IMG/VR virus record: IMGVR_UViG_3300044445_000054 | From: a virus | Taxonomy: Duplodnaviria > Heunggongvirae > Uroviricota > Caudoviricetes | Length of the DNA stretch: 64,000 nucleotides | Direction: 5' to 3' (one strand) | Shown: one piece after another, positions 1-64,000 of the stretch | Position numbering within the stretch: position 1 is the first letter of the stretch | Layout of the letters: each line of letters starts with the position of its first letter | Translations under genes and position numbers: made by a program | Notes under the pieces: model-generated | What the model was told of the DNA's origin: nothing | Database searches by the model: none | What the model saw: only the letters and a program-made list of their open reading frames with translations

Positions 1-285
1 TGGACGGCGCTGGTGTGGGCCAGCAGCTCGCGCCACAGGCGCACCTGCGCGTACACGTCCATCGGGGTCGGCGGCCGGTTGGTCTTGTAGCGAGGGTAGA
101 TGGCCTGACGGCGGGCGTTGTGCTCCTTGCCGTCCCACACCCAGATTTGCGTGCCGGGCGCGGCGGCGGACGTCGCCTCCAACCGTTGGCGCAGCGACAT
201 GGGTCGCTCGCCGGGCATCTGGTACTTCGTCTCCATCGCACGGCGCATGACGTTGTTGCCGTCGTACAGGTTGATGGTCATGATG
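1..285 (-). CDS. 5'-3' exonuclease / flap endonuclease, N-terminal part (gene continues beyond window start)
   Basis: Reverse-strand reading from about 285: MTINLYDGNNVMRRAM...IWVWDGKEHNARRQAIYPRYKTNRPPTPMDVYAQV. This matches the PolI/T7 gp6-type 5' nuclease N-domain pattern (LxDGxxL...KxxRxxxP). A GGAGG sits 7 nt upstream of the ATG. Absent from the ORF track because it is truncated at the window edge. Confidence 0.55.
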
Positions 286-354
286 GCCTCCAACGAAAAG
301 ACCCCGCCGCAGGTACGCCGCGGCGGGGTCCAGAACAGCCCGAGGGCGGCGGCC

Positions 355-1017
355 TTACTTGGCCTTGCCGATCAGCTTGAAGCCGACGACGCCCCACTCG
401 TTGTTGTTCTTGTTGCGCTGCGGCAGGCATTCGATCTCGACCTCGACCTCGTCGAGGGCGAAGCCCTTCTCGCGCACGTCCTGATAGAACGCGTTCCAGA
501 ACTTCACGCCGGTGATCGCCGGAGTGATGCCAAGGCGCTGGCCCTTCTTCGCGCCGGGGACGTCTTCGCCCAGCAGGAAGGGCACTTCGACCGTACGGTA
601 CGGACCGTCGACCTTGGTGTTGTTGGCCTGCAGACGCGCCGTCGCCTGCTGGAAGTTCTCGCCCTGCGAGGTCTTCAGGCCGTCATACGACTTGATGAAG
701 GTCGTATTGCCACCCGTGTTGGCACGGACCGACATGATGACGGCCACTTCCTTCATGTTGATGCGGCCCTTGGCCTTCTGGAAGTACGGGTTGGTGTCGA
801 TGCGGAGGCCCGCATCCTTCACCGAAAGGTACGCATCGACGACCATGCCGGAACTGTCGGCGAGATCATCAAGGGTCAGGGCGGCGGGTGCCGTGGTCTG
901 CGTGAGGGCCGTACCGGCGACCTGCGTCGAAGGCAGGTTCGAGGTGGCGTCCGCAGCTGCGGCGGCCTGGTCCATCACGGAGTCGAGAGCAGAGGTCATG
1001 TAAAAGTTCCAGTTCAT
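355..1017 (-). CDS. hypothetical early protein (220 aa), possibly a nucleic-acid-binding protein
   Basis: Complete ORF with protein-like composition, directly upstream of and co-oriented with the exonuclease gene. An operator-type palindrome lies in its 5' region. No motif I can name with confidence. Confidence 0.5.
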   Translation of the reverse strand: MNWNFYMTSALDSVMDQAAAAADATSNLPSTQVAGTALTQTTAPAALTLDDLADSSGMVVDAYLSVKDAGLRIDTNPYFQKAKGRINMKEVAVIMSVRANTGGNTTFIKSYDGLKTSQGENFQQATARLQANNTKVDGPYRTVEVPFLLGEDVPGAKKGQRLGITPAITGVKFWNAFYQDVREKGFALDEVEVEIECLPQRNKNNNEWGVVGFKLIGKAK

Positions 1018-1093
1018 TATCGGTTGCGTTGAAACCCCGAGGGGTGAGGCCCTTCTACAGGCCGGATCAGATCATGCAAATCTCCATTTAGAT

Positions 1094-1109
1094 ACTACAG
1101 TGTAAGATT
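1094..1109. promoter_or_regulatory. operator-type palindrome TACTACAGTGTAAGATT (TTYTAC-AGN-GTARAA family), approximate coordinates
   Basis: ATACTACAG|TGTAAGAT, flanked by CTCCA...TGGAG. Same core as the elements at 2.1, 34.2, 40.2 and 48.6 kb. Lies in the 5' region of the 355..1017 gene. Confidence 0.4.
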
Positions 1110-1115
1110 GGAGTG

Positions 1116-1440
1116 GCCCGTTTTTGTGATCGGTGGGCCAAGCCGCCGGTGGGTCAGGCTGCGAGAGCCATGACCTCCGAGGAGTCGTTGTCGTTGGCGT
1201 TTATTCTACACCGCAAGGAAGCTCGATCCTAGTTCGCCCCCCAACAGAGCAAGCGGGCAGTTCGAGGAGAGTTTTGCACCATGCCCGCCGGGAGTCGAAC
1301 CCGTTTCGGTTGGGGTCACGATCCCCGCTGCACTCTCTGGCCGACCGTTGGCCTTTGCTGACCGCTTGCTCTGGTGGAGGCGGCGGGTACCGCCCCCGCG
1401 TCACTCCCAGCAGTCCGGCCTTGCGACCGGACGCCTGATC
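1116..1440 (-). ncRNA. ssrA: tmRNA-like gene (permuted two-piece type), boundaries approximate
   Basis: Minus-sense 1198->1154 reads GCCAACGACAACGACTCCTCGGAGGTCATGGCTCTCGCAGCCTGA = ANDNDSSEVMALAA*, a tmRNA-tag-like peptide. Upstream at about 1241 is GGGGGGCGAACUAGGAUCGAGC, resembling a tmRNA 5' end. Further upstream, at about 1399->1372, is GCGGG-GGCGGUA-CCCGC-CGCCUCC-ACCA: a T-arm-like stem, an acceptor 3' strand and an encoded ACCA. CGCCUCC pairs with GGGGGCG, giving G3-U70. Between the two pieces is an internal anticodon arm (anticodon CGU) plus a canonical GGUUCGACUCC T-arm. Confidence 0.5.
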
Positions 1441-1733
1441 TACGCCACCCGACGCAAGCGCGCAAGATGCAAGTTGTCGATTTCGCGGTAGACCACCTCG
1501 TTCCACTCCTTCACGGGACGGGCGTAGGTGATGCCGCGCTCCGCCAAGGCATAGAAGTCGGGGCCGCCGATGCGGCGATAGACCACAAGGGTCTCCAGCG
1601 GCTCGCTGGTGTGGAGGGTGTGACCCACGACCTCGTAGATGCCGCCTTTGTAATGCTGCCACACGCTGTAGAGTGGGAACTTCGATCGGGCGAGGTCGAG
1701 CAGGTTGCCCAGCTCATCAGTTGTCAGTTTCAA
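1440..1733 (-). CDS. DUF1653-like protein
   Basis: Motif FPLYSVWQHYKGGIYEVVGHTLHTSEPLETLVVYR matches the YxHYKGG signature of DUF1653. Probable TTG start overlapping the stop of the upstream gene (TTGA). Confidence 0.5.
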   Translation of the reverse strand: MKLTTDELGNLLDLARSKFPLYSVWQHYKGGIYEVVGHTLHTSEPLETLVVYRRIGGPDFYALAERGITYARPVKEWNEVVYREIDNLHLARLRRVA

Positions 1734-2107
1734 CAGAACGTCTCCTTGGCGTACTTCTCCCAGCGGGAGAACATGGTGGGGTCGGGCGGTGTCGGCTGGG
1801 CTGCACCGCCGAAGCAGATGTGCGGCGGGATGTCGTGCTCGTACGTCTCCAGCCACGAGCGGTACAGCCGCGTCGCCGTGGTTGCCATGATGCCCTCCAT
1901 CGTGCGCGTGTCCAGCTTCACCATGTAGCGATAGACCACGGTGATGAAGCCCTCATCCATGTTCACCAGTCGGTCGGCGCGGTCGATGAAGGGCATGAAC
2001 GGCATGATGAGGTACCGCGGCGGCTCACCGCCTCGCCGCTTGCGCAGGTAGGGCGGCAGCTCGGGCGGTGCGCCTGCGGTGGGCGGCTTATCGATCGTCA
2101 GGGTCAT
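1730..2107 (-). CDS. hypothetical protein (125 aa)
   Basis: Good coding composition. ATG preceded by AGGAAAG. Immediately downstream of the AT-rich conserved element. Confidence 0.55.
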   Translation of the reverse strand: MTLTIDKPPTAGAPPELPPYLRKRRGGEPPRYLIMPFMPFIDRADRLVNMDEGFITVVYRYMVKLDTRTMEGIMATTATRLYRSWLETYEHDIPPHICFGGAAQPTPPDPTMFSRWEKYAKETFC

Positions 2108-2114
2108 CAGCTTT

Positions 2115-2166
2115 CCTCTTATATATTTTTATGACTCTCATTTTTACTCTGTAGAAATGAGAGTTA
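2115..2166 (-). promoter_or_regulatory. conserved AT-rich promoter/operator element, copy 1; near-identical inverted copy at 48566..48617
   Basis: cctcttatatatttttatgactctcatttttactctgtagaaatgagagtta. This is an AT-rich island in a GC-rich genome, containing the imperfect palindrome CATTTTTAC-TCTG-TAGAAATG. In minus orientation it reads hairpin, then TCATAAAAATATATAAGAGGAAAG, then the ATG of 1730..2107. Confidence 0.5.
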
Positions 2167-2173
2167 GAAGATA

Positions 2174-3859
2174 CTAGGAGGTGAAGTCCAGCACCGGCCG
2201 GGTATGATCGACGGCGTTGGCCAGTGCGCTCTTTTCCTTCACGATCTCGTACATCCGGTCGTCGATCGAGTCCTCGTACTTGAAGAAGATGACGAACAGC
2301 GTCTTGGTGCGCGAACCGCGGCTCGCGCGCCGGTACGCCTGCAGGATGTTGACGTCCATGAAGTCGATCGACGCGAAGATGACGAGGTCGAACATCTCCC
2401 AGTTGTACCCGACCGCGGTGGTCGGACCGGATGCGACGATCACGTCCAGCTCGCCGCGCTGCGCCGCCTCGTCAATGCGGATGCGCTCGGCACCCGACAC
2501 GTTGGCGTTGATGAGCGCGACCCGCAGGTCCAGCGACTCGGCGAGCCGCTTGATGCGCTCCTGCTCGGGCTGGAGCGAGGCGAAGATGAGCGTTTTCTTG
2601 CCGCCCGACAGGTGGACCATCAGCCGCTCGTCCTTCTCCGTCCACTCCGGCATGTCCGCCAGCATGGTCTCGGGATGCGCCATGATCTGACGGGCGCGCA
2701 TCTGCGCCACGCCTGTCATGCTGCCGTCGAGGATGCGCCCGTCGGCCAGCTCCAGCAACGCGTTGTCGTGGAACTCGTCGTAGGCGGCGCGCACCTTCTC
2801 GTGCATCTCGATCGTCTCGGCGGCGAACACCACGTCCTCTTTGCCGTAGACCTCCTCGAAGGTGCGGCGGATGGAGTGCTTGGCGAGGATCGCCGTCAGC
2901 TTGGCGTGGTTCTTCCACCGGATCGGGCGGCCATAGTCGTCCATCGCAAGGACGTGCTCGAACACGAAGCCCTGACGATTGCCGTAATAGCGCGGCTCGA
3001 TGACGTGGACGGCCGGGAAGGCCGTATCCAGCCGCCCGTTGATGAGCGTGCCCGTCATGCCGACGAAGCGGTGGACGCGGCGGTTGACCTCGAAGAACGA
3101 GGCCGTCAGCTTGGAGTCCAGTCCGCCGTACGCCATGTGCAGCTCGTCGACGAGCAGCAGGTCGATATCGGGGAAGGCGGCGAGCACGCGCTCCCAGTGC
3201 GCCGACATGAAAGCGAACGTGCAGATGACAGCCTTGACGCCGTCGGCCGCCGCGGACGCGATCAGGTCTTTGAACAGCTCGGGGTCGTTGCGGGTGGCCT
3301 TCTGCGCAAGCCCGTCAGGGCCACAGACAGGCTCAACAGCCAGCCAACCCTCGGGGATGGCCTCGTACTGCCCCTTGCCGTTCAGCGTGGCCCAGTGGCC
3401 GTCCTCGTGACGATAGCAGAACTTGAGCGGGCCGAGGCCGCGGGCCTTCGCCGCGTCCGCCAGCTCGAATGTCGTGGTCTCGGTCGTCGTACCCGGCAGG
3501 CGCACGCGGTAGCCGCTGCGCTTGCGGTCGGCGGCGATCGTCGGCCCCGTCCAGTTCGCCGTCAGCGCGGCGCGGTCGGTGCGCAGGATCGCCACGTCGT
3601 CGCCGGGCGTGTACTTCTTGTCGTTCGACACCTTGAACTCGGTAAACCGGACCAATTCCCGGAGGTTCTTCTTCAGCAGCGACTTGGGCATCGACCACAG
3701 GGTCTTCTTCTGCCCACGTGCCCACATCATGTACGAGTAGACGCAGCAGGGCGGGGTCTTGCCGGTGCCTGGATCCGAAAGGTCGAGGCACTTGGGGTTC
3801 TTGATATAGAACGCCAATTGCTGAATCTGTTTTTCCCGCAGCTGTGGAATGTCAGTCAC
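2174..3859 (-). CDS. SNF2/DEAD-like superfamily-2 DNA helicase
   Basis: Walker A DPGTGKT, DELH box (LLLVDELHMAYGG), C-terminal helicase domain. GTG start preceded by AGGGAGA. Confidence 0.85.
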   Translation of the reverse strand: MTDIPQLREKQIQQLAFYIKNPKCLDLSDPGTGKTPPCCVYSYMMWARGQKKTLWSMPKSLLKKNLRELVRFTEFKVSNDKKYTPGDDVAILRTDRAALTANWTGPTIAADRKRSGYRVRLPGTTTETTTFELADAAKARGLGPLKFCYRHEDGHWATLNGKGQYEAIPEGWLAVEPVCGPDGLAQKATRNDPELFKDLIASAAADGVKAVICTFAFMSAHWERVLAAFPDIDLLLVDELHMAYGGLDSKLTASFFEVNRRVHRFVGMTGTLINGRLDTAFPAVHVIEPRYYGNRQGFVFEHVLAMDDYGRPIRWKNHAKLTAILAKHSIRRTFEEVYGKEDVVFAAETIEMHEKVRAAYDEFHDNALLELADGRILDGSMTGVAQMRARQIMAHPETMLADMPEWTEKDERLMVHLSGGKKTLIFASLQPEQERIKRLAESLDLRVALINANVSGAERIRIDEAAQRGELDVIVASGPTTAVGYNWEMFDLVIFASIDFMDVNILQAYRRASRGSRTKTLFVIFFKYEDSIDDRMYEIVKEKSALANAVDHTRPVLDFTS

Positions 3860-4028
3860 GTCGGCATCTCCCTGTCGGTGTCATGAGCGCGTTCAGGCAT
3901 TCTTCCTTGGCCTCGGCGTGCCACGCGCGGGCGGCCTGCTGCGGCGTGTTGTAGAAGGCAAGGACGCGCAGCTCGATCGAGGCGTAGTCCGCCTCTAGGA
4001 AATCTCCGGGGCATCGTTCATCAGGCAT
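3852..4028 (-). CDS. small hypothetical protein (~58 aa), not in the ORF track
   Basis: MPDERCPGDFLEADYASIELRVLAFYNTPQQAARAWHAEAKEECLNALMTPTGRCRRD. Strong SD GCAGGAGGATATT before the ATG. Its stop overlaps the helicase GTG start (coupling). Start coordinate approximate. Confidence 0.4.
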   Translation of the reverse strand: MPDERCPGDFLEADYASIELRVLAFYNTPQQAARAWHAEAKEECLNALMTPTGRCRRD

Positions 4029-4131
4029 AATATCCTCCTGCGCACACGCGGCGCACGTGACTGGCTGAGCAGATGTTGCAGGTGGCGACGGTCGAAGGGG
4101 CCGACAAGCGCCGACCCCTTCATTATATCCG

Positions 4132-5010
4132 TCAGGGTCGGCCTAGCGTGGACAACATCGGAAAGTTGTCTCGCATCCGCCGTTCGTTCTCCTCGATATG
4201 CTCGTGCATCATCCGAGCTACCATCGGGACTTCGTCGTGATGGACTGTCACCTTGAAGTTGTCCGTCGAGTTCGGGTGAGGCTTGACGATCGAGAGCGCC
4301 AGCTCCTTGGCTATGCGTTCGGCCAGCCGCTTCGGGTAGACAAACTCGCCGCCCCGCTTGCGCAGTAGCTCGCTCAGATCGGTGGCTTCCAAAGGCTTGC
4401 GTGTCATCAGCGTTATTGGGCCACCCACGTTCATCGTCCGAGATGTGCCATGATCGAACACCAGCGGCTGACCCGGCGTCGTCGCCCTGCTCCCAAGGTT
4501 CAGTTTCCAAGACGGGTACTTCTCCTTGAGGCGCGACCACCGTTCCAAGGAACGGACGAACTCGCTGTCGTTCACGACAGGCACGAGCCGGAAGACCTGC
4601 GCCCGCTTGTCGAGGTGGTAGTCCCGCGTGCGCAGGATGCGCTTGCCGTCGAACTCGATCTGGCAAATGCCGAAGTCGAACTCCTTGAGCGCATACGGCA
4701 TCACGATGATGTTGATCGGCGGACAGCCGGGGAACTTGGTCTCCAGCGACATCGAAATACGCTCGCCGTTGTAGGTCTTGTCGCTGACCACGTCGATGTC
4801 CTGCCAGCCGTCGGCAGCCATCGCCCTCCGAACACGGCGACCGTGCTCGACGTCAGTCGACTCGCACGGCACGAAGATGTCGATGTCCTTGACCTTCACG
4901 CCCTGCTCCCGGTCGCGGAGACAGCCACCGGCCATCACCGCATCGGGGTAGAGCACCTGCACCGAGGCGAGCGCGCTGCGCCACGCCTTCGGGATGTCCG
5001 CGACTTCCAT
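4132..5010 (-). CDS. CCA-adding enzyme / poly(A) polymerase-family nucleotidyltransferase (head domain)
   Basis: AGGCLRDREQGVKVKDIDIFVP matches the GGxVRD...DxDh signature of the tRNA nucleotidyltransferase family. AAGGGG SD. Confidence 0.6.
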   Translation of the reverse strand: MEVADIPKAWRSALASVQVLYPDAVMAGGCLRDREQGVKVKDIDIFVPCESTDVEHGRRVRRAMAADGWQDIDVVSDKTYNGERISMSLETKFPGCPPINIIVMPYALKEFDFGICQIEFDGKRILRTRDYHLDKRAQVFRLVPVVNDSEFVRSLERWSRLKEKYPSWKLNLGSRATTPGQPLVFDHGTSRTMNVGGPITLMTRKPLEATDLSELLRKRGGEFVYPKRLAERIAKELALSIVKPHPNSTDNFKVTVHHDEVPMVARMMHEHIEENERRMRDNFPMLSTLGRP

Positions 5011-5030
5011 GTCATTTCCCCTTCAGGAGA

Positions 5031-5696
5031 TTATCGAGCGATTGATGCGACGCCCGCAAGACCCGGTACTGGACCGAGTCCATCCGGCTGACGATCGAGG
5101 CCGGGAGCGGCGGGCGGGGCGGCGGTGCTGGGGCGGGTGTCATCGGCTTTCTCCAATCGGTGCTGAACGAGCTGGCCCTGACCCCATGCGAGGGAAGCCA
5201 GCGCGCGGTCATATAGGCGACGGTCGCCCTTGTTCATGACCTCCAAGACCAACTCCTTCTCGCGCAGGTAGGTCCGTGCGAAGCCGGGGTCGTTGGCCGC
5301 AATCGACGACGTGTTGTCGATCAAGTCGGCCAGCTTGATGTCCTGCGCCTGCGCGCTGATCGTCGCCAGCCGCTCGCGCTCCAGCTGCTTGCGCGCCGCC
5401 CGGTTGCCCTGCGAGGGCAGGACGAACTGGTCGGTCAGGTCGAAGACCATCGCGGCCACCGCGCTGCCGAAGCGGCGCTCGATCGTCTCGATCGAGACAG
5501 GCGTGTCTTCGACCACGTCGTGGAGGACGGCGGCGACCAGCTGGTCTTCGGTCACGATCGAGGCCGTTTCGTGGAGGATCGTCATCACCCGCAGCGGGTG
5601 AACGATGTAGGGCAGGCCGTCATACTTGCGCACCTGCCCGCCGTGCGCCACCGCGGCGAACGCGATGGCTTGGTCCAGTTGTTTCCAGCTCGTCAC
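5031..5696 (-). CDS. HD-domain (p)ppGpp hydrolase-like protein (SpoT/small-alarmone-hydrolase type)
   Basis: AHGGQVRKYDGLPYIVHPLRVMTILHE...AAVLHDVVEDT is nearly the SpoT N-terminal HD consensus. GTG start in GTGA overlap with the upstream gene, GAGGAGA SD. The N-terminal 156 codons of the track ORF are rejected as upstream read-through. Confidence 0.65.
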   Translation of the reverse strand: MTSWKQLDQAIAFAAVAHGGQVRKYDGLPYIVHPLRVMTILHETASIVTEDQLVAAVLHDVVEDTPVSIETIERRFGSAVAAMVFDLTDQFVLPSQGNRAARKQLERERLATISAQAQDIKLADLIDNTSSIAANDPGFARTYLREKELVLEVMNKGDRRLYDRALASLAWGQGQLVQHRLEKADDTRPSTAAPPAAPGLDRQPDGLGPVPGLAGVASIAR

Positions 5697-6076
5697 AGTT
5701 CGGTCTCCTCGTATTGCAGGCCGTTCAGCACCTTGACAGGCACCTCGAACTCGACCTGCGTCGACGTGCCGCCGCGGTTCTTCGGCATGAGATCGCGGCG
5801 CGGACTGGCGAAGATCGTCAGCTTGATAGCATCCATCTTGGCCTGCGACGACAGATGGTAGCGCTTGAACTCGATGACCGTGCCCTCTTCGAGAACGAAC
5901 TCGGTCATCCGTTCCGCCGCCTTGTAGTCCCATACCACACCGGGATTGTTGATGCGCCACGCCGCGTCGCGGACGTTGGTGTTGCCGTAAGCGTTCACGC
6001 AGTCGGCGATCACGATCTTCCACGAAGCGAGCAGGCGCAGCTTCGATTTGAGCGGCGGGATGTAGAGCTGGGTCAT
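5693..6076 (-). CDS. hypothetical protein (127 aa)
   Basis: Protein-like composition. ATGA overlap with the upstream gene, GTGA overlap with the downstream gene. Confidence 0.55.
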   Translation of the reverse strand: MTQLYIPPLKSKLRLLASWKIVIADCVNAYGNTNVRDAAWRINNPGVVWDYKAAERMTEFVLEEGTVIEFKRYHLSSQAKMDAIKLTIFASPRRDLMPKNRGGTSTQVEFEVPVKVLNGLQYEETEL

Positions 6077-6360
6077 TCCATTCCCTCCACCAGCGAAACA
6101 TCAGCGCACCGCAACACGAAGTTCGAGACGGTGCGGTGATGACCGTACGCCGCCGTGCCGCCATACTTCTTCATGGTCAGCTCCGGCGTCTCGCCCATCA
6201 GGATGGTGACCTGCACGGCCTCGTCGTCGGTCGCCGCTTGGTTGACCCGCGTCTTGTCGACGCGGAACACCGTGCCCTTCTGCATGCTCTGGCCGTAGCG
6301 GCAGTCGATGTCCTGCTCGGCGCGGAAGCGGTCACGGCGGTTGGGGATCAACAGTTTCAT
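6073..6360 (-). CDS. hypothetical protein (95 aa)
   Basis: Internal ATG (MKLLIPNRRDR) gives ATGA coupling with the upstream gene's stop. Confidence 0.45.
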   Translation of the reverse strand: MKLLIPNRRDRFRAEQDIDCRYGQSMQKGTVFRVDKTRVNQAATDDEAVQVTILMGETPELTMKKYGGTAAYGHHRTVSNFVLRCADVSLVEGME

Positions 6361-6908
6361 GGGCGCAGCTCCTGATAGCGGCGAATGAAGTTCGCCTTGG
6401 CCTGTCGGGGCGTCCACGACGTCAGGTCGACGCCGGGCATGTCCTTGAGGTGTTCATATTCGATGCCGTCGAGCACCGCCCACTTCTCTTTCAGCTCCTT
6501 GACGTACGTCGCCTCAAGCCCGAGCATCTGGGCGTCGGCGAGCTTGACCTCGGGGGCGAGCGGGTAGGTGAAGCCGAACCGGCGCGACATGGCCGACTCG
6601 ATCTTCACTTCCAGTTCCTTGAAGATCGGCAGCGCCGTCTTCAGGGGCGTCGGCAGGTCGTTGGTGAATGCCTCGGCCGTGTCGTGCATCAGCGCATCGA
6701 AAGCAAACGCCGGTGACACAATGTACGAGCAGTTCACGACGTGCTGTGCCACCGAATAGAACCTCGGCAGATGGCCGGCGAAGCGGCAGATGTTCGACAG
6801 CGGTGTGGCGATGTCGTCGATCGTCAGCGGGCATTCGTCAGGGTTGAGGTAGTCGAAATACGACCCGCTCAACATAGAAATGCCTGCGGTCAACGGAATA
6901 GCGTTCAT
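6357..6908 (-). CDS. HD-domain phosphohydrolase (YfbR-like 5'-deoxynucleotidase type)
   Basis: RFAGHLPRFYSVAQHV...ALMHDTAEAFTNDLPTPLK fits the H...HD...D metal-binding pattern. Confidence 0.6.
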   Translation of the reverse strand: MNAIPLTAGISMLSGSYFDYLNPDECPLTIDDIATPLSNICRFAGHLPRFYSVAQHVVNCSYIVSPAFAFDALMHDTAEAFTNDLPTPLKTALPIFKELEVKIESAMSRRFGFTYPLAPEVKLADAQMLGLEATYVKELKEKWAVLDGIEYEHLKDMPGVDLTSWTPRQAKANFIRRYQELRP

Positions 6909-7537
6909 GCCTGTTGCTCCTTGCGTGCTTGGTTCTCAGCCCACTTGCCCTGCTCGTCGTAGTCGAACGTTTTCTTGAACAGCGTGCCCGACGGGCCGTG
7001 GCGCATCACGATGCCCTCGGGGTCCATGAAGCCGGGCGCAAAGCGCGAGCCGTTGGCCTTGAGGTCGTCCATGATCCGCGCGAACTCCGCGCCCGGCTCG
7101 CCCATGTAGCCCTCCGCCAGCACCGGCACGACAGTAACGCGGTCCGGCAGGTCAGCACCTGTCCAGCGCGCCGTGTTGAACAGCGCGAACCGCTTATCTG
7201 GCAGGCCGTACTGGCGCTTGTTGATGCCCTTGCCGACCCACTCACCGTAGTGACGGCCCTCGCCGAGCATGGCGATGAGAGCCTTTTGGCTTTGATGCAC
7301 GAACTGAGCGAAGCCCGCGTTGTCCTTGTCCAAGGACAGCAGGTTGTTCCGGGACTGCGCGAAGATGCCGAGGCCACTCTCGCGGTCGTAGCCAAGGCGA
7401 TGTCGCTGCTGTTCTTCAGTGCCACGCTCGGTTGTCGGCGCGATCAACACGCAGGCGTTGGTGCCGTCGAGCTTCTCGGTGATCGCCCAGCCGTGGCTGA
7501 ACCGGGTGAGGCTTGCGAACTTCTCGAACATAATCAT
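6905..7537 (-). CDS. RNA ligase (Rnl2-like nucleotidyltransferase domain, PF09414-type)
   Basis: WAITEKLDGTNACVL matches motif I KxDGTN of Rnl2-type ligases. ~210 aa, typical of phage stand-alone RNA-ligase domains. ATG preceded by GGAGAA. Confidence 0.55.
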   Translation of the reverse strand: MIMFEKFASLTRFSHGWAITEKLDGTNACVLIAPTTERGTEEQQRHRLGYDRESGLGIFAQSRNNLLSLDKDNAGFAQFVHQSQKALIAMLGEGRHYGEWVGKGINKRQYGLPDKRFALFNTARWTGADLPDRVTVVPVLAEGYMGEPGAEFARIMDDLKANGSRFAPGFMDPEGIVMRHGPSGTLFKKTFDYDEQGKWAENQARKEQQA

Positions 7538-7578
7538 TCTCCATTGGAAGGTGGGCCGCCCGAAGGCGGCCCGGTAGG

Positions 7579-7884
7579 TCAGCTGGCGAACAGGAGCGCC
7601 GCGATGACGAGGATCACGGCGATGCTGCCGATGACCCACATCTTGAGCTTGCGGTTCGGCTCGAAGTCGCCCTCGCTCAGGTCGAAGATTTGGTACCAGA
7701 CGTAGTCGCTGGGGATCATCGACTGGCTCGGGTTGTCGTTGCTCAACACGCCGACGAACGGCTTGCCCGAAGGATTGAGGCTGAACCCGGTGCCGACATT
7801 GTCGTCGGCGTAGGCGGTGTAGACGAAAGGCTCGGTCGGCTCGGGAGTGAAGCCACCGGGACGGTCAACAGGGGTATCACGCAT
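7579..7884 (-). CDS. small membrane protein (C-terminal TM helix)
   Basis: MRDTPVDRPGG...KMWVIGSIAVILVIAALLFAS. GGAGAA SD. Confidence 0.45.
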   Translation of the reverse strand: MRDTPVDRPGGFTPEPTEPFVYTAYADDNVGTGFSLNPSGKPFVGVLSNDNPSQSMIPSDYVWYQIFDLSEGDFEPNRKLKMWVIGSIAVILVIAALLFAS

Positions 7885-7960
7885 GCTCGTTCTCCTTGGG
7901 TAAAAGAAAACCCGGCCCACACATCGTGGACCGGGTTGTAGAAGTCAACAGATATATAAC

Positions 7961-10309
7961 TTACGCGGCGGCCTTGAAGTCGATCGGACAGGCACCCGAC
8001 GAACAGTCGACGTGCTCCCGGCCAATGTCCTCGGCGACTGCCTCGGTGATGGCGCGGGTGATCTCTTCGTACTGCGCCTTGGTCACGGGTTCCTCGGGCA
8101 GATATTCGTACGCCGAGTTGGCCGCGTCCGTCTGCGGCATGACCGAGCACGCCCGCACGTCGCCCTGATTGGCGGTCAGCGTCGCCAGATACTGCTCGAA
8201 GGACGTGTCCTCGAACTTGTACTTGAGCGTGTAGCTGATCTGCCCGCCGTGGCGGTCCTCGCCGGGCCGCGCGCCGTTGCCCGCCAGATACTCGGCGACG
8301 CTGCCGCCCTCGATCCAGAAGAACTCACCCAGCTTGAGCCAATCGTACTGCTGCTGCGGCGTGGCGTCGCCCGCCAGCACCAGCTCGTCGCCCATGCCCA
8401 GCGTCGCAATCGTCGGCTCGGTCGGGAAACCGACGACGGTCGTGCCCTGATAGGTGACCAGCTCCTTGGTCTGGTAGCCCTTGGCCTTGTACTCGGCGAC
8501 CTGCGGGCTGTCGGACCGGAACTGGACCCAGCGCAGGTAGAAGGCGAGCGCCGGAAGATGCCAGCCCTCGGACAGGCCGAACAGCTTGGACGTCGTGCCC
8601 GCAGGCTTGATCGTCGTGACCGTGTGCGGGCGCTCCACGCCGATCGCATCGGCATACGCGAACGCGGCGCGCATGACGTGGCGGGCGTAGTGACCTTGGA
8701 ACTCCCAGAACGCGGCGGCGCGAACGCGGGGGCGGGTGTCCTTGGACAGAGTCTGGATAACCACCAGCGGGTCAGCGAACGGCGGAAAGTGTGCTGCGAC
8801 CTCGGTGTACCCGGCGAAGTCCGGCGCGACCAGATCGTTGAACCCGACCTTGAAGAACTTCCACGCGAACTCATGGACGCCCGTCTGCCCGACGCCGATC
8901 CGGTTCGTGCGAGCCGTCTCCTTGGCGTACAGGTTGTCCATCAGGTTGACGCGGATCAGGGCGCGTGCCGAATGCTCACCGGCGTCGAGGATTTCCTCGA
9001 AGCTGTCGGCGTGGAAGGGCACGTTGTCGGCGATGACGCAGTAGCCGCCGTACAGGGCCAGCGGGATTTCGCCGCAGGGGTTGACGATGGTGTAGTGCTT
9101 TTTCTTTTTCGCACGCTTGGCGACCGCGCGTAGCAGCATGGTCGTCTCGTCGCTGACCTGAAAGCGCATCGACCCGACGCCGACGACGTCCGGCACCTCA
9201 CCCTTCTGCGTCAGCTCGTCGAGGTTCAGGAACCCCGGCTCGCCCGTGCCATCGGCGTAGCTGCACTCGGCGGCGACGCGCATGACCTCGCGAGCGTGGC
9301 GCGTCATTTCCGAGTTGTACCCCTGATCGCCGGGCTGCAACGCGAGGCGACGCCAGAAGTCCTTGGTCACGCCGATCGAGTTGTTCGAGGACCACAGGAA
9401 CGGGAAGGGCTGCACGCCCGAGGCACGCAGGGCCACGACCTCGTCCATCGACAGGCCGTCGAACTCGGTCGGACGCTTGATGCGGATGAAGTCCAGCACC
9501 GACTTGTCGGTCCAGATTTTCACCGCCATGCGCGCCGCCCGTCGCGCGCCGCCGACCAGCACCGGCTCGGCGAGGTAGTGGTCGACGTACATCGCCTGCA
9601 ACCACTTGGGCAGGCCCGCGCCGCGCAGCGTGGCGATCTTGTGCAGCGCGTCCATCATCGGACGCGGGCCGGACGACGGCCGGTTCTGCATGCCAGCGAT
9701 CGGCGAACCCTTGGGGCGCACGTCGGAGAAGTCGAGGACGAGGATGTGATCGCGGAACGCCTTCTGGAAAGCGTGCGTCTCCATCTGCTCGATCGCCTGC
9801 GCCCAGCCCTCGCGGCTGTCTGGCACCTTGAACCAGATGACGCGCTCGCCCTTGGCGTACTTGTGCCGGGCGTCCTTTACGCTCTCGTCGGTGCCCCAGA
9901 TGAAGTCGGCATGGGCTTCGTCGAGGACGCAGCGGACATTGGGACAGTCGTCCCAGTCGACGACCATCATGTCGTCGTCGTAGCTGCGGCCGACGCCGGA
10001 GCCGTTGAGCAGGAGGTAGAACAGGAGCATCGACAGCGCGCTGGTCGAGCAGTTCGAGAAGACTTCGAGGTTGCGGGTGGGCTGGTCCGCGTCACCGTGT
10101 TGCAGGTGGCGACCACTCATCAGGATGGTGGCGTTGCGCAGGTGGCTCTGGAAGCCTTCGCGGTCCAGCTTGCCGGAGTCGTGGAGCATCGTGTTGCCGA
10201 GGCTTACGCGGTCGGCGACGTCGCCCCACCCCTCACCGGGGCGCAGGATGGTGCGTTCTGCAACAGCCTGGCCCATGCCGGGGTGGAACGCGCGTGCGAG
10301 GGTCGTCAT
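7961..10309 (-). CDS. ribonucleotide reductase large chain (probably class II, B12-dependent; no NrdB in window)
   Basis: 782 aa. Active-site block TIVNPCGEIPLALYGGYCV (NxCxE). GGAGA SD. Confidence 0.85.
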   Translation of the reverse strand: MTTLARAFHPGMGQAVAERTILRPGEGWGDVADRVSLGNTMLHDSGKLDREGFQSHLRNATILMSGRHLQHGDADQPTRNLEVFSNCSTSALSMLLFYLLLNGSGVGRSYDDDMMVVDWDDCPNVRCVLDEAHADFIWGTDESVKDARHKYAKGERVIWFKVPDSREGWAQAIEQMETHAFQKAFRDHILVLDFSDVRPKGSPIAGMQNRPSSGPRPMMDALHKIATLRGAGLPKWLQAMYVDHYLAEPVLVGGARRAARMAVKIWTDKSVLDFIRIKRPTEFDGLSMDEVVALRASGVQPFPFLWSSNNSIGVTKDFWRRLALQPGDQGYNSEMTRHAREVMRVAAECSYADGTGEPGFLNLDELTQKGEVPDVVGVGSMRFQVSDETTMLLRAVAKRAKKKKHYTIVNPCGEIPLALYGGYCVIADNVPFHADSFEEILDAGEHSARALIRVNLMDNLYAKETARTNRIGVGQTGVHEFAWKFFKVGFNDLVAPDFAGYTEVAAHFPPFADPLVVIQTLSKDTRPRVRAAAFWEFQGHYARHVMRAAFAYADAIGVERPHTVTTIKPAGTTSKLFGLSEGWHLPALAFYLRWVQFRSDSPQVAEYKAKGYQTKELVTYQGTTVVGFPTEPTIATLGMGDELVLAGDATPQQQYDWLKLGEFFWIEGGSVAEYLAGNGARPGEDRHGGQISYTLKYKFEDTSFEQYLATLTANQGDVRACSVMPQTDAANSAYEYLPEEPVTKAQYEEITRAITEAVAEDIGREHVDCSSGACPIDFKAAA

Positions 10310-10347
10310 ACATATCTCCGTGAGAAAGTGGACGACCCTGCTACGCG

Positions 10348-10572
10348 TCAGGCAACCCGTGGTCCATCACTAGGTGGGGAATTACGGGGTGGTTTCGGTT
10401 GGTTGGCAGCAATGAAGCTGCTGATGCGGCGGGCGACGGCGGGCGACGCGGTCGGCAGCAGGCGCTGCATGTCGCGGATCGCGGTCGGCACGATGGCGGG
10501 GTTGGCTTCGCGGTGCGAGCGGCAGCGCTTGGCGACGCGCCAGTATTCCAGTCCGTGTTCGAATAGCTGCAT
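10348..10572 (-). CDS. hypothetical small protein
   Basis: ORF with weak SD. C-terminal half is low-complexity. Confidence 0.25.
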   Translation of the reverse strand: MQLFEHGLEYWRVAKRCRSHREANPAIVPTAIRDMQRLLPTASPAVARRISSFIAANQPKPPRNSPPSDGPRVA

Positions 10573-10575
10573 GGG

Positions 10576-11031
10576 TTATGCCTTATAGATAGGGAAGGGA
10601 GTCTGACACAGGACGATCATCTCGTCGAACGTCATCTTGCGGGCGGCGGCGAGCCGGGCGATCTGGGAGATCGTCCAGTTGTGCGTCCACACGCGGGCCA
10701 GTGCCGCCCGTTGCTGGCCGTTGGTCAGCCCGGTCAGCTGCGCGATGTCGGCGTAATGCAGGTCGTCACGCAGCAGCTGCAACTGCTGGCCAAGGCGCTT
10801 GCGCATCAGCTCGCTCGTGTCCTTGAGGCCGACAGGCGATGCCCGGTTGCGGCCGGTCGGCACGACCAGCCCGGCAGGCTCGGCGATCTCCTTGCGCATC
10901 CGGGCTGGTTCGTTCGCGGGGTCGAGGCCCTCGCGGTCGCAGATGTCTGCGACCGCTCGCCCCGCCTTGATGTGGCCGATGATCCGGGCTTTGCGGCGCG
11001 CGAGCGCGCCGCTGCGTACACTATCCGACAT
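10576..11031 (-). CDS. hypothetical protein (152 aa)
   Basis: Internal ATG (MSDSVRSG...) with GGAAGAGG SD. The track's N-extension is GC noise. Confidence 0.5.
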   Translation of the reverse strand: MSDSVRSGALARRKARIIGHIKAGRAVADICDREGLDPANEPARMRKEIAEPAGLVVPTGRNRASPVGLKDTSELMRKRLGQQLQLLRDDLHYADIAQLTGLTNGQQRAALARVWTHNWTISQIARLAAARKMTFDEMIVLCQTPFPIYKA

Positions 11032-11752
11032 ACCTCTTCCCTGTGCCGTGCGCCATGATCTGGATCGACACGCGGGCCTTGGCGGAGGTGCCCATGCAGG
11101 CCTTGCAGTCGATGCATTCGACCTTCTGACCAGCCTCATGGCTTGCCGGGCAGACGATCTCGGTGCCCTTGATAGGACCAACACCGAGCGGCGTCACGCG
11201 AAACGTGCGGTAGCCCAGCGCATGCGCGTCGACCATTTCAGCTTCGGTATCCGCCGATGCCATGACGAACGGGTGCCACGTTGCAGCATCGATCGATCGC
11301 CACTGGTGCGTGTAGCCCGTCCAGCCTTTGGCGAACTTGGTCGCCAGCTGCCAGATGCGGATCGGGACAGCAGCCGGGTCGCCGTAGGTGCCGAGCCGCA
11401 GCATGCGGTCGGCCGCCATGTCGACGAGGTCGAGGCCGAAGCCTGCACGCGGGTAGCTGCCGCGCTTGTACGCCGCCCAGACACCGCGGGGGCCGTGCAT
11501 CAGGGTGACGTAGCAGCTGCGACCCTTGCCGGTGCCGTCGCCGCGGTGCGTGCAGCCGCCGCAGATCGAGGCGTCGTCGCCCGACTTGACCGCGTCGATC
11601 GGCGGGATGTCGGAGCGCAGGATGTAGGTCTGGATCATCGCGCCAGTCTTGGCGTTGGTGGAACCGGTCTTGATGCCGGTGGCGATGACGACGATCGGTG
11701 CGCCGTCGAGCATCGACGGGCCTTCGTACAAGATGAGACCGTTGGCAGGCAT
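11021..11752 (-). CDS. Cys-rich hypothetical protein (possible Zn-binding)
   Basis: MPANGLILYEG... with CGGCTH...C and CIDCKAC cysteine clusters. AGGAGC SD. Confidence 0.5.
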   Translation of the reverse strand: MPANGLILYEGPSMLDGAPIVVIATGIKTGSTNAKTGAMIQTYILRSDIPPIDAVKSGDDASICGGCTHRGDGTGKGRSCYVTLMHGPRGVWAAYKRGSYPRAGFGLDLVDMAADRMLRLGTYGDPAAVPIRIWQLATKFAKGWTGYTHQWRSIDAATWHPFVMASADTEAEMVDAHALGYRTFRVTPLGVGPIKGTEIVCPASHEAGQKVECIDCKACMGTSAKARVSIQIMAHGTGKRYVG

Positions 11753-11762
11753 GGTGTTGCTC

Positions 11763-11957
11763 CTAAAGGATGGGAGTGAAGATGTACGCACCGTGTTCGA
11801 TGCGATGCGCGCCGCCGAGGCGACCCGCTTTCTTGAGATTGAAGCACCGCTTGCGCAGCTTGTCGTCGCGCCACCGCAGCGTCACCCTGAAGTAACCCTG
11901 ATGCTTGGCGATCGCGACGATCTGATCGGCTGTGAGGCCCGAGCCTCGGTTGGTCAT
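11763..11957 (-). CDS. small hypothetical protein (64 aa)
   Basis: MTNRGSGLTADQIVAIAKHQGYFRVTLRWRDDKLRKRCFNLKK... ATGA overlap with the NTase gene stop. Confidence 0.4.
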   Translation of the reverse strand: MTNRGSGLTADQIVAIAKHQGYFRVTLRWRDDKLRKRCFNLKKAGRLGGAHRIEHGAYIFTPIL

Positions 11958-12928
11958 CTGATCTGCTCCATATACAGGGCCAGCACCGTGCGGTCGGCCA
12001 GCTTGTGATCGGACTTCTCGGGCAGGATGCTGTCTTCCGACGCGCGACCGACGGCGGCGACCAGTTCCTCCAGCTCGGCGGACACGTCGCTGTACGGGTA
12101 CATGCCCTGCTTGATGCCGAGCAGGTAGGCGGCGTCGGGCCGCGGGAACGTGATGTGCCCGGTCTCCAGCAGCTCGATCGCCTGCCCCGCCACGCGCACG
12201 GCGTGGCTCACGGCTTTCCAGTCGATGCCGTCGTTGTCCTTGGCCTTGCGGGCACGCTCGCCGTAGTTCTCCCAGACCTTGGTCCAGATTTTCTCGGCCT
12301 CTTCGATCGAGATCGTCATCGGCACCTTGCGGTCGCAGACATTCAGGTGCCAGCAGCTCTTGCCGCCGGGGTGCGGGATGTCCTCCCACATGACGTGCTC
12401 ACGACCGGCCGACCAGTCGTGCAGCTTGGCCTCGATCGCCGACATCTTGGCCGTGCGGGTCAGGCCCAGCTTGGCGATCGCGAGGAAGTCAAGCACGCCT
12501 CGCACCGCACCCATGCGCGAACCCTTGATGCCGTACTTCGCCGCCTGCCGGACGCAGTAGCCGACGAAGCCCTTGCACTGGCGGTTGAGCAGCTGCTTGC
12601 CGATGTTGCGGACATTCAACCACTCGGCGCTCGGGTAGTCGACGGGAGCGAACAGGATTTCGGTGGCGACGGTGTCGCCCTTCATCAGCATCTCGAAGAA
12701 CTTGGCGACGCTAAACGACTCGTCGTCGATCGCGTCCGCGGTGTTCTTGTCGGTGCCCTCCGCCTTGGACACGACGTTGCGGTTGATGTGGTTCTCGGGG
12801 CGGCCGAGCACGATCGCCTCACCGGACGGCAAGTGCACGCCCTTGAAGTCCTGATCGGACTGCGGTGTCGAGGTGCCGTACAGGTGCGAGCCGTGGCGGA
12901 TGCGGACGAGTTGACGGACGGGTTTCAT
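11954..12928 (-). CDS. Pol-beta-superfamily nucleotidyltransferase (MNT/ANT-like motif), function unknown
   Basis: RHGSHLYGTSTPQSDQDFKGV fits GSx9-11DxD. 325 aa with a C-terminal helical domain. GGAGAA SD before MKPV. Confidence 0.5.
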   Translation of the reverse strand: MKPVRQLVRIRHGSHLYGTSTPQSDQDFKGVHLPSGEAIVLGRPENHINRNVVSKAEGTDKNTADAIDDESFSVAKFFEMLMKGDTVATEILFAPVDYPSAEWLNVRNIGKQLLNRQCKGFVGYCVRQAAKYGIKGSRMGAVRGVLDFLAIAKLGLTRTAKMSAIEAKLHDWSAGREHVMWEDIPHPGGKSCWHLNVCDRKVPMTISIEEAEKIWTKVWENYGERARKAKDNDGIDWKAVSHAVRVAGQAIELLETGHITFPRPDAAYLLGIKQGMYPYSDVSAELEELVAAVGRASEDSILPEKSDHKLADRTVLALYMEQIR

Positions 12929-12995
12929 GTGGTGTTCTCCAATAGGCATGAAGAAGGGGCCGAGCGGCCCCTTCAACATCAACAATGTGCTGGAC

Positions 12996-13238
12996 TTACT
13001 TGTCGTGGACCTTGACCACGACGGCGTCCTTCGGGGCACCTTCCTTGTCGAGGCCATCGCTGATGATCTCGACCTTGGTGCCGCGCTTGATGCCTTCGAG
13101 GCCGTCCTTGATCGTCGCCTGGATGTGGCGACCGTCGTGCAGTTCGAGAAACGCGTAGCCGTCGTTGGCATCCGTCACGCGGAACACCTTCTGCGCCTCG
13201 GCAGGCTTCGAGGTCGTCGGGGTGGGGGCATCTGCCAT
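12996..13238 (-). CDS. small hypothetical protein (80 aa)
   Basis: MADAPTPTTSKPAEAQKVFRVTDANDGYAFLELHDGRHIQATIKDG... GGAGAG SD. Confidence 0.45.
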   Translation of the reverse strand: MADAPTPTTSKPAEAQKVFRVTDANDGYAFLELHDGRHIQATIKDGLEGIKRGTKVEIISDGLDKEGAPKDAVVVKVHDK

Positions 13239-13239
13239 G

Positions 13240-13539
13240 TTACTCTCCAATCTTCGAGGACGTAATTGATATTCGCATCTCTGCCTCGTGTCGAGAACCG
13301 TTGCCGGTCATGACCCAAGGGATAACATCATGGACCAGACCGGGCGTTCCGCCACTCAGCCAGAAGGTCATGATCGTGCCGTTCATTTCGATCGTGTCGA
13401 CCGTCAGTGCGGGGTCAACTTCCACCCCGTAGCTGGCGATCCCGCCACCATTTGCAACCGCCTGCGCCCACTCGCCGTCATAAAACAGGCGCTCGCCGAC
13501 GGTCTTGGGCGGGAAGTTGGAAGGAAATGCGACAGCCAT
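13240..13539 (-). CDS. hypothetical protein (99 aa)
   Basis: ATGA coupling with the upstream 434-aa gene. Confidence 0.45.
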   Translation of the reverse strand: MAVAFPSNFPPKTVGERLFYDGEWAQAVANGGGIASYGVEVDPALTVDTIEMNGTIMTFWLSGGTPGLVHDVIPWVMTGNGSRHEAEMRISITSSKIGE

Positions 13540-13541
13540 AT

Positions 13542-14846
13542 CTATCTCACGATGAACGAGCGAGACGGAGCCGTTACCACGAAGCGACGCGAAGGCGAAG
13601 TAATAATGAAGCTGCGGCTCTGCGGTTGCACCACGAAGCGGCGGCTCGGGTCGGCACGCACCGACACAGGCGTCGTCCCGCGCCCGACACCGTCGGCCGT
13701 CGAGCTACCGCCCGCCGCACCGCCCGCTGCCACGTCTGCCGCGCCGACGCCCTCGCCGTCCGAGTGCCCGACCGACAGGCCACGCACGCAGACAGTGGCC
13801 TCGGCACGCCCGTCGGCCATGTCCCATCCAGCCGCAAGGCCGGAAGCGCTGACGTCCGAAGCCGCATCAGCTGACGCGGTGGACCGGGCGGCGACCACAC
13901 CGGCCGCGCTGATCGTCGAGGCTCCCACGCCCGCCGCCGTCGCACCGCCCATCGCAGTGCCGCGAGCGGCCGACTCGATGCCGACCAGCGTGACGCCCGT
14001 CACCGTGGCTGCACCCGCGCTGCCACCAGCCGCCGACACCGTGACGCTGACCGCGCCCGCCGCCGTGCTGCTTGCCGCCGCCGTGCCGCGCGCGGCTACG
14101 CTGGACGAGGCCGCCGCCGACGCTGTGGCGACGCCGTAAAGCTGACCGCTCGCGGTCACCGTCGAGGAGGCAACACCCGTCGCACTGGCGCTGGCCGCGG
14201 CGGTGCCCACCGTGGCTGTTGCAGGCGGTAGGTCGTAGAATACCGCGAAGCCTACAGGCGCACGAGTGATCGATGCGTTGGTCAGCTGACGATCGAAGTC
14301 AGGTGTTGAAAACGATCCGGTCCATGTGACAGCAGTAGCACCCGTGGCGCACTTGGCTGACACTGGCCCCGCCACCACGCGCGTCTGCGCCGTGCTTGAC
14401 CGCTGCGATGCAACACCCGGACCGACATACCCGACCGCAAGTGCGATGCCGGGGCCAGTGGCTGTTGCGGACACAGGGTCGGCGGTTGTGTCACCAGCGG
14501 TTGCTGTGATGCCGGAGGCTGTCGCTCCGTAGATTGAATAGATCTGCAGCGCGCCGCGCGCCATTCCGACATTCCATGTCGCGACAACATCAACGACGCC
14601 GCCAGTTGGAACGAGCGCGTAGAACATGCCCGCATAGTTGCCGCTGTTCTGAAAGCCGGTGATCGGGGTTGCTGCAACGCCGCCGATCGTCACGCTTTGC
14701 ATTGTGACTGTGTTGGCGGAACGCCCTGTCGCGCACACGATGACCAGCCGTTCGGGCGACGCCGTTCCAAGGTCGACGGACTGCGAGTATACGGTCGCAA
14801 AGGCGCTTGTGAAAAATGACCCGACAAGGACGGCCGACGCGGGCAC
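13542..14846 (-). CDS. fibre-like Ala/Gly/Ser/Thr-rich repeat protein with C-terminal PSR(R/S)F(V/I)(V/I) repeats
   Basis: 434 aa with long AS/TA/GA low-complexity tracts. The C-terminus is SRRFVVQPQSRSFIITSPSRRFVVTAPSRSFIVR (4 repeats). Confidence 0.5.
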   Translation of the reverse strand: MPASAVLVGSFFTSAFATVYSQSVDLGTASPERLVIVCATGRSANTVTMQSVTIGGVAATPITGFQNSGNYAGMFYALVPTGGVVDVVATWNVGMARGALQIYSIYGATASGITATAGDTTADPVSATATGPGIALAVGYVGPGVASQRSSTAQTRVVAGPVSAKCATGATAVTWTGSFSTPDFDRQLTNASITRAPVGFAVFYDLPPATATVGTAAASASATGVASSTVTASGQLYGVATASAAASSSVAARGTAAASSTAAGAVSVTVSAAGGSAGAATVTGVTLVGIESAARGTAMGGATAAGVGASTISAAGVVAARSTASADAASDVSASGLAAGWDMADGRAEATVCVRGLSVGHSDGEGVGAADVAAGGAAGGSSTADGVGRGTTPVSVRADPSRRFVVQPQSRSFIITSPSRRFVVTAPSRSFIVR

Positions 14847-14850
14847 GACC

Positions 14851-15279
14851 TTAGTCCTCGGTGATGACGGTCTGCGTCGTCAGCTTGGGGGTCACGTTCA
14901 CGCCAGTCGCGATGTTCGGGGTGATCGGACCCTTATACAAGAGCCGTCCCGCGCCCGACTGCGCCGTGCCGACGCCGAAGTGGGTGATCGTACCGTCGGC
15001 TGCGGTGCCGATCGGGAAGGAGATGTCCGCCGTCGGCGACACGCTGCCGCCCGTCACCGTCCAGCCGCCTGCCGTGCGCGCCACTGCGACGCGGGCGTAG
15101 CCGCCGTAGGCGACCTCGCTGGTCGACTGCGTGCCTGCCTCGCCGGGGTCGGCCTTGTGGAACGACACGTACAGGTTGGCGGCGGGCGAGATCGCTGCGT
15201 TGTCGGCGATGTTCGCCATCGCGACGCCGTTGAAGATCAGCTTGAGCAGATCGTTCTCGAATTGGTCAGACTTGGACAT
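14851..15279 (-). CDS. hypothetical protein (142 aa); by position and a tentatively remembered family match, possibly a fibre partner
   Basis: MSKSDQFENDLLKLIFNGVAMANIADNAA...LYVSFHKADPGEAG. I tentatively recall this family next to tail-fibre genes in alpha/beta-proteobacterial phages, but cannot verify that here. Confidence 0.45.
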   Translation of the reverse strand: MSKSDQFENDLLKLIFNGVAMANIADNAAISPAANLYVSFHKADPGEAGTQSTSEVAYGGYARVAVARTAGGWTVTGGSVSPTADISFPIGTAADGTITHFGVGTAQSGAGRLLYKGPITPNIATGVNVTPKLTTQTVITED

Positions 15280-15334
15280 GGGTATCTCCGAAAGGCGGCC
15301 CCTCGCTGAGCGAAGGGCCGCCCCCTGTCAAGTC

Positions 15335-16498
15335 TTAGTCCTTGCGACCCTCCGGTTGGAAGTCCACCACAACGGGGAAGCGCGGGACACCGTCCGGCGA
15401 CCGCATGAAGAAGCGAACCGTCGCGGTCGCGGTCGGCCACCACTCGGGGTGCGCCTGCCAGTCGGCGAGCAGCGCCTTGTTCTTGGCGTAGCTGCCGCGG
15501 ATGCCCGCGCCGAACACGTCTTGCGGGAAGCCCTCGTTGTTAATCAGGCTCATGCGCTTGGCCGCACCCGCCCAGTTGCCGGTGCCCGCCTCGATCGACA
15601 TCACCCTGAACTCTTCAGTGATGAAGTCCTTCATCTTGAGCAGGCCCTTGGAGCGGCGGCCGATCTCGTACTCGTAGCCGTCGGGGGCGAAGATGCCGCC
15701 TTCGTAGCCGTCGCCGATCGCCTCGCCGTACTTCTGGCGCAGCTCGACCTCGGTCTCGATGCGCGTGCCGAGCACCACTCGGATCCAATCCTCGGGGATG
15801 TTGGCCTCGTCGAGCAGCACCGCCAGCTGGAGCTTTCGGGCCGACCGATTGCCGCTGCCCGTCACCAGATCGTAGGCGTGGTACTGCATGACCTTCTCGG
15901 CCAGCTCCAGCTGCTCGGCAGTCGGGTTCTTCTTGCGGACGATCGAGCTGATCGCACCGAAGTCCTCGCGCAGGTCGTGGTTGTAAAGCTCGCCGTCGAT
16001 GACCGCGTCGGGTTCGATCGCGAACAGCGGCGCGAGGGCTGCGTGGATGTGGGGGACAGCGATGATCGGCTGGCCCTGCCGCGTCCACAAGCCGTTGATG
16101 TCGGCGATGCAGCGGATGCCGTCGAACTTGGGATCGAACGTGCCCGGCCCCGGAAACTTGTCGTAGGTCTTGGCGAGCATCGGCTCGATCATCTTGGGCT
16201 GCGACACCGTGTCCGCGGTCAGATGGTACTCGCGGTTCAGCTGGTGATCGTACTGCGCCAGCACCTCGAAGCGCGCCTGCTCGAAGGCGGTCTCCTTGGA
16301 CTTGGGCACCACGTCCGTCCAGCCGGACTCCGCCTGCTTGCCGTCGGCCAGGCCGGACAGCGTGCGGTAGCGGCCGAGCGGCGCGTTCAGCTCCATCGCC
16401 CACGTCCGCAGGCGGCCGGTGCTGTCGAGCTTGTAGAGGGTCGGCCCCATGCCAATCGTGGGCAGGACGCCGTCGATGCGTGCGATATACTGGCTCAT
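15335..16498 (-). CDS. ATP-dependent DNA ligase (T7-type)
   Basis: Motif I DPKFDGIRC (KxDGxR), motif III-like IDGELY. 387 aa. Confidence 0.85.
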   Translation of the reverse strand: MSQYIARIDGVLPTIGMGPTLYKLDSTGRLRTWAMELNAPLGRYRTLSGLADGKQAESGWTDVVPKSKETAFEQARFEVLAQYDHQLNREYHLTADTVSQPKMIEPMLAKTYDKFPGPGTFDPKFDGIRCIADINGLWTRQGQPIIAVPHIHAALAPLFAIEPDAVIDGELYNHDLREDFGAISSIVRKKNPTAEQLELAEKVMQYHAYDLVTGSGNRSARKLQLAVLLDEANIPEDWIRVVLGTRIETEVELRQKYGEAIGDGYEGGIFAPDGYEYEIGRRSKGLLKMKDFITEEFRVMSIEAGTGNWAGAAKRMSLINNEGFPQDVFGAGIRGSYAKNKALLADWQAHPEWWPTATATVRFFMRSPDGVPRFPVVVDFQPEGRKD

Positions 16499-16740
16499 GC
16501 GAGCAAATCCTTATGAATGTAGACCATCGAGTGCGTCGATGATCCGGCGTTGTTGAAGGGATAATACTGCCCCGGTGCTTCGAGGCTCAGCTCTTCCGAA
16601 CTGCGCCACACGCCCGCGCACGGCCCGCCGATGCACAGGTATCGCTGCACGCGGTGCCGCCGCGGCGGGCCGCCGCGCAGGATCGGCGCAGTCTTGACGA
16701 AGTAGTGGGTGCCCTTGTCGGACAGGATTTCGACGCTCAA
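16495..16740 (-). CDS. hypothetical protein (81 aa)
   Basis: ATGA overlap with the ligase gene. Confidence 0.4.
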   Translation of the reverse strand: MSVEILSDKGTHYFVKTAPILRGGPPRRHRVQRYLCIGGPCAGVWRSSEELSLEAPGQYYPFNNAGSSTHSMVYIHKDLLA

Positions 16741-16800
16741 CTTTCGTCTCCTTCGAAAAAGTCGGAAAACTCCGCAAAAATTTTTTCGGGGTTTTCCGAG

Positions 16801-17025
16801 TTATAGAACTTCTACGAGCGCCTTCAAGGGATAAATCTGAACGCTGCCTTCGTGAAGCTCGCTCTCAATCGCAACGCCCTCGCCGGTCAGCTTGGTCGTG
16901 TAGTAGCCCACCACCCGGCCCTGCCACTGCGAGCCGGAGAGTTTACGCCAGCGACTGCCCATCGGGGCTTTGCGTTTGAGGTTCTCCAGCCGCAGGTTCT
17001 GCTCGGCTCTCCAGATTGCGTCCAT
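16801..17025 (-). CDS. hypothetical protein (74 aa)
   Basis: GGAGAAG SD 6 nt before the ATG. Confidence 0.4.
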
Positions 17026-17554
17026 TATTCTTCTCCATCTCTCGTCCGAGATCGCGGAAGCGGTCGAACACGTTGTTGCCGTAGCACATCAGCTCGGTGT
17101 AATTGGCGCGCTGAATAGCGTCTTCGACCTCGATCTGGCTCATGAGGCGATCGCGTGCCTGATTGTAGTCGACCTTGGGCGGGACCGCCTCGATCCGCAC
17201 GCCGTTCGGCGCGTCGTGGTCCCGAACTTCGACGGTCTCGATGCTACGCACCGGGTCGCGGGGTGTTTCTTCCCGATCGGGAACGTCTTCGGGGTCCAAC
17301 CCGGCGTTTAGCCAGTCGATGACAGCTTTGCGGTCGCCTACGAACTCGGCCCCCACATCATCAACGACGCGGATAGTGCCGTCGGGTTGCGGATCGACAT
17401 GAGCAACGTCCTGACGTTGAGCAAGGTCGTTGAGGTAGGCCATCAGGCCTTCCGTGTCGGTGGGCACGTCCACGCGCTCGCTGTCGACACCCTTGGGGAT
17501 GTCGCTCTGGCGGTGGACGTAGCGGCTCTCGGCCGCGATCCAGTATAGCTTCAC
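16943..17554 (-). CDS. hypothetical acidic protein (203 aa)
   Basis: GTG start with AGGAA SD and GTGA coupling. Its 3' end overlaps the next gene by 82 nt. Confidence 0.4.
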
Positions 17555-17754
17555 GGCAATTTCCTAACTTGCTTGGCAAGGTCTTGTAGCGCCCAAATCG
17601 ACCGAGCATTCTCGTGCTCGTGCCACATGATGTAGTCCATCACTTCCTTGGGCCAGCCGTCGGCTTTGCCCTTCTTGTAAAGGATGTCGTCACGCTGCTT
17701 GAAGGTATTGGCTCGCTGTTCAAGCAGCCGGGCGATTGTAGTTTTGTCAGTCAT
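17551..17754 (-). CDS. small hypothetical protein (67 aa)
   Basis: MTDKTTIARLLEQRANTFKQRDDILYKKGKADGWPKEVMDYIMWHEHENARSIWALQDL. Confidence 0.4.
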   Translation of the reverse strand: MTDKTTIARLLEQRANTFKQRDDILYKKGKADGWPKEVMDYIMWHEHENARSIWALQDLAKQVRKLP

Positions 17755-17756
17755 GA

Positions 17757-18398
17757 TTAACCCCAAGTTTCGGCCATCGCCTTGGCGATGCCGGGGAATG
17801 TGCGGCTGCGATCCTTCCACCGATCGGGACCGGGCGAGGCGTTGTGGATCACCGACCACGCCTTGTGCTCGGATGTGCCCTTGCGGGGCGGCACGAGCGC
17901 GGTGGCAGGCTTGGTCAGCGGCGACAGGCCCTTGAGCGTGAAACCGGTGGCCTTGAACGCCTCGTCACCGAACCACCACGGCTGCACGAAGTAGGTGGCG
18001 GGCATCACGCCGATCGGCGAGCCTAGCTCATGGCCGATTGCTGTTCGACCATACTTGTGCATGACCGGGTTCTCGACTGCAATCTTAGCAATCGGAGCCT
18101 TGAGCAGCTTGGCAAAGAACGCGGCACCGTCGAGCATCTGCTGCCAGCGAGGTGCGTCACGATCGCCGCCGCGAAGCCACCGCACGCCGCTGTTGGCGAG
18201 GTAGGTGCAGGGTGGGTGGGCGATCATCAAGTCCCATCGGCGTCCGCTATCGTTGATGACGCTGAACACGTCGTCGACAATATGAAACGGCGAGTTGTCC
18301 TCGCTGGGCAGCAGGTCGCAGCTGTAGACCTCGTGACCGCGGGCGCGGAACGCCTCGCGAGTGCGCCCGCTGTATTCGCAGGCAATTAGAACTCTCAT
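17757..18398 (-). CDS. C5-cytosine-methyltransferase-like protein with degenerate SAM motif (214 aa)
   Basis: VLIACEYSG...AFRARGHEV sits where motif I FxGxGG belongs. DLMIAHPPCTYLANSG aligns with motif IV GGPPCQxFSxAG. IAVENPV aligns with motif VI ENV. No target-recognition domain. GGAGAG SD. Confidence 0.4.
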   Translation of the reverse strand: MRVLIACEYSGRTREAFRARGHEVYSCDLLPSEDNSPFHIVDDVFSVINDSGRRWDLMIAHPPCTYLANSGVRWLRGGDRDAPRWQQMLDGAAFFAKLLKAPIAKIAVENPVMHKYGRTAIGHELGSPIGVMPATYFVQPWWFGDEAFKATGFTLKGLSPLTKPATALVPPRKGTSEHKAWSVIHNASPGPDRWKDRSRTFPGIAKAMAETWG

Positions 18399-18607
18399 GG
18401 CTCTCTCCATGCTCGGTAGCCGCCCGCGTAGTAGATCGCGTTCAGCGGGTGATGCCGTTTCGCTACGGCGTAGCGGGCCGCGCCCGACGAGCGCGCCCAC
18501 ACGAACTCGTCATCGCGACGACCTGTGTGAACCACCCGGTAGCGCCACAGGCGCACCGGGTGGTCGTAGCGGCGCGGCCGGTCGTCGATCAGCGGCAGGA
18601 GCCTCAC
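18395..18607 (-). CDS. small hypothetical protein (70 aa)
   Basis: GTGA/ATGA coupling on both sides. Arginine-rich. Confidence 0.3.
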   Translation of the reverse strand: MRLLPLIDDRPRRYDHPVRLWRYRVVHTGRRDDEFVWARSSGAARYAVAKRHHPLNAIYYAGGYRAWREP

Positions 18608-19002
18608 GGCAACGTCGGCAGGGTGCGGAGCAACGTCTGGACCATGTCATCGGTCAGGGTGTCGTCGCGGTAGTTGACACGCTCCAGCGCCGTCTTGAGC
18701 GCCGCGATTTGATCGTGCGTCAGGTAACGCAGATCATAGTGCCGACGCTCATATTCGTTGCGGTCATCCGGCGCGGGTCGAACGTCGATTTCGCGCCGCC
18801 CGAAGCCGGTCTCGTAGTCCTGCTGGCTGTCCATGCGGACGCGAATGGACCCGAAGCTGTCGACCTTGGGGTTGGTGACACTACCGTAGCGCCACACTTC
18901 TACCTGAACCCACGGCCGACCATCCGCTGTTGCCGGATTAGGTTGGCCCTCTTTGGTCAGGCAGACGACACGCTGGCCGCGGCGGAATTGGTTCTTGCTC
19001 AT
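18604..19002 (-). CDS. hypothetical protein (132 aa)
   Basis: Protein-like composition. Coupled to its neighbours. Confidence 0.5.
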   Translation of the reverse strand: MSKNQFRRGQRVVCLTKEGQPNPATADGRPWVQVEVWRYGSVTNPKVDSFGSIRVRMDSQQDYETGFGRREIDVRPAPDDRNEYERRHYDLRYLTHDQIAALKTALERVNYRDDTLTDDMVQTLLRTLPTLP

Positions 19003-19253
19003 AGCAGTTCTACCGTTTGAGGATCGAGGTTGACCACGACCACGCCGTCGTCGCCCTCCAGCACCAGCACGCCGTCCCAGACGCCGAGCAGGCCCACGAC
19101 GAAGCCGTAGCGGGCGCGCTTGCCGTCGAGATCGCGCGCCTCGGCGGGGAAGAAGCCGTTGTCGCAGCCGTTGTTGCAGAGCATCGTGCGCTCGCCCTCA
19201 AGGCGCTCGCGGCCGGTGCCCTCGCAGACATCACAGGTGTGCAGGTTTGGCAT
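18999..19253 (-). CDS. zinc-ribbon small protein
   Basis: MPNLHTCDVCEGTGRE...CNNGCDNG with CxxC...CxxxC. Confidence 0.4.
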   Translation of the reverse strand: MPNLHTCDVCEGTGRERLEGERTMLCNNGCDNGFFPAEARDLDGKRARYGFVVGLLGVWDGVLVLEGDDGVVVVNLDPQTVELL

Positions 19254-19476
19254 CGAAGCCCTCCGAAAGTTCGAGCCACACCCTAGCACCGCAGGACAGT
19301 GGCTTGTGCGGAGAATAGAAGAAACGCGCGACCACCGAACCGTCAGGTCCGGTGATCTCGACTTCGCTATGGCGTTCGGGCTTACTGCCCCGCCGGACGA
19401 TAATCGCCGGGCGCGTCCCGCCGTCCTTGGTGTTCGCCCGGATCGCGTCCTGAGCGACGTGGATTATCGTTTTCAT
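19231..19476 (-). CDS. hypothetical protein (81 aa)
   Basis: GGAGG SD 8 nt before ATG (MKTIIHVAQD...). Confidence 0.5.
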   Translation of the reverse strand: MKTIIHVAQDAIRANTKDGGTRPAIIVRRGSKPERHSEVEITGPDGSVVARFFYSPHKPLSCGARVWLELSEGFDAKPAHL

Positions 19477-19660
19477 GCATAGCCTCCGTGAGGACTTGTT
19501 CGAGGGAACGGAAGGCGTCGAGCGCCTCCGTCATGTTCGCACCGAGCGTGGGGTCGAAGTCCTTGCCGAACTTGGCGACACCGCGCTCCGTCTTGCGCCT
19601 ACGCTCGGTCACGAGCGCGAGCAGGCGACCAACGTCGCGCCGCGGCAGATCGAGCTTCAT
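19382..19660 (-). CDS. hypothetical protein (92 aa)
   Basis: Starts right after the terminator-like hairpin. Its 3' end overlaps the next gene by ~95 nt. Confidence 0.35.
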   Translation of the reverse strand: MKLDLPRRDVGRLLALVTERRRKTERGVAKFGKDFDPTLGANMTEALDAFRSLEQVLTEAMHENDNPRRSGRDPGEHQGRRDAPGDYRPAGQ

Positions 19661-19680
19661 AGATTTCTTTCTGGAAAGGT

Positions 19681-19702
19681 GGGGCGACCCGAAGGCCGCC
19701 CC
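19681..19702 (-). terminator. GC hairpin GGGGCGGCC-UUCG-GGUCGCCCC after the rIIB-like gene (weak U tract), approximate
   Basis: 9-bp stem (one mismatch) with a 4-nt loop, 8 nt after the stop at 19710. Followed in minus sense by ACCUUUCC. Confidence 0.3.
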
Positions 19703-19709
19703 GAGTAGT

Positions 19710-20936
19710 TTAGCCGACGTCCTTCGTCAGACGGACGAGGTCGAACTGCGACACCGAGCTGTCGCTGTTGAAGCGACCGGTCGCGGTGTAGACGTTGCCG
19801 CCGTCATCGACGATCGGATAGCCGGAGCCATCCCGCGCCGTGGCGATCGCCACCCTCGAACCGTTCCGACGCATCCACGTCTGACCCACGGCGAAACCGC
19901 CGCGAGTGCGCGCGATCTTCGGTGCCCGGCGGATCACGTCGATCACGTCGTAGTAACGATCGCTTTCAGGCGTATCGCTTCCCGCGTCACGACCAGTCCG
20001 GGCATGAACATGCAGCGGCTCGATCGCCAACTTGACGACGCCGACACACGCCACGGATCGCACCGTCGTTTCACGACCGTCGCGCAACCGCACCACATCG
20101 CCCGGCTTGAGATCGCCGGTCCACGTCCGAACCTTGCGGGCCGGAGCCACCGGAGCAGGCGACCAGTCGTAGACACGCGCCGTGCCGTAGTAGTCGCGCG
20201 CCGCCTTGTGCGGCACCTCGCCGACGACGGTCAGCTTGCAGCACCGGCCCTTGGACAGGTTGTAGTCCGTCGGGATCGCGGTGATGTCGGCCGGGTTCAC
20301 GGTGACGGCCATGAGGCGGTCGCCGCTGTCGAACGAGCCGTACGAGCCGCTCTCGACATATTCCATCGAGCAGAAGTGGATGCCCGTGGAGCACGTCTGA
20401 TTGCGGTTCGGATTGCACTCCTCACGCGGCTCGGTGACGACGTCGCCGATCTGGTGACGCAGCTTGCCGCGCTTGCCTGCCCGCTTCGAGTAGAAGTCCG
20501 ACTGGACGATCTTCCACGCCAGCAGCTGGCCGTCCGGCGTGATCGGCAGGTTGCCCTTGACGCACCAGTCATAAATGGTGTCGACCAGCGCCAGATCAGG
20601 GTTATTCCGGCAGTTCGCAAGGAACTTCTGGAAGGGAAGTGCCGCAGCCGGGTCTCCCGACTTGACGAAGTTCAGGATGACAGTCGCGAGGTTGTTCTTC
20701 ACCTCGGAGCCGCGATAGTACAGCTTGCCGTTGACGACCTTGATCTCGTCGCCGGTGAAGCTGGTGATCGCGGTCGGGATGTCGAGCAGCGGGGTGATGT
20801 CCCGCTCGGTCGTGTTCGGCTTCGTCGCCAGCTCGGAGAGCTGCTTGAAGTTCGGGTGCGACGAGGGGATGATGTGCGGACGGAAGTTCACGATCAGCGT
20901 GAGCGAAGTCGGCGTGCGAGTGTAGGCGATACCCAT
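19710..20936 (-). CDS. hypothetical protein (408 aa), possibly rIIB-like
   Basis: Adjacent to and co-oriented with the rIIA-like GHKL ATPase gene. Size and position fit an rIIA/rIIB pair. No motif seen. Confidence 0.35.
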   Translation of the reverse strand: MGIAYTRTPTSLTLIVNFRPHIIPSSHPNFKQLSELATKPNTTERDITPLLDIPTAITSFTGDEIKVVNGKLYYRGSEVKNNLATVILNFVKSGDPAAALPFQKFLANCRNNPDLALVDTIYDWCVKGNLPITPDGQLLAWKIVQSDFYSKRAGKRGKLRHQIGDVVTEPREECNPNRNQTCSTGIHFCSMEYVESGSYGSFDSGDRLMAVTVNPADITAIPTDYNLSKGRCCKLTVVGEVPHKAARDYYGTARVYDWSPAPVAPARKVRTWTGDLKPGDVVRLRDGRETTVRSVACVGVVKLAIEPLHVHARTGRDAGSDTPESDRYYDVIDVIRRAPKIARTRGGFAVGQTWMRRNGSRVAIATARDGSGYPIVDDGGNVYTATGRFNSDSSVSQFDLVRLTKDVG

Positions 20937-21005
20937 GATGTTCTCCAGTTCAAGTTCGGTTTCGGTAACGTGCCGCGGAAGCCGCCGCGGCTCGGTCGTA
21001 CACGC

Positions 21006-23114
21006 TTACAGGTGCTTAAACAAGATGTCGCGGTGATCCGCATCCTTGAGATCAAGCACATTCAGCAGGATGCGAACATCGCGCTGTTTCTCTTCGAGCG
21101 CCTCGGTCAGCGCCTTCGGGTTGATGCCGTCGGGCAGCTTGGCCTTGACGAACGGGGCCAGCCTGCGCTGGTCCGTGTTCAAGGGCTGGACGTATTTCTT
21201 CCATGCGCTGAACAGCTTGCCGAACGGGCGGTTGCGCGCCGCGGCCGGAAGCATGTCGTAGCGATGGTCGTGACGCATGTTGAAGAAGTCGTCCGACAAG
21301 CCCATCATGCGCCGATCGTTGGCCAGCGCCAGCTGTGCAGGCAGTTCGGGATACGCCGCCAGCGCCTTCTTCAATCGCTCGGCGAACACGTCGTCGAAGG
21401 ACTGGAAGGTTGCCGTGAGCTTGCTCTCGTCAGCCTGATTGACGAACACCAGCTCGCCGAACGACACCAGCTCGGCCGCCATCTTGTTATGGAAGCCGTT
21501 CGGCAGGTCGAACGAGTTCATGACCACCATGATGCCCTTGGCCGGTTGGTCGGCGTAAGGCACCTCGGTGACCGCCTTCTCCTTGCTGCGAGACGGCGTC
21601 AGGTTGTTGATCGGCCGATGCGTGTAGGCATCGTTGCCGCCGTTGAACAAGAACATGCGGACGCGAGGCCGCACATTCTTGACGCGCGCCGCGGCTGCGG
21701 CAGGCTCGGGCATCGACGAGGTCAGCACGTAGTCGGTCGGGTTGCGCATCAGGCCCAGCAGAAACTGGACCTTGGTCTCGTCCTCACCGCGCAGCACGAG
21801 CGTTTTCTTCACCTGCGGCTGGTCGGTGATGTACTCGCGCAGACGTGCCGTCGTCTTCGACTTGGGCGACTGCGGCAGGTCGTCGATGATGAGCGTCTCG
21901 ATCTCGCCCGGCGTGATGCCGTACAGCTCGACCAGACCGGTCCACTTGGGCGTCGGGCAAGTCGAGGACCGCCGCGAGCGCTGCGGGTCGACCGTCCACG
22001 CCTTGACCCCGTTGCCCCACACGATGCCGAGCGCCTTGGCGTCGTCCGATGCAATGCGGAACGACGTCTCCAGCTTGTTGCCCTTGTACTTGGCGTTCGC
22101 CATGAGCAGCTTGCCGCGGCCGGTGGTGGCCGTGCTGCCCGTGCCGACTTCCTCGTACAGACGCTTCATCGCGTCCCACTCGCTCGCGTCGTTGTCGAAG
22201 TAATGCGAGAACGTGGCGACCACGTCGTCGATCACTGACTCCAGCGCGATGCGGATGTTCTCGGTGGTCTTGGGGATGTACGACAGCTGCTCGCGTGACA
22301 TCGCCACGCCGCACGCGCCGAGCGGCAGGATAAGGTCGAGGCCGTATTCGAGCAGCGGCGACAGCTTGGCGTCGGAGCGCAGCTTCCAGTCGAGCGACGA
22401 CGTGGCGACCGGGTAACGCACGCCGCCCATGATGACGCCCAGCGGTCCAGCCTTGGGGCGGATAGACCAGTTGGTGCCGACGTAAGTATAGTCGGGGGCG
22501 TTCAAAGTACCGTTCGTGACGAGCGGCAGCGGCCGGAAGTATTGGAGCGCTTCCTGCGCCGCAGCAGTGAACGTCTCCATGTCGGCTTCCTCGACCGGGA
22601 AGCTGACCTCGACGCCGTTCGGCTCGTCGGTCGTGGTCTGGCCCTGCAAGCCGACGGCGGGGATGCCGTCCTCGTCCTTGAACATCGTGTAGACGGACAG
22701 GATGCCCTCGTGGACGACGCGCAGGGTGTACTGGTCGACGTAAGCGAACGGCGACTTGGAGCCGATGCCGAACCCGCCGATGTCGTCGTCCGACTTGTCC
22801 TTGGTCGAGCCGTCGGTGTACGCCATGAACGGCCCCATGACGAAGTCGTGGGCCATGCCGGTGCCGAAGTCACGGACGATGCAGGTGGGGTCGAGCGAGC
22901 ACGGCAGCTGGACCTCGACCGGGCGGGTCGGACACACGGTCCGCTGCGCGTCGATGCCGTTGGCGACCAGCTCGCGGAAGATTGCGAGCGGCTTGTTGGC
23001 GTAGGTGTCGTTGGCGAACATGTCGAAAATCTTCGGCGTCGCCTTGATGGTCGCCTTGGCGACCTGCATCGTGCCTTGCGAGCTAACCTCGCGGCGAACT
23101 TGTTCGAGCTGCAT
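21006..23114 (-). CDS. rIIA-like protein with N-terminal GHKL (HATPase_c) ATPase domain
   Basis: N-box ELVANGIDA, G1 box DFGTGM, G2 box GGFGIGSKS. ~700 aa, as in T4 rIIA. Confidence 0.5.
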   Translation of the reverse strand: MQLEQVRREVSSQGTMQVAKATIKATPKIFDMFANDTYANKPLAIFRELVANGIDAQRTVCPTRPVEVQLPCSLDPTCIVRDFGTGMAHDFVMGPFMAYTDGSTKDKSDDDIGGFGIGSKSPFAYVDQYTLRVVHEGILSVYTMFKDEDGIPAVGLQGQTTTDEPNGVEVSFPVEEADMETFTAAAQEALQYFRPLPLVTNGTLNAPDYTYVGTNWSIRPKAGPLGVIMGGVRYPVATSSLDWKLRSDAKLSPLLEYGLDLILPLGACGVAMSREQLSYIPKTTENIRIALESVIDDVVATFSHYFDNDASEWDAMKRLYEEVGTGSTATTGRGKLLMANAKYKGNKLETSFRIASDDAKALGIVWGNGVKAWTVDPQRSRRSSTCPTPKWTGLVELYGITPGEIETLIIDDLPQSPKSKTTARLREYITDQPQVKKTLVLRGEDETKVQFLLGLMRNPTDYVLTSSMPEPAAAAARVKNVRPRVRMFLFNGGNDAYTHRPINNLTPSRSKEKAVTEVPYADQPAKGIMVVMNSFDLPNGFHNKMAAELVSFGELVFVNQADESKLTATFQSFDDVFAERLKKALAAYPELPAQLALANDRRMMGLSDDFFNMRHDHRYDMLPAAARNRPFGKLFSAWKKYVQPLNTDQRRLAPFVKAKLPDGINPKALTEALEEKQRDVRILLNVLDLKDADHRDILFKHL

Positions 23115-23276
23115 GATTTTGGATCCTCTTGTTGAGATAGTCGAGGCCCTCGCTGGTGAGGGCCTCATCATTGTCGGCGTCGAAGTCAGGGTCGACGATG
23201 TTGGAGGAAACGACGGGCACCGAGCCACCCGCGTCGATCCTCGAAAAGGTGCGAAATACTCGGTGCCCGTTCGGTG

Positions 23277-23654
23277 TCACAGGGCCAGCTGGGCGAGGAC
23301 AGGCGACATCTGCTTGTCGCCCATCGCATAGCCCTCCCGCGGTGCCTCGCTGCGCTGCGGGCGCTGCTCCAGCATGTCGATCTTGTTGATCGAGAACAGC
23401 GTCCACTGCGGCAGCGGACGGCTGGCGGCTCCGGCAAGCTGGTAGCCGCGCATGACCAGCGACTGGTCCTTGGGCGACCGGCCGACGGCGTGGACCTCGA
23501 CGACGCGGTACTTGCCGTCATACATGAAGTCGACGGTGCCGCCCTGCGCCATTGCCTCGATCAGCTGGGACGCGTAGTGCGCGCCCGGCTGACCCCACAG
23601 GGCCTCCGTCGTCTGTGCGACGGAAAGACCCATGAAGCAGGTGACGGCGATCAC
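23277..23654 (-). CDS. hypothetical protein (125 aa)
   Basis: FMYDGKYRVVEVHAVGRSPKDQSLVMRGYQL... Confidence 0.45.
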   Translation of the reverse strand: MIAVTCFMGLSVAQTTEALWGQPGAHYASQLIEAMAQGGTVDFMYDGKYRVVEVHAVGRSPKDQSLVMRGYQLAGAASRPLPQWTLFSINKIDMLEQRPQRSEAPREGYAMGDKQMSPVLAQLAL

Positions 23655-23974
23655 GCCCGCGCCTCACGCTGCGCGCGGCGCTGACGCCGATCCTTGAGCA
23701 TCTGGAGACGCTCCATCCGGTAATCGTCGTTGACCGTCGTCGTGCGCGTCGTGGTGACGGGCACCAGCGTCTTGGCCGTGATTGACAGACCCTTGGTCGT
23801 GCGGATCGGCGCGTACGGGTTGCCGCTATGCCCGCTGTAGCCGGTGCGCAAGCGGCCGAAGACGCGGCGCGGGCGGTTGTGATGCGGCACCCAGAGCGCA
23901 CGCTCCAGCGCCTGCAATGCCGTGGCGTTGCCCGTCGCCGCGGCGGCGCGCAGCGTGTTGAGATGCTTACCCAT
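23651..23974 (-). CDS. hypothetical basic protein (107 aa)
   Basis: ATGA coupling. Confidence 0.35.
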   Translation of the reverse strand: MGKHLNTLRAAAATGNATALQALERALWVPHHNRPRRVFGRLRTGYSGHSGNPYAPIRTTKGLSITAKTLVPVTTTRTTTVNDDYRMERLQMLKDRRQRRAQREARA

Positions 23975-24170
23975 AGGTCGTCTCCATTTCGATTGTGGCG
24001 ATCGGTGCGATCACCAGGATGCCGTGTACGAAGTAGGCGAGGCCCGACGTCAGCAGCAAGTTGCGAGCCTCCGCCCAGCTTCGGCTCCAGTCCGCCAGAG
24101 GCACCGCCTCCGGGGATTGGACGCCTGCACGTATGACGGGACGGTGGAACGCTGTGAAGTCAGGCCTCAT
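23967..24170 (-). CDS. small membrane protein (67 aa)
   Basis: One C-terminal TM segment: LLTSGLAYFVHGILVIAPIATI. Confidence 0.35.
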   Translation of the reverse strand: MRPDFTAFHRPVIRAGVQSPEAVPLADWSRSWAEARNLLLTSGLAYFVHGILVIAPIATIEMETTYG

Positions 24171-24187
24171 GATATTACCCCGTAGTT

Positions 24188-24784
24188 TTACTTGGACTCG
24201 ACGGTGAACGAGGTCGCCGCCTTGTTCTCGATGGTCGCCGCGGCGATGATGCGACGCTGCATCGCCTGCGACAGCCCCTCGTTGGCGAGCGCCGCGGTGA
24301 GTGCACCGGCTTCGAGCCGGGTCGAGGCCGCCTTGGTCGTGGCGGTCACGACGTAGCGGTCGCTGTCGAACACGACGCCGTTCTGCACGTCGCCGGTGAT
24401 GATGCCCAGCTTGGTCAGCTCGGTCTTGGCCTTCTTCTTCTCGGCCTCGCCGGTGCGAACCAGCTCGGCGGCGACGCCCAGCTTGCGGACGGCCTGCTCC
24501 TTGGCGCTGTCGGCGTCGAGCGGCTTGAGGAGCGTGTCGAGGGCGGCTTTCACGAGGGTCTTGAAGTTCTTCATGGCATGTCCTTTGGGAGTCAGGTTGC
24601 GAATGTCCACGACGCGCTCCCGGCCGTCGTAGTCGAAGCGAGCGAGGATCAGGTTGCGGTCACTCGACCGCGTCTTCACCTGCATCTTGGTGATGGTGCA
24701 GGCCTTCCCCGACAATGTCGAGGAAGGCCCGGTGTAGACACAGTCGCTACCACGCATCATGTAGCGACCGTTGTTCGGGTCCAC
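24188..24784 (-). CDS. hypothetical protein (198 aa; alternative internal start at 24574 with AAGGA SD)
   Basis: Coiled-coil-like C-terminal half. Confidence 0.45.
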   Translation of the reverse strand: MDPNNGRYMMRGSDCVYTGPSSTLSGKACTITKMQVKTRSSDRNLILARFDYDGRERVVDIRNLTPKGHAMKNFKTLVKAALDTLLKPLDADSAKEQAVRKLGVAAELVRTGEAEKKKAKTELTKLGIITGDVQNGVVFDSDRYVVTATTKAASTRLEAGALTAALANEGLSQAMQRRIIAAATIENKAATSFTVESK

Positions 24785-25192
24785 TTACCCGTCCAGCGCG
24801 GCAAGCTCGGCGCGCAGCGCCTCCGGCGACTTCGACCCCAGCTCGCGACGCTCGGCCGCGGCGATCGCGTCGAGCAGCACCTCGCGCTGCTGGCGCTTGT
24901 TGACGAGTTCACGCTCACGGGCGTTGGCGGCCTCGCGGTCGGCGATCACGAACTTCACCAGTTCGAGCTTCTCGTTCAGCTCGGTGCGCGCCGGGTCGGT
25001 CGACGCGGTGGTCACGAACGAGCGGGTGCCCGCCTTGTCCAGCTCGTCGGCGATGCCGATTGCGACGTCGTTCAGGTTCGCCTTGCTGACGCTGGTCAGC
25101 GGCAGGCCGAAGAGCTGCTCGGTGGTGAGCAGCCCCTGCGGCGAGTTGAAGCGGAAGCGCTTGCGCGCGGCGATTTCGAAGAGATTGGGCAT
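24785..25192 (-). CDS. hypothetical protein (135 aa)
   Basis: Protein-like composition. Confidence 0.45.
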   Translation of the reverse strand: MPNLFEIAARKRFRFNSPQGLLTTEQLFGLPLTSVSKANLNDVAIGIADELDKAGTRSFVTTASTDPARTELNEKLELVKFVIADREAANARERELVNKRQQREVLLDAIAAAERRELGSKSPEALRAELAALDG

Positions 25193-27156
25193 CAGAACTG
25201 TACCTCGTATGTGCGGCCATCGGCGATCGCAATCACCTTGTCACCGCGGGTGGAAGAGAAACCGACGCCGGACAGCTGGCTGTCAGACGGCGGGCACTTG
25301 GTCTTGGAGGACAACACCTCGAAGACCTTCCGGTGCGGGTCGAGCGACCCACGCAGGAACTCGTTGACGAAGCCACGGGTGGCGTCGGGGTTCTTACAGC
25401 CTTCCAGCATAAAGAACCAGTGCTTGTTGCCGACATCGCCCGCACCCTCCCAGAAGTTGGGCGAGGTCATGATCGTGTCGACGCGGACCGGGGTCAGCGT
25501 CTTGACGCCCCACTTCTCGGTCGAGACCGAGCGGTTGGTCATGCCAGTGCCGTGCTTGATGCCCGCCAGCTGGCCGTTGGCGATCGTGAGCGTGATCGAC
25601 ACATTCTCGCCGGTTCGCATGCCCTTGGGGTAGGACAGCTCGTGCAGCGCGCCCTGCACCTCGATCTCCAGCCGGAAGCCTTCATTCTCGCTGTAACGGC
25701 GGCTGTACTGGTTGACGGTGAACTTGTATTCGCCGTCGCGGGGCATGACCTTCCACGCCATGTTCTCGACCGGGTTGGTGCGGTTGGTGGCCGCGCCAGC
25801 GTTCATGTCGACGTCGAGGATGCCACGCTTCTCGTAGAAGGCAATGTGCTGACGATCGGGCGTGTCGCAGTGCAGATCGAGGTCATCGCCGTTGAACCAG
25901 CCGAGGCTGACCCGCATGGCACCGTCGACCCGTCCGCCTGCCGCCTTGACGCGCTCCTTCATGCCGGTGTCCGCCAGCTCGCCGTCGTACATCCAAGCGA
26001 AGCCGTTGCTCCACTTGAACAGCTGGCCGCCGTCATCATAGACGGGCGCGGTCAGCGACACGAAGTTGCTCTGCTGGCTGTTGGCGATGACCAGCTCGAC
26101 CGACTTCTTGGGCAGCGCCATGAAGGCCTCGATCGAGATCGGCGTCGCGTCCTTGGACACGGTCGCGGCCTTGACCTTGGTCGACCCCATGAGCAGGTCG
26201 GCAAGGCCGCCCTTCATCTTGCCGCGCACCTCGTTGTCGACGAACAGCACGTCGTTGACGCTCACGTCCTCGATTGTGGCGTAGCGGCGGTCGACCGCAT
26301 GCTCCAGACCCAGCTCGGCGAGCTTGGCGACGGCCTGCTCGATCATCTTGGGGGTGATGAGCGCGGTCGGACGCTTATAGTTCTCCGGCGCGACCTTCGC
26401 CTCGAACTTCTTGACGGCCTGCTCCAGCTCGGTGCCATCGGCGAGGTCGGTCAGCAGCGTGCCGATGACCGTGTTGCGGAAGCGGGCGTTGCGGTTGTCG
26501 AGGTTGGCCCAGATGAAGGCGTTGCGGTCATCGGCGGACAGGTAGTCGCGCTGGAGATCGCGGAAGCCCTTGATCGACGCGACGTGTTCCGCGCCGCGGT
26601 ACAGCGCCTTGGCCTCGATCAGGTCGAGGACCGTCTCGAAGTCGCCGACGTTCAGCTCTTCCAGACCGCGGCGCAGCACCTGCGCGGTGGTGTTGATGTC
26701 GCCGCGTGCCTTGTCGGGCGTGGCGGACAGGTGGCGGGTCGCGACCTTGCCGAGGAAGTGCTCCCAGCGGATCGTGGTGTCGTGGTTGTCCCAGTTCGGC
26801 GCGCTGCCGAAGCTGCGCTCCTTGGTGCGGAACACCGAGACGATCGGAGCCTGCAACACGACATCGTTCAGGCGGCGGGCGACCTCGTTGTACGGGTAGG
26901 GCATGTCGTCCATGCCGGTCCACACCGACTCGCGGTGGCCGTCGTCGTAGATCGCGACCACGTTGCCGAGACGCCGAATGAAGTTCTTGTCGGCGTTACA
27001 GTCGTGGACGGTGCGGACCCGGTAGATCGGGTCGGTGCCTTCGGGGAAGGCGGCGAGATAGCTGGCGAACAGGTCTTCGACGTCGACCACGAACAGTTCG
27101 CGCTTGGCGAGGTTGTCGTACTTGGCGGCGACGGCGGCTGCGAAGGTCTTAAACAT
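25192..27156 (-). CDS. large hypothetical protein (654 aa)
   Basis: Long ORF with excellent composition. No motif I can name. Confidence 0.65.
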   Translation of the reverse strand: MFKTFAAAVAAKYDNLAKRELFVVDVEDLFASYLAAFPEGTDPIYRVRTVHDCNADKNFIRRLGNVVAIYDDGHRESVWTGMDDMPYPYNEVARRLNDVVLQAPIVSVFRTKERSFGSAPNWDNHDTTIRWEHFLGKVATRHLSATPDKARGDINTTAQVLRRGLEELNVGDFETVLDLIEAKALYRGAEHVASIKGFRDLQRDYLSADDRNAFIWANLDNRNARFRNTVIGTLLTDLADGTELEQAVKKFEAKVAPENYKRPTALITPKMIEQAVAKLAELGLEHAVDRRYATIEDVSVNDVLFVDNEVRGKMKGGLADLLMGSTKVKAATVSKDATPISIEAFMALPKKSVELVIANSQQSNFVSLTAPVYDDGGQLFKWSNGFAWMYDGELADTGMKERVKAAGGRVDGAMRVSLGWFNGDDLDLHCDTPDRQHIAFYEKRGILDVDMNAGAATNRTNPVENMAWKVMPRDGEYKFTVNQYSRRYSENEGFRLEIEVQGALHELSYPKGMRTGENVSITLTIANGQLAGIKHGTGMTNRSVSTEKWGVKTLTPVRVDTIMTSPNFWEGAGDVGNKHWFFMLEGCKNPDATRGFVNEFLRGSLDPHRKVFEVLSSKTKCPPSDSQLSGVGFSSTRGDKVIAIADGRTYEVQF

Positions 27157-27592
27157 GGGCTTCTTCCAATTCTGGCAGGGTGTTGAAGTCGTCGAGGTTG
27201 AAGTAAAGGCGGCCTGCGCCTCGCATCTGTCCTTTCAATTTCTTGGGGGTGAGGAACTGGCTCGGGCTGGCCACCACCTTGACGGTGATCTGGTTCTCGC
27301 CGGAGCGGCTGACGTGGTATCGCTCGATCTGGAGCACGGTGCCCGACGGCAGATTACCGTCGAAGCCGCGGGCTTCCCGCTCACTCTTGCGCCACTCGTG
27401 ATAGGCTTCGACCCATGTCGACCCGGCCCCGACCGTGCTGATGCCCGTTGCCTTGGTGAAGGCGTCGAAGTTGTACTTCGGTTGGCTCCACAACGTCTCT
27501 TCATTATCCGAGTCGTTCTTGAACCTGTCACTCGACGCCCAGTCCTCGGCGAGCCGCCACTGGCTGTCGAGGGGAGGCAGAAATGCCTTCAT
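27149..27592 (-). CDS. hypothetical protein (147 aa)
   Basis: MKAFLPPLDSQWRLAEDW... Confidence 0.45.
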   Translation of the reverse strand: MKAFLPPLDSQWRLAEDWASSDRFKNDSDNEETLWSQPKYNFDAFTKATGISTVGAGSTWVEAYHEWRKSEREARGFDGNLPSGTVLQIERYHVSRSGENQITVKVVASPSQFLTPKKLKGQMRGAGRLYFNLDDFNTLPELEEAHV

Positions 27593-27733
27593 AGCTGATC
27601 CCTTATGAAGCGTGCGAGGTCGCAGTCGACAGGCTCGCACTCGTGGTGGTCAGGGGACTCGCCCCGGAGCGAAAAGCGGCGCAGGTGGGAGTCAGGGATG
27701 TTGTTGCCCTGACCCCACACCTGCGGCTCCCAC

Positions 27734-28507
27734 TCAGCGTCCGGCGACGGCGGAGACGAGCGCATCGCCCTGCGTCGTGATCTGCACCTTGCCGCCGCGC
27801 GTCACCGGCTGGAAGTACGGCTGACCATCGACGACCGTGATGTCGAAGTGATGGACGACGGGAGGGTTGACGTTGCGCAGTTTGATCGCGCTGCCGGTGC
27901 CTCCTTCCGAGGCATGGAAGCGGCCTTCCTTGGTGAAGGTGTACCAGCGGTTGTCGACGCCAACGACGGAATTGCGCGAATTGGCGATCGTGATATTGCC
28001 GTCCTTGCCTTCGGCGATGACGGTCACGGGAGCCGCAGTGCCGCTGGTGTTGACGATTTCGAGCGGCTTGGTGGTGTCGATGATGGTCACGGTGATGATC
28101 TCCAAGTTCTTGAGGTACGATACAGGCGAAGGGCCGCTGGGGTTTTTGTCATCCCAATCGACGCGGGCCGACGAGATGCCGAACTCATCGACCAGACCAG
28201 TTACTGTTCCAGCCGAGTCAGGATGGTATTTCTGACCGCGGCTGGCACCTACGCTCTTGATAGCGCAGTAGTGAACGCGGTCGCCGACTTGGATCGGGCG
28301 CTCGATCAAGACGAGGTTGGTTTCGAGGACTGCTTGGGTCGCCGTCCGATTGCCGTCGTCGTACTCGATGACATAGCGGTGGCCGTCCGGCTCCGCGTAC
28401 ATACCGCTCGTGCGCAGCACCGTCGCGGGCTTGTCGTGGCGGCCGATCGTGGCCCCGACGTAGCGGACACGGTCACCTTTCCGATATTTGGGGTCGGGTA
28501 TATTCAT
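27734..28507 (-). CDS. paralog-family protein A (two KOW/SH3-like GDRVRY repeats plus a DTTKPL domain)
   Basis: KGDRVRYVG...VGDRVHYCA...IIDTTKPLEIVNTSG. Shares a domain with 29773..30396 and 32871..33473. Confidence 0.55.
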   Translation of the reverse strand: MNIPDPKYRKGDRVRYVGATIGRHDKPATVLRTSGMYAEPDGHRYVIEYDDGNRTATQAVLETNLVLIERPIQVGDRVHYCAIKSVGASRGQKYHPDSAGTVTGLVDEFGISSARVDWDDKNPSGPSPVSYLKNLEIITVTIIDTTKPLEIVNTSGTAAPVTVIAEGKDGNITIANSRNSVVGVDNRWYTFTKEGRFHASEGGTGSAIKLRNVNPPVVHHFDITVVDGQPYFQPVTRGGKVQITTQGDALVSAVAGR

Positions 28508-28698
28508 TTGAACATCTCCTTGGGGTCGACCACGCGGGCGACCTGCGGCGGGGGTGGGACTTGGGCGGCCAAGCGCATCATGTCCTGACCATTCATGGGG
28601 CGATCGAGCTGCGCCATGATGTGGTCAGGAACATGCGGCTTGGGCTGGTACAGGCTCTCGGTCATCGCACGAAAGAGGCCGTCCAACCCGCGGCTCAT
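28504..28698 (-). CDS. small hypothetical protein (64 aa)
   Basis: ATGA coupling. Confidence 0.35.
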   Translation of the reverse strand: MSRGLDGLFRAMTESLYQPKPHVPDHIMAQLDRPMNGQDMMRLAAQVPPPPQVARVVDPKEMFK

Positions 28699-28913
28699 GT
28701 GAAGTCGATGCGCGCGACCTGCGCCATCATCACCAGCGAGGGCGTCTTGCTACCACGCAGGGTGCCGAGCAGCCCGCCTTCGACCACCGCCTCGATCGTG
28801 AAATTGATGTGGCTACCGTCGGCCATCGTGATGAAGACCGTGTCGTTGCCCTTCTGCTGGGCGGCGACGAGGGCACCTGTGACGGTGCGGGCGACGAGAC
28901 TAGGACCGGACAT
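28695..28913 (-). CDS. small hypothetical protein (72 aa)
   Basis: Internal ATG MSGPSLVARTVTG... Confidence 0.35.
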   Translation of the reverse strand: MSGPSLVARTVTGALVAAQQKGNDTVFITMADGSHINFTIEAVVEGGLLGTLRGSKTPSLVMMAQVARIDFT

Positions 28914-29268
28914 GTATCTTGGCCTCCTTGGGTTTGCCGTCTTCGCAGACGAGTTCGAGGGCGAACTTGGCGGTGCCGTAGTCGTCCCACACGCCGGAGA
29001 GGCTCGACATGCCCCGGCCGTATGGCTCGGCACCGCCTCCGCCGTGGGTGCGCAGCGGGTAGAAGCCGCTGCTGGTCACGACTTCGTTGACGAGGATGGG
29101 ACGCATGGTGTCACTCTCGCGCCCGCGCTCCCGGCCGTTGTCGGTCCGAAATCGCATGATCTCGTTCTCGACTTCGACCAAGAGGTCGCCGTTGCTCGTG
29201 ACTCCGACCTTCCTGACGATACGCATATCCGGCATGCGGAAGCGTACCGGCTTGGAAGCGTCGATCAC
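28900..29268 (-). CDS. hypothetical protein (122 aa)
   Basis: GTG start with AAGGAGGA SD. GTGA overlap with the 42-aa gene. Confidence 0.4.
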   Translation of the reverse strand: MIDASKPVRFRMPDMRIVRKVGVTSNGDLLVEVENEIMRFRTDNGRERGRESDTMRPILVNEVVTSSGFYPLRTHGGGGAEPYGRGMSSLSGVWDDYGTAKFALELVCEDGKPKEAKIHVRS

Positions 29269-29393
29269 TTCGCGTCCTCCTTCACCTTCGGGGCACCCGC
29301 CTTGGCACGGCCATTGACGAGGCTCGGCTCGACGCGCTTGCCGAAGTCCTGATGGGCGGCGGTGACGGACGTGCGGTACGGGGAAACGATCAT
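29265..29393 (-). CDS. very small ORF (42 aa)
   Basis: Strong AAGGAGAA SD before ATG (MIVSPYRTSV...). Confidence 0.3.
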   Translation of the reverse strand: MIVSPYRTSVTAAHQDFGKRVEPSLVNGRAKAGAPKVKEDAK

Positions 29394-29410
29394 GGTAGTT
29401 CTCCTTGTGA

Positions 29411-29776
29411 TTACCGGTCGTAGACCAGTTCCTTGGCAAGCACGACGAGCAGGCGTCGCGCGGTGGCGTAGTCGGTGGCGTAGACCTCGCCGCGGTGGCT
29501 GCGGTTCCACGCCTGCGTGGCGGTCGGGCTTTCGACGGCGATCTTCCACGTCCCCGAGGCCTCGTTATACATCCGCACGAAGCCGCGCAGGCGGTAGCTG
29601 CCGGGCGGATACAGCGTCGTGGTGCCCATCATGTTGCCCGGCCCCAGCAGGACCAGCTCCCACTGGCCCTTGCCGGGGTTCTTCATGGCACGCGTCGCCT
29701 GGGCCAGCCACAGGTCGTTCGTGCCGGGGATGCGCTCGACTTCCTTGAGCACGCGACCTGTGACTGTCGGGGTCAC
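29411..29776 (-). CDS. hypothetical protein (121 aa)
   Basis: ATGA coupling with paralog B. Confidence 0.45.
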   Translation of the reverse strand: MTPTVTGRVLKEVERIPGTNDLWLAQATRAMKNPGKGQWELVLLGPGNMMGTTTLYPPGSYRLRGFVRMYNEASGTWKIAVESPTATQAWNRSHRGEVYATDYATARRLLVVLAKELVYDR

Positions 29777-30396
29777 GAGACGATCGCCTCACCCTCGCAG
29801 TTGCTGACGCCGAGCTTGACGACACGCGCCTTGTCGGTGTTCGAGCGAACCAGCTTGGCGTCGACGATGATGCCGTCGCGGTAGGTCAGCTCGATGTCGG
29901 CGATCGCCGTGCCGCCCGTTGGTCCCTTGTGGTAGCTCGGGTGACCGAACCCGACGTTGCTCGCAGGCACGCGCAGGTGCAGCTTGGTCTCGACCACCTT
30001 GTTCGACAGGACGATACCAGAGCCGTGCCGCGGGTCGGGCTGGTGGCTGCGCACGAACTTGCCCTGTTTGTCGAACATGTACCAGCCGCTGACAAAGCTG
30101 TTCGGGCCTGACAGGTCCACGAGAATGTGACCCTCGCTGGTCTCAGTGATGAACGTCACGTCGAGCGGGCCGGTGCTGTTGACCGCGGTCAACGGCTTGG
30201 TGGTGTCGATGGTCTTGGTCATTTCGATCAGCTCCAGATTATAGGTGTTGGGGTACGAGGGCGGGCCACGGCGGTCCCAAAGGACTTCGCAAATGACTCC
30301 GCCAAACTGCTTGAGCGTGCCCTCCGCGCCGACATGGTCGAGCATCGCGTCCCGGCCGCCGATCTTGTACCGGACGCGGTCACCCTGCTTGAACAT
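29773..30396 (-). CDS. paralog-family protein B (one GDRVRY repeat plus a DTTKPL domain)
   Basis: MFKQGDRVRYKIGG...IDTTKPLTAVNSTGPLDVTFI. AAGGAGAAG SD. Confidence 0.55.
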   Translation of the reverse strand: MFKQGDRVRYKIGGRDAMLDHVGAEGTLKQFGGVICEVLWDRRGPPSYPNTYNLELIEMTKTIDTTKPLTAVNSTGPLDVTFITETSEGHILVDLSGPNSFVSGWYMFDKQGKFVRSHQPDPRHGSGIVLSNKVVETKLHLRVPASNVGFGHPSYHKGPTGGTAIADIELTYRDGIIVDAKLVRSNTDKARVVKLGVSNCEGEAIVS

Positions 30397-30676
30397 GGTA
30401 CTTCTCCTTGAGGGTGGCGACCAACCCGCGCAGAATGTCCGTGCAGCCGTCGTCGTAGAGGTCTTGCAGGCGTTCCATGTCGTCCTGCTGCTCGGTGGGC
30501 ACCTCGACACGCAGGCAGGCGTCACCGCGCATCAGGTGGGCAATACTTTTGGTATCGCCACCCGCGGCGGCCAGCGCCGTCCGTTGGTCGGGCGTCATCA
30601 TCAGGCCCACCACGCAGGGCGTGGTGTACTTGCAAGTCTGGCCGTCAGCGGAGGCCTCGACGTCGTCGGGGATCAT
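30380..30676 (-). CDS. hypothetical protein (start uncertain)
   Basis: ORF 30380..30808; internal ATG chosen. Confidence 0.3.
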   Translation of the reverse strand: MIPDDVEASADGQTCKYTTPCVVGLMMTPDQRTALAAAGGDTKSIAHLMRGDACLRVEVPTEQQDDMERLQDLYDDGCTDILRGLVATLKEKYHVQAG

Positions 30677-30825
30677 CTGGAGACCGGTGCGCAGGTCAAG
30701 CGATATGGTGTCGGCCACGTTGGGCGAGTCCTTTGATGAGGGCGGCGACGGACATGCGAATGCCCGCCGTGCCGGTTGCTGCCGAAACCCGAACATGATC
30801 CGGGTCAACTGCTCGGACGTACAGC

Positions 30826-31359
30826 TTAGATGGCATGATACGTATCCGGGTCGTTCGAGTCGAAGCTGTCGGGGATGCCGAACGCGTCGTAGTATTCGAG
30901 GCGGCGCGCGGCACCCTGCGGTGTGTTATCGACTGCCGACCAGTCGCCGCCGAACAGGAAGTAGAAGGCCTCGTCGCCGTTCGGCGTGAGCGGGGACAGG
31001 AACACCCGGTTGCGATACTTCCACCAGTTGATGTCGCCATCCTCGTTGAAGTCGCTATCGACCGCGAGGAAGCCTGCCGACGGGCCGTGCCCGACGGCGC
31101 ATGCGACCGCACCGCACTTGGCAACGCCGCCGTTCTCGCGGGCGTACTGGTTGGCGATCGCCGCGGCTTCCTCCACCGCTTGGTTCAGGGCGCAGTATTC
31201 GACCTCGCTGGCGCGATACTTCAGGCGAGTCTCGATGACCGACAAGCTCTGAAAGAAATCCTGCATTTCGAAGCCCTGATAGTCGGGCGGCAGGTTGCCC
31301 AAGTAAGCGGCAAGCACTTGGCGGTTGTCGCGCTGTTGTTCGAGAGTATAAACGGTCAT
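30826..31359 (-). CDS. hypothetical acidic protein (177 aa)
   Basis: Good composition. Confidence 0.5.
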   Translation of the reverse strand: MTVYTLEQQRDNRQVLAAYLGNLPPDYQGFEMQDFFQSLSVIETRLKYRASEVEYCALNQAVEEAAAIANQYARENGGVAKCGAVACAVGHGPSAGFLAVDSDFNEDGDINWWKYRNRVFLSPLTPNGDEAFYFLFGGDWSAVDNTPQGAARRLEYYDAFGIPDSFDSNDPDTYHAI

Positions 31360-31415
31360 GTTACTTCTCCACTAGCGAGTGACCAAGTGGTGCCGAAGCA
31401 CCACTTGGGTAGTCG

Positions 31416-32255
31416 TTATTGGGGAATAGTGACGCAGGGCGTATCGCTGTTGCAGTACACAGTGTTGGGCAGCTTGCCGTCCCACTTGCGCATGTATTCG
31501 GACTGGTAGCCCGGATTTTGGGCGACGACCGCGTTGCGCAGGCGAGTTGCCTCGGCTTGGCCGCGCGCCTTCTCGATCTGGGCATCGGCAGCGGCCTTGG
31601 CCTCGGCCACCTGTGCCTGTCCCTCGGCCTCGGCGGTCAGCACGCGGGCCTTGGCTGCGATCGCGGCCTGCTCGGTCTGGGCACGGGCGTTGATGCGCTC
31701 GGTGATCGCCTCGGGGATGCGGATCGGGCCAGCCCAATCGAGCTGCTCGATGATGAGGCCACGCGGCGCGAAGTAGGCGGCGACCTTGCGCTGGGCCTGC
31801 TGGATTAGCGCGGCCTTGCGCTTGCCGTAGATGTCCTCGACCGACATGGTGGAGGCGACCGACACGATCGCGGCCTTGACGCGGTCACGCACCGGGCCGG
31901 ACACGATGGTGTCCATCTCGCCACGGTACGTCTGGAACAGGATCGGGGCCTTGTTCGGGTCGGCGCGGTAGGCGACGTTGACGTCGGCCGACACGATCAG
32001 GCCGTTCACGTCTTGGAACGTGATCGACTCGTCACGCTCTTCCGACTTCTGCCACGAATAGCGGTTCGTGTAGGTCGGGTAGGAGTAGATGTCGGAGCCG
32101 AACTGGAACCAGTAAGTGCCCACGCCCAGCGGCTTGGCCTGCACGCCTGCGCTGGAGCCGTAGTTGTTGACCTTGACGCCGATGTTGCCCGACGAAATGC
32201 GGTCGCAGGCCGCGAGCGATAGGCCAGCGATGAGGATGGCGAGGAGTTTCTTCAC
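31416..32255 (-). CDS. SPFH/band-7 family lipoprotein
   Basis: GTG start with AAGGAAAT SD. Lipobox signal VKKLLAILIAGLSLAAC. SPFH core followed by an Ala/Glu/Gln-rich coiled coil, AEAEGQAQVAEAKAAADAQIEKARGQAEA. Confidence 0.65.
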   Translation of the reverse strand: MKKLLAILIAGLSLAACDRISSGNIGVKVNNYGSSAGVQAKPLGVGTYWFQFGSDIYSYPTYTNRYSWQKSEERDESITFQDVNGLIVSADVNVAYRADPNKAPILFQTYRGEMDTIVSGPVRDRVKAAIVSVASTMSVEDIYGKRKAALIQQAQRKVAAYFAPRGLIIEQLDWAGPIRIPEAITERINARAQTEQAAIAAKARVLTAEAEGQAQVAEAKAAADAQIEKARGQAEATRLRNAVVAQNPGYQSEYMRKWDGKLPNTVYCNSDTPCVTIPQ

Positions 32256-32434
32256 GGGATTTCCTTCTTCACGAATGTGTAGAGAGCGTGTGAGCCGTAG
32301 AGCGTCGCAGCCGCGATGAGCAGCGCGAGGACCAAGGCACCGTCGTTCTGGAGGTTGACGAGACCGGGGATGACCACCCGGACGATCAGGATGATCGCAA
32401 CCAGCCACGCGAGGAAGATGTAGAAGCGAGTCAT
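32252..32434 (-). CDS. small membrane protein (60 aa, 2 TM) coupled to the SPFH gene
   Basis: MTRFYIFLAWLVAIILIVRVVIPG...LVLALLIAAATLYG. GTGA overlap. Confidence 0.4.
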   Translation of the reverse strand: MTRFYIFLAWLVAIILIVRVVIPGLVNLQNDGALVLALLIAAATLYGSHALYTFVKKEIP

Positions 32435-32646
32435 TCTGATCTCCGGTGTGGGTAGGGCAAGTGGGCGGATTAGGCCCGAGGTCATGATTGCCTCCTGTGT
32501 TGTGCCCGCCAATTCTGGTGGTACGGGCGCACCGAATGCTTATGCAGCTAGGGCGGGTCTTACACCTTGCGGATGCCCAGTTCTATATGTTGTCGGCAGA
32601 GAGTACAGGGTAGTTTGCTACGTGTCGGGAATTGGCCCGGTCTGGG

Positions 32647-32883
32647 TCATGCGAAGAGGCTCCAGATGAAGTTGACGAACGCGCCGATGCCGTACACCGC
32701 GCCGAAGAAGATGCCGAGGACGAGCATCGTGATGCCAAGGCCCTTCAGCTCGTCGGTGAAGGCACGCCACACATAACGTGCCCCGCGCTTGCGGAAAGTG
32801 GTGATGACGGCCCACAGCATGAGGGCGGCGAGCGCGATGCAGAGGATCACGATCCCCATCTGCATGTTGCTCACTTGATCCAC
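32647..32883 (-). CDS. small 2-TM membrane protein (78 aa), holin-like topology
   Basis: MQMGIVILCIALAALMLWAVI...GITMLVLGIFFGAVYGIGAF. Confidence 0.45.
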   Translation of the reverse strand: MDQVSNMQMGIVILCIALAALMLWAVITTFRKRGARYVWRAFTDELKGLGITMLVLGIFFGAVYGIGAFVNFIWSLFA

Positions 32884-33473
32884 TCCACGCCGGTCAGCAC
32901 GCCGTCGGTGAGGGTCAGGTCGAGGTTGATGATGTTATCACCCCATTTGGCCACTGCGCCCGCCTTGCTGATCTCGGGAGCGTTCACCCACTCGCCCAGC
33001 GTCCCCCGGCCAAAGCCGGGCCGGATGCGGCCGGTGGATGCCAGCACCTCGAACACGATGAGGGTGCGGTCGTTGCGCAGGTGGAGGACGGGTTCGGAGC
33101 CGTCGGTGGGCGTGAACGTGCCGACGTGCGTGTAGCTGTCGTCACCGCCCTTGGTCGTGATCGGCTTGGTCACGTCGAGGACGATGCGCGGCACGAGCTG
33201 GCCCCACTGCGACAGGCCGTCCTCGCGCAGCGTGGTGCTGGCGATCTCGTTGTTCAGGTATGCCTTGCGGAGGTCATAGCCGAACCGCTCCGCGTTCTCG
33301 AAGCCACCGTTCCAGCCGGTGATGCCTCTGGCGCGCTTGGCGAACACGTAGAACTCACCCATGCCGTCGCAGTGGAAGGCGATGGGGCGCGGCCCGAACC
33401 CGACGATCTCGACTTCGGGGCGGCCCTCGATCATGACGTCGGCAGGCTTGGTGTCGGGGGTGATCTTAATCAT
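32871..33473 (-). CDS. paralog-family protein C (DVTKPI domain)
   Basis: RIVLDVTKPITTKGGDDSYTHVGTF aligns with the DTTKPL blocks of 27734..28507 and 29773..30396. Confidence 0.5.
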   Translation of the reverse strand: MIKITPDTKPADVMIEGRPEVEIVGFGPRPIAFHCDGMGEFYVFAKRARGITGWNGGFENAERFGYDLRKAYLNNEIASTTLREDGLSQWGQLVPRIVLDVTKPITTKGGDDSYTHVGTFTPTDGSEPVLHLRNDRTLIVFEVLASTGRIRPGFGRGTLGEWVNAPEISKAGAVAKWGDNIINLDLTLTDGVLTGVEWIK

Positions 33474-33687
33474 GCCGATGGTTCCTCTTCTGGCGCTTGC
33501 GGTCGGGGCGCGGGTTGCGGCCGAAATAGCGCTGCACGCGCTTGTGCAAACGGTCGTATCCGGCCTGCACGTCGTCCCACGTCGTGACGTGGCCGCTCCA
33601 GCGCATCAGCGCGAAGCGGTGGTCAGGGGCGATGTCCTGCTCGGCGAAGTAGCCGTAGCGGCGGTCGTAGCAGAAGGGCTTGGACAT
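33466..33687 (-). CDS. small basic protein (73 aa)
   Basis: ORF; weak SD. Confidence 0.35.
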   Translation of the reverse strand: MSKPFCYDRRYGYFAEQDIAPDHRFALMRWSGHVTTWDDVQAGYDRLHKRVQRYFGRNPRPDRKRQKRNHRHD

Positions 33688-33851
33688 CAGCCGAACACCG
33701 ACTTGAAGGCGGTGGTGACTGCCGTTGCGTTGCTGACCGGACCGCCTTGCGCGAGCGCGGCGGCGTAGATGGTGGCGTAGGCCTGGAGGCGGGTGGCCTC
33801 GGCCAGCTTCTCCTGCGCGTTGGCAAGGCGGATCACGTCGGAACTGGTCAT
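33687..33851 (-). CDS. small hypothetical protein (54 aa)
   Basis: Internal ATG MTSSDVIRLANAQEKL... Confidence 0.3.
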   Translation of the reverse strand: MTSSDVIRLANAQEKLAEATRLQAYATIYAAALAQGGPVSNATAVTTAFKSVFG

Positions 33852-34084
33852 CGGTCGCTCTCCCATGTCGTTGCGATCCCGGCCAGCGGCACCCCGGCGA
33901 TCTTGGAGGGCATCCACCAGTAGGTGCCCGGCTTACGATCGTGCTCGAAGGTGTGCCACTTGCCCTCGAACTTCACCTGAAACAGGCTGTGGTCGTTGGG
34001 GTGGCGGCGCGTCGGGATGTCGATGCAGGTGAAGGGCGGGGACGCGCCGAGCTGGAGGACGGCGCTGGTCAGCTGGAGCCTCAT
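33848..34084 (-). CDS. small hypothetical protein (78 aa)
   Basis: ATGA coupling. Confidence 0.4.
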   Translation of the reverse strand: MRLQLTSAVLQLGASPPFTCIDIPTRRHPNDHSLFQVKFEGKWHTFEHDRKPGTYWWMPSKIAGVPLAGIATTWESDR

Positions 34085-34221
34085 GCCACGATCGTCCAGA
34101 AGCTGCCGCGACGCTCACGAGGGGTCAGGGCCAGCCACTGTGCGCGGCGGATGTGATAATTCGAGTGCGTCATGGTTCTTCTCCGATGGAGGCGAGCGGG
34201 TTCGCTCTATGTTCTCTTTCC

Positions 34222-34338
34222 AACTCTCATTTTTACAGTGTAGTCTCTATATAATTTTTTTATGACTGCTTCTTAAAAGATATAGAAAAAGAAAATAAAA
34301 GAGAAGGGACTACACTGTAAAAATGGGAGTTATGACTG
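34222..34338 (-). promoter_or_regulatory. AT-rich conserved element, copy 2: two inverted half-sites, CATTTTTACAGTGTAG (34228..34243) and CTACACTGTAAAAATG (34310..34325), around a 66-bp AT-rich core
   Basis: Same TTYTAC-AGN-GTAR core as the other copies. The core contains TCATAAAAAAATTATATAGAGA in minus sense. Lies between the HTH gene and the downstream small-gene operon. Confidence 0.5.
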
Positions 34339-34353
34339 CCCTTAGAATGGACC

Positions 34354-34821
34354 TCACCCGACCGCGAGAAGCGCGGTATTCCGCCATTTCTGGCGCAGGT
34401 CACGCCTGCCGGTGCACATCACGACCACCTGATCGCGGGTCAAACCGAGCGCTTTGGCGATCTTGGGCTGGCTCATGCCCGCATCCCGCATATCGAGCAC
34501 CGCGAGCCGCACAATCGGTGGCACCCAGCCCTGCTTCCAGCCGCCGTCCTGCATGGCGCGAAGCACGGCCAAACCATCCTCGCGGGTCGGTTCGGCCACG
34601 TTCTGTTCCACCATCGCCTGAACGTGGCCGAAGCCCTTGAGGTGGTCGCGCAGCCGCTCGTAATGGCGCTTCGCGTTGGGCACCCATCCAAAGACGTGGC
34701 GCGCGGCGGGCCAACCGATGGTCTCCACGAACGCGACCAACTCGCAGGCGTCGGCGTAGTCCAGGCGGGTGACGGGAATATACTTCGCCACCCTCCTGAA
34801 CTTCTGGGAGCTATACCGCAT
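34354..34821 (-). CDS. HTH-domain protein (possible transcription regulator or sigma-region-4-like; start uncertain, 34821/34857/34875)
   Basis: C-terminal HTH MSQPKIAKALGLTRDQVVVM. Immediately upstream of AT-rich element copy 2. Confidence 0.45.
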   Translation of the reverse strand: MRYSSQKFRRVAKYIPVTRLDYADACELVAFVETIGWPAARHVFGWVPNAKRHYERLRDHLKGFGHVQAMVEQNVAEPTREDGLAVLRAMQDGGWKQGWVPPIVRLAVLDMRDAGMSQPKIAKALGLTRDQVVVMCTGRRDLRQKWRNTALLAVG

Positions 34822-35041
34822 CTCCGCGGGCAAAAGGGCGTCCATCGTGTACCGCATAGAGCACGACCCTACCATCGTCCTCCTCGTGCGGGTAGGTGTT
34901 AAACCACGCATCCGCATAGGCCTGGCGGGCCTTGGCGTTCCGCAACTCGCGAGCCGCGGGCGTCTTGTCGCGGATGGAGAACGCGACCCCGATGCACAGG
35001 GCGATGACTCCGAGCACGCCCAGCACGTACAGCGCGCCCAT
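34811..35041 (-). CDS. small membrane protein (76 aa)
   Basis: N-terminal TM segment VLGVLGVIALCIGVAFSI. Confidence 0.35.
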   Translation of the reverse strand: MGALYVLGVLGVIALCIGVAFSIRDKTPAARELRNAKARQAYADAWFNTYPHEEDDGRVVLYAVHDGRPFARGDAV

Positions 35042-35181
35042 TACGCGGGCACCACGGTGTAGTGCTCACCCGAGTTGACCTCGGCGACCAGCGCGTTGGC
35101 CAGCGCGTCGCGCAGGCGGGTGAAGCCCGCGCCCACCGGGCACGCCCGGTCCACATTCCACACGATCCACTTGATCTTCAT
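35041..35181 (-). CDS. very small ORF (~46 aa), not in the ORF track
   Basis: MKIKWIVWNVDRACPVGAGFTRLRDALANALVAEVNSGEHYTVVPA. GGAGTGA SD. TAATG coupling. A CTTAAATGTTTAAG box lies just upstream. Confidence 0.3.
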   Translation of the reverse strand: MKIKWIVWNVDRACPVGAGFTRLRDALANALVAEVNSGEHYTVVPA

Positions 35182-35194
35182 GATCTTCACTCCG

Positions 35195-35208
35195 CTTAAA
35201 TGTTTAAG
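35195..35208. promoter_or_regulatory. palindromic box CTTAAATGTTTAAG (copy 1 of 4), approximate
   Basis: Perfect 6+2+6 palindrome about 15 nt upstream of a minus-strand gene start. Confidence 0.45.
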
Positions 35209-35211
35209 TCG

Positions 35212-35676
35212 TTATCGGATCGACCGATAGGCACGCATGGCGTCCGTCATGTTATACAACGGACCCTTCATGACCATGCCATAGCTCGCGAGCCGCGCCG
35301 CCTCGCGCAGCAGGCACTCGTTTCGACGCTCCGCGTGGTCCGCGGCGACGCGCGGCGCACCCGGCTCGATCGGCGCTGGCCGCACATACGGCAGCGGCTG
35401 CGCGGGCAGAAACTTGTTGGGGCGGTGGAAACGCTCGACCGCGTGGCCGTAGCGTAGGGCCGAGTTGATGCGCTCGCGCTGGCCGTCGGACAGCTTGGGC
35501 CGGTCCCGAAGGGGCGTGACGGCCGGGCGCTCCCGCGCAATCCGCTTCAGGTGCGCCTTGGACGGCGGCTGAAACTCGCGAACCGCCCGCAAATCGAACA
35601 CATCATCGGGCACGATCGGCTTCGCGTGATCCCGCAAATACGCCCATTGCTCGTGGAATTGTTCCGACTGGCCCAT
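35212..35676 (-). CDS. hypothetical protein (154 aa)
   Basis: Protein-like composition. Its start is preceded by box copy 2. Confidence 0.5.
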   Translation of the reverse strand: MGQSEQFHEQWAYLRDHAKPIVPDDVFDLRAVREFQPPSKAHLKRIARERPAVTPLRDRPKLSDGQRERINSALRYGHAVERFHRPNKFLPAQPLPYVRPAPIEPGAPRVAADHAERRNECLLREAARLASYGMVMKGPLYNMTDAMRAYRSIR

Positions 35677-35684
35677 GCCAACCC

Positions 35685-35698
35685 CTTAAATGTTTAAG
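35685..35698. promoter_or_regulatory. palindromic box CTTAAATGTTTAAG (copy 2)
   Basis: About 10 nt upstream of the ATG at 35676. Confidence 0.45.
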
Positions 35699-35788
35699 TC
35701 CGAAACCAGCTGCGCTAGGCGCAAGGCTACAGCGTCCGCCACGTAGGTGGCGGGCGGTGTAGCCGCCGCCCCGTAGGGCGGCGACTGG

Positions 35789-35802
35789 CTTAAATGTTTA
35801 AG
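35789..35802. promoter_or_regulatory. palindromic box CTTAAATGTTTAAG (copy 3; overlaps the stop of 35798..36529)
   Basis: Identical 14-mer. Confidence 0.45.
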
Positions 35803-36529
35803 CGTTGACGGCGACCGGGGCGGCTTCCATCGCCGCGTTGATGCGATCATCGAACGATGCGGTGACGGCGGCGAAGTCATCATAAACGCCGCTCAATTCG
35901 TCATCGCTGGCGGCGTCGATTGCCAGCATCAAGGCGGCCAGCATATCGGCCAGCGACGTAGCGGGCGGCGTAGCATCCGCCTCCGGCGCGGGATTGGATG
36001 CATCCAGCTTGGTAGCTTCCGCCTCCAGCTTGGCCGCCGCGGCGGCTTCCTCTGCTGCAATGCGGGCCGCCTCCTTAGCGGCGGCTTTCTTGGCGTCGGC
36101 CGCCGCCTTACGGATCAACCCGGCACGGTAATGGATGGAAGAGACACCGGCACGAATGTCCCGCTTGTCATCATCCGACAACGCATCGAACGTTTCAGCG
36201 ACAAGGCGAGCGTTCGAGAAGTAAACTTCCATGCGGCTCTTGGCTTTCTTGCCCGCGTCGGTGGTGGCCAGCGACGGCCAACCCGCCGCCATCTTGCTAT
36301 CGCCAATCAACGCATCCAGCGTCAGCGGCTTGGTATCGTCCGCCGGATAGGCCAGCGTAAACACGTTGGCCCCCCATGCCTTAGCCGTATCGGCCAGCTT
36401 GCCCTCGACTTCGATGACAGTCGAGACAAGCGACGCGGCGCTTGCCAGCATCATGCTACGTGCATCCGGGGCGGCGGCGTCGATCGTGAGAGCGTCGGTG
36501 GCGTTGATGTCGATGATGGAAACAGTCAT
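35798..36529 (-). CDS. hypothetical acidic/Ala-rich protein (243 aa)
   Basis: AAAGGAAC SD. Coiled-coil-like middle region. Confidence 0.5.
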   Translation of the reverse strand: MTVSIIDINATDALTIDAAAPDARSMMLASAASLVSTVIEVEGKLADTAKAWGANVFTLAYPADDTKPLTLDALIGDSKMAAGWPSLATTDAGKKAKSRMEVYFSNARLVAETFDALSDDDKRDIRAGVSSIHYRAGLIRKAAADAKKAAAKEAARIAAEEAAAAAKLEAEATKLDASNPAPEADATPPATSLADMLAALMLAIDAASDDELSGVYDDFAAVTASFDDRINAAMEAAPVAVNA

Positions 36530-36568
36530 GGTAGGTTCCTTTGGTTATGCCCGCTTGGGCGAAAGTGA

Positions 36569-36582
36569 CTTAAACATTTAAG
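36569..36582. promoter_or_regulatory. palindromic box CTTAAACATTTAAG (copy 4, same palindrome)
   Basis: About 40 nt upstream of the ATG at 36529. Confidence 0.45.
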
Positions 36583-36967
36583 GCCACACCGGCCTTATGC
36601 ACCAGACACACCCCTCCCGTCACCAGAAGCAGGGCTTCATGGTGTCGCTTGGTGGCCGCCGGGGCCGATGTGCTCAAAGCACGTCCTTTACTTAGAAGGA
36701 TATATAGGCGGGTATAGGTGGGGGTGCTGGGCCAGGTGGCTATCCATGCCCTAATCACCCCTAACCCCTTAGGGTAACACGCTTTTTTCTTCTAAAAATC
36801 GCACTCCCAATGCAATCATACCCCCACCGGTCGCATTATATTTTTCACGATTTCCGAGATATATAACTGGAATTGAGCCAAACCTGACGCATAATCGAGG
36901 ATTATGACCGCCAATGCGTCAAATCCGGGGTGTAAATCACGATTACACCCCGGATTTGACCCAAAAC
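36583..36967. other. 385-bp non-coding, lower-GC region adjacent to the primase-helicase gene (candidate replication origin / regulatory region)
   Basis: No credible ORF. AT-rich stretches (tatatatttttcacgatttccgagatatataactgg). Short inverted repeats (TGACGCAT...ATGCGTCA). A perfect 18-bp inverted repeat at 36918..36960. Confidence 0.4.
36918..36960. repeat. perfect 18-bp inverted repeat GTCAAATCCGGGGTGTAA-atcacga-TTACACCCCGGATTTGAC
   Basis: Lies 8 nt past the primase-helicase stop. No U tract on either strand. Confidence 0.6.
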
Positions 36968-39436
36968 CTAGCGCATCAGCGGCGTCGGCATCAAAACCTG
37001 CCGCAATGCCAGCCCGTGGACCTCGTGCCGCAGCTGACCCGTGCCATCGAAGTAGGACTGGGTGGTGTACCCCAGCTCGTCCGTCATCTGCATGAAGCGC
37101 TCGTACGTGACCCCGTATCCGCGTGCCACGTTCTTCATGAAGTCGATATACTGGTCGAACAGGGCCGTCAGATCGGCCTTGCCGCCCTCGATCGTCTCCA
37201 CCTTGTCCGAGGACTGGATGAAAGCCGCGACCGAGTTGTTCGCACGGGCCACCTGATTGAGCCGCATGATGTGGCTGGCGGGCTGGGTGTAGTCGCCCTT
37301 GGCCAGCAGCCGCTTCAGGCCCTGTGCCGCCCACGCGGCGATCGCCTCGCGTTCCTCCGCGACGAGGATTTTGTAGAAGTCGACGATCTTCTCGGCGTCC
37401 GGCACCACGCGCAGGAAGTCGAAGATCAGCCAGCGGCGCACGAACCCGCGCGACGTGTCCCGCGACCGCGGCAGATGGTTGGATCCGAACCACTGCGCCG
37501 CCTTCGGCTTGAACGGGAAGATGGCCCCGCCCTTGAACTCGGTGTTCTGTTCGGTGCCCTCGACGATTTCCTTGAAGGCCCGGCCGCCGATCGTCGCTTC
37601 CTCCGGCAACTCGCCGCAGACGTTCAGGCTCTTGCCGACCATCGGGGCCATCTGGAACCGCTCCGACCACAAGGTGGGCGGGACGGAGCAGGTGGCGGCG
37701 GGCGGCATCATGGCGCGCAGCACCTCCAGCGCCTGCGTCTTGCCGGAGCCAGCCTTGCCGTGGAGCAGGAACGCGCGCTGGAACTTGGTCGCGATGCCGA
37801 ACATCGTGGCCGCGAACGCCTCCTGCAGGGCCATCACCTTCTCGGTGTAGTCGGGATCGTCGCCCCACGACCGCTCCAGATATTCGAGCCACTTGTGGCA
37901 CTCGGCCGCCCGCTCGGGGATGTAATTGAACGGCATGGTGAAGGTCTTGCCGTACTTGGGCGAGTGGTCGTGCAGCACGAGGTTCGTGTCGAGGAACCCA
38001 TTGGCGAAATTGATCCCGTCCTCCAGCTCGTTGGCGAGCGGGGCGCGGCACAGCATCGCGATCGTCTTGGTGATCGCGACATAATCGTTGTGCCGACGCG
38101 CCAGCAGGTTGCCCTTGACGCGCTCGGCGACCTCGCGCTGGATCGCCTCGTCGTCCAGACTCTTGAAGTGCGCGCCGTTCCACTGCCAGAACAGGCCCTG
38201 ATCGTGGCGCAGCTCCCCGCCGCGGCCGATTTCCTCGATCACTTGGCGCGCGATGGCGGCGTGATCCTCGGCGATGTCGACGTCACCCTTGCGAGCGGCC
38301 TTGAAATCGGCCTTCAGATCGGCCTTCGCGTAGCCCACGTCCTTGGTGCGGGCGAAGATTTTCCCGGCCATGACCTTCATGTTGGCCTCGCTGAAGTTCT
38401 CGTCCGCCGCGAGCAGGCCGATCAGCTCGTCCACGATCTCGACCGTGCGGTCGATCGACGGCTCATGGACCATGTGCGCGTCCAGCCAGTCGGTCGCCTT
38501 CTCGATCGACCAGCGCTGGACCAAGTTCTTCTCGATCATCGCCGCGATCGCGGGGTGCGCCCGCTGGTCGTCGGTCAGCCCGTCGTCCCAGCCGTTCGGC
38601 AGGGTCGATCCGCCCTCGACGTCGCGCAGCAGGAACTCGACCAGCTTGGCCACGCCCTTCTCGGGGTCCATGTCGTCGCCCGACGACGTGGCCGTGAAGT
38701 TCTCGACCCAGTGGCGCATGTGGTTCATCGCCTCCACGAGCGTGAACCGGACGGCCTTGTCGATGCCGCGCACCACGCGCGCCAGATACCCGGCGTGCCG
38801 AACCATCTGGATGTCGCGTTCGCCCTGTGGCACCACGTCCAGCGGTGCGGAGCGGCCCGTCTGCGCGATGGTCAGGCCGGGCAGGTCGCCCAGCGCCTGA
38901 CGCAGCACCCGCTCGATGTCCGTCGGCAGGACTTGGATTTTGCCCAAGACCTCCCACAGGTTCGTGTCCGAGACATAGGGGCGCTCGGTCTTGGGGTGGA
39001 TCGAGGGCGGCAGCACCATCTGGTTGCCCTTGCCCAGAAACTCGACGATCGACTGGTTGTCGCCGTCGCGCAGCTTGAAGTTGGGCTGACCCTGCCAGCG
39101 GTAGATCAGGCCCATGCCCTTCTGACCGACGCGCTTCCACGGGGACGGCGGCAGGGCGGCGAGGATGGCGTCGATCTGCGCCTGATCCTCGGTGTCGATG
39201 TCGATCGCGCACAATCCCGAGGCCTCGCCGAACGGCAGGCCGATGTTGGAGTCGGGATAGGTGTGCAGCCACGACCGCCGGATCGCCTCCGATGGCATGA
39301 ACTCGCCGTACTGCGTCCACTCGTTCAGGATCGGGGCCTTACCCGCTCCCTTGCCGGGGCTGTTCCAGCGCTTCAAAGGCATGACGGGGATGCCCGCTGC
39401 CCAGTACAGCGGTGCGAAGTCCTTGAAAATGCTCAC
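36968..39436 (-). CDS. bifunctional primase-polymerase (PrimPol) fused to a D5/P4-type SF3 helicase
   Basis: N-terminal prim-pol block LPFGEASGLCAIDIDTED. C-terminal Walker A FLLHGKAGSGKTQA. 822 aa. Confidence 0.85.
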   Translation of the reverse strand: MSIFKDFAPLYWAAGIPVMPLKRWNSPGKGAGKAPILNEWTQYGEFMPSEAIRRSWLHTYPDSNIGLPFGEASGLCAIDIDTEDQAQIDAILAALPPSPWKRVGQKGMGLIYRWQGQPNFKLRDGDNQSIVEFLGKGNQMVLPPSIHPKTERPYVSDTNLWEVLGKIQVLPTDIERVLRQALGDLPGLTIAQTGRSAPLDVVPQGERDIQMVRHAGYLARVVRGIDKAVRFTLVEAMNHMRHWVENFTATSSGDDMDPEKGVAKLVEFLLRDVEGGSTLPNGWDDGLTDDQRAHPAIAAMIEKNLVQRWSIEKATDWLDAHMVHEPSIDRTVEIVDELIGLLAADENFSEANMKVMAGKIFARTKDVGYAKADLKADFKAARKGDVDIAEDHAAIARQVIEEIGRGGELRHDQGLFWQWNGAHFKSLDDEAIQREVAERVKGNLLARRHNDYVAITKTIAMLCRAPLANELEDGINFANGFLDTNLVLHDHSPKYGKTFTMPFNYIPERAAECHKWLEYLERSWGDDPDYTEKVMALQEAFAATMFGIATKFQRAFLLHGKAGSGKTQALEVLRAMMPPAATCSVPPTLWSERFQMAPMVGKSLNVCGELPEEATIGGRAFKEIVEGTEQNTEFKGGAIFPFKPKAAQWFGSNHLPRSRDTSRGFVRRWLIFDFLRVVPDAEKIVDFYKILVAEEREAIAAWAAQGLKRLLAKGDYTQPASHIMRLNQVARANNSVAAFIQSSDKVETIEGGKADLTALFDQYIDFMKNVARGYGVTYERFMQMTDELGYTTQSYFDGTGQLRHEVHGLALRQVLMPTPLMR

Positions 39437-39439
39437 GAA

Positions 39440-39646
39440 TTATGCTCCGAGGAGAGGGTTCTGAGGCGGAAAGTCATCGTCATCGGCCGGACCGATGCCG
39501 GATTTCACGCAGACTGCCGCGCCGACGAGCCACAGGAAGCCCAAGACGGGCTGGCCGTGGCGGGCCGCGGCGATGCCGAGGACCGCGAGGATCGCGGCGG
39601 CGATGATGTTCCCTATGCCGATCGCATAGGTGTTCGGGATTTTCAT
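39440..39646 (-). CDS. small membrane protein (68 aa)
   Basis: MKIPNTYAIGIGNIIAAAILAVLGIAAARHGQPVLGFLWLVGAAVCV. GGAGCC SD. ATGA coupling. Confidence 0.4.
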   Translation of the reverse strand: MKIPNTYAIGIGNIIAAAILAVLGIAAARHGQPVLGFLWLVGAAVCVKSGIGPADDDDFPPQNPLLGA

Positions 39647-40140
39647 CGGTAAGGCTCCAGTCTTTTCATGAATTGTTCGCGGTCGGCCTCCGACACGAGG
39701 TCGTCCAAAATCTTGATGACCTGCTCCTGAAACTCGCCCATCTTCTGCACCGTGGTGTGGCGCTCGGCGAGTTTCAGCATGCGCTCCAGCTGGTCGCCCT
39801 TGGTTTTCAGGAGGGCGAGCTTCTCGCGCACATCCATGCCATCTGTGGCGTCCAGATCGTTGAGGCTCTTGATCGTGGCCCGGATTTCGTCCAGAACCAG
39901 CTGTTCGTCCTCCGCGGACAGGCGAATGTCCTTGGTCGGGCGGCCTCGTCCGTTCTTGGACTCGACCTGCACCTCCTTTTCGACGATCTTCTCGATCACC
40001 TTGGGCGCGAGCAGCTCGGCCAGCGCCAGCTTGGTCTCGTCGTCGTACGGACAATCGGGGTTTTCGAGGGTATCGAGCTGGCTTTTCAGCCCGATCAGGC
40101 CGGTCAGGACGGCCAAGCGGAGGGGAGGGAAGTTGCTCAT
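39643..40140 (-). CDS. hypothetical protein (165 aa); first gene of the minus-strand arm
   Basis: Good composition, acidic and helical. Confidence 0.55.
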   Translation of the reverse strand: MSNFPPLRLAVLTGLIGLKSQLDTLENPDCPYDDETKLALAELLAPKVIEKIVEKEVQVESKNGRGRPTKDIRLSAEDEQLVLDEIRATIKSLNDLDATDGMDVREKLALLKTKGDQLERMLKLAERHTTVQKMGEFQEQVIKILDDLVSEADREQFMKRLEPYR

Positions 40141-40182
40141 GGGCCTGTCCTACCCGGATCGCCCGTACGCGCAACGCCTATT

Positions 40183-40210
40183 CCCGTTTCTACAGGGTAA
40201 GAAACTCGGG
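40183..40210. promoter_or_regulatory. operator-type palindrome CCCGTTTCTAC-AGG-GTAAGAAACTCGGG in the divergent control region between the minus and plus arms
   Basis: Same TTYTAC-AGN-GTARAA core. Sits between the start of 39643..40140 (-) and the start of 40279.. (+). Confidence 0.5.
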
Positions 40211-40278
40211 CTGGTTGCCTCATAACCGCTTTATTTTGGGCTGGGTCGGAGATACCCCGCCACTCTCAAGGAGCACCT

Positions 40279-43200
40279 ATGGCCGACGTGAAGACCTCTG
40301 CGTTCATGCTTTCGAGCGCGACGATCATGATCGGCCGCGCCTTCGTGGACGACGTGTTCGCCCTGACCCCCGACAAGCACTCCGTCGGCATGGTGTCCGA
40401 AGTCAACATCACGATGGACAGCTCGCTCACCGAGCTGACGAACGGCGTTGCACAGGCGACGGTCGACTCCAAGCGCACCGGCCTGAGCACGGCAATCAGC
40501 GGCAACGTCTTCGAGATGACCGCCCAGAACTTCCTCCGCGCACAGGGCATCACGACCGCCGCGACGCCCGTCAAGCGCGGCATCCTGATGGGGTCGGCCG
40601 CTGGTGGCTCGACCTCGCTCTCGGTCGCCTCCGACCCAATCCCCGGCGAAGCCACGTCGGCGCTCACGTCTGTCGGCGACATCCCGGCAGGATCGACCAT
40701 CCTGATCCAGCGCGGCGACGGCGAGACCGATTACATCTTCCCGACCGTGTCGAGCGGCGCGGCGACGCTGAACGCCGGGCGCTACACGATCCCGATTGCG
40801 GGCGCGAGCGCGGTCCCCGCCGACATGTCGTTCCTGATCGGCGCACGGGTCTGGATCGTCCAGCCCGTCCCCGTTGGCGACATCGGCGATGACGAGTTCT
40901 TCTGCGTCAAGATCGTCGGCACCCTGTCCAACTTCGATCGGCCGGTGGTCTACATCGCGCCGAAGGTGAAGATGGTAAAGGGCTTCTCGGCCGCCTTCAA
41001 CGAGACGCAGTACAGCTCGATGCAGTGGGAGCTGAAGCCCCACATGATGAGCCGCGGCGAGATCGCCTCCGGTGGCCGCCTGTCCGAGATCGGCGCGCGT
41101 CGCACCGGCCGCCTGTTCGTGGGCGCGGGCAACGACAGCGCAACGCCGGGGGCCGTTGTCCCCGACGCCACGTTCTCGACCAACCCCAGCTTCACGCCGA
41201 CCAGCGGCAACTCGGACACGGTCTTCACCGCCAACGACGGTGTCATCGTCAACGGCGCGTTCGCCGGACGCCGCTGGCTGCTCAGCGGCACGGCGATCGG
41301 CAGCGGAGCCACGATCAAGACGAACGCCGCGGGCCAGCTGGTGCTGGAAGTCTCGGCGCTCGGCACCAATGGTCGGGTCATCCAGTACACGACCGCGCCG
41401 CTCACGGTCGCCGCGGCTGCTGCCAAGACGCTGACGTTCCGCAACCCGCCGACGGTTCAGCTGAACGAGGGCGACTCGGGCACCAAGACCTTCACCTACT
41501 ACATCGACGCGTCGGAGGCTCCGACCAGCAATCTTGTTGTTCCGCTTACGTTCCAAGCGGGCGGCACCGACGCCTCGGATTATCCGGGCGGCACGCTGCC
41601 GTCGGTGACGAGCGCCACGATCCTCGCCGGGCAGACGTCCGTGCGCGTCGACATCGTCACTTCGGGCGACACGACGGTCGAGGGCAACGAGACCTTCAAC
41701 CTCCTGCTGTCGACGCCGACCGGCTGGACCGTCGGTGCCTTCACCAGCGCCAGCGGTGTCATCCTGAACGACGACGTCGCACCCAGCCCGACCGTCTCGC
41801 TCACCGCCGTGGATCCTCAGAACGAGGGCAACAGCGGCGTCACCAACTACGTCTATACCGTGACCCGCTCGTCCACGAGCGGTGCGGTCAACGTGCCGTG
41901 GGCGTTCGCGGCAGGCACGACCAATGCGGCCGACTTCTTCGGCGGCCTGCCAACGGGCGGCACGGTGGCGCTCGCCAACGGCGTGGCATCCGGCACCTTC
42001 ACCATCATGGTGCAGGGCGATGTCGACGTCGAGTCGAATGAGACCTTCACGGTCAGCCTGAACCCGCCGTCGGGGTACATCCTCGGCGCGACGAGCAGCG
42101 CGACGGGCACGATCCTCAACGACGACACGGTCTCGGCGATCGTGCCGTTCACGTCGGCGTTCATGACCGGCGATAGCCGCATGGACAACTCGGGCGGTCG
42201 AGGGGTAACCACAACCCTTTCGCTCACCTACGGGCAGACGGGTTACTCCAGCGCCGGGTTGATCCAGCCCATGCTTGGCAACAAGTGGCTTTGGCCGGAG
42301 GGGTTCCAGCGGTCGGTCGGTGCCAGCACCACGCTGCGCATGGTCGAGGCAAATAAGACCGCCTCGTTTGCGCTGACGGGAAACACAGCGTTCGACAGCA
42401 CCGCCAACGTTTACGACAAAATCTTCAACCGTGGCGCTGACGGTCGCTACGCCCTGCGCGATCCGGGCACGGGCGCGCACGTCTTCGAGCTGAACAGCGT
42501 GAACGACGGCGGCGGCAACGGGTACTATAATCAGCCCTTTACCGCTTCCAAGTCGATCATTCATACCGCCGCAGACATCGACGCCAATCTGGCGGCGGGC
42601 AAGGTGGTGTGGCTGTTCAACGGGTGCCCGTCGTACGCATCGGCGTACACGATGGAGCTTCGCACGATCACCGGGAATAGTTGGACTGCGACCCAGACGG
42701 CTGGCTTCATCGACGGCTTCGATTACGGCGCACCCGGCGTAGTCGGTGAGTTCGGTAGCACGCCCGCTGATTACCGAGTCATGACCCGCAAGGGCAGCAA
42801 CCCCGGTCAGTACGAATACACGGTCGACGCCAACGGCAACTACGTCGCGGGCGGCACGGCACCGACGCGAGTGTGGGTCACGCACACGGGCGGCGGCACC
42901 CTAAACGCGATCACGCCGACTTCCTCGCACATCAAGACCATGTGGGCGTGGTACAACAGCAACGCCGCAAACTTCGTGTATAACGGCAATGACTACGGCA
43001 TTCCGGGGTGTCGCTACAACCGCGATCCGAAGCGGCTCATCATCGTCGATACGATGAAGTGGCTGCGCGCTGACCTAAATGACGGCGACGTCATGGCGGC
43101 CAAGCCCGGCACGATGGACATTCTGCGTTTGCACCACAACATTCTCGGTGCATTCTGGATCAGTAAGGCCGTCGAAGAGGCGATGGCCACGGCGGGTTAT

Positions 43201-44232
43201 GCCGCACAGCCGTCGCTCGACAAGCGCCCGATGCGCAACAACTGGCCTGCGGCGATGGCAGCGGGAACTGCAAATCCGACGCTGACTTGCACTCTTCCTC
43301 CGTCCATGCGGATGGCCGTTCCGACTCAGCTGCGTCTCGGAACCGTCGTTGTTGGTCTGGTGGACACGGCAACTGGCAATATCACAACGGCCCCTGGCGC
43401 GACTTATGCAATTACGGCGGGCAATATCAACTTCGCAACGGGTGCGCTTACCGTGACGTTTGCGGGAACGCCGCCTAACAGCACTCGACTGTATTGCGAG
43501 CAGGATTTCGGCGACGGCGCGGGCGTTGGGGGAAATCTGATCCTTAACGGCATGCTTGACATGACGCCCTTGGACGGAAGCAACATCAACTTCGCTCGCA
43601 CGGGCACCTCAACGATAACGGGCATCGCGAACTCGGAAGTCCCCGTGGGATACACGCTCCAGTCGTCGGGCAATGGTATGAACACGGCGATTGCAAACGG
43701 CACCGCATCGCTGACGGTGAGTTCCGACACCACAAACGGGTATCCGATGTTCCGGCTGTCTGCGAAGGGTATCCACAGCTCAGCTATTGCCTTCACGCTG
43801 CAGCAGGCCAACGGGCCGTACGCGGCTCTGGTCCAACCCACCGACAAGATTATGGCAGGGGCAACTCTGGTTCTTGAAGCTGGCTCGGACGGCTGGCTGT
43901 ACGGCTTCGGTGGTTGCAATGTGTCGGGTACGCTGTCGATCCCCACGACCGATAAGACCGGCCCCAACGGTACGTTCGCGGTTACGCAGGTTTCCTCGAA
44001 TGGATCGCGACTGGGTCAGAACGCGCAGAGCCTGTATGTGGACAGCGCGCTGCTTGCCGCCAACGGGGGGCAGCCGTTCAAGAACCACTACCTCGGGCCT
44101 CAAGTCCAACCTGACGTGCAGCCGACTGGCACCGGAGGGTCGTTCTCCTTTTCGGTCGGAGCCAACGTCCCTTTCAGTTTCAAGATTGGCATTGGCCAGT
44201 ATCACTCGCGCGTTCGCAACGACGTAACCTAA
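40279..44232 (+). CDS. 1317-aa virion protein: N-terminal major-tail-protein-like domain, three Calx-beta-like repeats, large C-terminal domain
   Basis: Residues 1-~290 are highly similar (I estimate roughly 80%, not computed) to the 283-aa protein at 54975..55823. Repeats of VDIVTSGDTTVEGNETFNLLLS / VQGDVDVESNETFTVSLN. AAGGAG SD. Confidence 0.8.
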   Translation: MADVKTSAFMLSSATIMIGRAFVDDVFALTPDKHSVGMVSEVNITMDSSLTELTNGVAQATVDSKRTGLSTAISGNVFEMTAQNFLRAQGITTAATPVKRGILMGSAAGGSTSLSVASDPIPGEATSALTSVGDIPAGSTILIQRGDGETDYIFPTVSSGAATLNAGRYTIPIAGASAVPADMSFLIGARVWIVQPVPVGDIGDDEFFCVKIVGTLSNFDRPVVYIAPKVKMVKGFSAAFNETQYSSMQWELKPHMMSRGEIASGGRLSEIGARRTGRLFVGAGNDSATPGAVVPDATFSTNPSFTPTSGNSDTVFTANDGVIVNGAFAGRRWLLSGTAIGSGATIKTNAAGQLVLEVSALGTNGRVIQYTTAPLTVAAAAAKTLTFRNPPTVQLNEGDSGTKTFTYYIDASEAPTSNLVVPLTFQAGGTDASDYPGGTLPSVTSATILAGQTSVRVDIVTSGDTTVEGNETFNLLLSTPTGWTVGAFTSASGVILNDDVAPSPTVSLTAVDPQNEGNSGVTNYVYTVTRSSTSGAVNVPWAFAAGTTNAADFFGGLPTGGTVALANGVASGTFTIMVQGDVDVESNETFTVSLNPPSGYILGATSSATGTILNDDTVSAIVPFTSAFMTGDSRMDNSGGRGVTTTLSLTYGQTGYSSAGLIQPMLGNKWLWPEGFQRSVGASTTLRMVEANKTASFALTGNTAFDSTANVYDKIFNRGADGRYALRDPGTGAHVFELNSVNDGGGNGYYNQPFTASKSIIHTAADIDANLAAGKVVWLFNGCPSYASAYTMELRTITGNSWTATQTAGFIDGFDYGAPGVVGEFGSTPADYRVMTRKGSNPGQYEYTVDANGNYVAGGTAPTRVWVTHTGGGTLNAITPTSSHIKTMWAWYNSNAANFVYNGNDYGIPGCRYNRDPKRLIIVDTMKWLRADLNDGDVMAAKPGTMDILRLHHNILGAFWISKAVEEAMATAGYAAQPSLDKRPMRNNWPAAMAAGTANPTLTCTLPPSMRMAVPTQLRLGTVVVGLVDTATGNITTAPGATYAITAGNINFATGALTVTFAGTPPNSTRLYCEQDFGDGAGVGGNLILNGMLDMTPLDGSNINFARTGTSTITGIANSEVPVGYTLQSSGNGMNTAIANGTASLTVSSDTTNGYPMFRLSAKGIHSSAIAFTLQQANGPYAALVQPTDKIMAGATLVLEAGSDGWLYGFGGCNVSGTLSIPTTDKTGPNGTFAVTQVSSNGSRLGQNAQSLYVDSALLAANGGQPFKNHYLGPQVQPDVQPTGTGGSFSFSVGANVPFSFKIGIGQYHSRVRNDVT

Positions 44233-44244
44233 GAGGATAAAGAC

Positions 44245-45219
44245 ATGATGAAGTTTTTGATTGCTGCTGCAGCGATGCTTTGGGCGTCGCCCGTAGCCGC
44301 TGCTGATCTGACGGCGACCCCGTCGACCTACAAGACCGTCGCCGCCGCGGCCAAGTGCGGCGACACGGTGACGCTGGCGGCCGGTGACTACGGCGCGGTG
44401 CAGGTCACGCGCTACAACACGCCGGGTGCGATCGCGTGCCCCGCCGACAACCGCATCGAAATCCGCGCCGAGGATGCGCGAATGGACTCGCTGACCTTTC
44501 GCGCCGTGCAGGGCGTCAACTGGTTCGGCGGCTTCATCAGCGCACCGCTGGGCGTCGCCACCCCCGGCGTGACGATGGACAGCTCGCGCTTCGTCCGCTT
44601 CGCAGGCGGACTGGTCACCGGCCACAAGGTCGGCGTCACCGCGGTGCGCGGCTCCGACTATGAGATCGTCGGCAACCGCTTCCAGGGTCTGCGCAGCGAC
44701 GGTATCAATGTAACCTCCTCGCAGCGCGTGCTGATCGAGAGCAATCAGGTCGTGATGACGGTGCCGATCAAGGCGACGTACACGCCCGAGGGCAAATTGC
44801 TGGTCGACGGCGACCATTCGGACGGTGTCCAAGCGTGGAATACGGCGGGCCTGCCGCGCGTGACCGATGTGACGATCCGCGGCAATTACTTCCGCGGCAT
44901 GATGCAGGGTATCGCGGTGTTCGACGCGGGCAAGGGCGGCGTCGACCGCTTCATCGTCGAGAACAACACGATCGATGGCATCGACTTCTGGCACGGCATC
45001 ACGCTGACCGAGGCGCGCGACAGCGTGATCCGCGATAACATCGTGCTGACGCGCAAGGGTGCCAAGGCGTGGAACTTCCCGTTCCAGCCCATCAAGACGT
45101 GGGTGTCGATCCCCGGAGCGATCAACGTGGTCGCCTGCGGCAACACCGTCCCGGCGATGCCCGGCGGCGTGGGCACCAAGCCCTGTTCGGCGGCCACTGC
45201 CTTGCGGTCTGCCAAGTAA
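44245..45219 (+). CDS. secreted right-handed beta-helix (pectate-lyase-fold) protein
   Basis: Signal peptide MMKFLIAAAAMLWASPVAAA. Repeated xNxxIxxN beta-helix rungs (IESNQV, IRGNYF, VENNTIDG, IRDNIV). Confidence 0.65.
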   Translation: MMKFLIAAAAMLWASPVAAADLTATPSTYKTVAAAAKCGDTVTLAAGDYGAVQVTRYNTPGAIACPADNRIEIRAEDARMDSLTFRAVQGVNWFGGFISAPLGVATPGVTMDSSRFVRFAGGLVTGHKVGVTAVRGSDYEIVGNRFQGLRSDGINVTSSQRVLIESNQVVMTVPIKATYTPEGKLLVDGDHSDGVQAWNTAGLPRVTDVTIRGNYFRGMMQGIAVFDAGKGGVDRFIVENNTIDGIDFWHGITLTEARDSVIRDNIVLTRKGAKAWNFPFQPIKTWVSIPGAINVVACGNTVPAMPGGVGTKPCSAATALRSAK

Positions 45220-45245
45220 CGGTTGCCCCACAACCATTTGATCTT

Positions 45246-45273
45246 GCCGTCGCCTTCAATCTAAGGCGACGGC
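45246..45273 (+). other. 9-bp hairpin GCCGTCGCC-(10 nt)-GGCGACGGC abutting the terminase ATG
   Basis: The right arm ends 1 nt before the ATG at 45274 and contains the only SD-like AAGG. Approximate coordinates. Confidence 0.4.
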
Positions 45274-47031
45274 ATGTTCGACGAACTATATCAAGCAGTG
45301 AAGATGCGCTTCGGCGACGTGAACGCGTCGCAGTCGATGGGCAACTGGATCACGTCGAACACCACCATCAAGAAGCGCCCTTTCTCGTACGAGGGCTACG
45401 GCTTCCAGAAAGCCATCGCCGACGACATGCACCGCAACGTGTCGGTGAAGAAGTGCTCGCAGATCGGCCTCACCGAGGTCCAAATCCGCAAGTTCTTGGC
45501 GATCCTCACCCGATCGACAGCGATCGCGGGCATCTTCTCGATGCCCAACGAGAAGATGTTCACCAAGACCTATAACGGTCGCATCAAGCCGATCCTCGAA
45601 GCGGATGCCGTCTTCAACCCGCCGTCGGCCATGAAGCCGACGCGGTCGAAGGATCAAATCCAAATCCGGGACAGCTTCGGCTATATCACCGCCTGTACCG
45701 AGGGCGACGCCACCTCGCTGTCCGCCGACTTCCTGTTCCACGACGAGCTGGACCTCAGCCCGCAGGAGATCATCGCACTGTACCAGAGCCGCCTCCAAGG
45801 CTCGGACATGCAGATCACCCAGTCCTTCTCGACCCCGACCTTCTCCGGCTACGGCATCGACAAGAACTATCAGCTGACCGACCAGCGCGAGTACAAGGCG
45901 AAGTGCGGTGGCTGCGGCCGGTGGCACATCCCGCTGTTCAAGCCCGAGTTCATCTACCTCAAGAAGTTCCCGTTCGACGTCGAGCACTTCACGGAGCTGA
46001 CGGCGCAGCAGATCGCGCTGCTCGATCTGGAGGACTGCCACGTCAAGTGCCCCGACTGCTCGACGCGGTTCGATCTGGGCAACGACGACCTGCGCGAGTG
46101 GGTGGCGCTGCGCCCGTCGGTGCTCAACTTCCGCGGCTATCAGGTCCGCCCCTTCTCGACGCCGCGCATCAAGCCGTCCTACATCTTCGGGCAGCTGGCG
46201 CAGTATCAGGAGAAGTCGTTCACCCGAGGCTTCTACAACACCGTGCTCGGCGAGGAATACACCGCCGCCGACGCGCGCCTGCAAGAGGCCGACATCAAGG
46301 CCTGCATGGCGAAGGGCACCGCCGCGGTGCCGGACATTTCGGCGGACACGCCGTGCTACATGGGCATCGACGTCGGCCTGACCTGCTACATCACCGTCAG
46401 CTATGACGATGACGACGGCAACCCGCACTTCGTCTATTGGGACACGGTGCCCGCCTCGTCGCTCCAGCGCCGGGTCGAGGAGTTGTGCCGGGTCTACAAC
46501 ATCGTGCAGGGCGCGATCGACCGCTTCCCGTACACGACCGAGGCGGATGCGCTGCGCGACACGACGCAGGGCCTCATCATCCCGGTCCAGTACCGCGGTC
46601 TTCAGATGCTGTCGCCGGTGATGGAAGCCGACACCAAGGTCTTGAACCATTATTCCGCAAACAACACGCTGGCGCTCGATCGCGTGCAGGCGCTGGTCAG
46701 CCACCGGGTCATGACGATCTCCGGCTATCAGGGCCAGCGCGAGACGGTCATCAAGCACCTGATGGACATGGTCCGCGACGACAAGCCGTCGGACAGCGAC
46801 AACGTGCTGGGCGAGTGGAAGAAGACCAGTGGCAACGACCACTTCATGCACTCGGCCGCCTTCAACCTGCTCGCGCGCCGGATCGGCGACCACATGTTCG
46901 CGACCCAGATTTCAACGGTGGCCACTACTTCCTCTTTTCTCGGGGCGAGCTTTGCGAGTACGCAAGGAATGCTCAACTTCAACGGGACCGGCAAAATGAC
47001 CGGCCTCAACCGCATTTCGAGGCTCGGATAA
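45274..47031 (+). CDS. terL: terminase large subunit
   Basis: 585 aa. Deviant Walker A VKKCSQIGLTE (T4 gp17-type SRQLGKT variant). Walker B LFHDELD. C-terminal nuclease-like Asp-rich blocks (GIDVGLTCY). Confidence 0.7.
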   Translation: MFDELYQAVKMRFGDVNASQSMGNWITSNTTIKKRPFSYEGYGFQKAIADDMHRNVSVKKCSQIGLTEVQIRKFLAILTRSTAIAGIFSMPNEKMFTKTYNGRIKPILEADAVFNPPSAMKPTRSKDQIQIRDSFGYITACTEGDATSLSADFLFHDELDLSPQEIIALYQSRLQGSDMQITQSFSTPTFSGYGIDKNYQLTDQREYKAKCGGCGRWHIPLFKPEFIYLKKFPFDVEHFTELTAQQIALLDLEDCHVKCPDCSTRFDLGNDDLREWVALRPSVLNFRGYQVRPFSTPRIKPSYIFGQLAQYQEKSFTRGFYNTVLGEEYTAADARLQEADIKACMAKGTAAVPDISADTPCYMGIDVGLTCYITVSYDDDDGNPHFVYWDTVPASSLQRRVEELCRVYNIVQGAIDRFPYTTEADALRDTTQGLIIPVQYRGLQMLSPVMEADTKVLNHYSANNTLALDRVQALVSHRVMTISGYQGQRETVIKHLMDMVRDDKPSDSDNVLGEWKKTSGNDHFMHSAAFNLLARRIGDHMFATQISTVATTSSFLGASFASTQGMLNFNGTGKMTGLNRISRLG

Positions 47032-48558
47032 ATGGCTGACAGCATTCTCAGCGGCCTCGGAGCCGTTCTCCTGCCCAAGGGCAAGGGCGTGAAGGGCGGC
47101 AAGGGCGCGCCACCGGGCTTTGTCCGGTCGCAGCCCACCATGACCGCGCCGACGTACCGCGACCATCTGACGGACGTCTATACTACCCGCGTCGCCAACG
47201 ACAGCCGCGAGCTGATCGCCACGCTGGCGAACATGGACCCCGACGTCTCGGCCGCGATCAACGCGTTCCTCGGCGTCGCCGGATCGGTGGACCCGGTCGT
47301 CACCGCCTATGACGAGAACGACGAGATCGACGCCGAAGGCATCGCGATGGGGCAGCAGCTGCTCGCGCTCCTGACGACGACCAACGATTACACGCTGGGG
47401 TACAGCGACAAGCCGACGGTCGACGCCCTGTGCAGCGACCATCGCTACATGATGCTGCTGCGCGGCGGCACCGCGTGCGAGCTGATCCTCGACAAGACCT
47501 ACGTGCCCTATGAGCTGCGCACCGTCGATCCGGCGACGCTGACGTGGAACCAGACCGCGCCCGGCGTCTACAAGCCGGTCCAGAAGCCTGCCGGGTCGAA
47601 CGAGGAAATCGACCTCAACATCCCGACGTTCTTCACGTCCAACTTCCATCAGTCGCCGCTCGGCAAATACACCTTCTCGCCGTTCGTCTCGGCGATCAAC
47701 ACGATCGCGTCGCGCACGCTCGTCATCAACGAGCTGTACCGGATCATGAAGATCGTCGGCTACCCGCGCGTGGACGTGGCCGTGCTCGAAGACGTGCTGA
47801 TGAAGTCGGCTCCGCCCGCCTTCCGCAATCAGCCGGAGAAAATCCGCGGCTACGTGCAGGCCGAGCTGGCCGCGATCCGCGGCGCGATCGCCAACCTCGG
47901 GTCGGGTGATGCCTTCGTCCACTCGAACGCGATCGACGCGAAGATCATCAACGACAAGAACCCGTCGGCGGGCATCCAAATCCAGGGTGTTATCGACGTG
48001 CTCAACGCCCAGAACCAAGCGGCGCTGAAGGTCATGCCCGCCGTGGTCGGCAAGGCCAACAACGGGCAGGTCGCATCGACCGAGGCGCGGCTGTTCGCGC
48101 TGTCGGCGGACGCCCTGAACCGCGCGGTCGCGGGCATCTTCACCAAGGCGTTCACGCTCGCTGCCCGGCTGGCGGGTTACACCGGCCGGATCGAGGTGTT
48201 CTTCCCGCCGGTCGAGCTGCGCCCGACGATGGAGCTGGAGCCGCAGTGGACCATGAAGGCCAGCCGCCTTCGGCAGGACTTGAGCGACGGCGTCATCAGC
48301 GACATGGAATACACCATGCAGATGTATGGTCGCCCGCCGCTGAAGGGCGCGCCCGAGCTGTCCGGCACGAAGTTCGCCGATCCGGTCTCGCCGATCGACG
48401 CGGGCGCGGCGTCGCCGAACAGCGACTCGCTCGGCCGCTCGCTGTCGGGTGAGGGCGGCAACGGCGTCGGCCGGAACAATGCGGTCAAGAGCGGTGGTGC
48501 CAAGACCAAGCTGGTGTTCGAGACCGGCGACGGCGGCACGATCGAACTCGCCCTTTAG
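47032..48558 (+). CDS. portal protein (by size and position)
   Basis: 508 aa, immediately after terL (TAAATG). Confidence 0.55.
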   Translation: MADSILSGLGAVLLPKGKGVKGGKGAPPGFVRSQPTMTAPTYRDHLTDVYTTRVANDSRELIATLANMDPDVSAAINAFLGVAGSVDPVVTAYDENDEIDAEGIAMGQQLLALLTTTNDYTLGYSDKPTVDALCSDHRYMMLLRGGTACELILDKTYVPYELRTVDPATLTWNQTAPGVYKPVQKPAGSNEEIDLNIPTFFTSNFHQSPLGKYTFSPFVSAINTIASRTLVINELYRIMKIVGYPRVDVAVLEDVLMKSAPPAFRNQPEKIRGYVQAELAAIRGAIANLGSGDAFVHSNAIDAKIINDKNPSAGIQIQGVIDVLNAQNQAALKVMPAVVGKANNGQVASTEARLFALSADALNRAVAGIFTKAFTLAARLAGYTGRIEVFFPPVELRPTMELEPQWTMKASRLRQDLSDGVISDMEYTMQMYGRPPLKGAPELSGTKFADPVSPIDAGAASPNSDSLGRSLSGEGGNGVGRNNAVKSGGAKTKLVFETGDGGTIELAL

Positions 48559-48565
48559 TATTCTA

Positions 48566-48617
48566 TAACTCTCATTTCTACAGAGTAAAAATGAGAGTCA
48601 TAAAAATATATAAGAGG
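48566..48617 (+). promoter_or_regulatory. conserved AT-rich promoter/operator element, copy 3 (inverted near-identical copy of 2115..2166)
   Basis: taactctcatttctacagagtaaaaatgagagtcataaaaatatataagagg. Followed by AAGAGGAAG and, about 55 nt later, the ATG of the scaffold gene. Confidence 0.5.
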
Positions 48618-48674
48618 AAGTGGTTGAGCCAGAACCTGTTGATCTGACCGACCGCAGCGGCATAGGGCGAGAAT

Positions 48675-49850
48675 ATGAAGCAGCTGGAAATGACCCCCGC
48701 CCTCGTGGCGATGATTAAGGCGGCTGTCGGCGAGGACGTCGATCCGTCCGGCTTCGCCGTGTTCGAGACGATCATGCTCAACACCCGGCCGCTGCCGGGC
48801 AAGCGCGGCGCGCTGTTCGAGCAGGCGGTGGTCCAGCCGATCACCCTCAAGGAAATGGTCGATAGCATCAACGGCGGCAATCACCTGCCGCTGGTCGCCG
48901 ACCACGAAATGCTCGGTGCGCCCAAGGGCCGCCTGTTCCACGCCGCGCTCGATTTCGAGGACGCCTCGCTGACCATGCGTGGCCTGTTCTACCTCGACGA
49001 GACCGAGACCACCCTCATTGCGAAGCTGAACTCCGGCACGCTGGACGAGGTGTCGGTCGCGTTCCTGTCGCGCGAGTTCAACTGCTCGGAGTGCGGTTGG
49101 GATTACTTCGCCCCCGGCATCGACCGCGACCACATCTATGCGCGCATGTGCGCGAACGGGCACCAGATCGGCGTCGGCGGCGTCCACGGCGAGATGGTCG
49201 GGCTGGCACAATTCGTAGAAACTTCACTGGTTGCGCGTGGTGCAGCTGACAAGCCCAAAATTGTTGGTAAGTCGCAATCGAAGTTAGCGCCCGAGGGACT
49301 CAAGCTCCTCGCCGCAAGTGGTTTTGAATTGGACGAGCTGGTGGTGCAAGCCTCCCTCGGAGCAAAGGACGAGACGAACATGAGCGATATTGCAGCCCTC
49401 ACCGCCCAGCTGACGACCTTGTCCGTGGACAAGGGCGCGCTGACGGCGCAGCTGTCCACCGCCCAAGGCGAGCGCGACACCGCCCGCGGCGATGTGACGC
49501 GCCTGACCGGCGAGCTGACGACCGCGAACGCCGCCGTCGCCACGCTGACCGCCGAGCGCGATGAGCTGGCCAAGCGCCCCGAGGCGGTCGTGGCCGACGA
49601 GCGCAATGCCGCCTTCGCCTATCTCGAAGCGCAGTTCGATCATCTGACCGTCGCGTCCGGCAAGACCAAGGTCGAGGGCGACGCCCGCCCGAAGACGGTC
49701 GCCGCGCTGACGACCGCCATCGACGAGATGACGGGCAAGCTGACCTCGATCATCCCAATCGGCGGCAAGTCCGGCGGCGCGGGCGGCGAGGACCAGAAGA
49801 AGGTCGAACTTTCCTACAGCCCGAAGCTCGCCTTCGGCGTCCGCCGCTAA
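48675..49850 (+). CDS. capsid scaffolding / prohead-protease-like protein
   Basis: 391 aa between the portal and capsid genes. C-terminal coiled-coil repeats (LTAQLTTLSVDKGALTAQLSTAQGERD...). Confidence 0.5.
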   Translation: MKQLEMTPALVAMIKAAVGEDVDPSGFAVFETIMLNTRPLPGKRGALFEQAVVQPITLKEMVDSINGGNHLPLVADHEMLGAPKGRLFHAALDFEDASLTMRGLFYLDETETTLIAKLNSGTLDEVSVAFLSREFNCSECGWDYFAPGIDRDHIYARMCANGHQIGVGGVHGEMVGLAQFVETSLVARGAADKPKIVGKSQSKLAPEGLKLLAASGFELDELVVQASLGAKDETNMSDIAALTAQLTTLSVDKGALTAQLSTAQGERDTARGDVTRLTGELTTANAAVATLTAERDELAKRPEAVVADERNAAFAYLEAQFDHLTVASGKTKVEGDARPKTVAALTTAIDEMTGKLTSIIPIGGKSGGAGGEDQKKVELSYSPKLAFGVRR

Positions 49851-49862
49851 GGAGCGAATATC

Positions 49863-50285
49863 ATGGCATACAACATTCTCGGCGTCGTGAACGATGGCTT
49901 CCCGATGGGCCTGTTCACCTTCACGTACCACCTGACCGGCCTGTCGGCGACGATCAGCGATGTCGATCTGGCCGCCACGGCGGGCAAGGCCGTCGCGCTG
50001 GACAACACCGCGGCGGGCAGCGTCAAGATGGCCGGTGACGGCGATGTGATCTTCGGTCGCATCTACGTCGCCGAAAATCGCGCGCTGCTGAACGGCGGCA
50101 AGGTCGCCTCGGTGGCCCGCAAGTTCAAGGAGAAGCTGCCCGCCGCAACCGGTCACGGTATTGCGGTTGGCGACCGGATCGTCGGAGCCGGTAACGGCCT
50201 CGTCAAGAAGGACGCGGCAGCCGCAGCCTCCAATCCCATCGTCATCGAGTCCGGCACCGACTACGTCGTCGCCGAGAAGCTGTAA
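49863..50285 (+). CDS. small head protein (140 aa; decoration-like)
   Basis: AAGGAG SD. Between the scaffold and capsid genes. Confidence 0.45.
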   Translation: MAYNILGVVNDGFPMGLFTFTYHLTGLSATISDVDLAATAGKAVALDNTAAGSVKMAGDGDVIFGRIYVAENRALLNGGKVASVARKFKEKLPAATGHGIAVGDRIVGAGNGLVKKDAAAAASNPIVIESGTDYVVAEKL

Positions 50286-50297
50286 GGAACCGCAGAC

Positions 50298-51524
50298 ATG
50301 CCCAACGCACCCGACCTTCTCGCCATCCGCGCTGGCCGTCAGCCTGCGGAAGTTCTTCTGGCTTCGATCAAGCCGGAGGATCGCAACGGCGCATCTTCGC
50401 TGCGGGCGGGTGAGAACCTGATCCGTCTGGCGAAGGAAGCGCACCTGTCGATCGACGACTATCTCCGCCTCGCGGTCGACCCCAACAAGGGTGCGTTCGC
50501 CGGGGAGAAGATGGACGGCTACGAGTGCGCGCTCGCCTTCCTCGACCTGCCGATCCGTGACGACTTCTCCTCGGGTGTCCTGTTGCAGGCCGCCGCCGAG
50601 ACGTTCAACACGTTTCCCGGCTCGCGCGCCCTGTTCCCGCCGGTCATCGACAACATCCTGCAGTGGAAGTACCGCCAGGATCAGATCGAGAACGTCGGCG
50701 CGCTCGTGTCGCAGTCGCGGACGATCAACGGCAACGAAGTCATCACGAACGTGATCGACGACAAGGCCAGCGACTATCAGCAGACGGGCGTCATCGCCGA
50801 AGGTGCCGAAATCCCGGTCCGCTCGCTCCGCGTCGGCGAGAAGAACGTCAAGTTCTACAAGTTCGGCGGCGGCATCGAGTTCACCTACGAGTTCGAGCGC
50901 CGGGTCAGTCTGGACCTCATCACGCCGTATGCCGCGCGCATGCAGCGCGAGGTCGAGATCGGCCAGACCGCGATCGCCACGGCGCTGCTGCTGAACGGCG
51001 ACGGCTCCCCGGCACACGGCGCGGCTCCGGTCATCAATGCGACCGACCTCGCCGCGGGCTTCCCCGAGGACGGTCGTCCGGTCCCCAAGACCGGCCGCCT
51101 GAACTGGGAGGTCGTGCTGAAGTGGCTCGTGACGCAGGCCCAGAAGGGCGTGCCGATCGACACCGTGGTCGGCAACTGGGACATGTATCTGGAATGGATC
51201 CGGATGTTCTCCATCCCGACGGCCAACGCAGGCCCGACGCAGATGGAAATCCTGGCCCAAGCCGGTGTGCAGGTCGCTCGCGAGAACCCTCGCCTGCCCC
51301 TGAACATGAACTTCGCGCTCAGCTCGACGGCCCCTGCGGGCAAGCTCATCGGCTACATCAAGGCCGAGACGATCGAAGAGCTGATCGAGAACGGCTCGGA
51401 CATCGAAGAGTCCACCCGCGCGATCACCAACCAGCGCGTGCGCTACGTCAAGACGACCAACCGCGGCTACCGCATGGTCTTCGGCGACACCCGCAGCGTG
51501 TTGAACCTCAATCAGGCCCCGTAA
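50298..51524 (+). CDS. major capsid protein (by position, size, and a strong terminator downstream)
   Basis: 408 aa. AAGGAA SD. Followed by an intrinsic terminator. Confidence 0.55.
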   Translation: MPNAPDLLAIRAGRQPAEVLLASIKPEDRNGASSLRAGENLIRLAKEAHLSIDDYLRLAVDPNKGAFAGEKMDGYECALAFLDLPIRDDFSSGVLLQAAAETFNTFPGSRALFPPVIDNILQWKYRQDQIENVGALVSQSRTINGNEVITNVIDDKASDYQQTGVIAEGAEIPVRSLRVGEKNVKFYKFGGGIEFTYEFERRVSLDLITPYAARMQREVEIGQTAIATALLLNGDGSPAHGAAPVINATDLAAGFPEDGRPVPKTGRLNWEVVLKWLVTQAQKGVPIDTVVGNWDMYLEWIRMFSIPTANAGPTQMEILAQAGVQVARENPRLPLNMNFALSSTAPAGKLIGYIKAETIEELIENGSDIEESTRAITNQRVRYVKTTNRGYRMVFGDTRSVLNLNQAP

Positions 51525-51544
51525 GCCTGACGACAGGTTGAGAT

Positions 51545-51580
51545 TGGGGCGGTCCTTCGGGGCCGCCCTTTTCTTTTGCA
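51545..51580 (+). terminator. rho-independent terminator after the capsid gene
   Basis: GGGGCGGTCCTTCGGGGCCGCCC stem-loop followed by TTTTCTTTT. Confidence 0.7.
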
Positions 51581-51648
51581 CCGACGGGAACCGCGCTTCC
51601 ATTACCGCCCACTAGCGGTTACTACCCTGCCACCTTTAGGAGGACATC

Positions 51649-51972
51649 ATGTCGAACAAGCCTACCTCTTCGCGCTCCGCCGCCCCCGGCGTCGACCCTG
51701 CCCCGCACGCCGCCGACACCGCGCAGCCTGATCCGTCGCCCGCGCTGGTGAACGACGCATCGCCGAACCTGACCAAGGCCGACGACCCGAAGGCGCTGCC
51801 GGGCAACGGCGCGACCGCCGAGGTCGAGATGGTCAAGGTCCGCACCAAGGAGGACTCGATCCTCATGGACCCGTACTCGGCGCGTCACATCGACCGCGAA
51901 GGCGGCGAGGTTCCGGTGACCACGTTCATTAACGACGAGCTGGCCGAAGGCGGCCGGTTGGAGAAGTTCTAA
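51649..51972 (+). CDS. hypothetical virion protein (107 aa)
   Basis: AGGAGG SD. Confidence 0.45.
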   Translation: MSNKPTSSRSAAPGVDPAPHAADTAQPDPSPALVNDASPNLTKADDPKALPGNGATAEVEMVKVRTKEDSILMDPYSARHIDREGGEVPVTTFINDELAEGGRLEKF

Positions 51973-52679
51973 TGATCGTCCGCAGCGGTCTCGCTTTCTC
52001 GATCCCGGTTTTCTTCACGTCGGGCCTGCCCGACGCGGGGATCAACTGGCGGCTGCTTGGCACCGCCGGTGACGAGATCGCGAGCGGGACCGTTGCGGTG
52101 CCTGCGGACTCCGTCTCCATCGACCTGTCGATCGCTGCCGAGCACAACACGCTCGGCAGCGGTTCGCTGTTCGCCAGCCGCGACTTCGAGTGGAGCTACA
52201 CCGTTGGCGGTGCCGTGGTGAACGGCGAGCAGCGGTACAGCGTCGAGGCGCGTGCGCCGTACGGCGCGTCGAACACGGGCGTGCGAGCCAAGCTCGGCGT
52301 CGAACCCAAGGATTTGCCGGACGGCGACATCTCGCTGATCCGTGCCTTCGTCTCCTTCCGTGACACCGTCACCGCCGATCGGCTGGTCGGGATCACGGAC
52401 GAGGCCGTGCTGCTGTCGATCCGTGATGCGATCGAGGCGCGGGCGGGGCTGAGCCTGATCGCCACGATGGCCGTGCGCGTCGCCGTGTCCGAGGACAGCG
52501 GCACCAACGCGTTCAAGCGGCAGGCGGTGGACTGGGAAGCCGTCGCCGAGAACCTCGCGTCGATCGTCGATGCCGGGATCAGTGCGGTCGATCCGACCTA
52601 CGACCAGACGCCCACGGGCGCGCTGTTCATTCTGGCGACGCCAGCGACCGATCCCTTCACCGGCGGCTCGTACTCCTAA
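51972..52679 (+). CDS. hypothetical virion protein (235 aa)
   Basis: TAATG coupling. Confidence 0.45.
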   Translation: MIVRSGLAFSIPVFFTSGLPDAGINWRLLGTAGDEIASGTVAVPADSVSIDLSIAAEHNTLGSGSLFASRDFEWSYTVGGAVVNGEQRYSVEARAPYGASNTGVRAKLGVEPKDLPDGDISLIRAFVSFRDTVTADRLVGITDEAVLLSIRDAIEARAGLSLIATMAVRVAVSEDSGTNAFKRQAVDWEAVAENLASIVDAGISAVDPTYDQTPTGALFILATPATDPFTGGSYS

Positions 52680-53116
52680 GTCCCGGTCCGCAGCAACTCG
52701 ACCGCCAGCACGCGGTAGTTCCGCTGCTCGGACTGCGACATCGGCATCATCTTGAACGCCGACACGACCAGCTCGCTGCCGACGCTGCCATCGGACAGCA
52801 CGAGCAGATCGACCTTCTTCCCCTCGCCGAACCGATCGTGCATCTGCGCGATCAGGTCGACCTCGGTCAGCAGGTTCACGTCGCGGAAGCTGGACACGGC
52901 CAGCGAGTACCGGATGACCCACCGCCCCTCATTCTCGTCGAACGAGAAGCCATCCACGCCGATCAGCGTGGCCATCGGCAGCTCGGTCTCTGGGGTCCGC
53001 TCTTCCCAGTTGTGGTACTGGACCGGAGTGGGGTAGAGCGGGCTGGCGTTCACCGCTTCGATCAGCTCGGTCGTCGCCCGGACGATCGACTTATAGATTG
53101 CAGGAATTGGTGACAT
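52676..53116 (-). CDS. hypothetical protein (147 aa) on the opposite strand inside the structural arm (moron-like)
   Basis: MSPIPAIYKSIVRATTELIEAVNASPLYPTPVQYHNWEER... GGAG SD. Its start codon overlaps the start codon of 53115.. (CATG). Confidence 0.45.
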   Translation of the reverse strand: MSPIPAIYKSIVRATTELIEAVNASPLYPTPVQYHNWEERTPETELPMATLIGVDGFSFDENEGRWVIRYSLAVSSFRDVNLLTEVDLIAQMHDRFGEGKKVDLLVLSDGSVGSELVVSAFKMMPMSQSEQRNYRVLAVELLRTGT

Positions 53117-53990
53117 GGCAAGAACTCCGCGGCCGATCCAGTATGTCTTCAAGATCGGCAAGGGCAAGGTCAAGGCGCGGCGCGAGTCGGAGAACCCAAC
53201 TCGTACGGTCCTTGAACAGGTGACGCTCCAGTACCTCAACGACAGCTGGGACGCCACCCGCAAACGCTTGGCCGAGACGATCGCCAGCGACGTGCGATCC
53301 GAGCTGGTGTTCGTCGCTGGGCAATTCCGGCGCAACGTCATTGGCGCGCCGGGAAACCAGCGCGGCCTCGTCGGCACCCTGACGACCAAGGCGCGCGGCG
53401 GCACCGAGCCGAAGGAGAGCCTCGGCCGCCTGCCGCGGTGGGCACCACGCGGCGCGCGGTATCTGGAGGACAAGAAGTCCTTCACCGGTCACCAGAACTG
53501 GTTCGACAACACCGGCTGGGAGGGGCAGGGTGGCACGCTCGCGAACTTCTTCGCCAGCGACCGTGTCGCGACGGAGGGTGGTGCCGAGATCAACGTCGGC
53601 AGCGGCGGCATTCTCGAAGACATGTTCGGCGGGATCAACGTCCAGATCATCCGCAACAACCAGATGACCGGGCGCAACTCCGGCGCGATCAAGGTGGGAC
53701 CGGACGGCAAGACCAATGACATTCAGGTTGCGACCATCCGCGTCCGCGCGCTCGGCGCGGTCACCGAGCGCATGATGCAGATTTCCGACCAGCCGAACAC
53801 CGCGCTGCTCGACGTGATCGGTCGCGAGGACAAGGAAGTCGCGCTGCATCTGCGCGGCGGTCGCGGCCGGTATCGGCCGACGCTGGAGCCGTACTTGCGG
53901 TTCTTCCTCGAACGCTCGATCCCGCAGGCCGTGCAGCAGCGGCTGGCGAAGGGCGTCGCCAGCGGCCGACTGTTCAGGCGTGCATCATAG
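53115..53990 (+). CDS. hypothetical virion protein (291 aa)
   Basis: AGGAA SD. Gly-rich middle region. Confidence 0.5.
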   Translation: MARTPRPIQYVFKIGKGKVKARRESENPTRTVLEQVTLQYLNDSWDATRKRLAETIASDVRSELVFVAGQFRRNVIGAPGNQRGLVGTLTTKARGGTEPKESLGRLPRWAPRGARYLEDKKSFTGHQNWFDNTGWEGQGGTLANFFASDRVATEGGAEINVGSGGILEDMFGGINVQIIRNNQMTGRNSGAIKVGPDGKTNDIQVATIRVRALGAVTERMMQISDQPNTALLDVIGREDKEVALHLRGGRGRYRPTLEPYLRFFLERSIPQAVQQRLAKGVASGRLFRRAS

Positions 53991-54671
53991 CCCGGTTGAT
54001 CTGGGATACCGCGTCTTCGACGTTCTTGTGACCCGCCGCCAAGTCGCGCGCGGGGGCCTTGTGCCCGCCCGTCTCGCCGCCGCCGAGCGCCGCATTGACG
54101 ATCATCACGAACGAGTTGTGGTGGGACATGAGGGTAGCGTTCTGCTCGCCGAGCCGCAGCTGTATCTTCTGGGAAATCTCACGCCGCGCGTAGGTCCAGT
54201 AGATGTCGTTGAGGTCTCCCTCAACGACACCGAAGGCCCAGCACACCGCGTCCTCGAAGCTCAGGCTTCGGAACCATCCTTGGTAGGCGTCGGCAGGGCC
54301 TGCTGATACCGGACCCCCAGATTTGCCATTCCCAGGGTCCGTTTCACGAAAAAATACAGGGCGTGTTCCGTCGCCCACATCAGGACCATCTCGGTTTCGT
54401 CCGAGTCGATCCCGACTTCTTCGATCGCGATCAGGTCAGCCGGATCGTTGATGATCTTGTTGCTCTCCGTCAGGACGCGGCGGACGATGTAGTCCTGCGT
54501 GTACGGATCGGTCTGGATCAGGGTGAGCGCGGTGGCCGGGTCCGGCAGTAGCCGACGGATGTCCATCTCAAGACCGTAGGTCATCTTGTAGGACTTGCCG
54601 CCGACCTCGATCGACAGCTCTGGACGCGTCGGCAGCGTCATCGGTGCGGTGGGTGCGGGATCAGAGGACAT
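53974..54671 (-). CDS. predicted -1 frameshift fusion (GT-like) of 54261..54671 with the overlapping ORF 53974..54378
   Basis: The two ORFs overlap by 118 nt. A -1 shift on UUUUUUC (Y106-F107-F108) continues ...FFRETDPGNGKSGG... to 53974, giving ~232 aa. Confidence 0.35.
54261..54671 (-). CDS. tail-assembly-chaperone-like protein (G-like frame)
   Basis: PELSIEVGGKSYKMTYGLEMDIRRL resembles the LxLGGxxYxLxFTL motif of GTA/phage tail assembly chaperones. Contains the slippery heptamer T TTT TTC at 54348..54354. Confidence 0.45.
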   Translation of the reverse strand: MSSDPAPTAPMTLPTRPELSIEVGGKSYKMTYGLEMDIRRLLPDPATALTLIQTDPYTQDYIVRRVLTESNKIINDPADLIAIEEVGIDSDETEMVLMWATEHALYFFVKRTLGMANLGVRYQQALPTPTKDGSEA

Positions 54672-54879
54672 CGGTCACTTCCCGCTTGATGAGCCGCGCG
54701 ACCGCGGCGTCGAGACTAACATGCTCACCCATGCCAAGTCGAAGAAGTTGATTAACCTTGCCGTTGACGTGCATGCCGTCAGCGTGGGCCATATCTCCGA
54801 GCTTTGCATAGATGGACTCAGGAACGCGCACGGTAAAACTCCGGTGCGGTTCTTTGGGTGTGGAAGGCGCTTTCGACAT
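54661..54879 (-). CDS. ribbon-helix-helix (CopG/Arc-type) DNA-binding protein
   Basis: MSKAPSTPKEPHRSFTVRVPESIYAKLGDMA. GGAGA SD. Confidence 0.5.
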   Translation of the reverse strand: MSKAPSTPKEPHRSFTVRVPESIYAKLGDMAHADGMHVNGKVNQLLRLGMGEHVSLDAAVARLIKREVTDVL

Positions 54880-54974
54880 AAATCTCCGGTGGTGACGGGC
54901 GGTTGGCATTTTCTCTATTGAGCCAAAGCAGAAACAAGGCAAGAGGCAATCTGAGTTTGAAAAGGAGCGCCTCG

Positions 54975-55823
54975 ATGGCCGACGTTCAGAAGTCCGCATT
55001 TGCCCTGTCCTCGGCCACGATCATGATCGGTCGCGCCTTCGTGGACGATGTTTTTGGTCTTTCGCCCGACAAGCATTCGGTCGGCATGGTGTCGGAGGTG
55101 AACATCGCCCTCGACAGCTCGCTGACGGAATTGATGAACGGCGTCGCGCAGGCCACTGTCGACTCGAAGCGCAGCGGTATCTCCGCCAGCATCACCGGCA
55201 ACGTCTACGAAATGACCGCGCAGAACTTCCTGCGAGCCAGCGCGCTGTCGACGACCGCCGTGCCGGTGAAGCGTGGCCGTCTGTCCACCGCCATTGCCAG
55301 CGGCGGTGTGTCGCTGTCGATCGTGTCCGACCCGATCCCCGGTGAGGCCACCTCGGCGATCACGGCGCTGACCGACATTCCGGCCGGGTCGACCATCCTG
55401 ATCCAGCGCGGCGACGGCGAGACGGACTACGTCTTCCCGACCGTCACGTCGGCAGCGGCGACGGGCACCGGCCCGTTCGTCGTGCCGATCGCGGGCACCT
55501 ATGCCATCCCCGCCGACCTGTCGTTCCCGGTCGGCGCGCGTGTCTGGGTCGTGCACCCGGTTCCGGTCGGCGACATCGACGCGGACGAGCTGTTCTGCGT
55601 GAAGATCGCGGGCACGCTGTCCAACTTCGATCGCCCCGTCGTGTACGTCGCGCCGAAGGTGAAGATGGTGAAGGGCTTCGGCATCTCGTTCAACGAGACG
55701 CAGTACAGCTCGATGCCGTGGGAAATGAAGCCGCTGCTCATGAGCCGCGGCGAGATCGCCTCGGCGGTCCGGCTGGCCGAAGTCGGCTCGCGGCGCTCCG
55801 GCCGACTGTACGTCGGCGGTTAA
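54975..55823 (+). CDS. major tail (tube) protein
   Basis: 283 aa. AAGGAG SD. A strong terminator directly downstream. Paralogous to the N-terminus of 40279..44232. Confidence 0.55.
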   Translation: MADVQKSAFALSSATIMIGRAFVDDVFGLSPDKHSVGMVSEVNIALDSSLTELMNGVAQATVDSKRSGISASITGNVYEMTAQNFLRASALSTTAVPVKRGRLSTAIASGGVSLSIVSDPIPGEATSAITALTDIPAGSTILIQRGDGETDYVFPTVTSAAATGTGPFVVPIAGTYAIPADLSFPVGARVWVVHPVPVGDIDADELFCVKIAGTLSNFDRPVVYVAPKVKMVKGFGISFNETQYSSMPWEMKPLLMSRGEIASAVRLAEVGSRRSGRLYVGG

Positions 55824-55849
55824 GGGGTTCTCCCTTGACGAATGCACGA

Positions 55850-55880
55850 GAGGCGGTCCAATGGGCCGCCTCTTTTGTTT
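55850..55880 (+). terminator. rho-independent terminator after the major tail gene
   Basis: GAGGCGG-tccaatggg-CCGCCTC followed by TTTTGTTT. Approximate coordinates. Confidence 0.6.
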
Positions 55881-55889
55881 GGAGCCATC

Positions 55890-56381
55890 GTGGCTGAAAT
55901 CCCCGTCGAACACGTCCGTGACTCGCACAAGCTCCTCGCCGACGGGCGGGTCGATTTGTTCGAGCTGACGCCGTCGGGCGGCACGGGTGTTATCCGGTTC
56001 AAGAACGACAACAACGTCACATGGCGCGGCCAGCTCTACACCGGCCTGCCGCTAACGCTCACCGGCGAGAAGCGCAGCGATAACGGCAACACCATGCCGC
56101 GGCTCCAGATCGGTCAGCCCAACATCGACATCTCGCAGTTCAAGGCGCTGGTCTACGACGGGTATCTGGACAACGCGATCGTCACCAAGATCACGGTGCT
56201 GCTCGACAACCTCATCAACAACCGCTTCATCCGCGAGACCACGACCTACCGCGTCAAGCGCGTCGAGGGCTACTCGCGTTCGCAGATTAGCCTCCAGCTG
56301 GCGACCCTCTCCGACAGCCTCGGCTTCTCCATGCCCTACCGGACGTACACGCCGCCGGGTTTCCCCTCGGTGCAAATGTGA
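55890..56381 (+). CDS. minor tail protein (lambda gpL/gpM-like by position)
   Basis: GTG start with GGAG SD after the terminator. The track ORF starts at 55842. Confidence 0.45.
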   Translation: MAEIPVEHVRDSHKLLADGRVDLFELTPSGGTGVIRFKNDNNVTWRGQLYTGLPLTLTGEKRSDNGNTMPRLQIGQPNIDISQFKALVYDGYLDNAIVTKITVLLDNLINNRFIRETTTYRVKRVEGYSRSQISLQLATLSDSLGFSMPYRTYTPPGFPSVQM

Positions 56382-56845
56382 TGAAGTACGAGCACCTTGT
56401 CGGCCGACCCTTCACGGGCATCGGCCGCGACGATTGCCTCAAGCTGATGCGCGACGTCTACCGCGACAACTTCGGCATCGAGATTTCCGACTACGCGCGC
56501 CCGCACGACTGGTCCTCGGACACGCTCGATCTCATGCGCCTGTGCTACCGGCGCGAGCGGTTCGAGATGATTACGGACTGGCGTCCGACGGACTTGCGGC
56601 CGGGCGATCTGCTATGTATGGCGATCGGCAGCAGCAATGCGAACCACTTCGCCGTGTACCTCGGCGACGACCAGATCATCCACCACCTGTACGGACGCAT
56701 GTCGTCGGTCGAGGTGTTCCGAGACTTCTACCGCAACTCGATCTGCTACGTGCTGCGGCACCCCGACGTCCCCAACCTCACGCCGGTCTACCCCGACGTG
56801 GACATTGCGAGTTTGCTCCGTGCTCGAAACAATCCTCCAGCCTGA
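56381..56845 (+). CDS. NlpC/P60-family tail peptidase (gpK-like half)
   Basis: Cys/His/His triad context: DDCLKL...NHFAVYLGDDQIIHH. Confidence 0.65.
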   Translation: MKYEHLVGRPFTGIGRDDCLKLMRDVYRDNFGIEISDYARPHDWSSDTLDLMRLCYRRERFEMITDWRPTDLRPGDLLCMAIGSSNANHFAVYLGDDQIIHHLYGRMSSVEVFRDFYRNSICYVLRHPDVPNLTPVYPDVDIASLLRARNNPPA

Positions 56846-57152
56846 CGACACCGAGGAGCGCTGCGGCCTCATCCTCAACGACGACTCGCTGGTCGAGATC
56901 GAGAACACCGCCGACGACAAGACGGGTAGCTACCACATGCGCGCCGAAGCGGTCCTGCCGTTCCTCGCCGCCGGGATGGTCAAGGGTACGTGGCACACGC
57001 ACCCGAACAGCGACCCGACCTTGAGTGGTGAGGATTATTCCGGCTTCCTTGATTGGCCCGGTCTGGTGCATAGCATCGTCGGCCGCCGCGATGGCGCGGT
57101 AGTCGTGACGACCTACAAGGTCGAGGACGGGCTGGTGATCGCATGCGACTAA
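56820..57152 (+). CDS. JAB/MPN (JAMM) metalloprotease-domain tail protein (gpK-like half)
   Basis: WHTHPNSDPTLSGED matches HxHx7Sx2D. Start approximate (GTG/TTG). Confidence 0.55.
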   Translation: MLETILQPDDTEERCGLILNDDSLVEIENTADDKTGSYHMRAEAVLPFLAAGMVKGTWHTHPNSDPTLSGEDYSGFLDWPGLVHSIVGRRDGAVVVTTYKVEDGLVIACD

Positions 57153-57673
57153 TCTTCCACGGCCAGCTCCGCACCCTCTTCGGCCCCGACGTGGTCATGG
57201 TCGCGCACCGCGTCGGCGATGCGATCGAGGGCTTCTCGCGTCAGGTCGCGTGGCCCAAGGACATGCTGATCGACGTGGTCGGTTTCAACACGCCCGAGAG
57301 CTTCCACGACTTCGCCGAGGAAGTTCACATCATGCCCGCGATGCGCGGCGGCGGCGGCAAGTTCGGATCGATCATTCTCGGCGCGGCGGTGGTCGCGCTG
57401 GGTGTCGCCCTGATCGCCACGCCCTTCGGCATCCCGCTGATCGTCAGCGGCGGCTTGATGATCGCGCAGGGCGTCATCGGCCTGTTCTTGAAATCCCCGA
57501 CGATCAAGGGCGTCAATGACCCCGAGGCGTCGAAGTACCTGCCCATCAACCGCAACACCACCGCGGTCGGCACCGTCATCACGATGGCGTGGGGCACGAT
57601 CGATCTGGCCGGACACTGGCTCAGCCTCCAGTCCGACAGCAACAATATCTCCTACGGCGTCTTCCCAGCATAA
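57143..57673 (+). CDS. tail assembly protein (gpI-like by position); Gly-rich, hydrophobic
   Basis: MRGGGGKFGSIILGAAVVALGVALIATPFGIPLIVSGGLMIAQGVIGLF. Confidence 0.45.
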   Translation: MRLIFHGQLRTLFGPDVVMVAHRVGDAIEGFSRQVAWPKDMLIDVVGFNTPESFHDFAEEVHIMPAMRGGGGKFGSIILGAAVVALGVALIATPFGIPLIVSGGLMIAQGVIGLFLKSPTIKGVNDPEASKYLPINRNTTAVGTVITMAWGTIDLAGHWLSLQSDSNNISYGVFPA

Positions 57674-57682
57674 GGACTGAAC

Positions 57683-58930
57683 ATGGACACTGCCACCCTC
57701 GAAAAGCTCAAGCCTTGGGCCACACCAATCCAGAGCGGCTACATCGACGCGATCATCGCCAGCGACGGCAACGTCAAGAAAGCCGCCGAGCTTCTCGACC
57801 GTCACCCCCGTAAGGTCCAAGAGGCGATCGCTCGCGTCCGCCTCGCCGCCGCCGGGCACGGATTTAGCCCGGAGCACGGCCTCAACTCACCAGTGCCCGC
57901 TCCGTTCATCGCCAAGGGCCACTCGACGCTCGAACGCGTGGAACTGGACGGCTCCCGCACCCCGGTCCTCCAATGGACCAAGACCCGCCTCGACGATCAT
58001 GCGTGGGCCGACCAGATCAAGCTCGGCGTCGAAGCCATGCTGGCCGACATCGAGCCGCGCGAGCTGCCCGCCGCGCCGCTGATCGGCGATCGTGACCTGA
58101 TCCCGTGGATCCAGATTGGCGACGCCCACCTCGGCATGCTGGCCCACGAGGCCGAGACCGGAGCCAACTTCGACCTCAAGATCGCCGAAGCCGAGCTGAT
58201 GGGCGCGATCGACATTCTGATCGACGACCTGCCCGAGGTCGAGCGCCTTGTCATCAACGACCTCGGCGACTTCACCCACTACGAGAACATGGCAGGCGTC
58301 ACCGAGCACAGCCGCAACGTGCTGGACTACGACGGCCGGTTCCCGAAGATGATCGAGGTCTATTCGCGCATGATGCGCGGGATCATCGAGAAGGCGCTGA
58401 CCAAGGCCGCCGTCGTGGACGTGATCGTCAATCAGGGCAATCACAGCCGCACGAACGACATCTGGATGGCGGTGCTGCTGCGGGCGCTGTACGAGGGCAG
58501 CGGGCGCGTCAACGTCCTGAACAACCGTTCGCCGTTCATCGGCTACCGGATGGGCAACACGTTCGTGATGACGCACCACTCCGACACCTGCAAGCCCGCC
58601 CGGCTGGCGTCGGTCATGGCGACCGACTTCGCCCGCGACTGGGGTGAGTGCGACTACCGCTACATCGACATCGGCCACATCCATCACGGCATGGTCCTGA
58701 AGGAGCATCCGGGCGTCGTGATCGAGAGCTTCAACCAGCTCGCGGCCAAGGACAAGTGGGCCACCGACGGCGGCTATCGCAGTCGCCAGTCGATCTCCAT
58801 GATCTATCGCTCGCGCACGTACGGCGAGATCGGCCGCCGTCTCCTGCCGCTGCGGCAGGTGCAGGACCGCATCCGCATGACGGCCACGGACCACTACGTC
58901 GCACCGGAGCGGCGGGCCTTCACCGTCTAA
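57683..58930 (+). CDS. calcineurin-like metallophosphoesterase with N-terminal HTH-like region
   Basis: GDAHLG, NDLGDF, GNHS, GHIHHG motifs. AAGGA SD. Confidence 0.7.
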   Translation: MDTATLEKLKPWATPIQSGYIDAIIASDGNVKKAAELLDRHPRKVQEAIARVRLAAAGHGFSPEHGLNSPVPAPFIAKGHSTLERVELDGSRTPVLQWTKTRLDDHAWADQIKLGVEAMLADIEPRELPAAPLIGDRDLIPWIQIGDAHLGMLAHEAETGANFDLKIAEAELMGAIDILIDDLPEVERLVINDLGDFTHYENMAGVTEHSRNVLDYDGRFPKMIEVYSRMMRGIIEKALTKAAVVDVIVNQGNHSRTNDIWMAVLLRALYEGSGRVNVLNNRSPFIGYRMGNTFVMTHHSDTCKPARLASVMATDFARDWGECDYRYIDIGHIHHGMVLKEHPGVVIESFNQLAAKDKWATDGGYRSRQSISMIYRSRTYGEIGRRLLPLRQVQDRIRMTATDHYVAPERRAFTV

Positions 58931-58960
58931 GGCGGTTGCCGGTCTTCTGTGTTGCATAAA

Positions 58961-58992
58961 GCCATCGCCCGCGGCACACGCGGGCGATGGCC
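58961..58992 (+). other. perfect 13-bp hairpin GCCATCGCCCGCG-gcacac-CGCGGGCGATGGC enclosing the tape-measure start codon
   Basis: The right arm contains the ATG at about 58987. No SD outside the stem. Confidence 0.5.
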
Positions 58993-61900
58993 AATAACGT
59001 CTATACTCAAGAAGTTTTCTTCGATGCCGACGGCAGGCCAGTTCTTGACGCCCTCAAGAGCGTCGAGGGCTTCTTTCTTAACATCCAGAAAATCGTCTCT
59101 GGCATCGGCATTAAGTCGAAGGAAGACGCGCAGGCATGGGGCCTCCAGCTCTCCCAGAACCTCAGTGCGCTCAAGCAGGCACAGAGCGACATGCGTGCCA
59201 TCCAGCAGAACCGCGAGTCCTATCAAAATAAGAAGGGCTTCGGTCAGCTGGAAGCGGCCGAGAAGGAGTCCAACCGCAAGCGGCTGATCGAGTACAAGGT
59301 GCTGACCGCCGACAAGGCGCGGGAGGCAAAGGAAGAGGCCAGCGTCGAGAAGGCCTTGGCTCGCGAGGTTGCAGGCTACGAGGCCGAGCTGCTGCGCGCA
59401 CAGGTCGCCCAGCAGAAGGCCGCCGACCGCGCCGCCATCGCGTCGGCCAAGGAAGTCGCCGCCGCCCGCCGCGAGGCGGCGCAGGCCGCCGTCACCGCCA
59501 AGGCGCGCGGGATCACGAACCGTGACGACATCACCGCCGCCAAGGCTGCGAGCGACGCCCGGCTGGCGCAGCTGCGGCGCGAACGTGAGGCGATGGCCTC
59601 CAACGACGTGGCCGCCGCCCGTACCATCGCCGACCGGATCAATCTGGAGAAGGTGCTGGGACGCGAGCTGGACGCCACGCTCGCCAAGCTGAACCGGCAG
59701 ACGGTGGCCGAAGAGAAGGCGCGTGACGCCGCCAACCGGCGGCTGACGGGCGTCGCCTACAAGGATCAGGCGCTGCTCGCGCCGTCTGCCGTGCAGAAGA
59801 CGGCGGCGAACCTCGGCGCGGTTGGGGCGCGCGACTTCTATAAGAACGAGCAGGCGACGGCTCAGTCGATCCTGCGCGCCCGCATCGCCGACACTCGGTC
59901 GACGCTGGAGTCGCGCGTCGAGGCACAGCGCAATCTGGAGATCGCCAACCGGCGTGTGATCGAGGCCCAGAAGCTGGTCAACGAGGAGAACAAGGTCGCC
60001 GCTGCGCAGGAGCGCCAGCTGCGCGCCGCCGAGCGCCTCACCCTGCAGGAGCAGCGCACGACCGAGCAGGCGGCGCGTCGTGCATTGCAGGAGCAGCGCA
60101 ACGCCGAGTTCGAAGCGCGTCGTTCGCCGATGGGCCGGATCAAGACGGCGGCCACCAACCTCGGGCTGTACGGCGGCGTCGCGGGCGTCGGGTATGCCGC
60201 CTTTGGCGCAATCCAAGGCGGGCTGAGCGAAGTCATCCAGATGGAAGACGAGCTGGCCAAGCTGCAAGCGATCGCCAACGCCACGGAGCCGCAGCTTCAG
60301 AAGATGAAGTCGGCGATCTACAGCATCGGCGAGGCGTCGCGCTTCTCCAACGTCGATCTCGCCAAGGTGGCGCAGACGCTGGCACAGGCCGGTGTGACCG
60401 CGGGCGACATGCAGAAGGTGCTGTCCAGCGTCACCACGCTGGCGACCGCGTCCGGCTCCACGCCTGACGAGGCCGTGAACCTCGTCACGTCGGCGCTCGG
60501 CGCGTTCCAGCTCCAGTCGAGCGAGGCAGCGCGCATCGCCGACCTGATGACGTCGGCCCTGAACCGCACCAAGCTCACCGTGCAGCAGACCGGCCAGGCG
60601 ATCCAGTACGTCGGTGCCACCGCGTTCGAGCAGAACATCAGCCTCGAACAGCTGCTCGCCACCGTCGGTGCCATCGCGCAGGCAGGTGTTCGGTCCGGCT
60701 CGACGATCGGTACGGGCTTCCGCCAGTTCCTCGTCGATCTCCAGACGCCCTCAACCAAGTTGCAGGCTCAGCTCGACGCCGTCGGGCTGTCAGCGGCGCA
60801 GGTCAACGTCGCCGTCCGCGGCCTGCCCGCGGTCCTGAAGTCGCTGAACGAGGCGGGCTTCGGGGCGGCACAGGCGTATGGCGGGCTGGAGACGCGCGCG
60901 GCGGCCTTCTACCTTGTCGCCAAGAACAACACCGACATCATGGATCAGCTCCAGATGTCGTTCGCCCAGCAGGGCGCGGCGGCGATCGCCAACGAGCGGG
61001 CGATGAACTCGCTCACGGCGCAGTGGCAGCGCTTCAAGAACATCCTGTCGAGCGGCTTTGCCGACAGCCTCGAAGTGCCGATGCGGTTCTTGCAGGACTT
61101 GCTCAAGCGCCTGTCGGATCGACAGCTGGAGCTGGACGCGGCGGCCGAGAAGCTGTCGCGCGCCGACAAGGGCGGGCTGGAGGGCTACCAGCAGGAGTAC
61201 GGCACGGTCAGCGGCGCGGTCGGCTATTCGCTGAACACCGCCGGTCGCGATGCGATGCAGCAGGCGGCCGACGACATCAAGTTCATCCTGAACGGCTTCG
61301 GGCTGACCCAGCTTGCGGGCGTCGAAGGCATCGGCGACCAGTGGATCGCCTATACGCAGAAGATCGCGGGCGCGAAGGATGCGACGGACGACTTCGCTAC
61401 GTCGGTGGCGATGAACAGCGAGAACGTCGAGGCGCAGTCCAACAAGATCAGCGAGCTGGACAAGGAAATGGGTCGCCTGCTGACGCAGCAGGATAGCCTC
61501 AAGGATGGCAGCACGCAGGTCTCGGTCGAGACCGTGAACCTGACCTCGCGCTTCCAAGGGCTGGCCAAGTTCCTCACCAACGCCAAGGACAAGTACGGCG
61601 ACCTGATGCAGGCGATGCAGCGGTATCGCCAAGAGGCATTGCAGACGCAGAACGCCTATCTCAACAGCCAGATTTCGACGTTCGGCGAGCAGGCCAGCAT
61701 GGCGCAGGGCCGCGCCACGACGCTCGCCAATGAGGCGCTGAGCAGCGGACGCTACAACAACGACCCGCGCCTCATCCAGGCTCTCAAGCAGCCGCGACTT
61801 CTCGGCAACGCCAGCTACATCGCCGATGCGGGTGAGACGCGCAACGACCCGGTGCTGCGCGAGCTGAGCAAGAACGTCGGCACGCTCGCAATGGCGACGG

Positions 61901-64000
61901 CCGAGCAGAACATCGCGCGGCAGCAGCGGGACAGCGTTCGCACGCAGGCGACCACCGGCGGCCAGTCGCTGGAGCAGCGCACGCTGGCGAGCGAGAGCGC
62001 GCTGACCAAGTTCACCAGCCTGTCGCAGGACGAGCAGAGGGCACAGGCTCCCGCGCTGCGGGCACAGGTTCAGGCGATCGCTTCCGAGACCGCAGCGCGG
62101 CTCGCCAACCCGAAGACCGCCGACGCCGCCCGTGCGACGCTCAGGACGTGGGAGGTGCGTGCCAACGCCGTGCTCAAGGGCGTGGACGCTGCGCTGGCCC
62201 CGACGAAGGGTGAGATCAAAGCCGCCGCGGCTGCAGAGCGGGAGCGCAAGGCGTCCGAGCGGACGGCCAGCCGTAACGAGACGCTGGTCACGCAGGCCGA
62301 CATCGACAAGTTCGGGCAAGACCTCGGGCTGACGCTCGGCAGCGGCGTCCGCACCAAGGCGGAGCAGAACAGCCTGCACGCACGCGGTGTCACGCGCGCG
62401 ACGGGTGATACCTCGTCGCACTCGAACGGCGGTGTTGCCCGCGACTTCGGCGTGCGTGGGCTAGACGACGGAGCGGCCGAGCGGATGGCCGCCACGCTCC
62501 GTGCCCAGTACCGCGCCGCGGGGATCGAGGCGCGGGTCAAGTATGAGCGCGGCGGGCCGAACGATGGCACCGGCCGCCACATCCACGTCGACGTTCGCAA
62601 GGGCGCGAAGCGTCGCAGCGATCGTAGCGAGGAGTTGCAGGACAACAACGAGCTGGACATCGCTCGGTCGCAGTCGTCGCTCGACGAAGAAGACGTGAAG
62701 ATCAAGCTCAAGGACGTTGCGCAGGCGAGCCAAGATACGTTCGACGCGGCGACCAAGGCGGCCCGCGCCGCGCTCGACAAGCTCAACGGCGGCCTCGAAA
62801 GCCTCGCGCTGCAAGAACTGGCGACCAGCGGTGTTGCGCCCGGCACGCCCGAGTTCTCGGCCAAGCTGTTGCAGGTCCGTCAGTCGATCGCCCAGAACAA
62901 GGCCGAGTTCGAGCAGAAGATTGCCGACGCGATCATCAAGAGCACCGAAGCGCAGATCGAGTCGGCGCAGACGGCGTTCGACCAGCAGACCTCCGGCGCG
63001 GCGGGCACGCTGGCATATTCGCAGGCGAGCGCGGGTGGGCTGGAAGCCTACTCGCTGCGCAACCGTGTGCCCGACTACGTCAAGCAGCTGGCGAACGACC
63101 GGATTGGTGCGGGTCAAGAGAACCTCGCGCGCGTTCAGTACGCCGCCCTGCCTTCGCAGATTGCCGCGCAGCAGGCCGCCATCGCCGCGGCGATCGCTAC
63201 CTCCGACAAGGAGGGCGTGACCGAGCAGACGCAGGCCAAGATCGCGGGCATGAACGTCGAGCTGGAGAAGCTGATCGCGAACCGCGAGGCGCTGGCGGCG
63301 CAGCTCGGCGCGGGCGGACTGGTGCCGACCACCTTGGGTGCAGGACTTGAGCAGGCCATTCAGGCGTTCCGTCAGGCGAACGTGCTGGGCAACACCTTCA
63401 GCCAAGACCTCATCATGAACATGGGCGGGGCGCTGGAACAGGTCAACGGCGGTCTGACGAGCATGTTCACGTCGATCATCGAAGGCTCGTCGTCGGCGCT
63501 CGGTGCCTTCGCCAGCTTCTCGAAGGGCATCATGGCCTACATGGTGCAGATCGCGGCGAAGGCCGTGGCGACCAAGCTGATCGGCCTGCTGCTCAACTTC
63601 GCGAGCATCGGCGTCGGCGGGACAGCGTCGGGCGGCGGCAACGCCGCGGCCTCCGGCAGCGCAGGTAGTGTGTCGCTCGGCGGGCGCAGCGTGGTCCCAT
63701 TCGTCAGCAACTTCAAGGGCGGCCCAATCACCGGCTACGAGCGCGGCGGCGAGGTCATGAATGGCTCGCGCAGCCGCGACAGCGTCAACTCCAAGCTGGC
63801 GCGCGGCGAGTTCGTCATGCAGAACTCGGCCGTCGACAGCGTTGGCACCGAGTTCATGGCACAGCTCAACCAGCACGGCGCGCGTGCGCTGGATGGATTG
63901 CAGGCGATGCCGAAGCTCGATATGCAGACGAAGACCGAGACCAACGTCTGGGTGGTGCCGGGTGATCGGCCGCAGACGATGGGTCCGAACGACGTCAAGC
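58987..64000 (+). CDS. tail tape-measure protein, partial (runs off the window end), with embedded M15/VanY-like peptidase motif
   Basis: Open frame, translated by eye over 5 kb: MANNVYTQEVFFDADGRPV..., Ala/Gln/Glu-rich coiled coil. TP901-type core ...MKSAIYSIGEASRFSNVDLAKVAQTLAQAGVTAGDMQKVLSSVTTLATASGSTPDEAVNLVTSALGAFQL... Around 62.4-62.6 kb: SSHSNGGVARD...GRHIHVDV, an H-x-D ... HxH zinc-peptidase pattern. No stop up to 64000, so not in the ORF track. Confidence 0.6.
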   Translation, partial: MANNVYTQEVFFDADGRPVLDALKSVEGFFLNIQKIVSGIGIKSKEDAQAWGLQLSQNLSALKQAQSDMRAIQQNRESYQNKKGFGQLEAAEKESNRKRLIEYKVLTADKAREAKEEASVEKALAREVAGYEAELLRAQVAQQKAADRAAIASAKEVAAARREAAQAAVTAKARGITNRDDITAAKAASDARLAQLRREREAMASNDVAAARTIADRINLEKVLGRELDATLAKLNRQTVAEEKARDAANRRLTGVAYKDQALLAPSAVQKTAANLGAVGARDFYKNEQATAQSILRARIADTRSTLESRVEAQRNLEIANRRVIEAQKLVNEENKVAAAQERQLRAAERLTLQEQRTTEQAARRALQEQRNAEFEARRSPMGRIKTAATNLGLYGGVAGVGYAAFGAIQGGLSEVIQMEDELAKLQAIANATEPQLQKMKSAIYSIGEASRFSNVDLAKVAQTLAQAGVTAGDMQKVLSSVTTLATASGSTPDEAVNLVTSALGAFQLQSSEAARIADLMTSALNRTKLTVQQTGQAIQYVGATAFEQNISLEQLLATVGAIAQAGVRSGSTIGTGFRQFLVDLQTPSTKLQAQLDAVGLSAAQVNVAVRGLPAVLKSLNEAGFGAAQAYGGLETRAAAFYLVAKNNTDIMDQLQMSFAQQGAAAIANERAMNSLTAQWQRFKNILSSGFADSLEVPMRFLQDLLKRLSDRQLELDAAAEKLSRADKGGLEGYQQEYGTVSGAVGYSLNTAGRDAMQQAADDIKFILNGFGLTQLAGVEGIGDQWIAYTQKIAGAKDATDDFATSVAMNSENVEAQSNKISELDKEMGRLLTQQDSLKDGSTQVSVETVNLTSRFQGLAKFLTNAKDKYGDLMQAMQRYRQEALQTQNAYLNSQISTFGEQASMAQGRATTLANEALSSGRYNNDPRLIQALKQPRLLGNASYIADAGETRNDPVLRELSKNVGTLAMATAEQNIARQQRDSVRTQATTGGQSLEQRTLASESALTKFTSLSQDEQRAQAPALRAQVQAIASETAARLANPKTADAARATLRTWEVRANAVLKGVDAALAPTKGEIKAAAAAERERKASERTASRNETLVTQADIDKFGQDLGLTLGSGVRTKAEQNSLHARGVTRATGDTSSHSNGGVARDFGVRGLDDGAAERMAATLRAQYRAAGIEARVKYERGGPNDGTGRHIHVDVRKGAKRRSDRSEELQDNNELDIARSQSSLDEEDVKIKLKDVAQASQDTFDAATKAARAALDKLNGGLESLALQELATSGVAPGTPEFSAKLLQVRQSIAQNKAEFEQKIADAIIKSTEAQIESAQTAFDQQTSGAAGTLAYSQASAGGLEAYSLRNRVPDYVKQLANDRIGAGQENLARVQYAALPSQIAAQQAAIAAAIATSDKEGVTEQTQAKIAGMNVELEKLIANREALAAQLGAGGLVPTTLGAGLEQAIQAFRQANVLGNTFSQDLIMNMGGALEQVNGGLTSMFTSIIEGSSSALGAFASFSKGIMAYMVQIAAKAVATKLIGLLLNFASIGVGGTASGGGNAAASGSAGSVSLGGRSVVPFVSNFKGGPITGYERGGEVMNGSRSRDSVNSKLARGEFVMQNSAVDSVGTEFMAQLNQHGARALDGLQAMPKLDMQTKTETNVWVVPGDRPQTMGPNDVK

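Follow-up and report, generated by a model that had tools for sequence, protein, structure and literature searches.

Diverged paralogues of a predicted all-beta protein family in the replication-side module of an uncultured phage

Large lytic phages, such as those of the T4 type, carry multi-copy accessory gene families in the hyperplastic early regions of their genomes. At the protein level, the closest described systems to the locus reported here are the NHL-repeat six-bladed propellers (PF01436), which include Brat, TRIM2/3, and TRIM71/LIN-41, and the small KOW, Tudor, or SH3-like barrels of Spt5/NusG, Tudor, and DUF1918 proteins. The present locus lies in a 64,000-nt stretch of phage DNA, analysed over its whole length and hereafter called the window. 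An earlier note on this DNA had described a three-member paralogous family there, and the three ORFs are indeed present, all on the minus strand and with coding-type GC3 (0.79–0.92): A (27734..28507, 257 aa), B (29773..30396, 207 aa), and C (32871..33473, 200 aa). The GDRVRY repeats reported in the same note were also found, at residues 11–16 of A (with GDRVHY at 75–80) and 5–10 of B. However, the count has to be revised, as D (28900..29268, minus strand, GTG start), which had been placed among the small genes of the region, is a further family member; JGI (as P0059) and Logan also call it at 122 aa. All four are intact ORFs (GC3 0.75–0.92), and on the similarities detailed below we regard them as diverged paralogues of one previously unannotated, probably all-beta, family.

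The layout of these proteins is modular: an optional N-terminal adaptor is followed by a beta unit of ~70 residues (from IDTTKPL to LRNK) and by a small beta cap at the C-terminus, of which two types occur. Member A carries two KOW/SH3-like barrels (about 28304–28507 and 28088–28303, both scored by the family HMM), a DTTKP-LRNK unit (27863–28084), and an 'A-type' cap (HHFDITVVDG...VQITTQGD; 27737–27862) that is common to the family members P0007, P0024, P0030, P0034, and P0036. B has a single barrel (30226–30396), a unit (29998–30213), and a 'B-type' cap with a C-terminal tail (29776–29997). In C, a different N-terminal domain (33189–33473) precedes a divergent unit (32982–33185) and cap (32874–32981), and D consists of the core only, with its unit at about 29086–29268 and its cap at 28903–29085. 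In other phages, 'IDWTKPLELDDGTP...VRNR' units serve as the N-terminal adaptor, and some members contain two or three tandem units. Only the first 17 residues of the VRNR-type unit align with the core unit (E=1e-4, probability 54%).

A and B are clear paralogues in BLASTP (E=2e-15, 37% identity over 147 aa), in an alignment that spans one barrel and the DTTKP block and is not of low complexity. In contrast, the A–C and B–C comparisons gave no significant BLASTP match (E 0.08–0.6); the lack of significant pairwise similarity, which the earlier note had named as grounds for rejecting the family, therefore goes against C if the comparison is made strictly pairwise. C is joined to the family through an intermediate. 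Its whole core (residues 99–200) matches the metagenomic member P0032 at E=6e-13, and P0032 in turn matches the A/B profile (E=4e-12 in a search of 1.84 billion proteins) as well as A (3e-9) and B (2.5e-6) directly. In addition, the N-terminal domain of C matches that of member P0057 (E=6e-7), and C has a full-length counterpart in the related contig L006 (33% identity, E=4e-17). By these similarities C is a genuine, divergent member, although its direct score with an HMM lacking C was only marginal (E=0.014, rank 4 of 850 window ORFs). An HMM built without C and D recovered B (1e-55), A (1.5e-49, both barrels being scored), and D (5e-5). D also matched the 53-sequence family profile (hhalign probability 94%, E=1.5e-7, 111 columns), which supersedes a shallow three-sequence hhalign comparison that was negative for C and D, and it matched P0054 in BLASTP (1e-14). 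Thus all four proteins match the family profile over the IDTTKPL...LRNK unit and the cap, C directly only at the margin. Translated in six frames, the window has four matches to the pattern [ILVM]D..KP[LIVM], one each in A, B, C, and D. In the closest homologue of A, the DTTKP motif is not kept. Two other ORFs, 24188–24784 and 35798–36529 (which carries DDTKPL), were considered as extra members and rejected from sequence reading and HMM scores.

When 1.84 billion proteins were scanned in full with HMMER, only 56 cluster representatives reached E<=1e-3. All contigs examined were phage-like and shared the synteny PrimPol – small genes – family copies – DUF7831/DUF8224 – rIIA/rIIB; so far, only a small set of uncultured phages, on phage-like metagenomic contigs, is known to carry the family. 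Word-indexed searches of 5.8 billion proteins, which returned a single homologue of A and nothing for C, had not revealed it. Similarly, IMG/VR scans with A and C gave nothing, while a scan with the family alignment gave one contig; JGI metagenomes contained four family loci. The 50,697 GenBank phages contained nothing similar, whether searched by megablast with the region's DNA or by tblastn with A, C, and P0010, a near-consensus member (two matches at E of at least 0.02 were spurious), and there was no real family match in 185,579 species genomes, where a 57-residue match in a Methanopyri MAG (core HMM E=0.0075 over 22 columns) was treated as chance. Judged by the capsid protein, the nearest isolates, at ~47%, are Xylophilus phage Lumi, Achromobacter phage JWF, and Caulobacter phage Seuss; a literature search on these isolates, DUF8224/DUF7831, and NHL repeats in phages found nothing relevant. 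The earlier statement that no annotated function could be recognised holds: Pfam, NCBIfam, and PADLOC gave no family match, and PHROG matches were confined to the N-terminal barrels. A–D, P0010, and P0048 were without a PADLOC match at E<=0.1; PADLOC covers defence systems and not phage anti-defence, and this result therefore says little about an anti-defence role.

As had been proposed from the sequence, the cluster lies in a replication- or early-side module, on the same strand as genes for a PrimPol primase, a ligase, RNR, and rIIA/rIIB-like proteins, and opposite to the terminase and capsid genes. The gene coupling noted earlier was likewise confirmed, with 4-nt ATGA/GTGA overlaps at 28504, 28695, 29773, 32252, and 27589 and overlaps of 8–32 nt elsewhere. 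Two small minus-strand ORFs between D and A, of 64 aa (28504–28698) and 72 aa (28695–28913), are coupled by ATGA overlaps and have no match in the family libraries; their homologues occur in the same order in the related contigs L002 and L008, and L002 preserves the order D – 72 aa – 64 aa – A. A 58-aa ORF (27589..27765, minus strand, GC3 0.81) shares 32 nt with the 3' end of A, is ATGA-coupled to the next gene, and is conserved in contigs L001 (93%) and L002 (54%, E=2e-11). Further along, an AT-rich intergenic region (34222..34331) contains a 27-nt inverted repeat, whose arms (34222–34248 and 34305–34331) are 93% complementary and whose 18-nt core occurs nowhere else in the window (chance expectation 0.01), and a sigma-70-like promoter site (34321..34292, minus strand). 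The adjoining gene (34354–34917) encodes an HTH_23 domain. We infer that this region is the putative promoter/operator of the minus-strand operon carrying the family.

In the related phages, two to four family copies occupy the corresponding place between primase and rIIA/rIIB, and every related contig examined retains such copies, with 2–3 or more in each. Each copy has its own counterpart in other phages; these are old paralogues, and the expansion described in the earlier note is not a recent local one. The positional counterparts in relatives share 30–45% identity, as compared with 50–85% for flanking genes. Moreover, one hypervariable segment of A, of ~220 nt (27863..28082, minus strand), has been swapped relative to contig L001 (SRR31127296): identity within it is 52.5% at the DNA level, with 23 gap columns, against 93.9% upstream and 94.5% downstream. 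The segment corresponds to the whole DTTKP-LRNK unit (residues ~142–215), and the two versions differ from one another as much as they do from the rest of the family. Among the sequences compared there was no close donor, only short motif-coding matches. This swap is seen in one contig pair, the present phage and L001. The diversifying selection suggested earlier fares accordingly: fast divergence and unit swap are consistent with diversification, but neither amounts to a formal selection test.

We tentatively favor the reading that these proteins are host-binding paralogues diversified by duplication, domain shuffling, and recombinational replacement of whole units. The polar residues conserved across the family (TETSEGH, FVRS) are missing from A, C, and D, and the proteins are therefore read as non-enzymatic binding modules; they would act in the cytoplasm, since neither a signal peptide nor a transmembrane segment is visible in the sequences of A–D. 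The genes would be transcribed with those of the replication side, probably from the AT-rich region near 34.3 kb, and gene order points to expression early or in the middle of infection. At that time each paralogue would bind a different macromolecular partner, probably of the host, with the DTTKP-LRNK unit as the specificity-determining part and the barrels as docking domains. A role in host takeover or anti-defence is conjecture at this stage; domain shuffling, fast change, and segment swap are suggestive of a host–virus arms race, but not specific to it. The loss of polar residues in A, C, and D speaks against a shared enzyme activity, and canonical members could still have one.

Alternatively, the copies might be neutral 'filler', decaying duplicates in a hyperplastic region whose divergence reflects relaxed constraint. 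The members are very divergent, C and D lacking most of the residues conserved family-wide, and the region gains and loses genes between relatives (e.g., ORF 27149–27592 and the SPFH cassette described below). Nevertheless, the four intact ORFs with coding-type GC3, the conservation of each paralogue's counterpart in other, distant phages, the retention of copies in every related contig examined, and a family fold that is confidently predicted from the alignment all make this explanation unlikely. Fast divergence as such could reflect relaxed constraint instead of positive selection.

A bolder form of the host-binding reading, which we hold to be quite unlikely, is that the paralogues constitute a cassette library. 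The ~70-aa unit would then act as a specificity module in its own right, passed by recombination between paralogues and phages, with the near-identical DNA coding for the conserved motifs possibly aiding the exchange, so that an intracellular host-binding protein undergoes (semi-)programmed variation; the units might also be single NHL-like blades that co-assemble into mixed propellers.

Propeller assembly can also be considered on its own. Predicted structures are confidently all-beta (pLDDT 88.4 and 87.6), with, as the predicted secondary structure of the unit's center, a four-strand meander that resembles one blade of an NHL-type propeller. Against PDB sequences, the core profile matched only NHL-repeat propellers (Brat 2e-10 for the whole sequence, TRIM2/3 2e-7, TRIM71 2.5e-4), and five Brat blades aligned, each in turn, to family profile positions 25–56, the unit's center (ITETS-D/E-GHILV...W-IFDK-G-FVRS) aligning with successive blades. 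Weak matches to a Pfam 6-bladed-propeller family covered the same residues. The NHL model PF01436 was matched by none of 53 members at E<=0.01 and by none of 10 unit-only sequences at E<=10, the five or six tandem NHL blades of a closed propeller are not present, and the structural model of the core had no match in PDB or BFVD. With one blade per protein, copies or paralogues could nonetheless ring up and bind RNA or protein, as the NHL domains of Brat and TRIM71 do. This proposal draws on the NHL blades as the core's sole significant sequence similarity, on the weak Pfam matches, on the constant co-encoding of several paralogues, and on the two or three tandem units of some members, and we consider it improbable. 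As for the barrels, they have the five-stranded small beta-barrel fold of KOW, SH3-like, and Tudor domains, with no accepted match to a curated sequence model (KOW PF00467, SH3 families) and only sub-threshold ones to others (Tudor_3 0.061, DUF1918 0.14, and, in one member, SH3-C_UBE2O 0.0011). Such barrels and four-stranded meanders are generic folds, which counts against the favored reading.

It is equally improbable, in our estimation, that A–D are virion or host-range proteins, that is, structural or assembly accessories (tail-fibre-associated, for instance) in which the swapped unit reflects adaptation to a host receptor.

The region also encodes an SPFH/Band-7 lipoprotein (31416–32255, minus strand; lipobox LAAC), as had been recognised (Band_7 PF01145 2.5e-21, 77 bits against a cutoff of 23.6; phrog_200 'lipoprotein' 4.7e-66). 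Its GTG start, at 32255, gives the N-terminus MKKLLAILIAGLSLAAC, as read from sequence, and shares bases with the stop codon of the GTGA-coupled 2-TM ORF upstream (32252–32512, minus strand); no NfeD domain was found in this partner. A second ORF, of 78 aa (32647..32883, minus strand, 13-nt overlap with the stop of C), had been called holin-like, for which there is nothing beyond two hydrophobic segments: it has no Pfam match, only marginal PHROG matches of unknown function, and no lysis gene was identified near it. L002 and L008, which span the whole primase-to-rIIA interval, contain no homologue of the SPFH gene or of either 2-TM ORF, and the three genes are therefore placed outside the family's system, contrary to the earlier grouping. 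The cassette is an ordinary one, unrelated to the family and inserted in this phage: the SPFH protein is a typical member of the phage lipoproteins of this class (phrog_200), found in 360 GenBank phage records, and in Stenotrophomonas phage Piffle a coupled small membrane ORF likewise precedes the homologue. That the family works together with these membrane proteins as one functional unit, whether to remodel membranes or to exclude superinfecting phages, is highly improbable and largely refuted, since the interleaving of the genes on one strand and the translational coupling of several of them are set against family copies in L002 and L008 that lack the cassette, 360 unrelated phage records with SPFH lipoproteins but not the family, and family proteins devoid of signal peptides and TM segments.

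If the favored reading is true, an unannotated and structurally unmatched beta domain is maintained by a clade of uncultured phages in several diverged copies and is remodelled by shuffling and whole-unit replacement, a pattern suggestive of phage–host interface proteins such as anti-defence or takeover factors. The members (122–257 aa) would form a compact candidate set for binding screens, and the swap between two ~94%-identical genomes would pinpoint 70 residues under pressure, so that specificity could be tested with chimeras. A single NHL-like blade also bears on the origin of propeller repeats. By contrast, weakly constrained filler would be merely another family of phage dark matter.

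Compared with KOW, Tudor, and SH3-like proteins, the present family differs in that it lacks an NGN domain, passes no Pfam KOW/SH3 model, and has optional barrels, lacking in C and D as well as in the core-only members P0039, P0046, and P0058. Unit exchange, if it operates as in the cassette-library proposal, would be analogous to antigenic variation by gene conversion. Finally, whereas in sequence the family could be related to no named accessory family, from T4 or elsewhere, and its clade is small and uncultured, its setting is that of the T4-type hyperplastic regions, with small, fast-evolving, coupled genes between replication genes, copy number and content that vary among relatives, rIIA/rIIB-like neighbors, and, in relatives, a T4 Y00F-like gene.

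The DTTKP proteins, whose core consists of the IDTTKPL-to-LRNK unit and a C-terminal cap, have four members in the window, all encoded on the minus strand: A (27734..28507), B (29773..30396), C (32871..33473), and D (28900..29268). The first three, which the earlier note had described as paralogues, are present as ORFs with coding-type GC3. However, direct comparison bears out the paralogy only for A and B, which align over 147 aa comprising one GDRVRY barrel and the DTTKP block (BLASTP E=2e-15, 37% identity), whereas the similarity of C to A or B is not significant pairwise or with a three-sequence profile. C is connected through the metagenomic family protein P0032, which matches it over the entire core (6e-13) and also matches A (3e-9) and B (2.5e-6); in addition, the N-domain of C matches that of another family protein, P0057 (6e-7). 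D, which in the JGI and Logan calls has 122 aa and begins with (M)IDASKPV, and is therefore a core-only protein like P0039, P0046, and P0058, matches the 53-sequence family profile (hhalign 94%, E=1.5e-7), its closest relative being P0054 (1e-14). An HMM of the family from which C and D were omitted places B, A, D, and C at the top of 850 window ORFs, and no other ORF scores. Together, the profile match of D, the chain through P0032, and this ranking establish four members, which extends the original observation by one. The pattern [ILVM]D..KP[LIVM] has only four occurrences in the six frames of the window, all within the cluster (A, B, C, and D). The reported coupling of the small genes also holds, as 4-nt ATGA/GTGA overlaps are common in the region.

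Word-indexed searches of 5.8 billion proteins returned a single homologue for A (P0002, 71%) and nothing for C, and an A/P0002/B profile, run with HMMER against the full set of 1.84 billion representatives, recovered 56 proteins at E<=1e-3 (33 of them at E<=1e-10). Their consensus, IDTTKPLE..VTFITETS(E/D)GHILV...W.IF.K.G.FVRS..G.G..L.LRNK, is followed by a variable stretch and then the cap '..T..DG.V..VELVK', of which A has a type different from that of B, C, and D. Some relatives from other phages (P0021, P0031, P0033, P0035-37, P0042, and P0047-50) carry, before the core, one or two copies of a second unit of ~65 aa, 'IDWTKPLELDDGTP...HPAFP...ARR.GGLV.SNHKFHVRNR'; this 'IDWTKPLELDDGTP...VRNR' unit aligns with the core unit only in the lead-in and, apart from that motif, has only the RN ending in common with it. 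Pfam, NCBIfam, and PADLOC give no family match, and the PHROG matches of some family proteins are confined to the N-terminal barrels. The family was not found in 50,697 GenBank phages or 185,579 species genomes; it is nearly absent from IMG/VR and from JGI metagenomes (four loci). All examined contigs with a family protein are phage-like and syntenic, in the order PrimPol primase, small genes (often including a T4 Y00F-like gene), family copies (two to four, mostly side by side), DUF7831/DUF8224, rIIA-like, and rIIB. One of them, L012 (JBEVMN010000692.1), was binned into a Rhizorhabdus sp. MAG; because it is itself phage-like, with three family copies and rIIA-like, rIIB, and DUF8224 genes, its binning may be an artefact or may point weakly to a sphingomonad (Sphingomonadaceae) host. 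The family is thus rare, unannotated, and known only from phage-like contigs.

The window (64% GC), which derives from a JGI contig of 131 kb, carries a minus-strand module from about 0 to 39.4 kb, with a PrimPol/DUF5906 primase, RNR, ligase, helicase, and rIIA/rIIB-like proteins, and plus-strand terminase and capsid genes from 40.2 kb. The nearest isolates by capsid protein are Xylophilus phage Lumi, Achromobacter phage JWF, and Caulobacter phage Seuss (about 47% identity), and no GenBank phage matches the family region at the nucleotide level. Immediately upstream of the terminase, an unusual position for so large a protein, lies a 1317-aa ORF (40279-44232, plus strand) with a borderline Calx-beta match (26.8 bits, cutoff 27). 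The 654-aa protein at 25192-27156 (phrog_1735 / DUF8224) is widespread and uncharacterised: 545 GenBank phage records of very different types, among them N4-like, jumbo, Bacillus, and Caulobacter phages, contain a homologue over its full length, inconsistently annotated as 'structural protein', 'ATP-binding-cassette protein', or 'DNA-directed RNA polymerase'. An AT-rich gap (34190-34350), adjoined by an HTH-domain gene (34354-34917), contains an inverted repeat of 27 nt, with arms at 34222-34248 and 34305-34331 and an 18-nt core that occurs nowhere else in the window; the repeat overlaps a sigma-70-like promoter site on the minus strand. Judged from sequence, the gap is likely a promoter/operator, or possibly an origin; the element did not turn up in the related loci compared.

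In comparisons of the window with related contigs, the proteins of neighbouring genes are 50-85% identical (primase 84%, DUF8224 74%, rIIA-like 71%), and family proteins are 30-45% identical to their positional counterparts. As A, B, C, and D each have their own counterpart elsewhere, the paralogues are old. Around A, the window and a contig from SRR31127296 (L001) are about 94% identical, but at 27863-28082, which is exactly the DTTKP-LRNK unit of A, identity drops to 52.5% (23 gap columns) before recovering to 94.5%. The two versions of this unit resemble each other no more than they resemble any other family protein, and no close donor was found among the sequences in hand. Confinement of the drop to the unit points to its replacement as a whole by recombination and singles it out as the part on which pressure for change acts. 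The evidence for modular diversification of the family is clear. Distant paralogues and different phages encode IDTTKPL (28063-28084 in the window; also L002, L006, and L012) with DNA that is 95-100% identical over 21-27 nt; strong codon bias predicts such identity, which could also offer microhomology for unit exchange.

Several small neighbours of the family were also compared. A 147-aa ORF (27149-27592) separates A from the DUF8224 gene in the window and is missing from L001 (~94-97% identical), where the DUF8224 start codon lies at the same ATGA junction; it has homologues in L008 (51%) and L004 (36%), so near-identical phages differ here by a clean indel of gene size. A 58-aa ORF (27589-27765), with a homologue in L002 (54%), overlaps the 3' end of A by 32 nt; its non-overlapping part (~27592-27733) differs from L001 at a single position out of roughly 140 nt, against a divergence of ~6% in the flanks. 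Inspection by eye shows two GC-rich hairpins here; the ORF could be a small gene under conservation, or the stretch could also hold a conserved RNA or DNA signal. The 177-aa protein at 30826-31359 has homologues in all related contigs examined (35-42% identity), with two adjacent copies in L005 (2641-3815), and therefore represents a second conserved small family.

Given the family alignment, AlphaFold2 yields confident all-beta models (pLDDT 88.4 for full-length B and 87.6 for the core alone). Against all PDB chains, the core profile matches only NHL-repeat propellers (Brat 2e-10, TRIM2/3 2e-7, TRIM71 2.5e-4), and its positions 25-56, a four-strand meander in the model, align to successive blades; one alternative would accordingly make the family an oligomeric propeller. 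A, C, and D do not retain the polar residues conserved in canonical family proteins, and this speaks against an enzymatic activity common to the family. A-D show neither a signal peptide nor a TM segment, and the genes lie in the replication-side operon, downstream of the AT-rich region. For these reasons we favour, over a role in the virion or in host range, a reading of A-D as non-enzymatic intracellular binding proteins, in which each paralogue would bind a separate partner, probably from the host. A further alternative is that they are weakly constrained filler. The data are compatible with the arms-race idea of the earlier note, whose interpretation is supported in part.

A functional link to the SPFH lipoprotein, which with its translationally coupled small membrane ORF occupies 31416-32512, fares worst, since L002 and L008, which cover the entire primase-to-rIIA interval, have no homologue of the lipoprotein or of the two small membrane ORFs; these three genes are an insertion in the window phage. 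Lipoproteins of this SPFH type are common in phages, and the coupled ORF has no NfeD domain. A similar pair occurs in the N4-like Stenotrophomonas phage Piffle (2317-3289 of the locus), where a 45-aa 1-TM ORF overlaps the lipoprotein start, and the two genes may form a recurrent module.

Among known folds, the core is best labelled NHL-blade-like rather than an NHL domain, because the scores per blade are weak and the Pfam NHL model does not match the family sequences; the family combines familiar beta elements in an unfamiliar arrangement.

Follow-up and report, generated by a model that had tools for sequence, protein, structure and literature searches.

In the immunity modules of lambdoid phages (imm-lambda, imm434, imm21), cI and Cro act at OR and OL on short dyads, 14 bp long in the 434 operators, whose outer half-sites are recognized and whose center is left uncontacted; the regulator gene adjoins its own sites, and protein and site are swapped together as a mosaic module. 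KorB of the IncP plasmid RK2 acts on about a dozen identical 13-bp palindromes (TTTAGCSGCTAAA) at promoters, away from them or within genes, coordinating a regulon. In phage lambda, Nu1 with the R sites of cosB and O with the ori iterons each combine an N-terminal specificity domain that covaries with the sites and a conserved C-terminal partner domain, and the gene adjoins its sites near the genome end. Cluster K mycobacteriophages carry a conserved 13-mer (SAS/ESAS) just upstream of, and including, the ribosome-binding site (RBS); the SAS is asymmetric and fixed in position relative to the start, and we know of no cognate protein for it. In Cluster A mycobacteriophages, according to two accounts of the L5/Bxb1 repressor (PMC9283540; PMC6550527), many stoperator copies are set along a long operon, in small intergenic gaps or across start and stop codons; repressor bound there halts elongation, and site and repressor specificities co-evolve. 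Stoperators are described (PMC9283540) as asymmetric 13-mers that follow the direction of transcription and bind the repressor as a monomer.

Here we examine a 64,000-nt stretch of phage DNA (the window) in which a 14-bp near-palindrome recurs at the gene boundaries of one small operon. Related phages carry either this palindrome (type I) or another (type II), paired with one of two families (I or II) of a protein whose gene is bracketed by two of the copies. With moderate confidence, and from comparison of the sequences, we propose that the four 14-mers of the window are the cognate operators of this 243-aa protein, encoded by the first gene of a short early operon that comes after the primase. 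The locus resembles Cro/CI-like modules in having a dyad of 14-18 bp with conserved half-sites and a tolerant center; it departs from the lambdoid modules in that the protein has no recognizable helix-turn-helix (HTH) or known DNA-binding fold and that the sites stand one per cistron boundary, over start or stop codons or in genes, rather than at two promoters. With KorB and its OB sites it would share the use of one protein on scattered identical palindromes in a coordinated regulon. Intergenic gaps and codon overlaps are occupied as by stoperators, whereas a fixed-orientation asymmetric 13-bp site was not found: the sites here are dyads, their center orientation flips, they number only 3-7 per genome, and the protein is unrelated. 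Unlike the SAS, type I sites have no set position (they range from -43 to +1, or lie behind stops or mid-gene), and a protein covaries with them; only the variant in phage Seuss, the closest to the SAS, resembles a site fixed 3-8 nt upstream and including the RBS. Finally, in contrast to the Nu1 and O systems, the sites lie scattered at the starts of genes across kilobases (17 kb in Seuss), the gene has no linkage to TerL, the sites are not placed by a cleavage site as for a small terminase, and there is no fold similarity.

Copies of the 14-mer and their surroundings

An exact scan finds CTTAAA-TG-TTTAAG four times in the 64 kb (sites A to D; Table 1) and never in 100 dinucleotide-preserving shuffles, the chance expectation being 0, which confirms the four positions given in the preliminary description. 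Scanning the whole 64-kb window with up to three mismatches gave no further copy, nor did a search with TTAAANNTTTAA allowing one mismatch add a site. The repeat had been called a perfect palindrome, which is inexact: it is a 6+2+6 near-palindrome in which the arms CTTAAA and TTTAAG alone are complementary, and its center is asymmetric. Because the central TG reads CA on the opposite strand, site A is inverted relative to the rest: the coding (minus) strand has CTTAAACATTTAAG at sites B, C and D and the reverse complement, CTTAAATGTTTAAG, at site A. The placement of the copies 10-40 nt upstream of small genes, with one over a stop codon, was essentially right (39, 8 and 13 nt for A, C and D). 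The 14-mer is an AT-rich island in a genome of 64% GC.

Table 1. Features of the locus, listed from the leader onward; for sites A to D the strand given is the one that reads CTTAAA-TG-TTTAAG.
Feature	Coordinates	Strand	Remarks
AT-rich non-coding leader, 385 bp	36583-36967	-	between the primase stop and site A
Site A palindrome	36569-36582	-	39 nt 5' of the ATG (36529) of the 243-aa gene; coding-strand CTTAAATGTTTAAG
Small 5'-UTR hairpin	36549-36561	-	directly after site A
243-aa gene	35798-36529	-	first gene after the leader; bracketed by sites A and B; proposed site-binding regulator
Site B palindrome	35789-35802	+	over the TAA stop (35798-35800) of the 243-aa gene
Structured spacer, 90 nt	35699-35788	-	from site B to site C; two strong GC hairpins, no U-tract
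Site C palindrome	35685-35698	+	8 nt 5' of the ATG (35676) of the 154-aa gene
154-aa gene	35212-35676	-	function not assigned; sites C and D flank it as direct repeats
Site D palindrome	35195-35208	+	3 nt past the stop of the 154-aa gene; 13 nt 5' of the ATG (35181) of the 46-aa gene
46-aa gene (MKIKWIVWNVD...)	35041-35181	-	kept in type I and type II phages; putative target downstream of site D
167-aa protein gene	34354-34857	-	C-terminal sigma-region-4/KorB-like HTH; same early block

The leader is probably the promoter region. It contains blocks common to type I and type II phages (GAAAAAATAT, GTGTTACCCT, CAGCACCCCCACC, CTATATATCC and GGTGACGGGAGAGCTRTG) and, by synteny with phages Seuss and Lumi, also includes the inner boundary of the terminal repeat. 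A consensus scan of positions 33500-37200 for sigma-70 promoters and terminators found none at the sites and counts at the level of shuffled sequence, and no site had a promoter nearby that we could assign with confidence; Rfam 15 covariance models gave no match at E<=1 in 35100-37000. In alignments read by eye, the stem of the 5'-UTR hairpin appears to covary among relatives (GCCC/GGGC, GGCCC/GGGCC, GCCGC/GCGGC and TCCC/GGGA, with a loop of AAC or AAG). The spacer after site B looks like a terminator or attenuator, and RNAfold predicts an equivalent GC hairpin after site B in most relatives examined. The 3' end of site C forms part of the Shine-Dalgarno sequence (SD) AAGGGG. Across relatives the 154-aa gene is cassette-like, being shortened, replaced or absent.

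Conservation of the sites and the nature of the constraint

In 13 related loci from metagenomic phages (given L numbers below), the same 14-mer occurs at the homologous boundaries between genes; the conservation among relatives which the preliminary description had singled out as a check is borne out. With one mismatch allowed, 53 type I sites are present in the 14 loci that encode a family I protein, 3-7 per genome, and they stay at the same boundaries though the surrounding proteins are only 45-85% identical. Their positions range from -43 to overlap with the ATG, after stop codons and mid-gene. A homolog of site A lies 22-43 nt 5' of the orthologous gene in L125, L123, L124, L127, L132, L134 and L135, as well as in L136 (with one mismatch), L138 and L141; it has no counterpart in the distant type I genomes L139, L140 and L143. 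Site B falls on the stop codon likewise in L125, L123, L132 and L141, and its palindrome lies inside a covarying GC stem in L124, L134, L135, L143 and the type II locus L144. Homologs of site C are found in L127, L138, L139, L140 and L143. At site D, the ATG of the palindrome is itself the start codon of the downstream gene (MFKW...) in L123, L124, L134, L135 and L141.

The palindromes are retained despite a coding cost, over stop codons, over start codons and within coding sequence. At least four different genes take their start codon and first two codons (MFK) from a palindrome, and in most relatives the gene of the 167-aa HTH protein contains a copy at either of two places, read as LKCL or LKHLS (the gene in the window has none). 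The arms of type I sites are invariant apart from rare single-base variants, which are uncompensated (...TTTAAA in L125, CTAAAA... in L136, GTTAAA... in L143). The center is tolerant (TG in 33 sites, CA in 13, CG in 3, plus CAG in L127), and at sites A, B and D its orientation is reversed in some genomes relative to the homologous site in others; symmetrized flanks favor S-R on both sides, extending the dyad to 18 bp. As judged from these alignments, the constraint on the palindromes acts at the level of sequence and not of structure. A scan of IMG/VR with the bare 14-mer was uninformative, with single chance hits in AT-rich phages among the matches listed; the 18-mer dyad was found in 13 stretches, with multiple copies or a recognizable context only in this phage group. 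Near-identical DNA was not found among GenBank phages.

Palindrome and protein change together

The type II loci (L142, L144, L145-147 and L148-149) contain TGGGAA-NN-TTCCCA, in four copies each where 0 are expected, at the positions of the type I sites, the position of site A included, and contain no type I site (duplex forms: type I, GGCTTAAATGTTTAAGTC; type II, ACTGGGAATATTCCCAAA). It is exactly these loci in which the bracketed protein has an unrelated N-terminal region of ~170 residues: the N-terminal regions of families I and II give a BLASTP E of 1.2, and the hhalign alignment is confined to the last 49 residues (E=2.7e-9). The N-terminal domain of the 243-aa protein is common to all type I loci and confined to them; the other neighboring genes examined, within the 5-10 kb around each locus, are common to both types. 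The pairing is without exception (family I with type I in 14 loci, family II with type II in 4 independent contigs); the covariation table covers fewer loci than the roughly 70 short contigs on which family I or II genes occur. The sites are real, kept at homologous boundaries and perfectly covarying with the N-terminal region of the 243-aa protein; this covariation establishes a coupling between sites and protein and not, of itself, physical binding.

By these comparisons the type switch is mosaic relative to the phage backbone. Some type II relatives have a primase 86-89% identical to that of type I phages, and the primase of type II locus L142 shares 89% identity with that of type I locus L141 and just 61-63% with those of type II loci L144 and L145. 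The flanks of site D are homologous between the window and L142, where the flank cggagtgaagatcATG follows a type II palindrome; the palindromes themselves differ. Further afield, Seuss, Lumi and JWF have yet other pairs at this position: in each phage a different palindrome accompanies a different, unrelated protein of 220-270 aa, and copies stand in front of its gene, behind the stop codon together with a hairpin, and ahead of the genes that follow. The palindromes in this set are TTTACC-N3-GGTAAA, TTACTAG-N-CTAGTAA and GTTCGT-T-ACGAAC. The Seuss palindrome, TTTACC-TGA-GGTAAA, contains the annotated RBS/SD and lies 4-17 nt before the ATGs of five separate genes, rIIA, gp101 and gp116 among them, that are scattered across ~17 kb; this distribution is regulon-like. 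Since sister phages use other palindromes, the binder would be a phage-encoded protein of variable specificity and not a conserved host factor.

The bracketed protein and its helix-turn-helix neighbor

The 243-aa protein belongs to no Pfam or PHROG family and has no recognizable HTH or other known DNA-binding fold or domain; its AF2 model (pLDDT 88) has no structural neighbor in the PDB or BFVD. It consists of a variable N-terminal region (~1-180) with a long helix at 132-178, followed by a conserved acidic C-terminal three-helix domain, and is acidic overall (pI 4.4), being basic only at segment 131-180. A tblastn search of phages returned no match, and a prophage and host search of 185,579 reference genomes returned no family I relative. 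As no integrase or prophage copies were found, we take the system to be early-operon control in a virulent-type phage rather than lysogenic immunity. The C terminus of most family members is -AA, a candidate degron, and hints at a regulator that is short-lived and works like a timer.

The neighboring 167-aa protein has a confident AF2 model, which matches only generic sigma-r4, KorB and LuxR HTH domains; the protein also gives a weak hit to 7R6R/7TZ1. We considered it as the binder and rejected it: the protein does not covary with the palindrome, and the same recognition helix occurs in L141 (type I) and L142 (type II).

A proposed regulator with its cognate operators

Because the palindrome changes whenever the front domain of the adjacent phage protein changes, that protein is the most likely binder of the 14-mers. 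We propose that it would bind double-stranded CTTAAA-YR-TTTAAG directly as a symmetric oligomer, with contacts to both 6-bp arms and to the bases immediately beside them, and none to the center. Specificity would reside in the variable N-terminal region, and the conserved acidic C-terminal domain may contact a conserved partner or serve oligomerization. Site A, between the leader with its probable promoter and the start codon of the 243-aa gene itself, would allow autoregulation, which is not universal, as site A is absent in L139, L140 and L143. At sites B, C and D, on the next cistron boundaries, bound protein could act on the downstream small genes as a roadblock or by occlusion. The target would presumably be DNA rather than RNA, the effect repression rather than activation, and the timing early; action at promoters, as an elongation roadblock or on mRNA are the modes we envisage. 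The preliminary description had suggested an operator family forming a regulon for the small genes: a family of specific sites, conserved in 13 loci and switching with a phage protein, is upheld, and its appeal to a host regulator is not.

The same palindromes could instead act as mRNA hairpins, with a stem of 5-6 bp and a loop of 3-4 nt, at translation-initiation regions, either bound by the covarying protein as a translational repressor or alone sequestering the SD or AUG. T4 RegA and the coat-protein operators of RNA phages are the comparisons here. We regard this reading as a whole as unlikely, if far from negligible. The sites all belong to one operon, in its transcribed sense, and most abut or overlap an SD or start codon, the Seuss palindrome holding the annotated RBS of five genes; with sites so tightly tied to ribosome-binding regions, and an SD within the palindrome in Seuss, an RNA-level mechanism fits this aspect equally well. 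RNAfold pairs the arms in most contexts, and at site B of L124, L134, L135, L143 and L144 the palindrome tips a longer stem with compensatory changes. Within a type, however, the stems of the palindromes themselves show no compensatory substitutions and the loops are free (TG, CA and CG; TT, AA, AT, TA and TG), and RNA-binding proteins that recognize hairpins usually select the opposite. The type I stem has only five A-U-rich pairs and is marginally stable; sites A (22-43 nt 5' of the ATG), B (after the stop) and E (mid-gene) lie away from ribosome-binding sites; and symmetric flank preferences suit a duplex dyad.

Quite improbable, in our estimate, is that the bracketed protein is the missing small terminase or an origin-binding initiator, with the palindromes as its recognition sites beside the end of the genome or the primase. 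The parts of Seuss, JWF and Lumi that were examined carry no annotated small terminase, and TerL (GpA type) comes first in its operon there; the module lies within mapped terminal repeats (1748 bp in Seuss, 2298 bp in Lumi); the conserved AT-rich leader adjoins the primase gene in the window; and a variable N-terminal specificity region, a long helix and a conserved C-terminal partner domain recall Nu1 and lambda O. Yet the sites are not arrayed at one point but stand one per cistron boundary over 1.4-5 kb, and in Seuss they extend up to ~17 kb from the repeat, before rIIA, gp101 and gp116. The gene heads a small early-type block on the strand opposite to TerL, ~9 kb away in the window, and in many relatives several kb of opposite-strand tail or enzyme genes separate it from the primase. 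We found no structural likeness of the 243-aa protein to a terminase small subunit or initiator; a 165-aa protein divergent from TerL, considered as a small-terminase candidate, gave no informative match.

Passive recombination linkers at cassette boundaries have precedents in the PeSL elements of T4-type phages and the boundary sequences of lambdoid phages, and gene content between copies does vary among relatives: L142 has an extra 69-aa gene exactly between two copies with similar flanks, and in the window the 154-aa gene lies between direct copies. Repeats that are linkers without a binding function would leave unexplained the palindromy, the switch of type with a protein domain, the copies in conserved coding sequence and the retention of the 14-mer as flanks diverge; we hold this to be very unlikely, and gene shuffling at the palindromes is more likely a by-product.

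The resemblance to a CtrA box noted in the preliminary description finds no support, as the 53 type I sites have TTAA-N4-TTAA (N5 in L127) and not N7 and sister phages use other palindromes. That the 14-mer is a host-regulator box of this kind or a piece of a host-sigma promoter, such as an extended -10 of the form TGnTTAAGT, strikes us as scarcely credible: TTAA half-sites in an AT-rich island of a 64% GC genome, the TG-N-TTAAGT that the TG-centered orientation places 30-40 nt before the ATG at site A in most genomes, and a phage-borne tmRNA of alphaproteobacterial type, which suggests an alphaproteobacterial host, speak for it, but site A has the CA orientation in L134 and L135, several copies lie over a start codon or mid-gene, where they cannot be the promoter for that gene, and close relatives (primase 86-89% identical) swap the box for unrelated GC-richer palindromes together with a phage protein domain. 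We also dismissed site-specific inversion at the inverted pair A and D (23-nt arms), since every relative has its genes in one and the same order and orientation.

Implications for the phage group

If the 243-aa protein does act on the 14-mers, there is now a testable function and a defined target for the 'hypothetical proteins' that head the terminal-repeat early operon in a group of phages that is widespread yet has gone unstudied (Seussvirus, JWF, Lumi and numerous metagenomic relatives from soil and freshwater). Annotators should also beware that the motif contains the start of several genes (MFK...) and that gene callers run open reading frames through it. More tentatively, and doubtful as a whole, Seuss-, JWF- and Lumi-like phages may have a terminal-repeat class of fold-orphan, short-lived DNA-binding proteins that police their own early operon through dyads at start and stop codons, with at least five specificities, families I and II having swapped the N-terminal recognition region and kept the C-terminal effector domain. 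The protein has no recognizable DNA-binding fold, yet at least two related families and three positional analogs match different dyads, and the class could therefore reveal a new recognition scaffold. The locus offers a natural case in which a regulator and all its dispersed sites switch together, in phages without sign of lysogeny. Since specificity differs between near-identical phages, the system may act like heteroimmunity for virulent phages; if so, a resident infection would silence the early operon of any superinfecting phage of its own type and spare that of a phage of another type.

Palindromic sites in the window

The 64-kb window contains exactly four copies of the near-palindrome CTTAAATGTTTAAG (sites A-D), and 100 shuffles of the sequence contain none; allowing up to three mismatches, or scanning for TTAAANNTTTAA at up to one, added no further copy within the window. 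The preliminary description had reported four identical perfect palindromes, one of them overlapping a stop codon. An exact-match scan bears out all four positions and the overlap, which falls on the TAA of the 243-aa gene (site B), and the CTTAAA and TTTAAG arms of the 6+2+6 layout are indeed complementary; the TG/CA centre is not, and the fourth copy (site A) is therefore inverted. GC3 analysis and ORF listing place every gene between position 1 and about 40140 on the minus strand.

Features of the window in and around the palindrome cluster
Feature	Coordinates	Strand	Remarks
Permuted (two-piece) alphaproteobacterial tmRNA	1154-1420	minus	RF01849, 51.9 bits; RF04321, 50.3 bits (Rfam, gathering-level)
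Second AT-rich repeat family	2134-2164; 34222-34248/34305-34331; 48568-48598		non-coding gaps
AT-rich gap	34085-34353		27-nt inverted pair of the second repeat family, 56 nt apart
167-aa protein gene	34354-34857	minus	C-terminal HTH
76-aa membrane protein gene		minus	between 46-aa and 167-aa genes
46-aa gene	35041-35181	minus
Site D	35195	plus	3 nt past 154-aa stop, 13 nt ahead of 46-aa ATG
154-aa gene	35212-35676	minus
Site C	35685	plus	8 nt upstream of 154-aa ATG
Hairpin-rich spacer			90 nt, between 243-aa and 154-aa genes
Site B	35789	plus	overlaps 243-aa TAA
243-aa gene	35798-36529	minus
Site A	36569	minus (reverse complement)	39 nt upstream of 243-aa ATG
AT-rich non-coding leader	36583-36967		385 bp, between primase-helicase and 243-aa gene
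PrimPol/DUF5906 primase-helicase gene	36968-39436	minus
Calx-beta (1317 aa) and beta-helix (324 aa) protein genes	40279-45219	plus	upstream of TerL

Covariation of the palindrome and the adjacent protein

Comparison with related phages makes it highly probable that the sites are cognate to the protein encoded beside them. One related locus, L142, has no type I site (CTTAAA-NN-TTTAAG) and carries TGGGAA-TR-TTCCCA four times at the positions of the type I loci, with cggagtgaagatcATG directly after its site D, just as after that of the window. The product of the gene between these sites A and B is a 232-aa protein unrelated to the window 243-aa protein except in the C-terminal tail (BLASTP E=1.2), and this protein defines family II (34 database members), family I being the homologues of the 243-aa protein. 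Every fetched family II contig (L144, L145-147, L148-149) has four TGGGAA-NN-TTCCCA (type II) sites and zero type I sites. The two families align over their last 49 residues only (hhalign, probability 96%, E=2.7e-9), and the N-terminal ~140 residues are common strictly within each type (BLASTP); all-against-all clustering of every ORF of the fetched neighbourhoods revealed no other gene family with this distribution. Since the L142 primase is 89% identical to that of type I locus L141 and 80-86% to those of the window, L123 and L124, and only 61-63% to those of type II loci L144 and L145, the type split is not a clade split. The N-terminal region and all the dispersed sites have thus been exchanged or converted together, which requires functional coupling.

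The 167-aa HTH protein, our first suspect as binder, was rejected, since type I and type II phages alike retain it, with an unchanged recognition helix.

Conservation among type I relatives

The primase, the HTH protein and the 243-aa protein served as queries to collect DNA of relatives from three sources: IMG/VR, metagenomes at JGI, and assemblies in Logan/ENA. Conservation in related phages had been put forward as a check, and the 14-mer does recur at homologous places in 13 further family I loci, two to six times each (type I sites at ≤1 mismatch number 53 in total). Site A lies 22-43 nt from the ATG of the family I gene, site B on or just past its stop, and sites C and D ahead of the next genes; a site E falls within the HTH gene at two alternative positions, encoding LKCL or LKHLS. 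The 46-aa gene (MFKW...) begins at the central ATG of the motif in five genomes, and starts of other genes come from the motif in L136, L138, L139 and L143.

The type I arms are invariant, the few single-base variants being uncompensated. The centre (TG 33 times, CA 13, CG 3) flips among genomes at homologous sites, and in L127 sites A, B and C take the 15-bp form CTTAAA-CAG-TTTAAG, spaced as in the window; symmetrised flanks favour S-R, giving an 18-bp dyad. Invariant stems, a free centre, symmetric flanks and uncompensated changes are the mark of a symmetric protein oligomer that reads duplex DNA, the opposite of the pattern expected of structure-only RNA elements.

In L125 (15639; MFKWFNRLK...), L123 (11529), L124 (12780) and L136 (6338), mechanical ORF calls carry the family I gene back across site A, since they pick up either an in-frame ATG in the motif or a start codon beyond it. 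Conservation of the MTV start marks these extensions as artefacts, by which annotation of this phage group is easily misled.

Isolated phages and terminal repeats

The window primase shares ~40% identity with its counterparts from Seuss, a Caulobacter phage, JWF and 2-1, both of Achromobacter, and the Xylophilus phage Lumi. Seuss has TTTACC-NNN-GGTAAA directly ahead of gp003 (223 aa, a positional analogue), ahead of gp002 and, outside its terminal repeat, ahead of gp116, gp101 and rIIA, a spread of ~17 kb; Lumi has TTACTAG-N-CTAGTAA ahead of Lumi_003, past its stop with a hairpin, and ahead of Lumi_002; JWF has GTTCGT-T-ACGAAC ahead of gp002 and gp001. In no genome do two palindrome types occur together. 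The Seuss, Lumi and JWF proteins show no sequence relationship to one another, nor to family I or family II. They share with both families a terminal A-x-A or AA (-AA in 38/40 family I and 24/34 family II database proteins), an ending that, by speculative analogy with ClpX C-terminal degrons, might confer proteolytic instability.

Both Seuss (1748 bp in the record) and Lumi (2298 bp by PhageTerm; PMC9959647) have this gene, with the sites next to it, within their direct terminal repeats. Judging from synteny, the window cluster probably occupies an equivalent block, from about 36.85 kb in the leader to the AT-rich gap; the inner repeat boundary of Seuss falls in the region equivalent to this leader. 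Between the primase-side terminator of Seuss and that boundary, just outside the repeat, five tandem copies of the GC-rich GACCCGCGAGCGG occur at 1860-1975 with 20- and 32-bp periods. When the window leader was compared with the ~430 nt that precede site A in L123-L148, the blocks TATATGTCCAAAAAGTSGAAAAAATAT, GTGGGNRGACTATTGC, GTGTTACCCT, CAGCACCCCCACCT, CTATATATCC and GGTGACGGGAGAGCTRTG proved to be kept at the nucleotide level in type I and type II phages. The leader has no Rfam match, and may hold promoters, a terminal-repeat boundary/packaging signal or an origin.

Genomic surroundings

The late genes include a GpA-type TerL, portal and major head protein; other products are rIIA-like, RNR, ligase and helicase. 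A scan of the larger window ORFs turned up no integrase, and among 185,579 reference genomes of bacteria and archaea none has a relative of the 243-aa family. The phage-encoded tmRNA hints at an alphaproteobacterial host. The second AT-rich repeat family, probably the "first family" of the preliminary description, forms ACTCTCAT-N15-ATGAGAGT dyads flanked by CTCTTATATATTTTTATG at 2134 and 48568, and may comprise promoter or terminator elements. In place of the Calx-beta and beta-helix genes, L136, L138-L140 and L142-L144 have opposite-strand tail-fibre/enzyme-like genes (cellulase, GDSL lipase, a 1164-aa protein) between primase and site A; the region is a mobile receptor-binding or depolymerase module. 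Window proteins P0001 and P0072 have database copies on a 131,277-bp JGI contig, as against 79-84 kb for complete-looking relatives, indicating either a larger phage or a concatemeric/chimeric assembly.

Roles of the sites

A regulon had been proposed for the small genes past the primase. The coupling of the sites to the adjacent protein favours it; that the dyads are DNA operators controlling the early operon we hold with moderate confidence, at somewhat better than even. In the best-supported mechanism the 243-aa protein would bind the dyads, regulating its own gene from site A and the following cistrons from sites B-D. Every site B comes with a strong GC hairpin, which either lies next to the palindrome or carries it at the tip, and the flanking stems covary (gcggggcga/tcgccccgc, gcgagaga/tctctcgc, gcgaggca/tgcctcgc; ggggcggatt/aatccgcccc in type II locus L144), which suggests a terminator or attenuator past the regulator gene whose read-through may be modulated.

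An operator acting at the RNA level is a real, if unlikely, rival, given how closely the sites adjoin ribosome-binding regions and that the SD lies within the Seuss palindrome. Lambda Nu1 and O are attractive precedents for a packaging (TerS/cosB-like) or origin-binding role, and TerS is unannotated in this group; the placing of one site per cistron and, in Seuss, the spread over 17 kb speak against such a role. The CtrA resemblance remarked on earlier finds no support, a host CtrA-like factor being essentially excluded by the half-site spacing, unlike that of the CtrA box, and by palindrome type switching among relatives. Gene content between copies varies, with some genes flanked by direct copies, and a side effect of the repeats is probably to favour the shuffling of cassettes as well.

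Relation to known systems

As operators bound by the 243-aa protein, the sites would most closely resemble an immunity-type repressor/operator module in their way of working, and stoperators and KorB in their dispersed layout. They are symmetric, in contrast to the asymmetric stoperators, and are not clustered at cos, pac or ori, unlike packaging/origin systems; the 243-aa protein has no recognisable HTH or ParB domain. The module belongs to none of these named families, and we found no account of these motifs in the literature searched.

What the first reader, a model, noticed from the sequence alone, without database searches (positions are those of the whole stretch)
40279..44232. Giant 1317-aa virion protein whose first ~290 residues duplicate the major tail protein encoded 15 kb away
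The N-terminus of 40279..44232 is MADVKTSAFMLSSATIMIGRAFVDDVFALTPDKHSVGMVSEVN... The 283-aa protein at 54975..55823 begins MADVQKSAFALSSATIMIGRAFVDDVFGLSPDKHSVGMVSEVN... Both continue in parallel to ...RGEIAS..RL.E.G.RR.GRL.VG. I estimate roughly 80% identity (not computed). The long copy then adds three Calx-beta-like Ig repeats (DTTVEGNETF) and a ~600-aa C-terminal domain. Instead of the usual frameshift-generated long tail-tube variant, this phage appears to encode a separate gene copy that could co-polymerise into the tube and display Ig and enzymatic domains.
Basis: seen in the sequence. Interest (0 to 1): 0.7.

Follow-up and report, generated by a model that had tools for sequence, protein, structure and literature searches.

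The report
Tail-tube paralogue fused to esterase fibre
A Sphingomonas-type long-tailed phage carries, besides its normal 282-residue tail-tube gene, a second diverged copy fused to about 1,000 residues of spacer domains and a sugar-esterase fibre module, probably a way to plant enzymatic fibres on the tail tube from a separate gene rather than by ribosomal frameshifting.

Summary

The two copies are old sister paralogues (dS ~0.8, dN/dS ~0.23). The long copy keeps 30 of 30 invariant family positions.

The gene, together with a signal-peptide beta-helix gene, is a ~5 kb insertion just upstream of the large terminase gene (TerL). The insertion is absent from the closest relatives and is flanked by two copies of a conserved motif that lies upstream of TerL.

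All 31 related loci have a single ~280-aa tube gene, and the fusion was seen only on this contig.

Best reading: a minor tube subunit that displays esterase fibres. Incorporation into virions is inferred, not shown. This is a new variant of tail-tube decoration.

The parts
40213..40234 (+). Copy 1 of the conserved upstream motif GGTTGCC-N4-AACC-N2-TT-N-AT, 45 nt before the ATG of the 1317-aa gene
   Evidence: The motif lies upstream of TerL in four close relatives. It has 3 matches in the window against 0.02 expected by chance.
40279..44232 (+). Gene for the 1317-aa fusion protein: tail-tube paralogue + linker + 2 Calx-beta + SGNH esterase + beta-sandwich domains. RBS AAGGAG.
   Evidence: GC3 0.83. 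The exact protein is on record as P0001, on one JGI contig of 131,277 bp.
40279..41124 (+). Residues 1-282: complete tail tube protein domain, paralogue of 54975-55823
   Evidence: 75% identity. phrog_28493 E 2e-28. Sister to the short copy in a neighbour-joining tree of 121 sequences. 30/30 invariant and 74/76 >=95%-conserved family positions are kept.
41125..41454 (+). Residues 283-392: disordered linker (283-346, pLDDT <50) and a low-confidence small beta region
   Evidence: No Pfam or PHROG hit. No relative of this stretch in the metagenome scan.
41455..42135 (+). Residues 393-619: two Calx-beta (Ig-like) domains
42136..43224 (+). Residues 620-982: SGNH/GDSL-type esterase domain with an inserted beta domain; candidate catalytic residues Ser633, Asn742/Asp743, His952
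43225..44229 (+). Residues 983-1317: beta-sandwich domains, the last one carbohydrate-binding-module-like; lowest GC3 of the gene (0.72)
44245..45219 (+). 324-aa right-handed beta-helix protein with an N-terminal Sec-type signal peptide; second gene of the inserted cassette
   Evidence: PF13229 E 2.7e-10 and PF05048. N-terminus MMKFLIAAAAMLWASPVAAA.
45221..45242 (+). Copy 2 of the conserved upstream motif, 32 nt before TerL
54975..55823 (+). Resident 282-aa major tail tube protein gene
55848..55874 (+). Strong terminator-like hairpin (12 pairs plus a T-run) right after the 282-aa gene
   Evidence: A similar hairpin follows the major capsid gene at 51546-51569.
58987..64000 (+). Tape measure protein gene, at least 1671 codons, running off the window
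   Evidence: PF10145 E 2.5e-31.

Best explanation
The 1317-aa ORF is an intact gene for a minor, specialised tail-tube subunit.

**Shown**
- Residues 1-282 are a full tail tube protein domain. It arose by duplication of the phage's own tube gene and has stayed under purifying selection.
- Residues 283-1317 are a flexible linker, two Calx-beta spacer domains and a ~700-aa SGNH-esterase plus beta-sandwich module. In other phages this module forms the distal part of tail-fibre-position proteins.
- The gene is part of a ~5 kb cassette inserted at the head of the structural operon, behind its own copy of the motif that precedes TerL.

**Inferred**
- The tube domain enters hexameric tube rings together with the abundant 282-aa subunit, in sub-stoichiometric amounts set by separate expression rather than by frameshifting.
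- Its C-terminus points outward, as the extra C-terminal domain does in the structurally related YSD1 tube protein. The tail would therefore carry long esterase fibres.
- These fibres bind and de-O-acylate an acetylated surface polysaccharide of the host (probably a sphingomonad), helping reversible adsorption and passage through capsule or exopolysaccharide.
For: - **Paralogy.** 75% identity over 282 aa, E 5e-149.
- **Selection.** Between the copies dS is 0.78, dN 0.18 and dN/dS 0.23. Branch dN is ~0.13 for the long copy and ~0.05 for the short one, with similar dS.
- **Sister relationship.** The long copy's N-terminus is closest to the short copy of the same contig: 74.8% against at most 70.2% to 119 orthologues. 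The neighbour-joining tree places them as sisters.
- **Tube residues kept.** 30/30 invariant, 74/76 (>=95% conserved) and 90/97 (>=90% conserved) family positions are kept; most of the seven changes are conservative. The hinge loop 51-68 is 89% identical.
- **Fibre-cassette behaviour.** P0201 (36-40% identity, full coverage) is the last tail gene before the lysis genes of an unrelated siphophage. 29 representatives carry the module on varied N-termini, and P0203 shares the Calx-beta and esterase parts on a non-tube anchor.
- **Insertion.** Relatives with 87-92% identical TerL have ~125 bp where this phage has 5 kb. Other relatives carry tail-fibre-like genes at the same site.
- **Regulation.** The upstream motif is duplicated before the 1317-aa gene and before TerL.
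- **Mosaic origin.** GC3 is ~0.9 for residues 1-619 and 0.72 for residues 901-1317.
- **Literature.** The YSD1 tube, structurally similar to Mystique's, has an extra C-terminal domain (PMC12013898). Tube-displayed adhesin and CBM extensions are known (PMC6669499). The esterase activity of a tail spike is essential for phage G7C infection (PMC10743462).
Against: - No protein-level or structural evidence shows that the long protein is in virions.
- The fusion occurs on a single metagenomic contig. P0001 is a singleton, and all 31 related loci have one ~280-aa tube gene.
- The long copy's tube domain evolves about 2.5 times faster at non-synonymous sites, so altered assembly behaviour is possible.
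- A 1035-aa appendage on a tube subunit could hinder ring packing.
- Many esterase fibres are trimers, which does not map simply onto one chain per tube subunit.
- The esterase domain reaches no Pfam threshold.
- The substrate and the host are inferred only.
Confidence: 0.6

Rival explanations
1. The long paralogue does not mix along the tube. It forms one dedicated ring at a fixed place, for example next to the distal tail complex or under the neck. That would give a collar of up to six esterase fibres, functionally a side-fibre or whisker anchor built from a tube-fold domain.
For: - Non-synonymous change on the long branch is faster, which fits new specific contacts.
- The gene lies away from the tail module.
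Against: - All seven changes at positions conserved in >=90% of orthologues are single-residue substitutions, most of them conservative, and the hinge loop that mediates ring-to-ring contacts is 89% identical. Nothing therefore marks a new interface.
- No partner gene for positioning was identified.
Confidence: 0.22
2. The protein is not a virion component. It is a soluble or cell-associated esterase, made with the exported beta-helix enzyme as an accessory (moron-like) cassette. The tube domain would serve another purpose, such as oligomerisation or interference with tail assembly of competing related phages.
For: - The neighbouring gene encodes a signal-peptide protein, which is unlikely to be a virion protein.
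- The cassette is dispensable in close relatives.
- The fusion is a singleton.
Against: - The long protein has no signal peptide; its N-terminus is that of the tube protein.
- The full tube domain, including the hinge loop, is kept under purifying selection.
- A dominant-negative tube subunit would poison the phage's own 75%-identical tube.
- Homologues of the C-terminal module sit in tail-fibre positions.
- The gene lies behind the motif shared with TerL.
Confidence: 0.1
3. The fusion is an artefact (chimeric assembly or a sequencing frame error) or a decaying, non-functional remnant.
For: - It comes from a single metagenomic contig.
- The contig could not be retrieved to inspect it or its coverage.
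- The 131 kb contig length exceeds the ~82 kb typical of relatives.
Against: - Similarity starts exactly at the ATG and ends exactly at the last residues of the tube protein, inside one uninterrupted 3954-nt ORF with host-like codon usage.
- 24% nucleotide divergence with dN/dS 0.23 excludes a collapsed or duplicated assembly of one gene.
- The longest exact shared run is 35 nt.
- Gene order around both copies is coherent, with one set of head genes between them.
- The catalytic residues are intact.
Confidence: 0.04

Closest known systems
Tail-tube decoration by C-terminal extension of the major tail protein: lambda gpV Ig domain, SPP1 gp17.1* (frameshift), lactococcal 936-group TpeX (frameshift, CBM) (PMC6669499)
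   Same: A tube subunit carries outward-facing Ig-like or carbohydrate-binding domains. A short and a long form coexist. The proposed role is ancillary host binding through avidity.
   Different: - Here the long form comes from a separate, diverged paralogous gene 14.7 kb away, not from the same gene by frameshifting.
- The extension is 1035 aa, against ~100-250 aa in the known cases.
- It ends in an enzyme (SGNH esterase) of the kind found in tail fibres.
Tail tube proteins of Acinetobacter phage Mystique (PDB 9n71) and Salmonella phage YSD1 (PDB 6xgr) (PMC12013898)
   Same: - Mystique is also a sequence relative (24% identity).
- YSD1 has an additional C-terminal domain.
   Different: Those phages have one tube gene. 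No fibre or enzyme is fused to it.
Esterase tail fibres and tailspikes, e.g. phage G7C gp63.1 (PDB 4qnl; PMC10743462) and SFP21A Gp09 (PDB 9lna)
   Different: - Those proteins attach through N-terminal adaptor or baseplate-binding domains and are trimers.
- Here the anchor is a tube subunit.
- Sequence identity is only ~9-10%.
T6SS Hcp-ET proteins: tube protein Hcp with C-terminal toxin extensions (PMC6730261)
   Same: A tube-fold subunit encoded by an extra gene copy carries a C-terminal enzymatic domain. Hcp proteins are fold neighbours of the 282-aa protein.
   Different: It belongs to a contractile secretion system, not a phage tail. The cargo is a toxin delivered into prey, not a surface-polysaccharide esterase. 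There is no sequence relationship.
Actinobacteriophage clusters EL, DJ and others, annotated with two major tail protein genes (PMC11080557, PMC10652937)
   Same: Two tube-type genes in one siphophage genome.
   Different: The two cited genes (gp17 and gp19 of phage Damascus) lie close together in the genome. No fibre or esterase fusion is described, and the phages are unrelated.

Membership tests
Siphophage tail tube protein, Mystique/Seuss type (phrog_28493) | Sequence match to the family profile | tested here: met
   Residues 3-258 of the long protein match at E 2.1e-28, and the short protein matches at E 2.8e-28. 218 homologues were found.
Siphophage tail tube protein, Mystique/Seuss type (phrog_28493) | Tube fold (beta-sandwich core plus external domain) matching a solved tail tube | tested here: met
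   [not shown]
Siphophage tail tube protein, Mystique/Seuss type (phrog_28493) | Gene located in the tail module after the head-tail connector genes | tested here: not met
   This holds for the 282-aa gene. The 1317-aa gene lies upstream of TerL in an inserted cassette.
Siphophage tail tube protein, Mystique/Seuss type (phrog_28493) | Assembles into hexameric rings around the tape measure protein | not testable with these tools
   Only indirect evidence is available: conserved family positions and hinge loop.
Frameshift-generated major tail protein extension (SPP1 gp17.1*, TpeX) | Long form made from the same gene as the short form by programmed frameshift | tested here: not met
   There are two separate genes with 24% nucleotide divergence. 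The short gene ends in a stop codon followed by a 12-bp-stem terminator.
Frameshift-generated major tail protein extension (SPP1 gp17.1*, TpeX) | Extension made of Ig-like or carbohydrate-binding domains | tested here: met
   Two Calx-beta domains and CBM-like beta-sandwiches.
SGNH/GDSL hydrolases | SGNH (flavodoxin-like alpha/beta/alpha) fold | tested here: met
   [not shown]
SGNH/GDSL hydrolases | Conserved blocks: GDS Ser (I), Asn (III), His (V) | tested here: met
   GDS at 631-633, VND at 741-743 and His952 are invariant in 22 homologues. The Asp partner of His is not in the canonical DxxH spacing.
SGNH/GDSL hydrolases | Significant match to a Pfam GDSL model | tested here: not met
   The window protein has no hit. 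Homologue P0202 scores E 0.087 to PF13472.
SGNH/GDSL hydrolases | Esterase activity | not testable with these tools
   Needs an enzyme assay.
Calx-beta domain (PF03160) | Pfam score above the gathering threshold | tested here: met
   33.8 bits against a cut-off of 27 on residues 388-619, with two stretches. On the whole protein the score is 26.8 bits, just under the cut-off.
Phage esterase tail fibre (G7C gp63.1-like) | N-terminal adaptor- or baseplate-binding domain and a trimeric shaft | tested here: not met
   The N-terminus is a tube domain. The oligomeric state was not tested.

The most novel reading that the evidence does not exclude
The tail tube of this siphophage is a heteropolymer. 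A second, separately expressed tube paralogue inserts into the rings and carries ~1000-aa esterase fibres along the tail. This would be a phage counterpart of T6SS Hcp-ET proteins and a third genetic route to tube decoration, alongside in-gene domains and frameshifting. It would show that a complete receptor-binding or enzymatic fibre cassette can be re-anchored from the baseplate to the tube by fusion to a duplicated tube gene.
Probability: 0.5. Interest if true: 0.75.

Novelty: new variant of a known kind. Interest (0 to 1): 0.6.

Why it matters
Tail-tube decorations are known as small adhesin domains made from the tube gene itself. A separate tube paralogue carrying a whole enzymatic fibre would have three consequences:

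1. Siphophage tubes could be mixed polymers whose stoichiometry is set at the level of gene expression.
2. Fibre modules could be moved between the baseplate and the tube by simple gene fusion.
3. It would offer a natural template for engineering phages that display enzymes or binders along the tail.

It would also give a testable case of subfunctionalisation after duplication of a core virion gene.

Tried and rejected
- **The 912-aa '+' ORF (36914-39652) as tape measure protein.** Rejected. Its translation and GC3 pattern show it is the antisense of a minus-strand Prim-Pol primase gene, 36968-39436.
- **'The tail module lacks a tape measure protein.'** Rejected. The tape measure gene starts at ~58987 and runs off the window. 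The order tube, gpL-like, NlpC/P60, JAB, gpI-like, 415-aa, tape measure is conserved in relatives.
- **Full-length homologue search.** Swamped by Calx-beta proteins and uninformative for the fusion.
- **Pfam, PHROG and PDB-sequence searches of the C-terminal 698 aa.** No significant hit.
- **Metagenome scan with residues 283-500.** Found only Calx-beta matches, none with a tube domain.
- **Retrieving the source contig.** Failed: there are no records for P0001, P0081 or the 415-aa protein. The remainder of the 131 kb contig was therefore not seen.
- **Horizontal origin of the tube domain from another phage.** Rejected in favour of within-lineage duplication, because the long copy is clearly closest to the co-resident gene.
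- **Recent gene conversion.** Not supported. The longest exact shared run is 35 nt.
Full report
**1. Observation**

The '+' strand ORFs 40279-44232 (1317 aa) and 54975-55823 (282 aa) are real. BLASTP aligns residues 1-282 of the long protein with the whole short protein: 75% identity, 86% positives, one gap, E 5e-149.

At DNA level the identity is 75.5%, and 60% at third codon positions. It begins at the ATG and ends at the last codons of the short gene; the flanking DNA is unrelated. Both genes have an AAGGAG ribosome-binding site.

Identity is 75%, not ~80%. There are two Calx-beta units, not three. The C-terminal module is about 700 aa.

**2. Gene calling and context**

The window is 62-67% G+C, so many long antisense ORFs are spurious. 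Codon-position GC shows minus-strand genes from 355 to 40140:
- helicase, class II ribonucleotide reductase and ligase;
- a Prim-Pol primase at 36968-39436.

A '+' structural operon starts at 40279. Its genes, in order:
- the 1317-aa gene;
- a 324-aa beta-helix protein;
- TerL (45274-47031), portal and major capsid protein (50298-51524);
- connector-region genes;
- the 282-aa gene;
- gpL-like, NlpC/P60, JAB-like and gpI-like genes, and a 415-aa protein;
- a tape measure protein that starts at ~58987 and runs off the window.

Relatives occur as ~80-85 kb viral contigs and in Sphingomonas and Sphingopyxis genomes. The host is therefore probably a sphingomonad; this is an inference.

**3. The 282-aa protein is the tail tube protein**

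- Its distant homologues in Caulobacter phage Seuss, Achromobacter phage JWF and Acinetobacter phages EAb13 and Mystique lie immediately upstream of the tape-measure chaperones and the tape measure protein.
- Strong terminator hairpins follow only the capsid gene and this gene, as expected for very abundant products.

**4. The two copies are old sister paralogues, both constrained**

- Pairwise dS is 0.78, dN 0.18 and dN/dS 0.23.
- Among 120 family members, the long copy's N-terminus is closest to the co-resident short gene (74.8% against at most 70.2%). A neighbour-joining tree places them as sisters.
- Three-point estimates with eight outgroups give branch dN ~0.13 for the long copy and ~0.05 for the short copy, with comparable dS. 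The long copy evolves faster but remains under purifying selection.
- The long copy keeps 30/30 invariant and 74/76 >=95%-conserved family positions. The seven changes at >=90%-conserved positions are single-residue substitutions, most of them conservative. The low-confidence hinge loop (51-68) is 89% identical; in solved tubes this loop links successive rings (PMC11445458).
- The longest exact shared run is 35 nt, so there is no recent gene conversion or assembly duplication.

**5. The extension**

An AlphaFold model of residues 283-1317 (22-sequence alignment) gives the following layout:
- a disordered linker (283-346);
- a poorly defined small beta region;
- two Calx-beta domains (about 393-504 and 505-619);
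- a confidently folded region from ~626 to 1317 (pLDDT ~90).

Ser633 (in GDS), Asn742/Asp743 and His952 are invariant across the 22 homologues. No Pfam model reaches significance, so this is a divergent SGNH lineage.

**6. The ~700-aa module behaves as a tail-fibre cassette**

The word-index search found two homologues. One of them, P0201, is the last tail gene before the lysis genes of an unrelated temperate siphophage.

The exhaustive search found 29 representatives. Their N-termini vary:
- most are 690-750 aa with short N-termini;
- some carry Ig-like repeats;
- P0203 (1318 aa, 52% identical) shares the Calx-beta plus esterase part but has a non-tube N-terminal anchor.

GC3 falls from ~0.9 (residues 1-619) to 0.72 (residues 901-1317), which suggests the distal part was acquired more recently.

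**7. The gene is part of an insertion**

Relatives with 87-92% identical TerL have only ~125 bp between the 165-aa minus-strand gene and TerL. Here 5 kb holding the 1317-aa and 324-aa genes lie there. Other relatives carry tail-fibre-like genes at this site.

A conserved motif lies upstream of TerL in relatives: GGTTGCC-N4-AACC-N2-TT-N-AT. In this window it occurs both before the 1317-aa gene and before TerL, and a third, weaker copy lies before the 391-aa head gene. That is 3 matches against 0.02 expected by chance. This argues for co-regulation with the structural genes.

**8. Rarity**

All 29 IMG/VR loci and both GTDB loci have one tube ORF of ~280-340 codons stop-to-stop. The 120 best family hits are 267-324 aa. 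No Calx-beta locus in the metagenome scan had a tube domain. P0001 and P0081 are singletons on one 131,277-bp JGI contig, which could not be retrieved.

**9. Interpretation**

*Shown.* This is a complete, selected tube paralogue fused in frame to a spacer and a fibre-type esterase module. It is encoded by a separate gene at the head of the structural operon.

*Inferred.* The tube domain co-assembles with the 282-aa subunit and displays the esterase outward.
- Supporting analogies are the tube extensions of lambda, SPP1 and the lactococcal TpeX proteins (PMC6669499), the extra C-terminal domain of the structurally related YSD1 tube (PMC12013898), and the essential esterase spike of phage G7C (PMC10743462).
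- A dedicated-ring arrangement is a serious alternative.
- A non-virion role or an artefact is unlikely, but neither is excluded without proteomics and read-level checks.

**10. Novelty**

Tube decoration is known, and so are esterase fibres. Achieving decoration through a separately encoded, diverged tube paralogue that carries a full ~1000-aa fibre module did not appear in the papers I searched. The nearest genetic parallels are actinophage genomes with two major tail protein genes (PMC11080557) and T6SS Hcp-ET proteins (PMC6730261).

I rate it a new variant of a known kind, of moderate to high interest, limited by being a single metagenomic instance.

Noticed in passing
window 44245-45219 (+); L044 8120-9169: The gene next to the fusion encodes a 324-aa right-handed beta-helix protein with a clear Sec signal peptide (MMKFLIAAAAMLWASPVAAA). 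It looks like an exported polysaccharide-active enzyme rather than a virion spike. A related contig has an unrelated signal-peptide protein at the same position before TerL, whose sequence looks beta-helix-like by eye only (no family search was run). There is no significant sequence similarity between the two.
   Followed up: partly
window 40213-40234, 45221-45242, 48622-48643 (+): A conserved element, GGTTGCC-N4-AACC-N2-TT-N-AT, contains a short inverted repeat and sits 30-45 nt upstream of three structural-operon genes. It is conserved upstream of TerL in relatives. It may be a late promoter or regulator site. There are 3 matches against 0.02 expected.
   Followed up: partly
window 55842-58930 (+) and 58987-64000: The tail gene order is unusual: tube, gpL-like, NlpC/P60, JAB-like, gpI-like, a 415-aa protein of phrog_704 ('DNA repair exonuclease'), and only then the tape measure protein. 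This order is conserved in close relatives. In more distant relatives the tape measure gene lies upstream of the tube gene. The role of the exonuclease-like protein inside a tail module is unexplained.
   Followed up: partly
window ~52676-53485, 53974-54378, 54261-54671, ~54664-54879 (-): Small minus-strand ORFs with a coding-like GC3 pattern interrupt the '+' structural operon between the connector genes and the tube gene. None has a family hit.
   Followed up: partly
L044 1-9400 (IMGVR_UViG_3300034069_001058): In this close relative, what look by eye like bacterial genes (a dihydrolipoyl dehydrogenase-like ORF and an Mfd-like ORF, judged from their translations with no family search) lie directly upstream of the TerL region. 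This suggests an integrated prophage or a chimeric contig. P0186 and L048 also place family members in Sphingopyxis genomes.
   Followed up: no
window 19710-23228 (-): Two adjacent minus-strand genes have weak hits: Multi_ubiq (PF14452, 407 aa) and HATPase_c_3 (PF13589, 739 aa). These are reminiscent of defence or counter-defence gene pairs. Both hits are below or near the Pfam cut-offs.
   Followed up: no
window 58987-64000 (+), around residues 1090-1150 of the partial tape measure protein: Read by eye, the tape measure protein contains a stretch resembling a peptidase M15 / VanY-type cell-wall hydrolase motif (…SHSNGGVARDF… …GRHIHVD…). Pfam reported only PF10145.
   Followed up: no
L039 7721-8812; L040 3215-4300: Relatives carry a 361-363-aa protein (MKF.GPID..KNAI…) and one or two small ORFs at the same pre-TerL site. 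The protein looks tail-fibre-like by eye. This site appears to be a hot spot for accessory host-recognition genes.
   Followed up: partly
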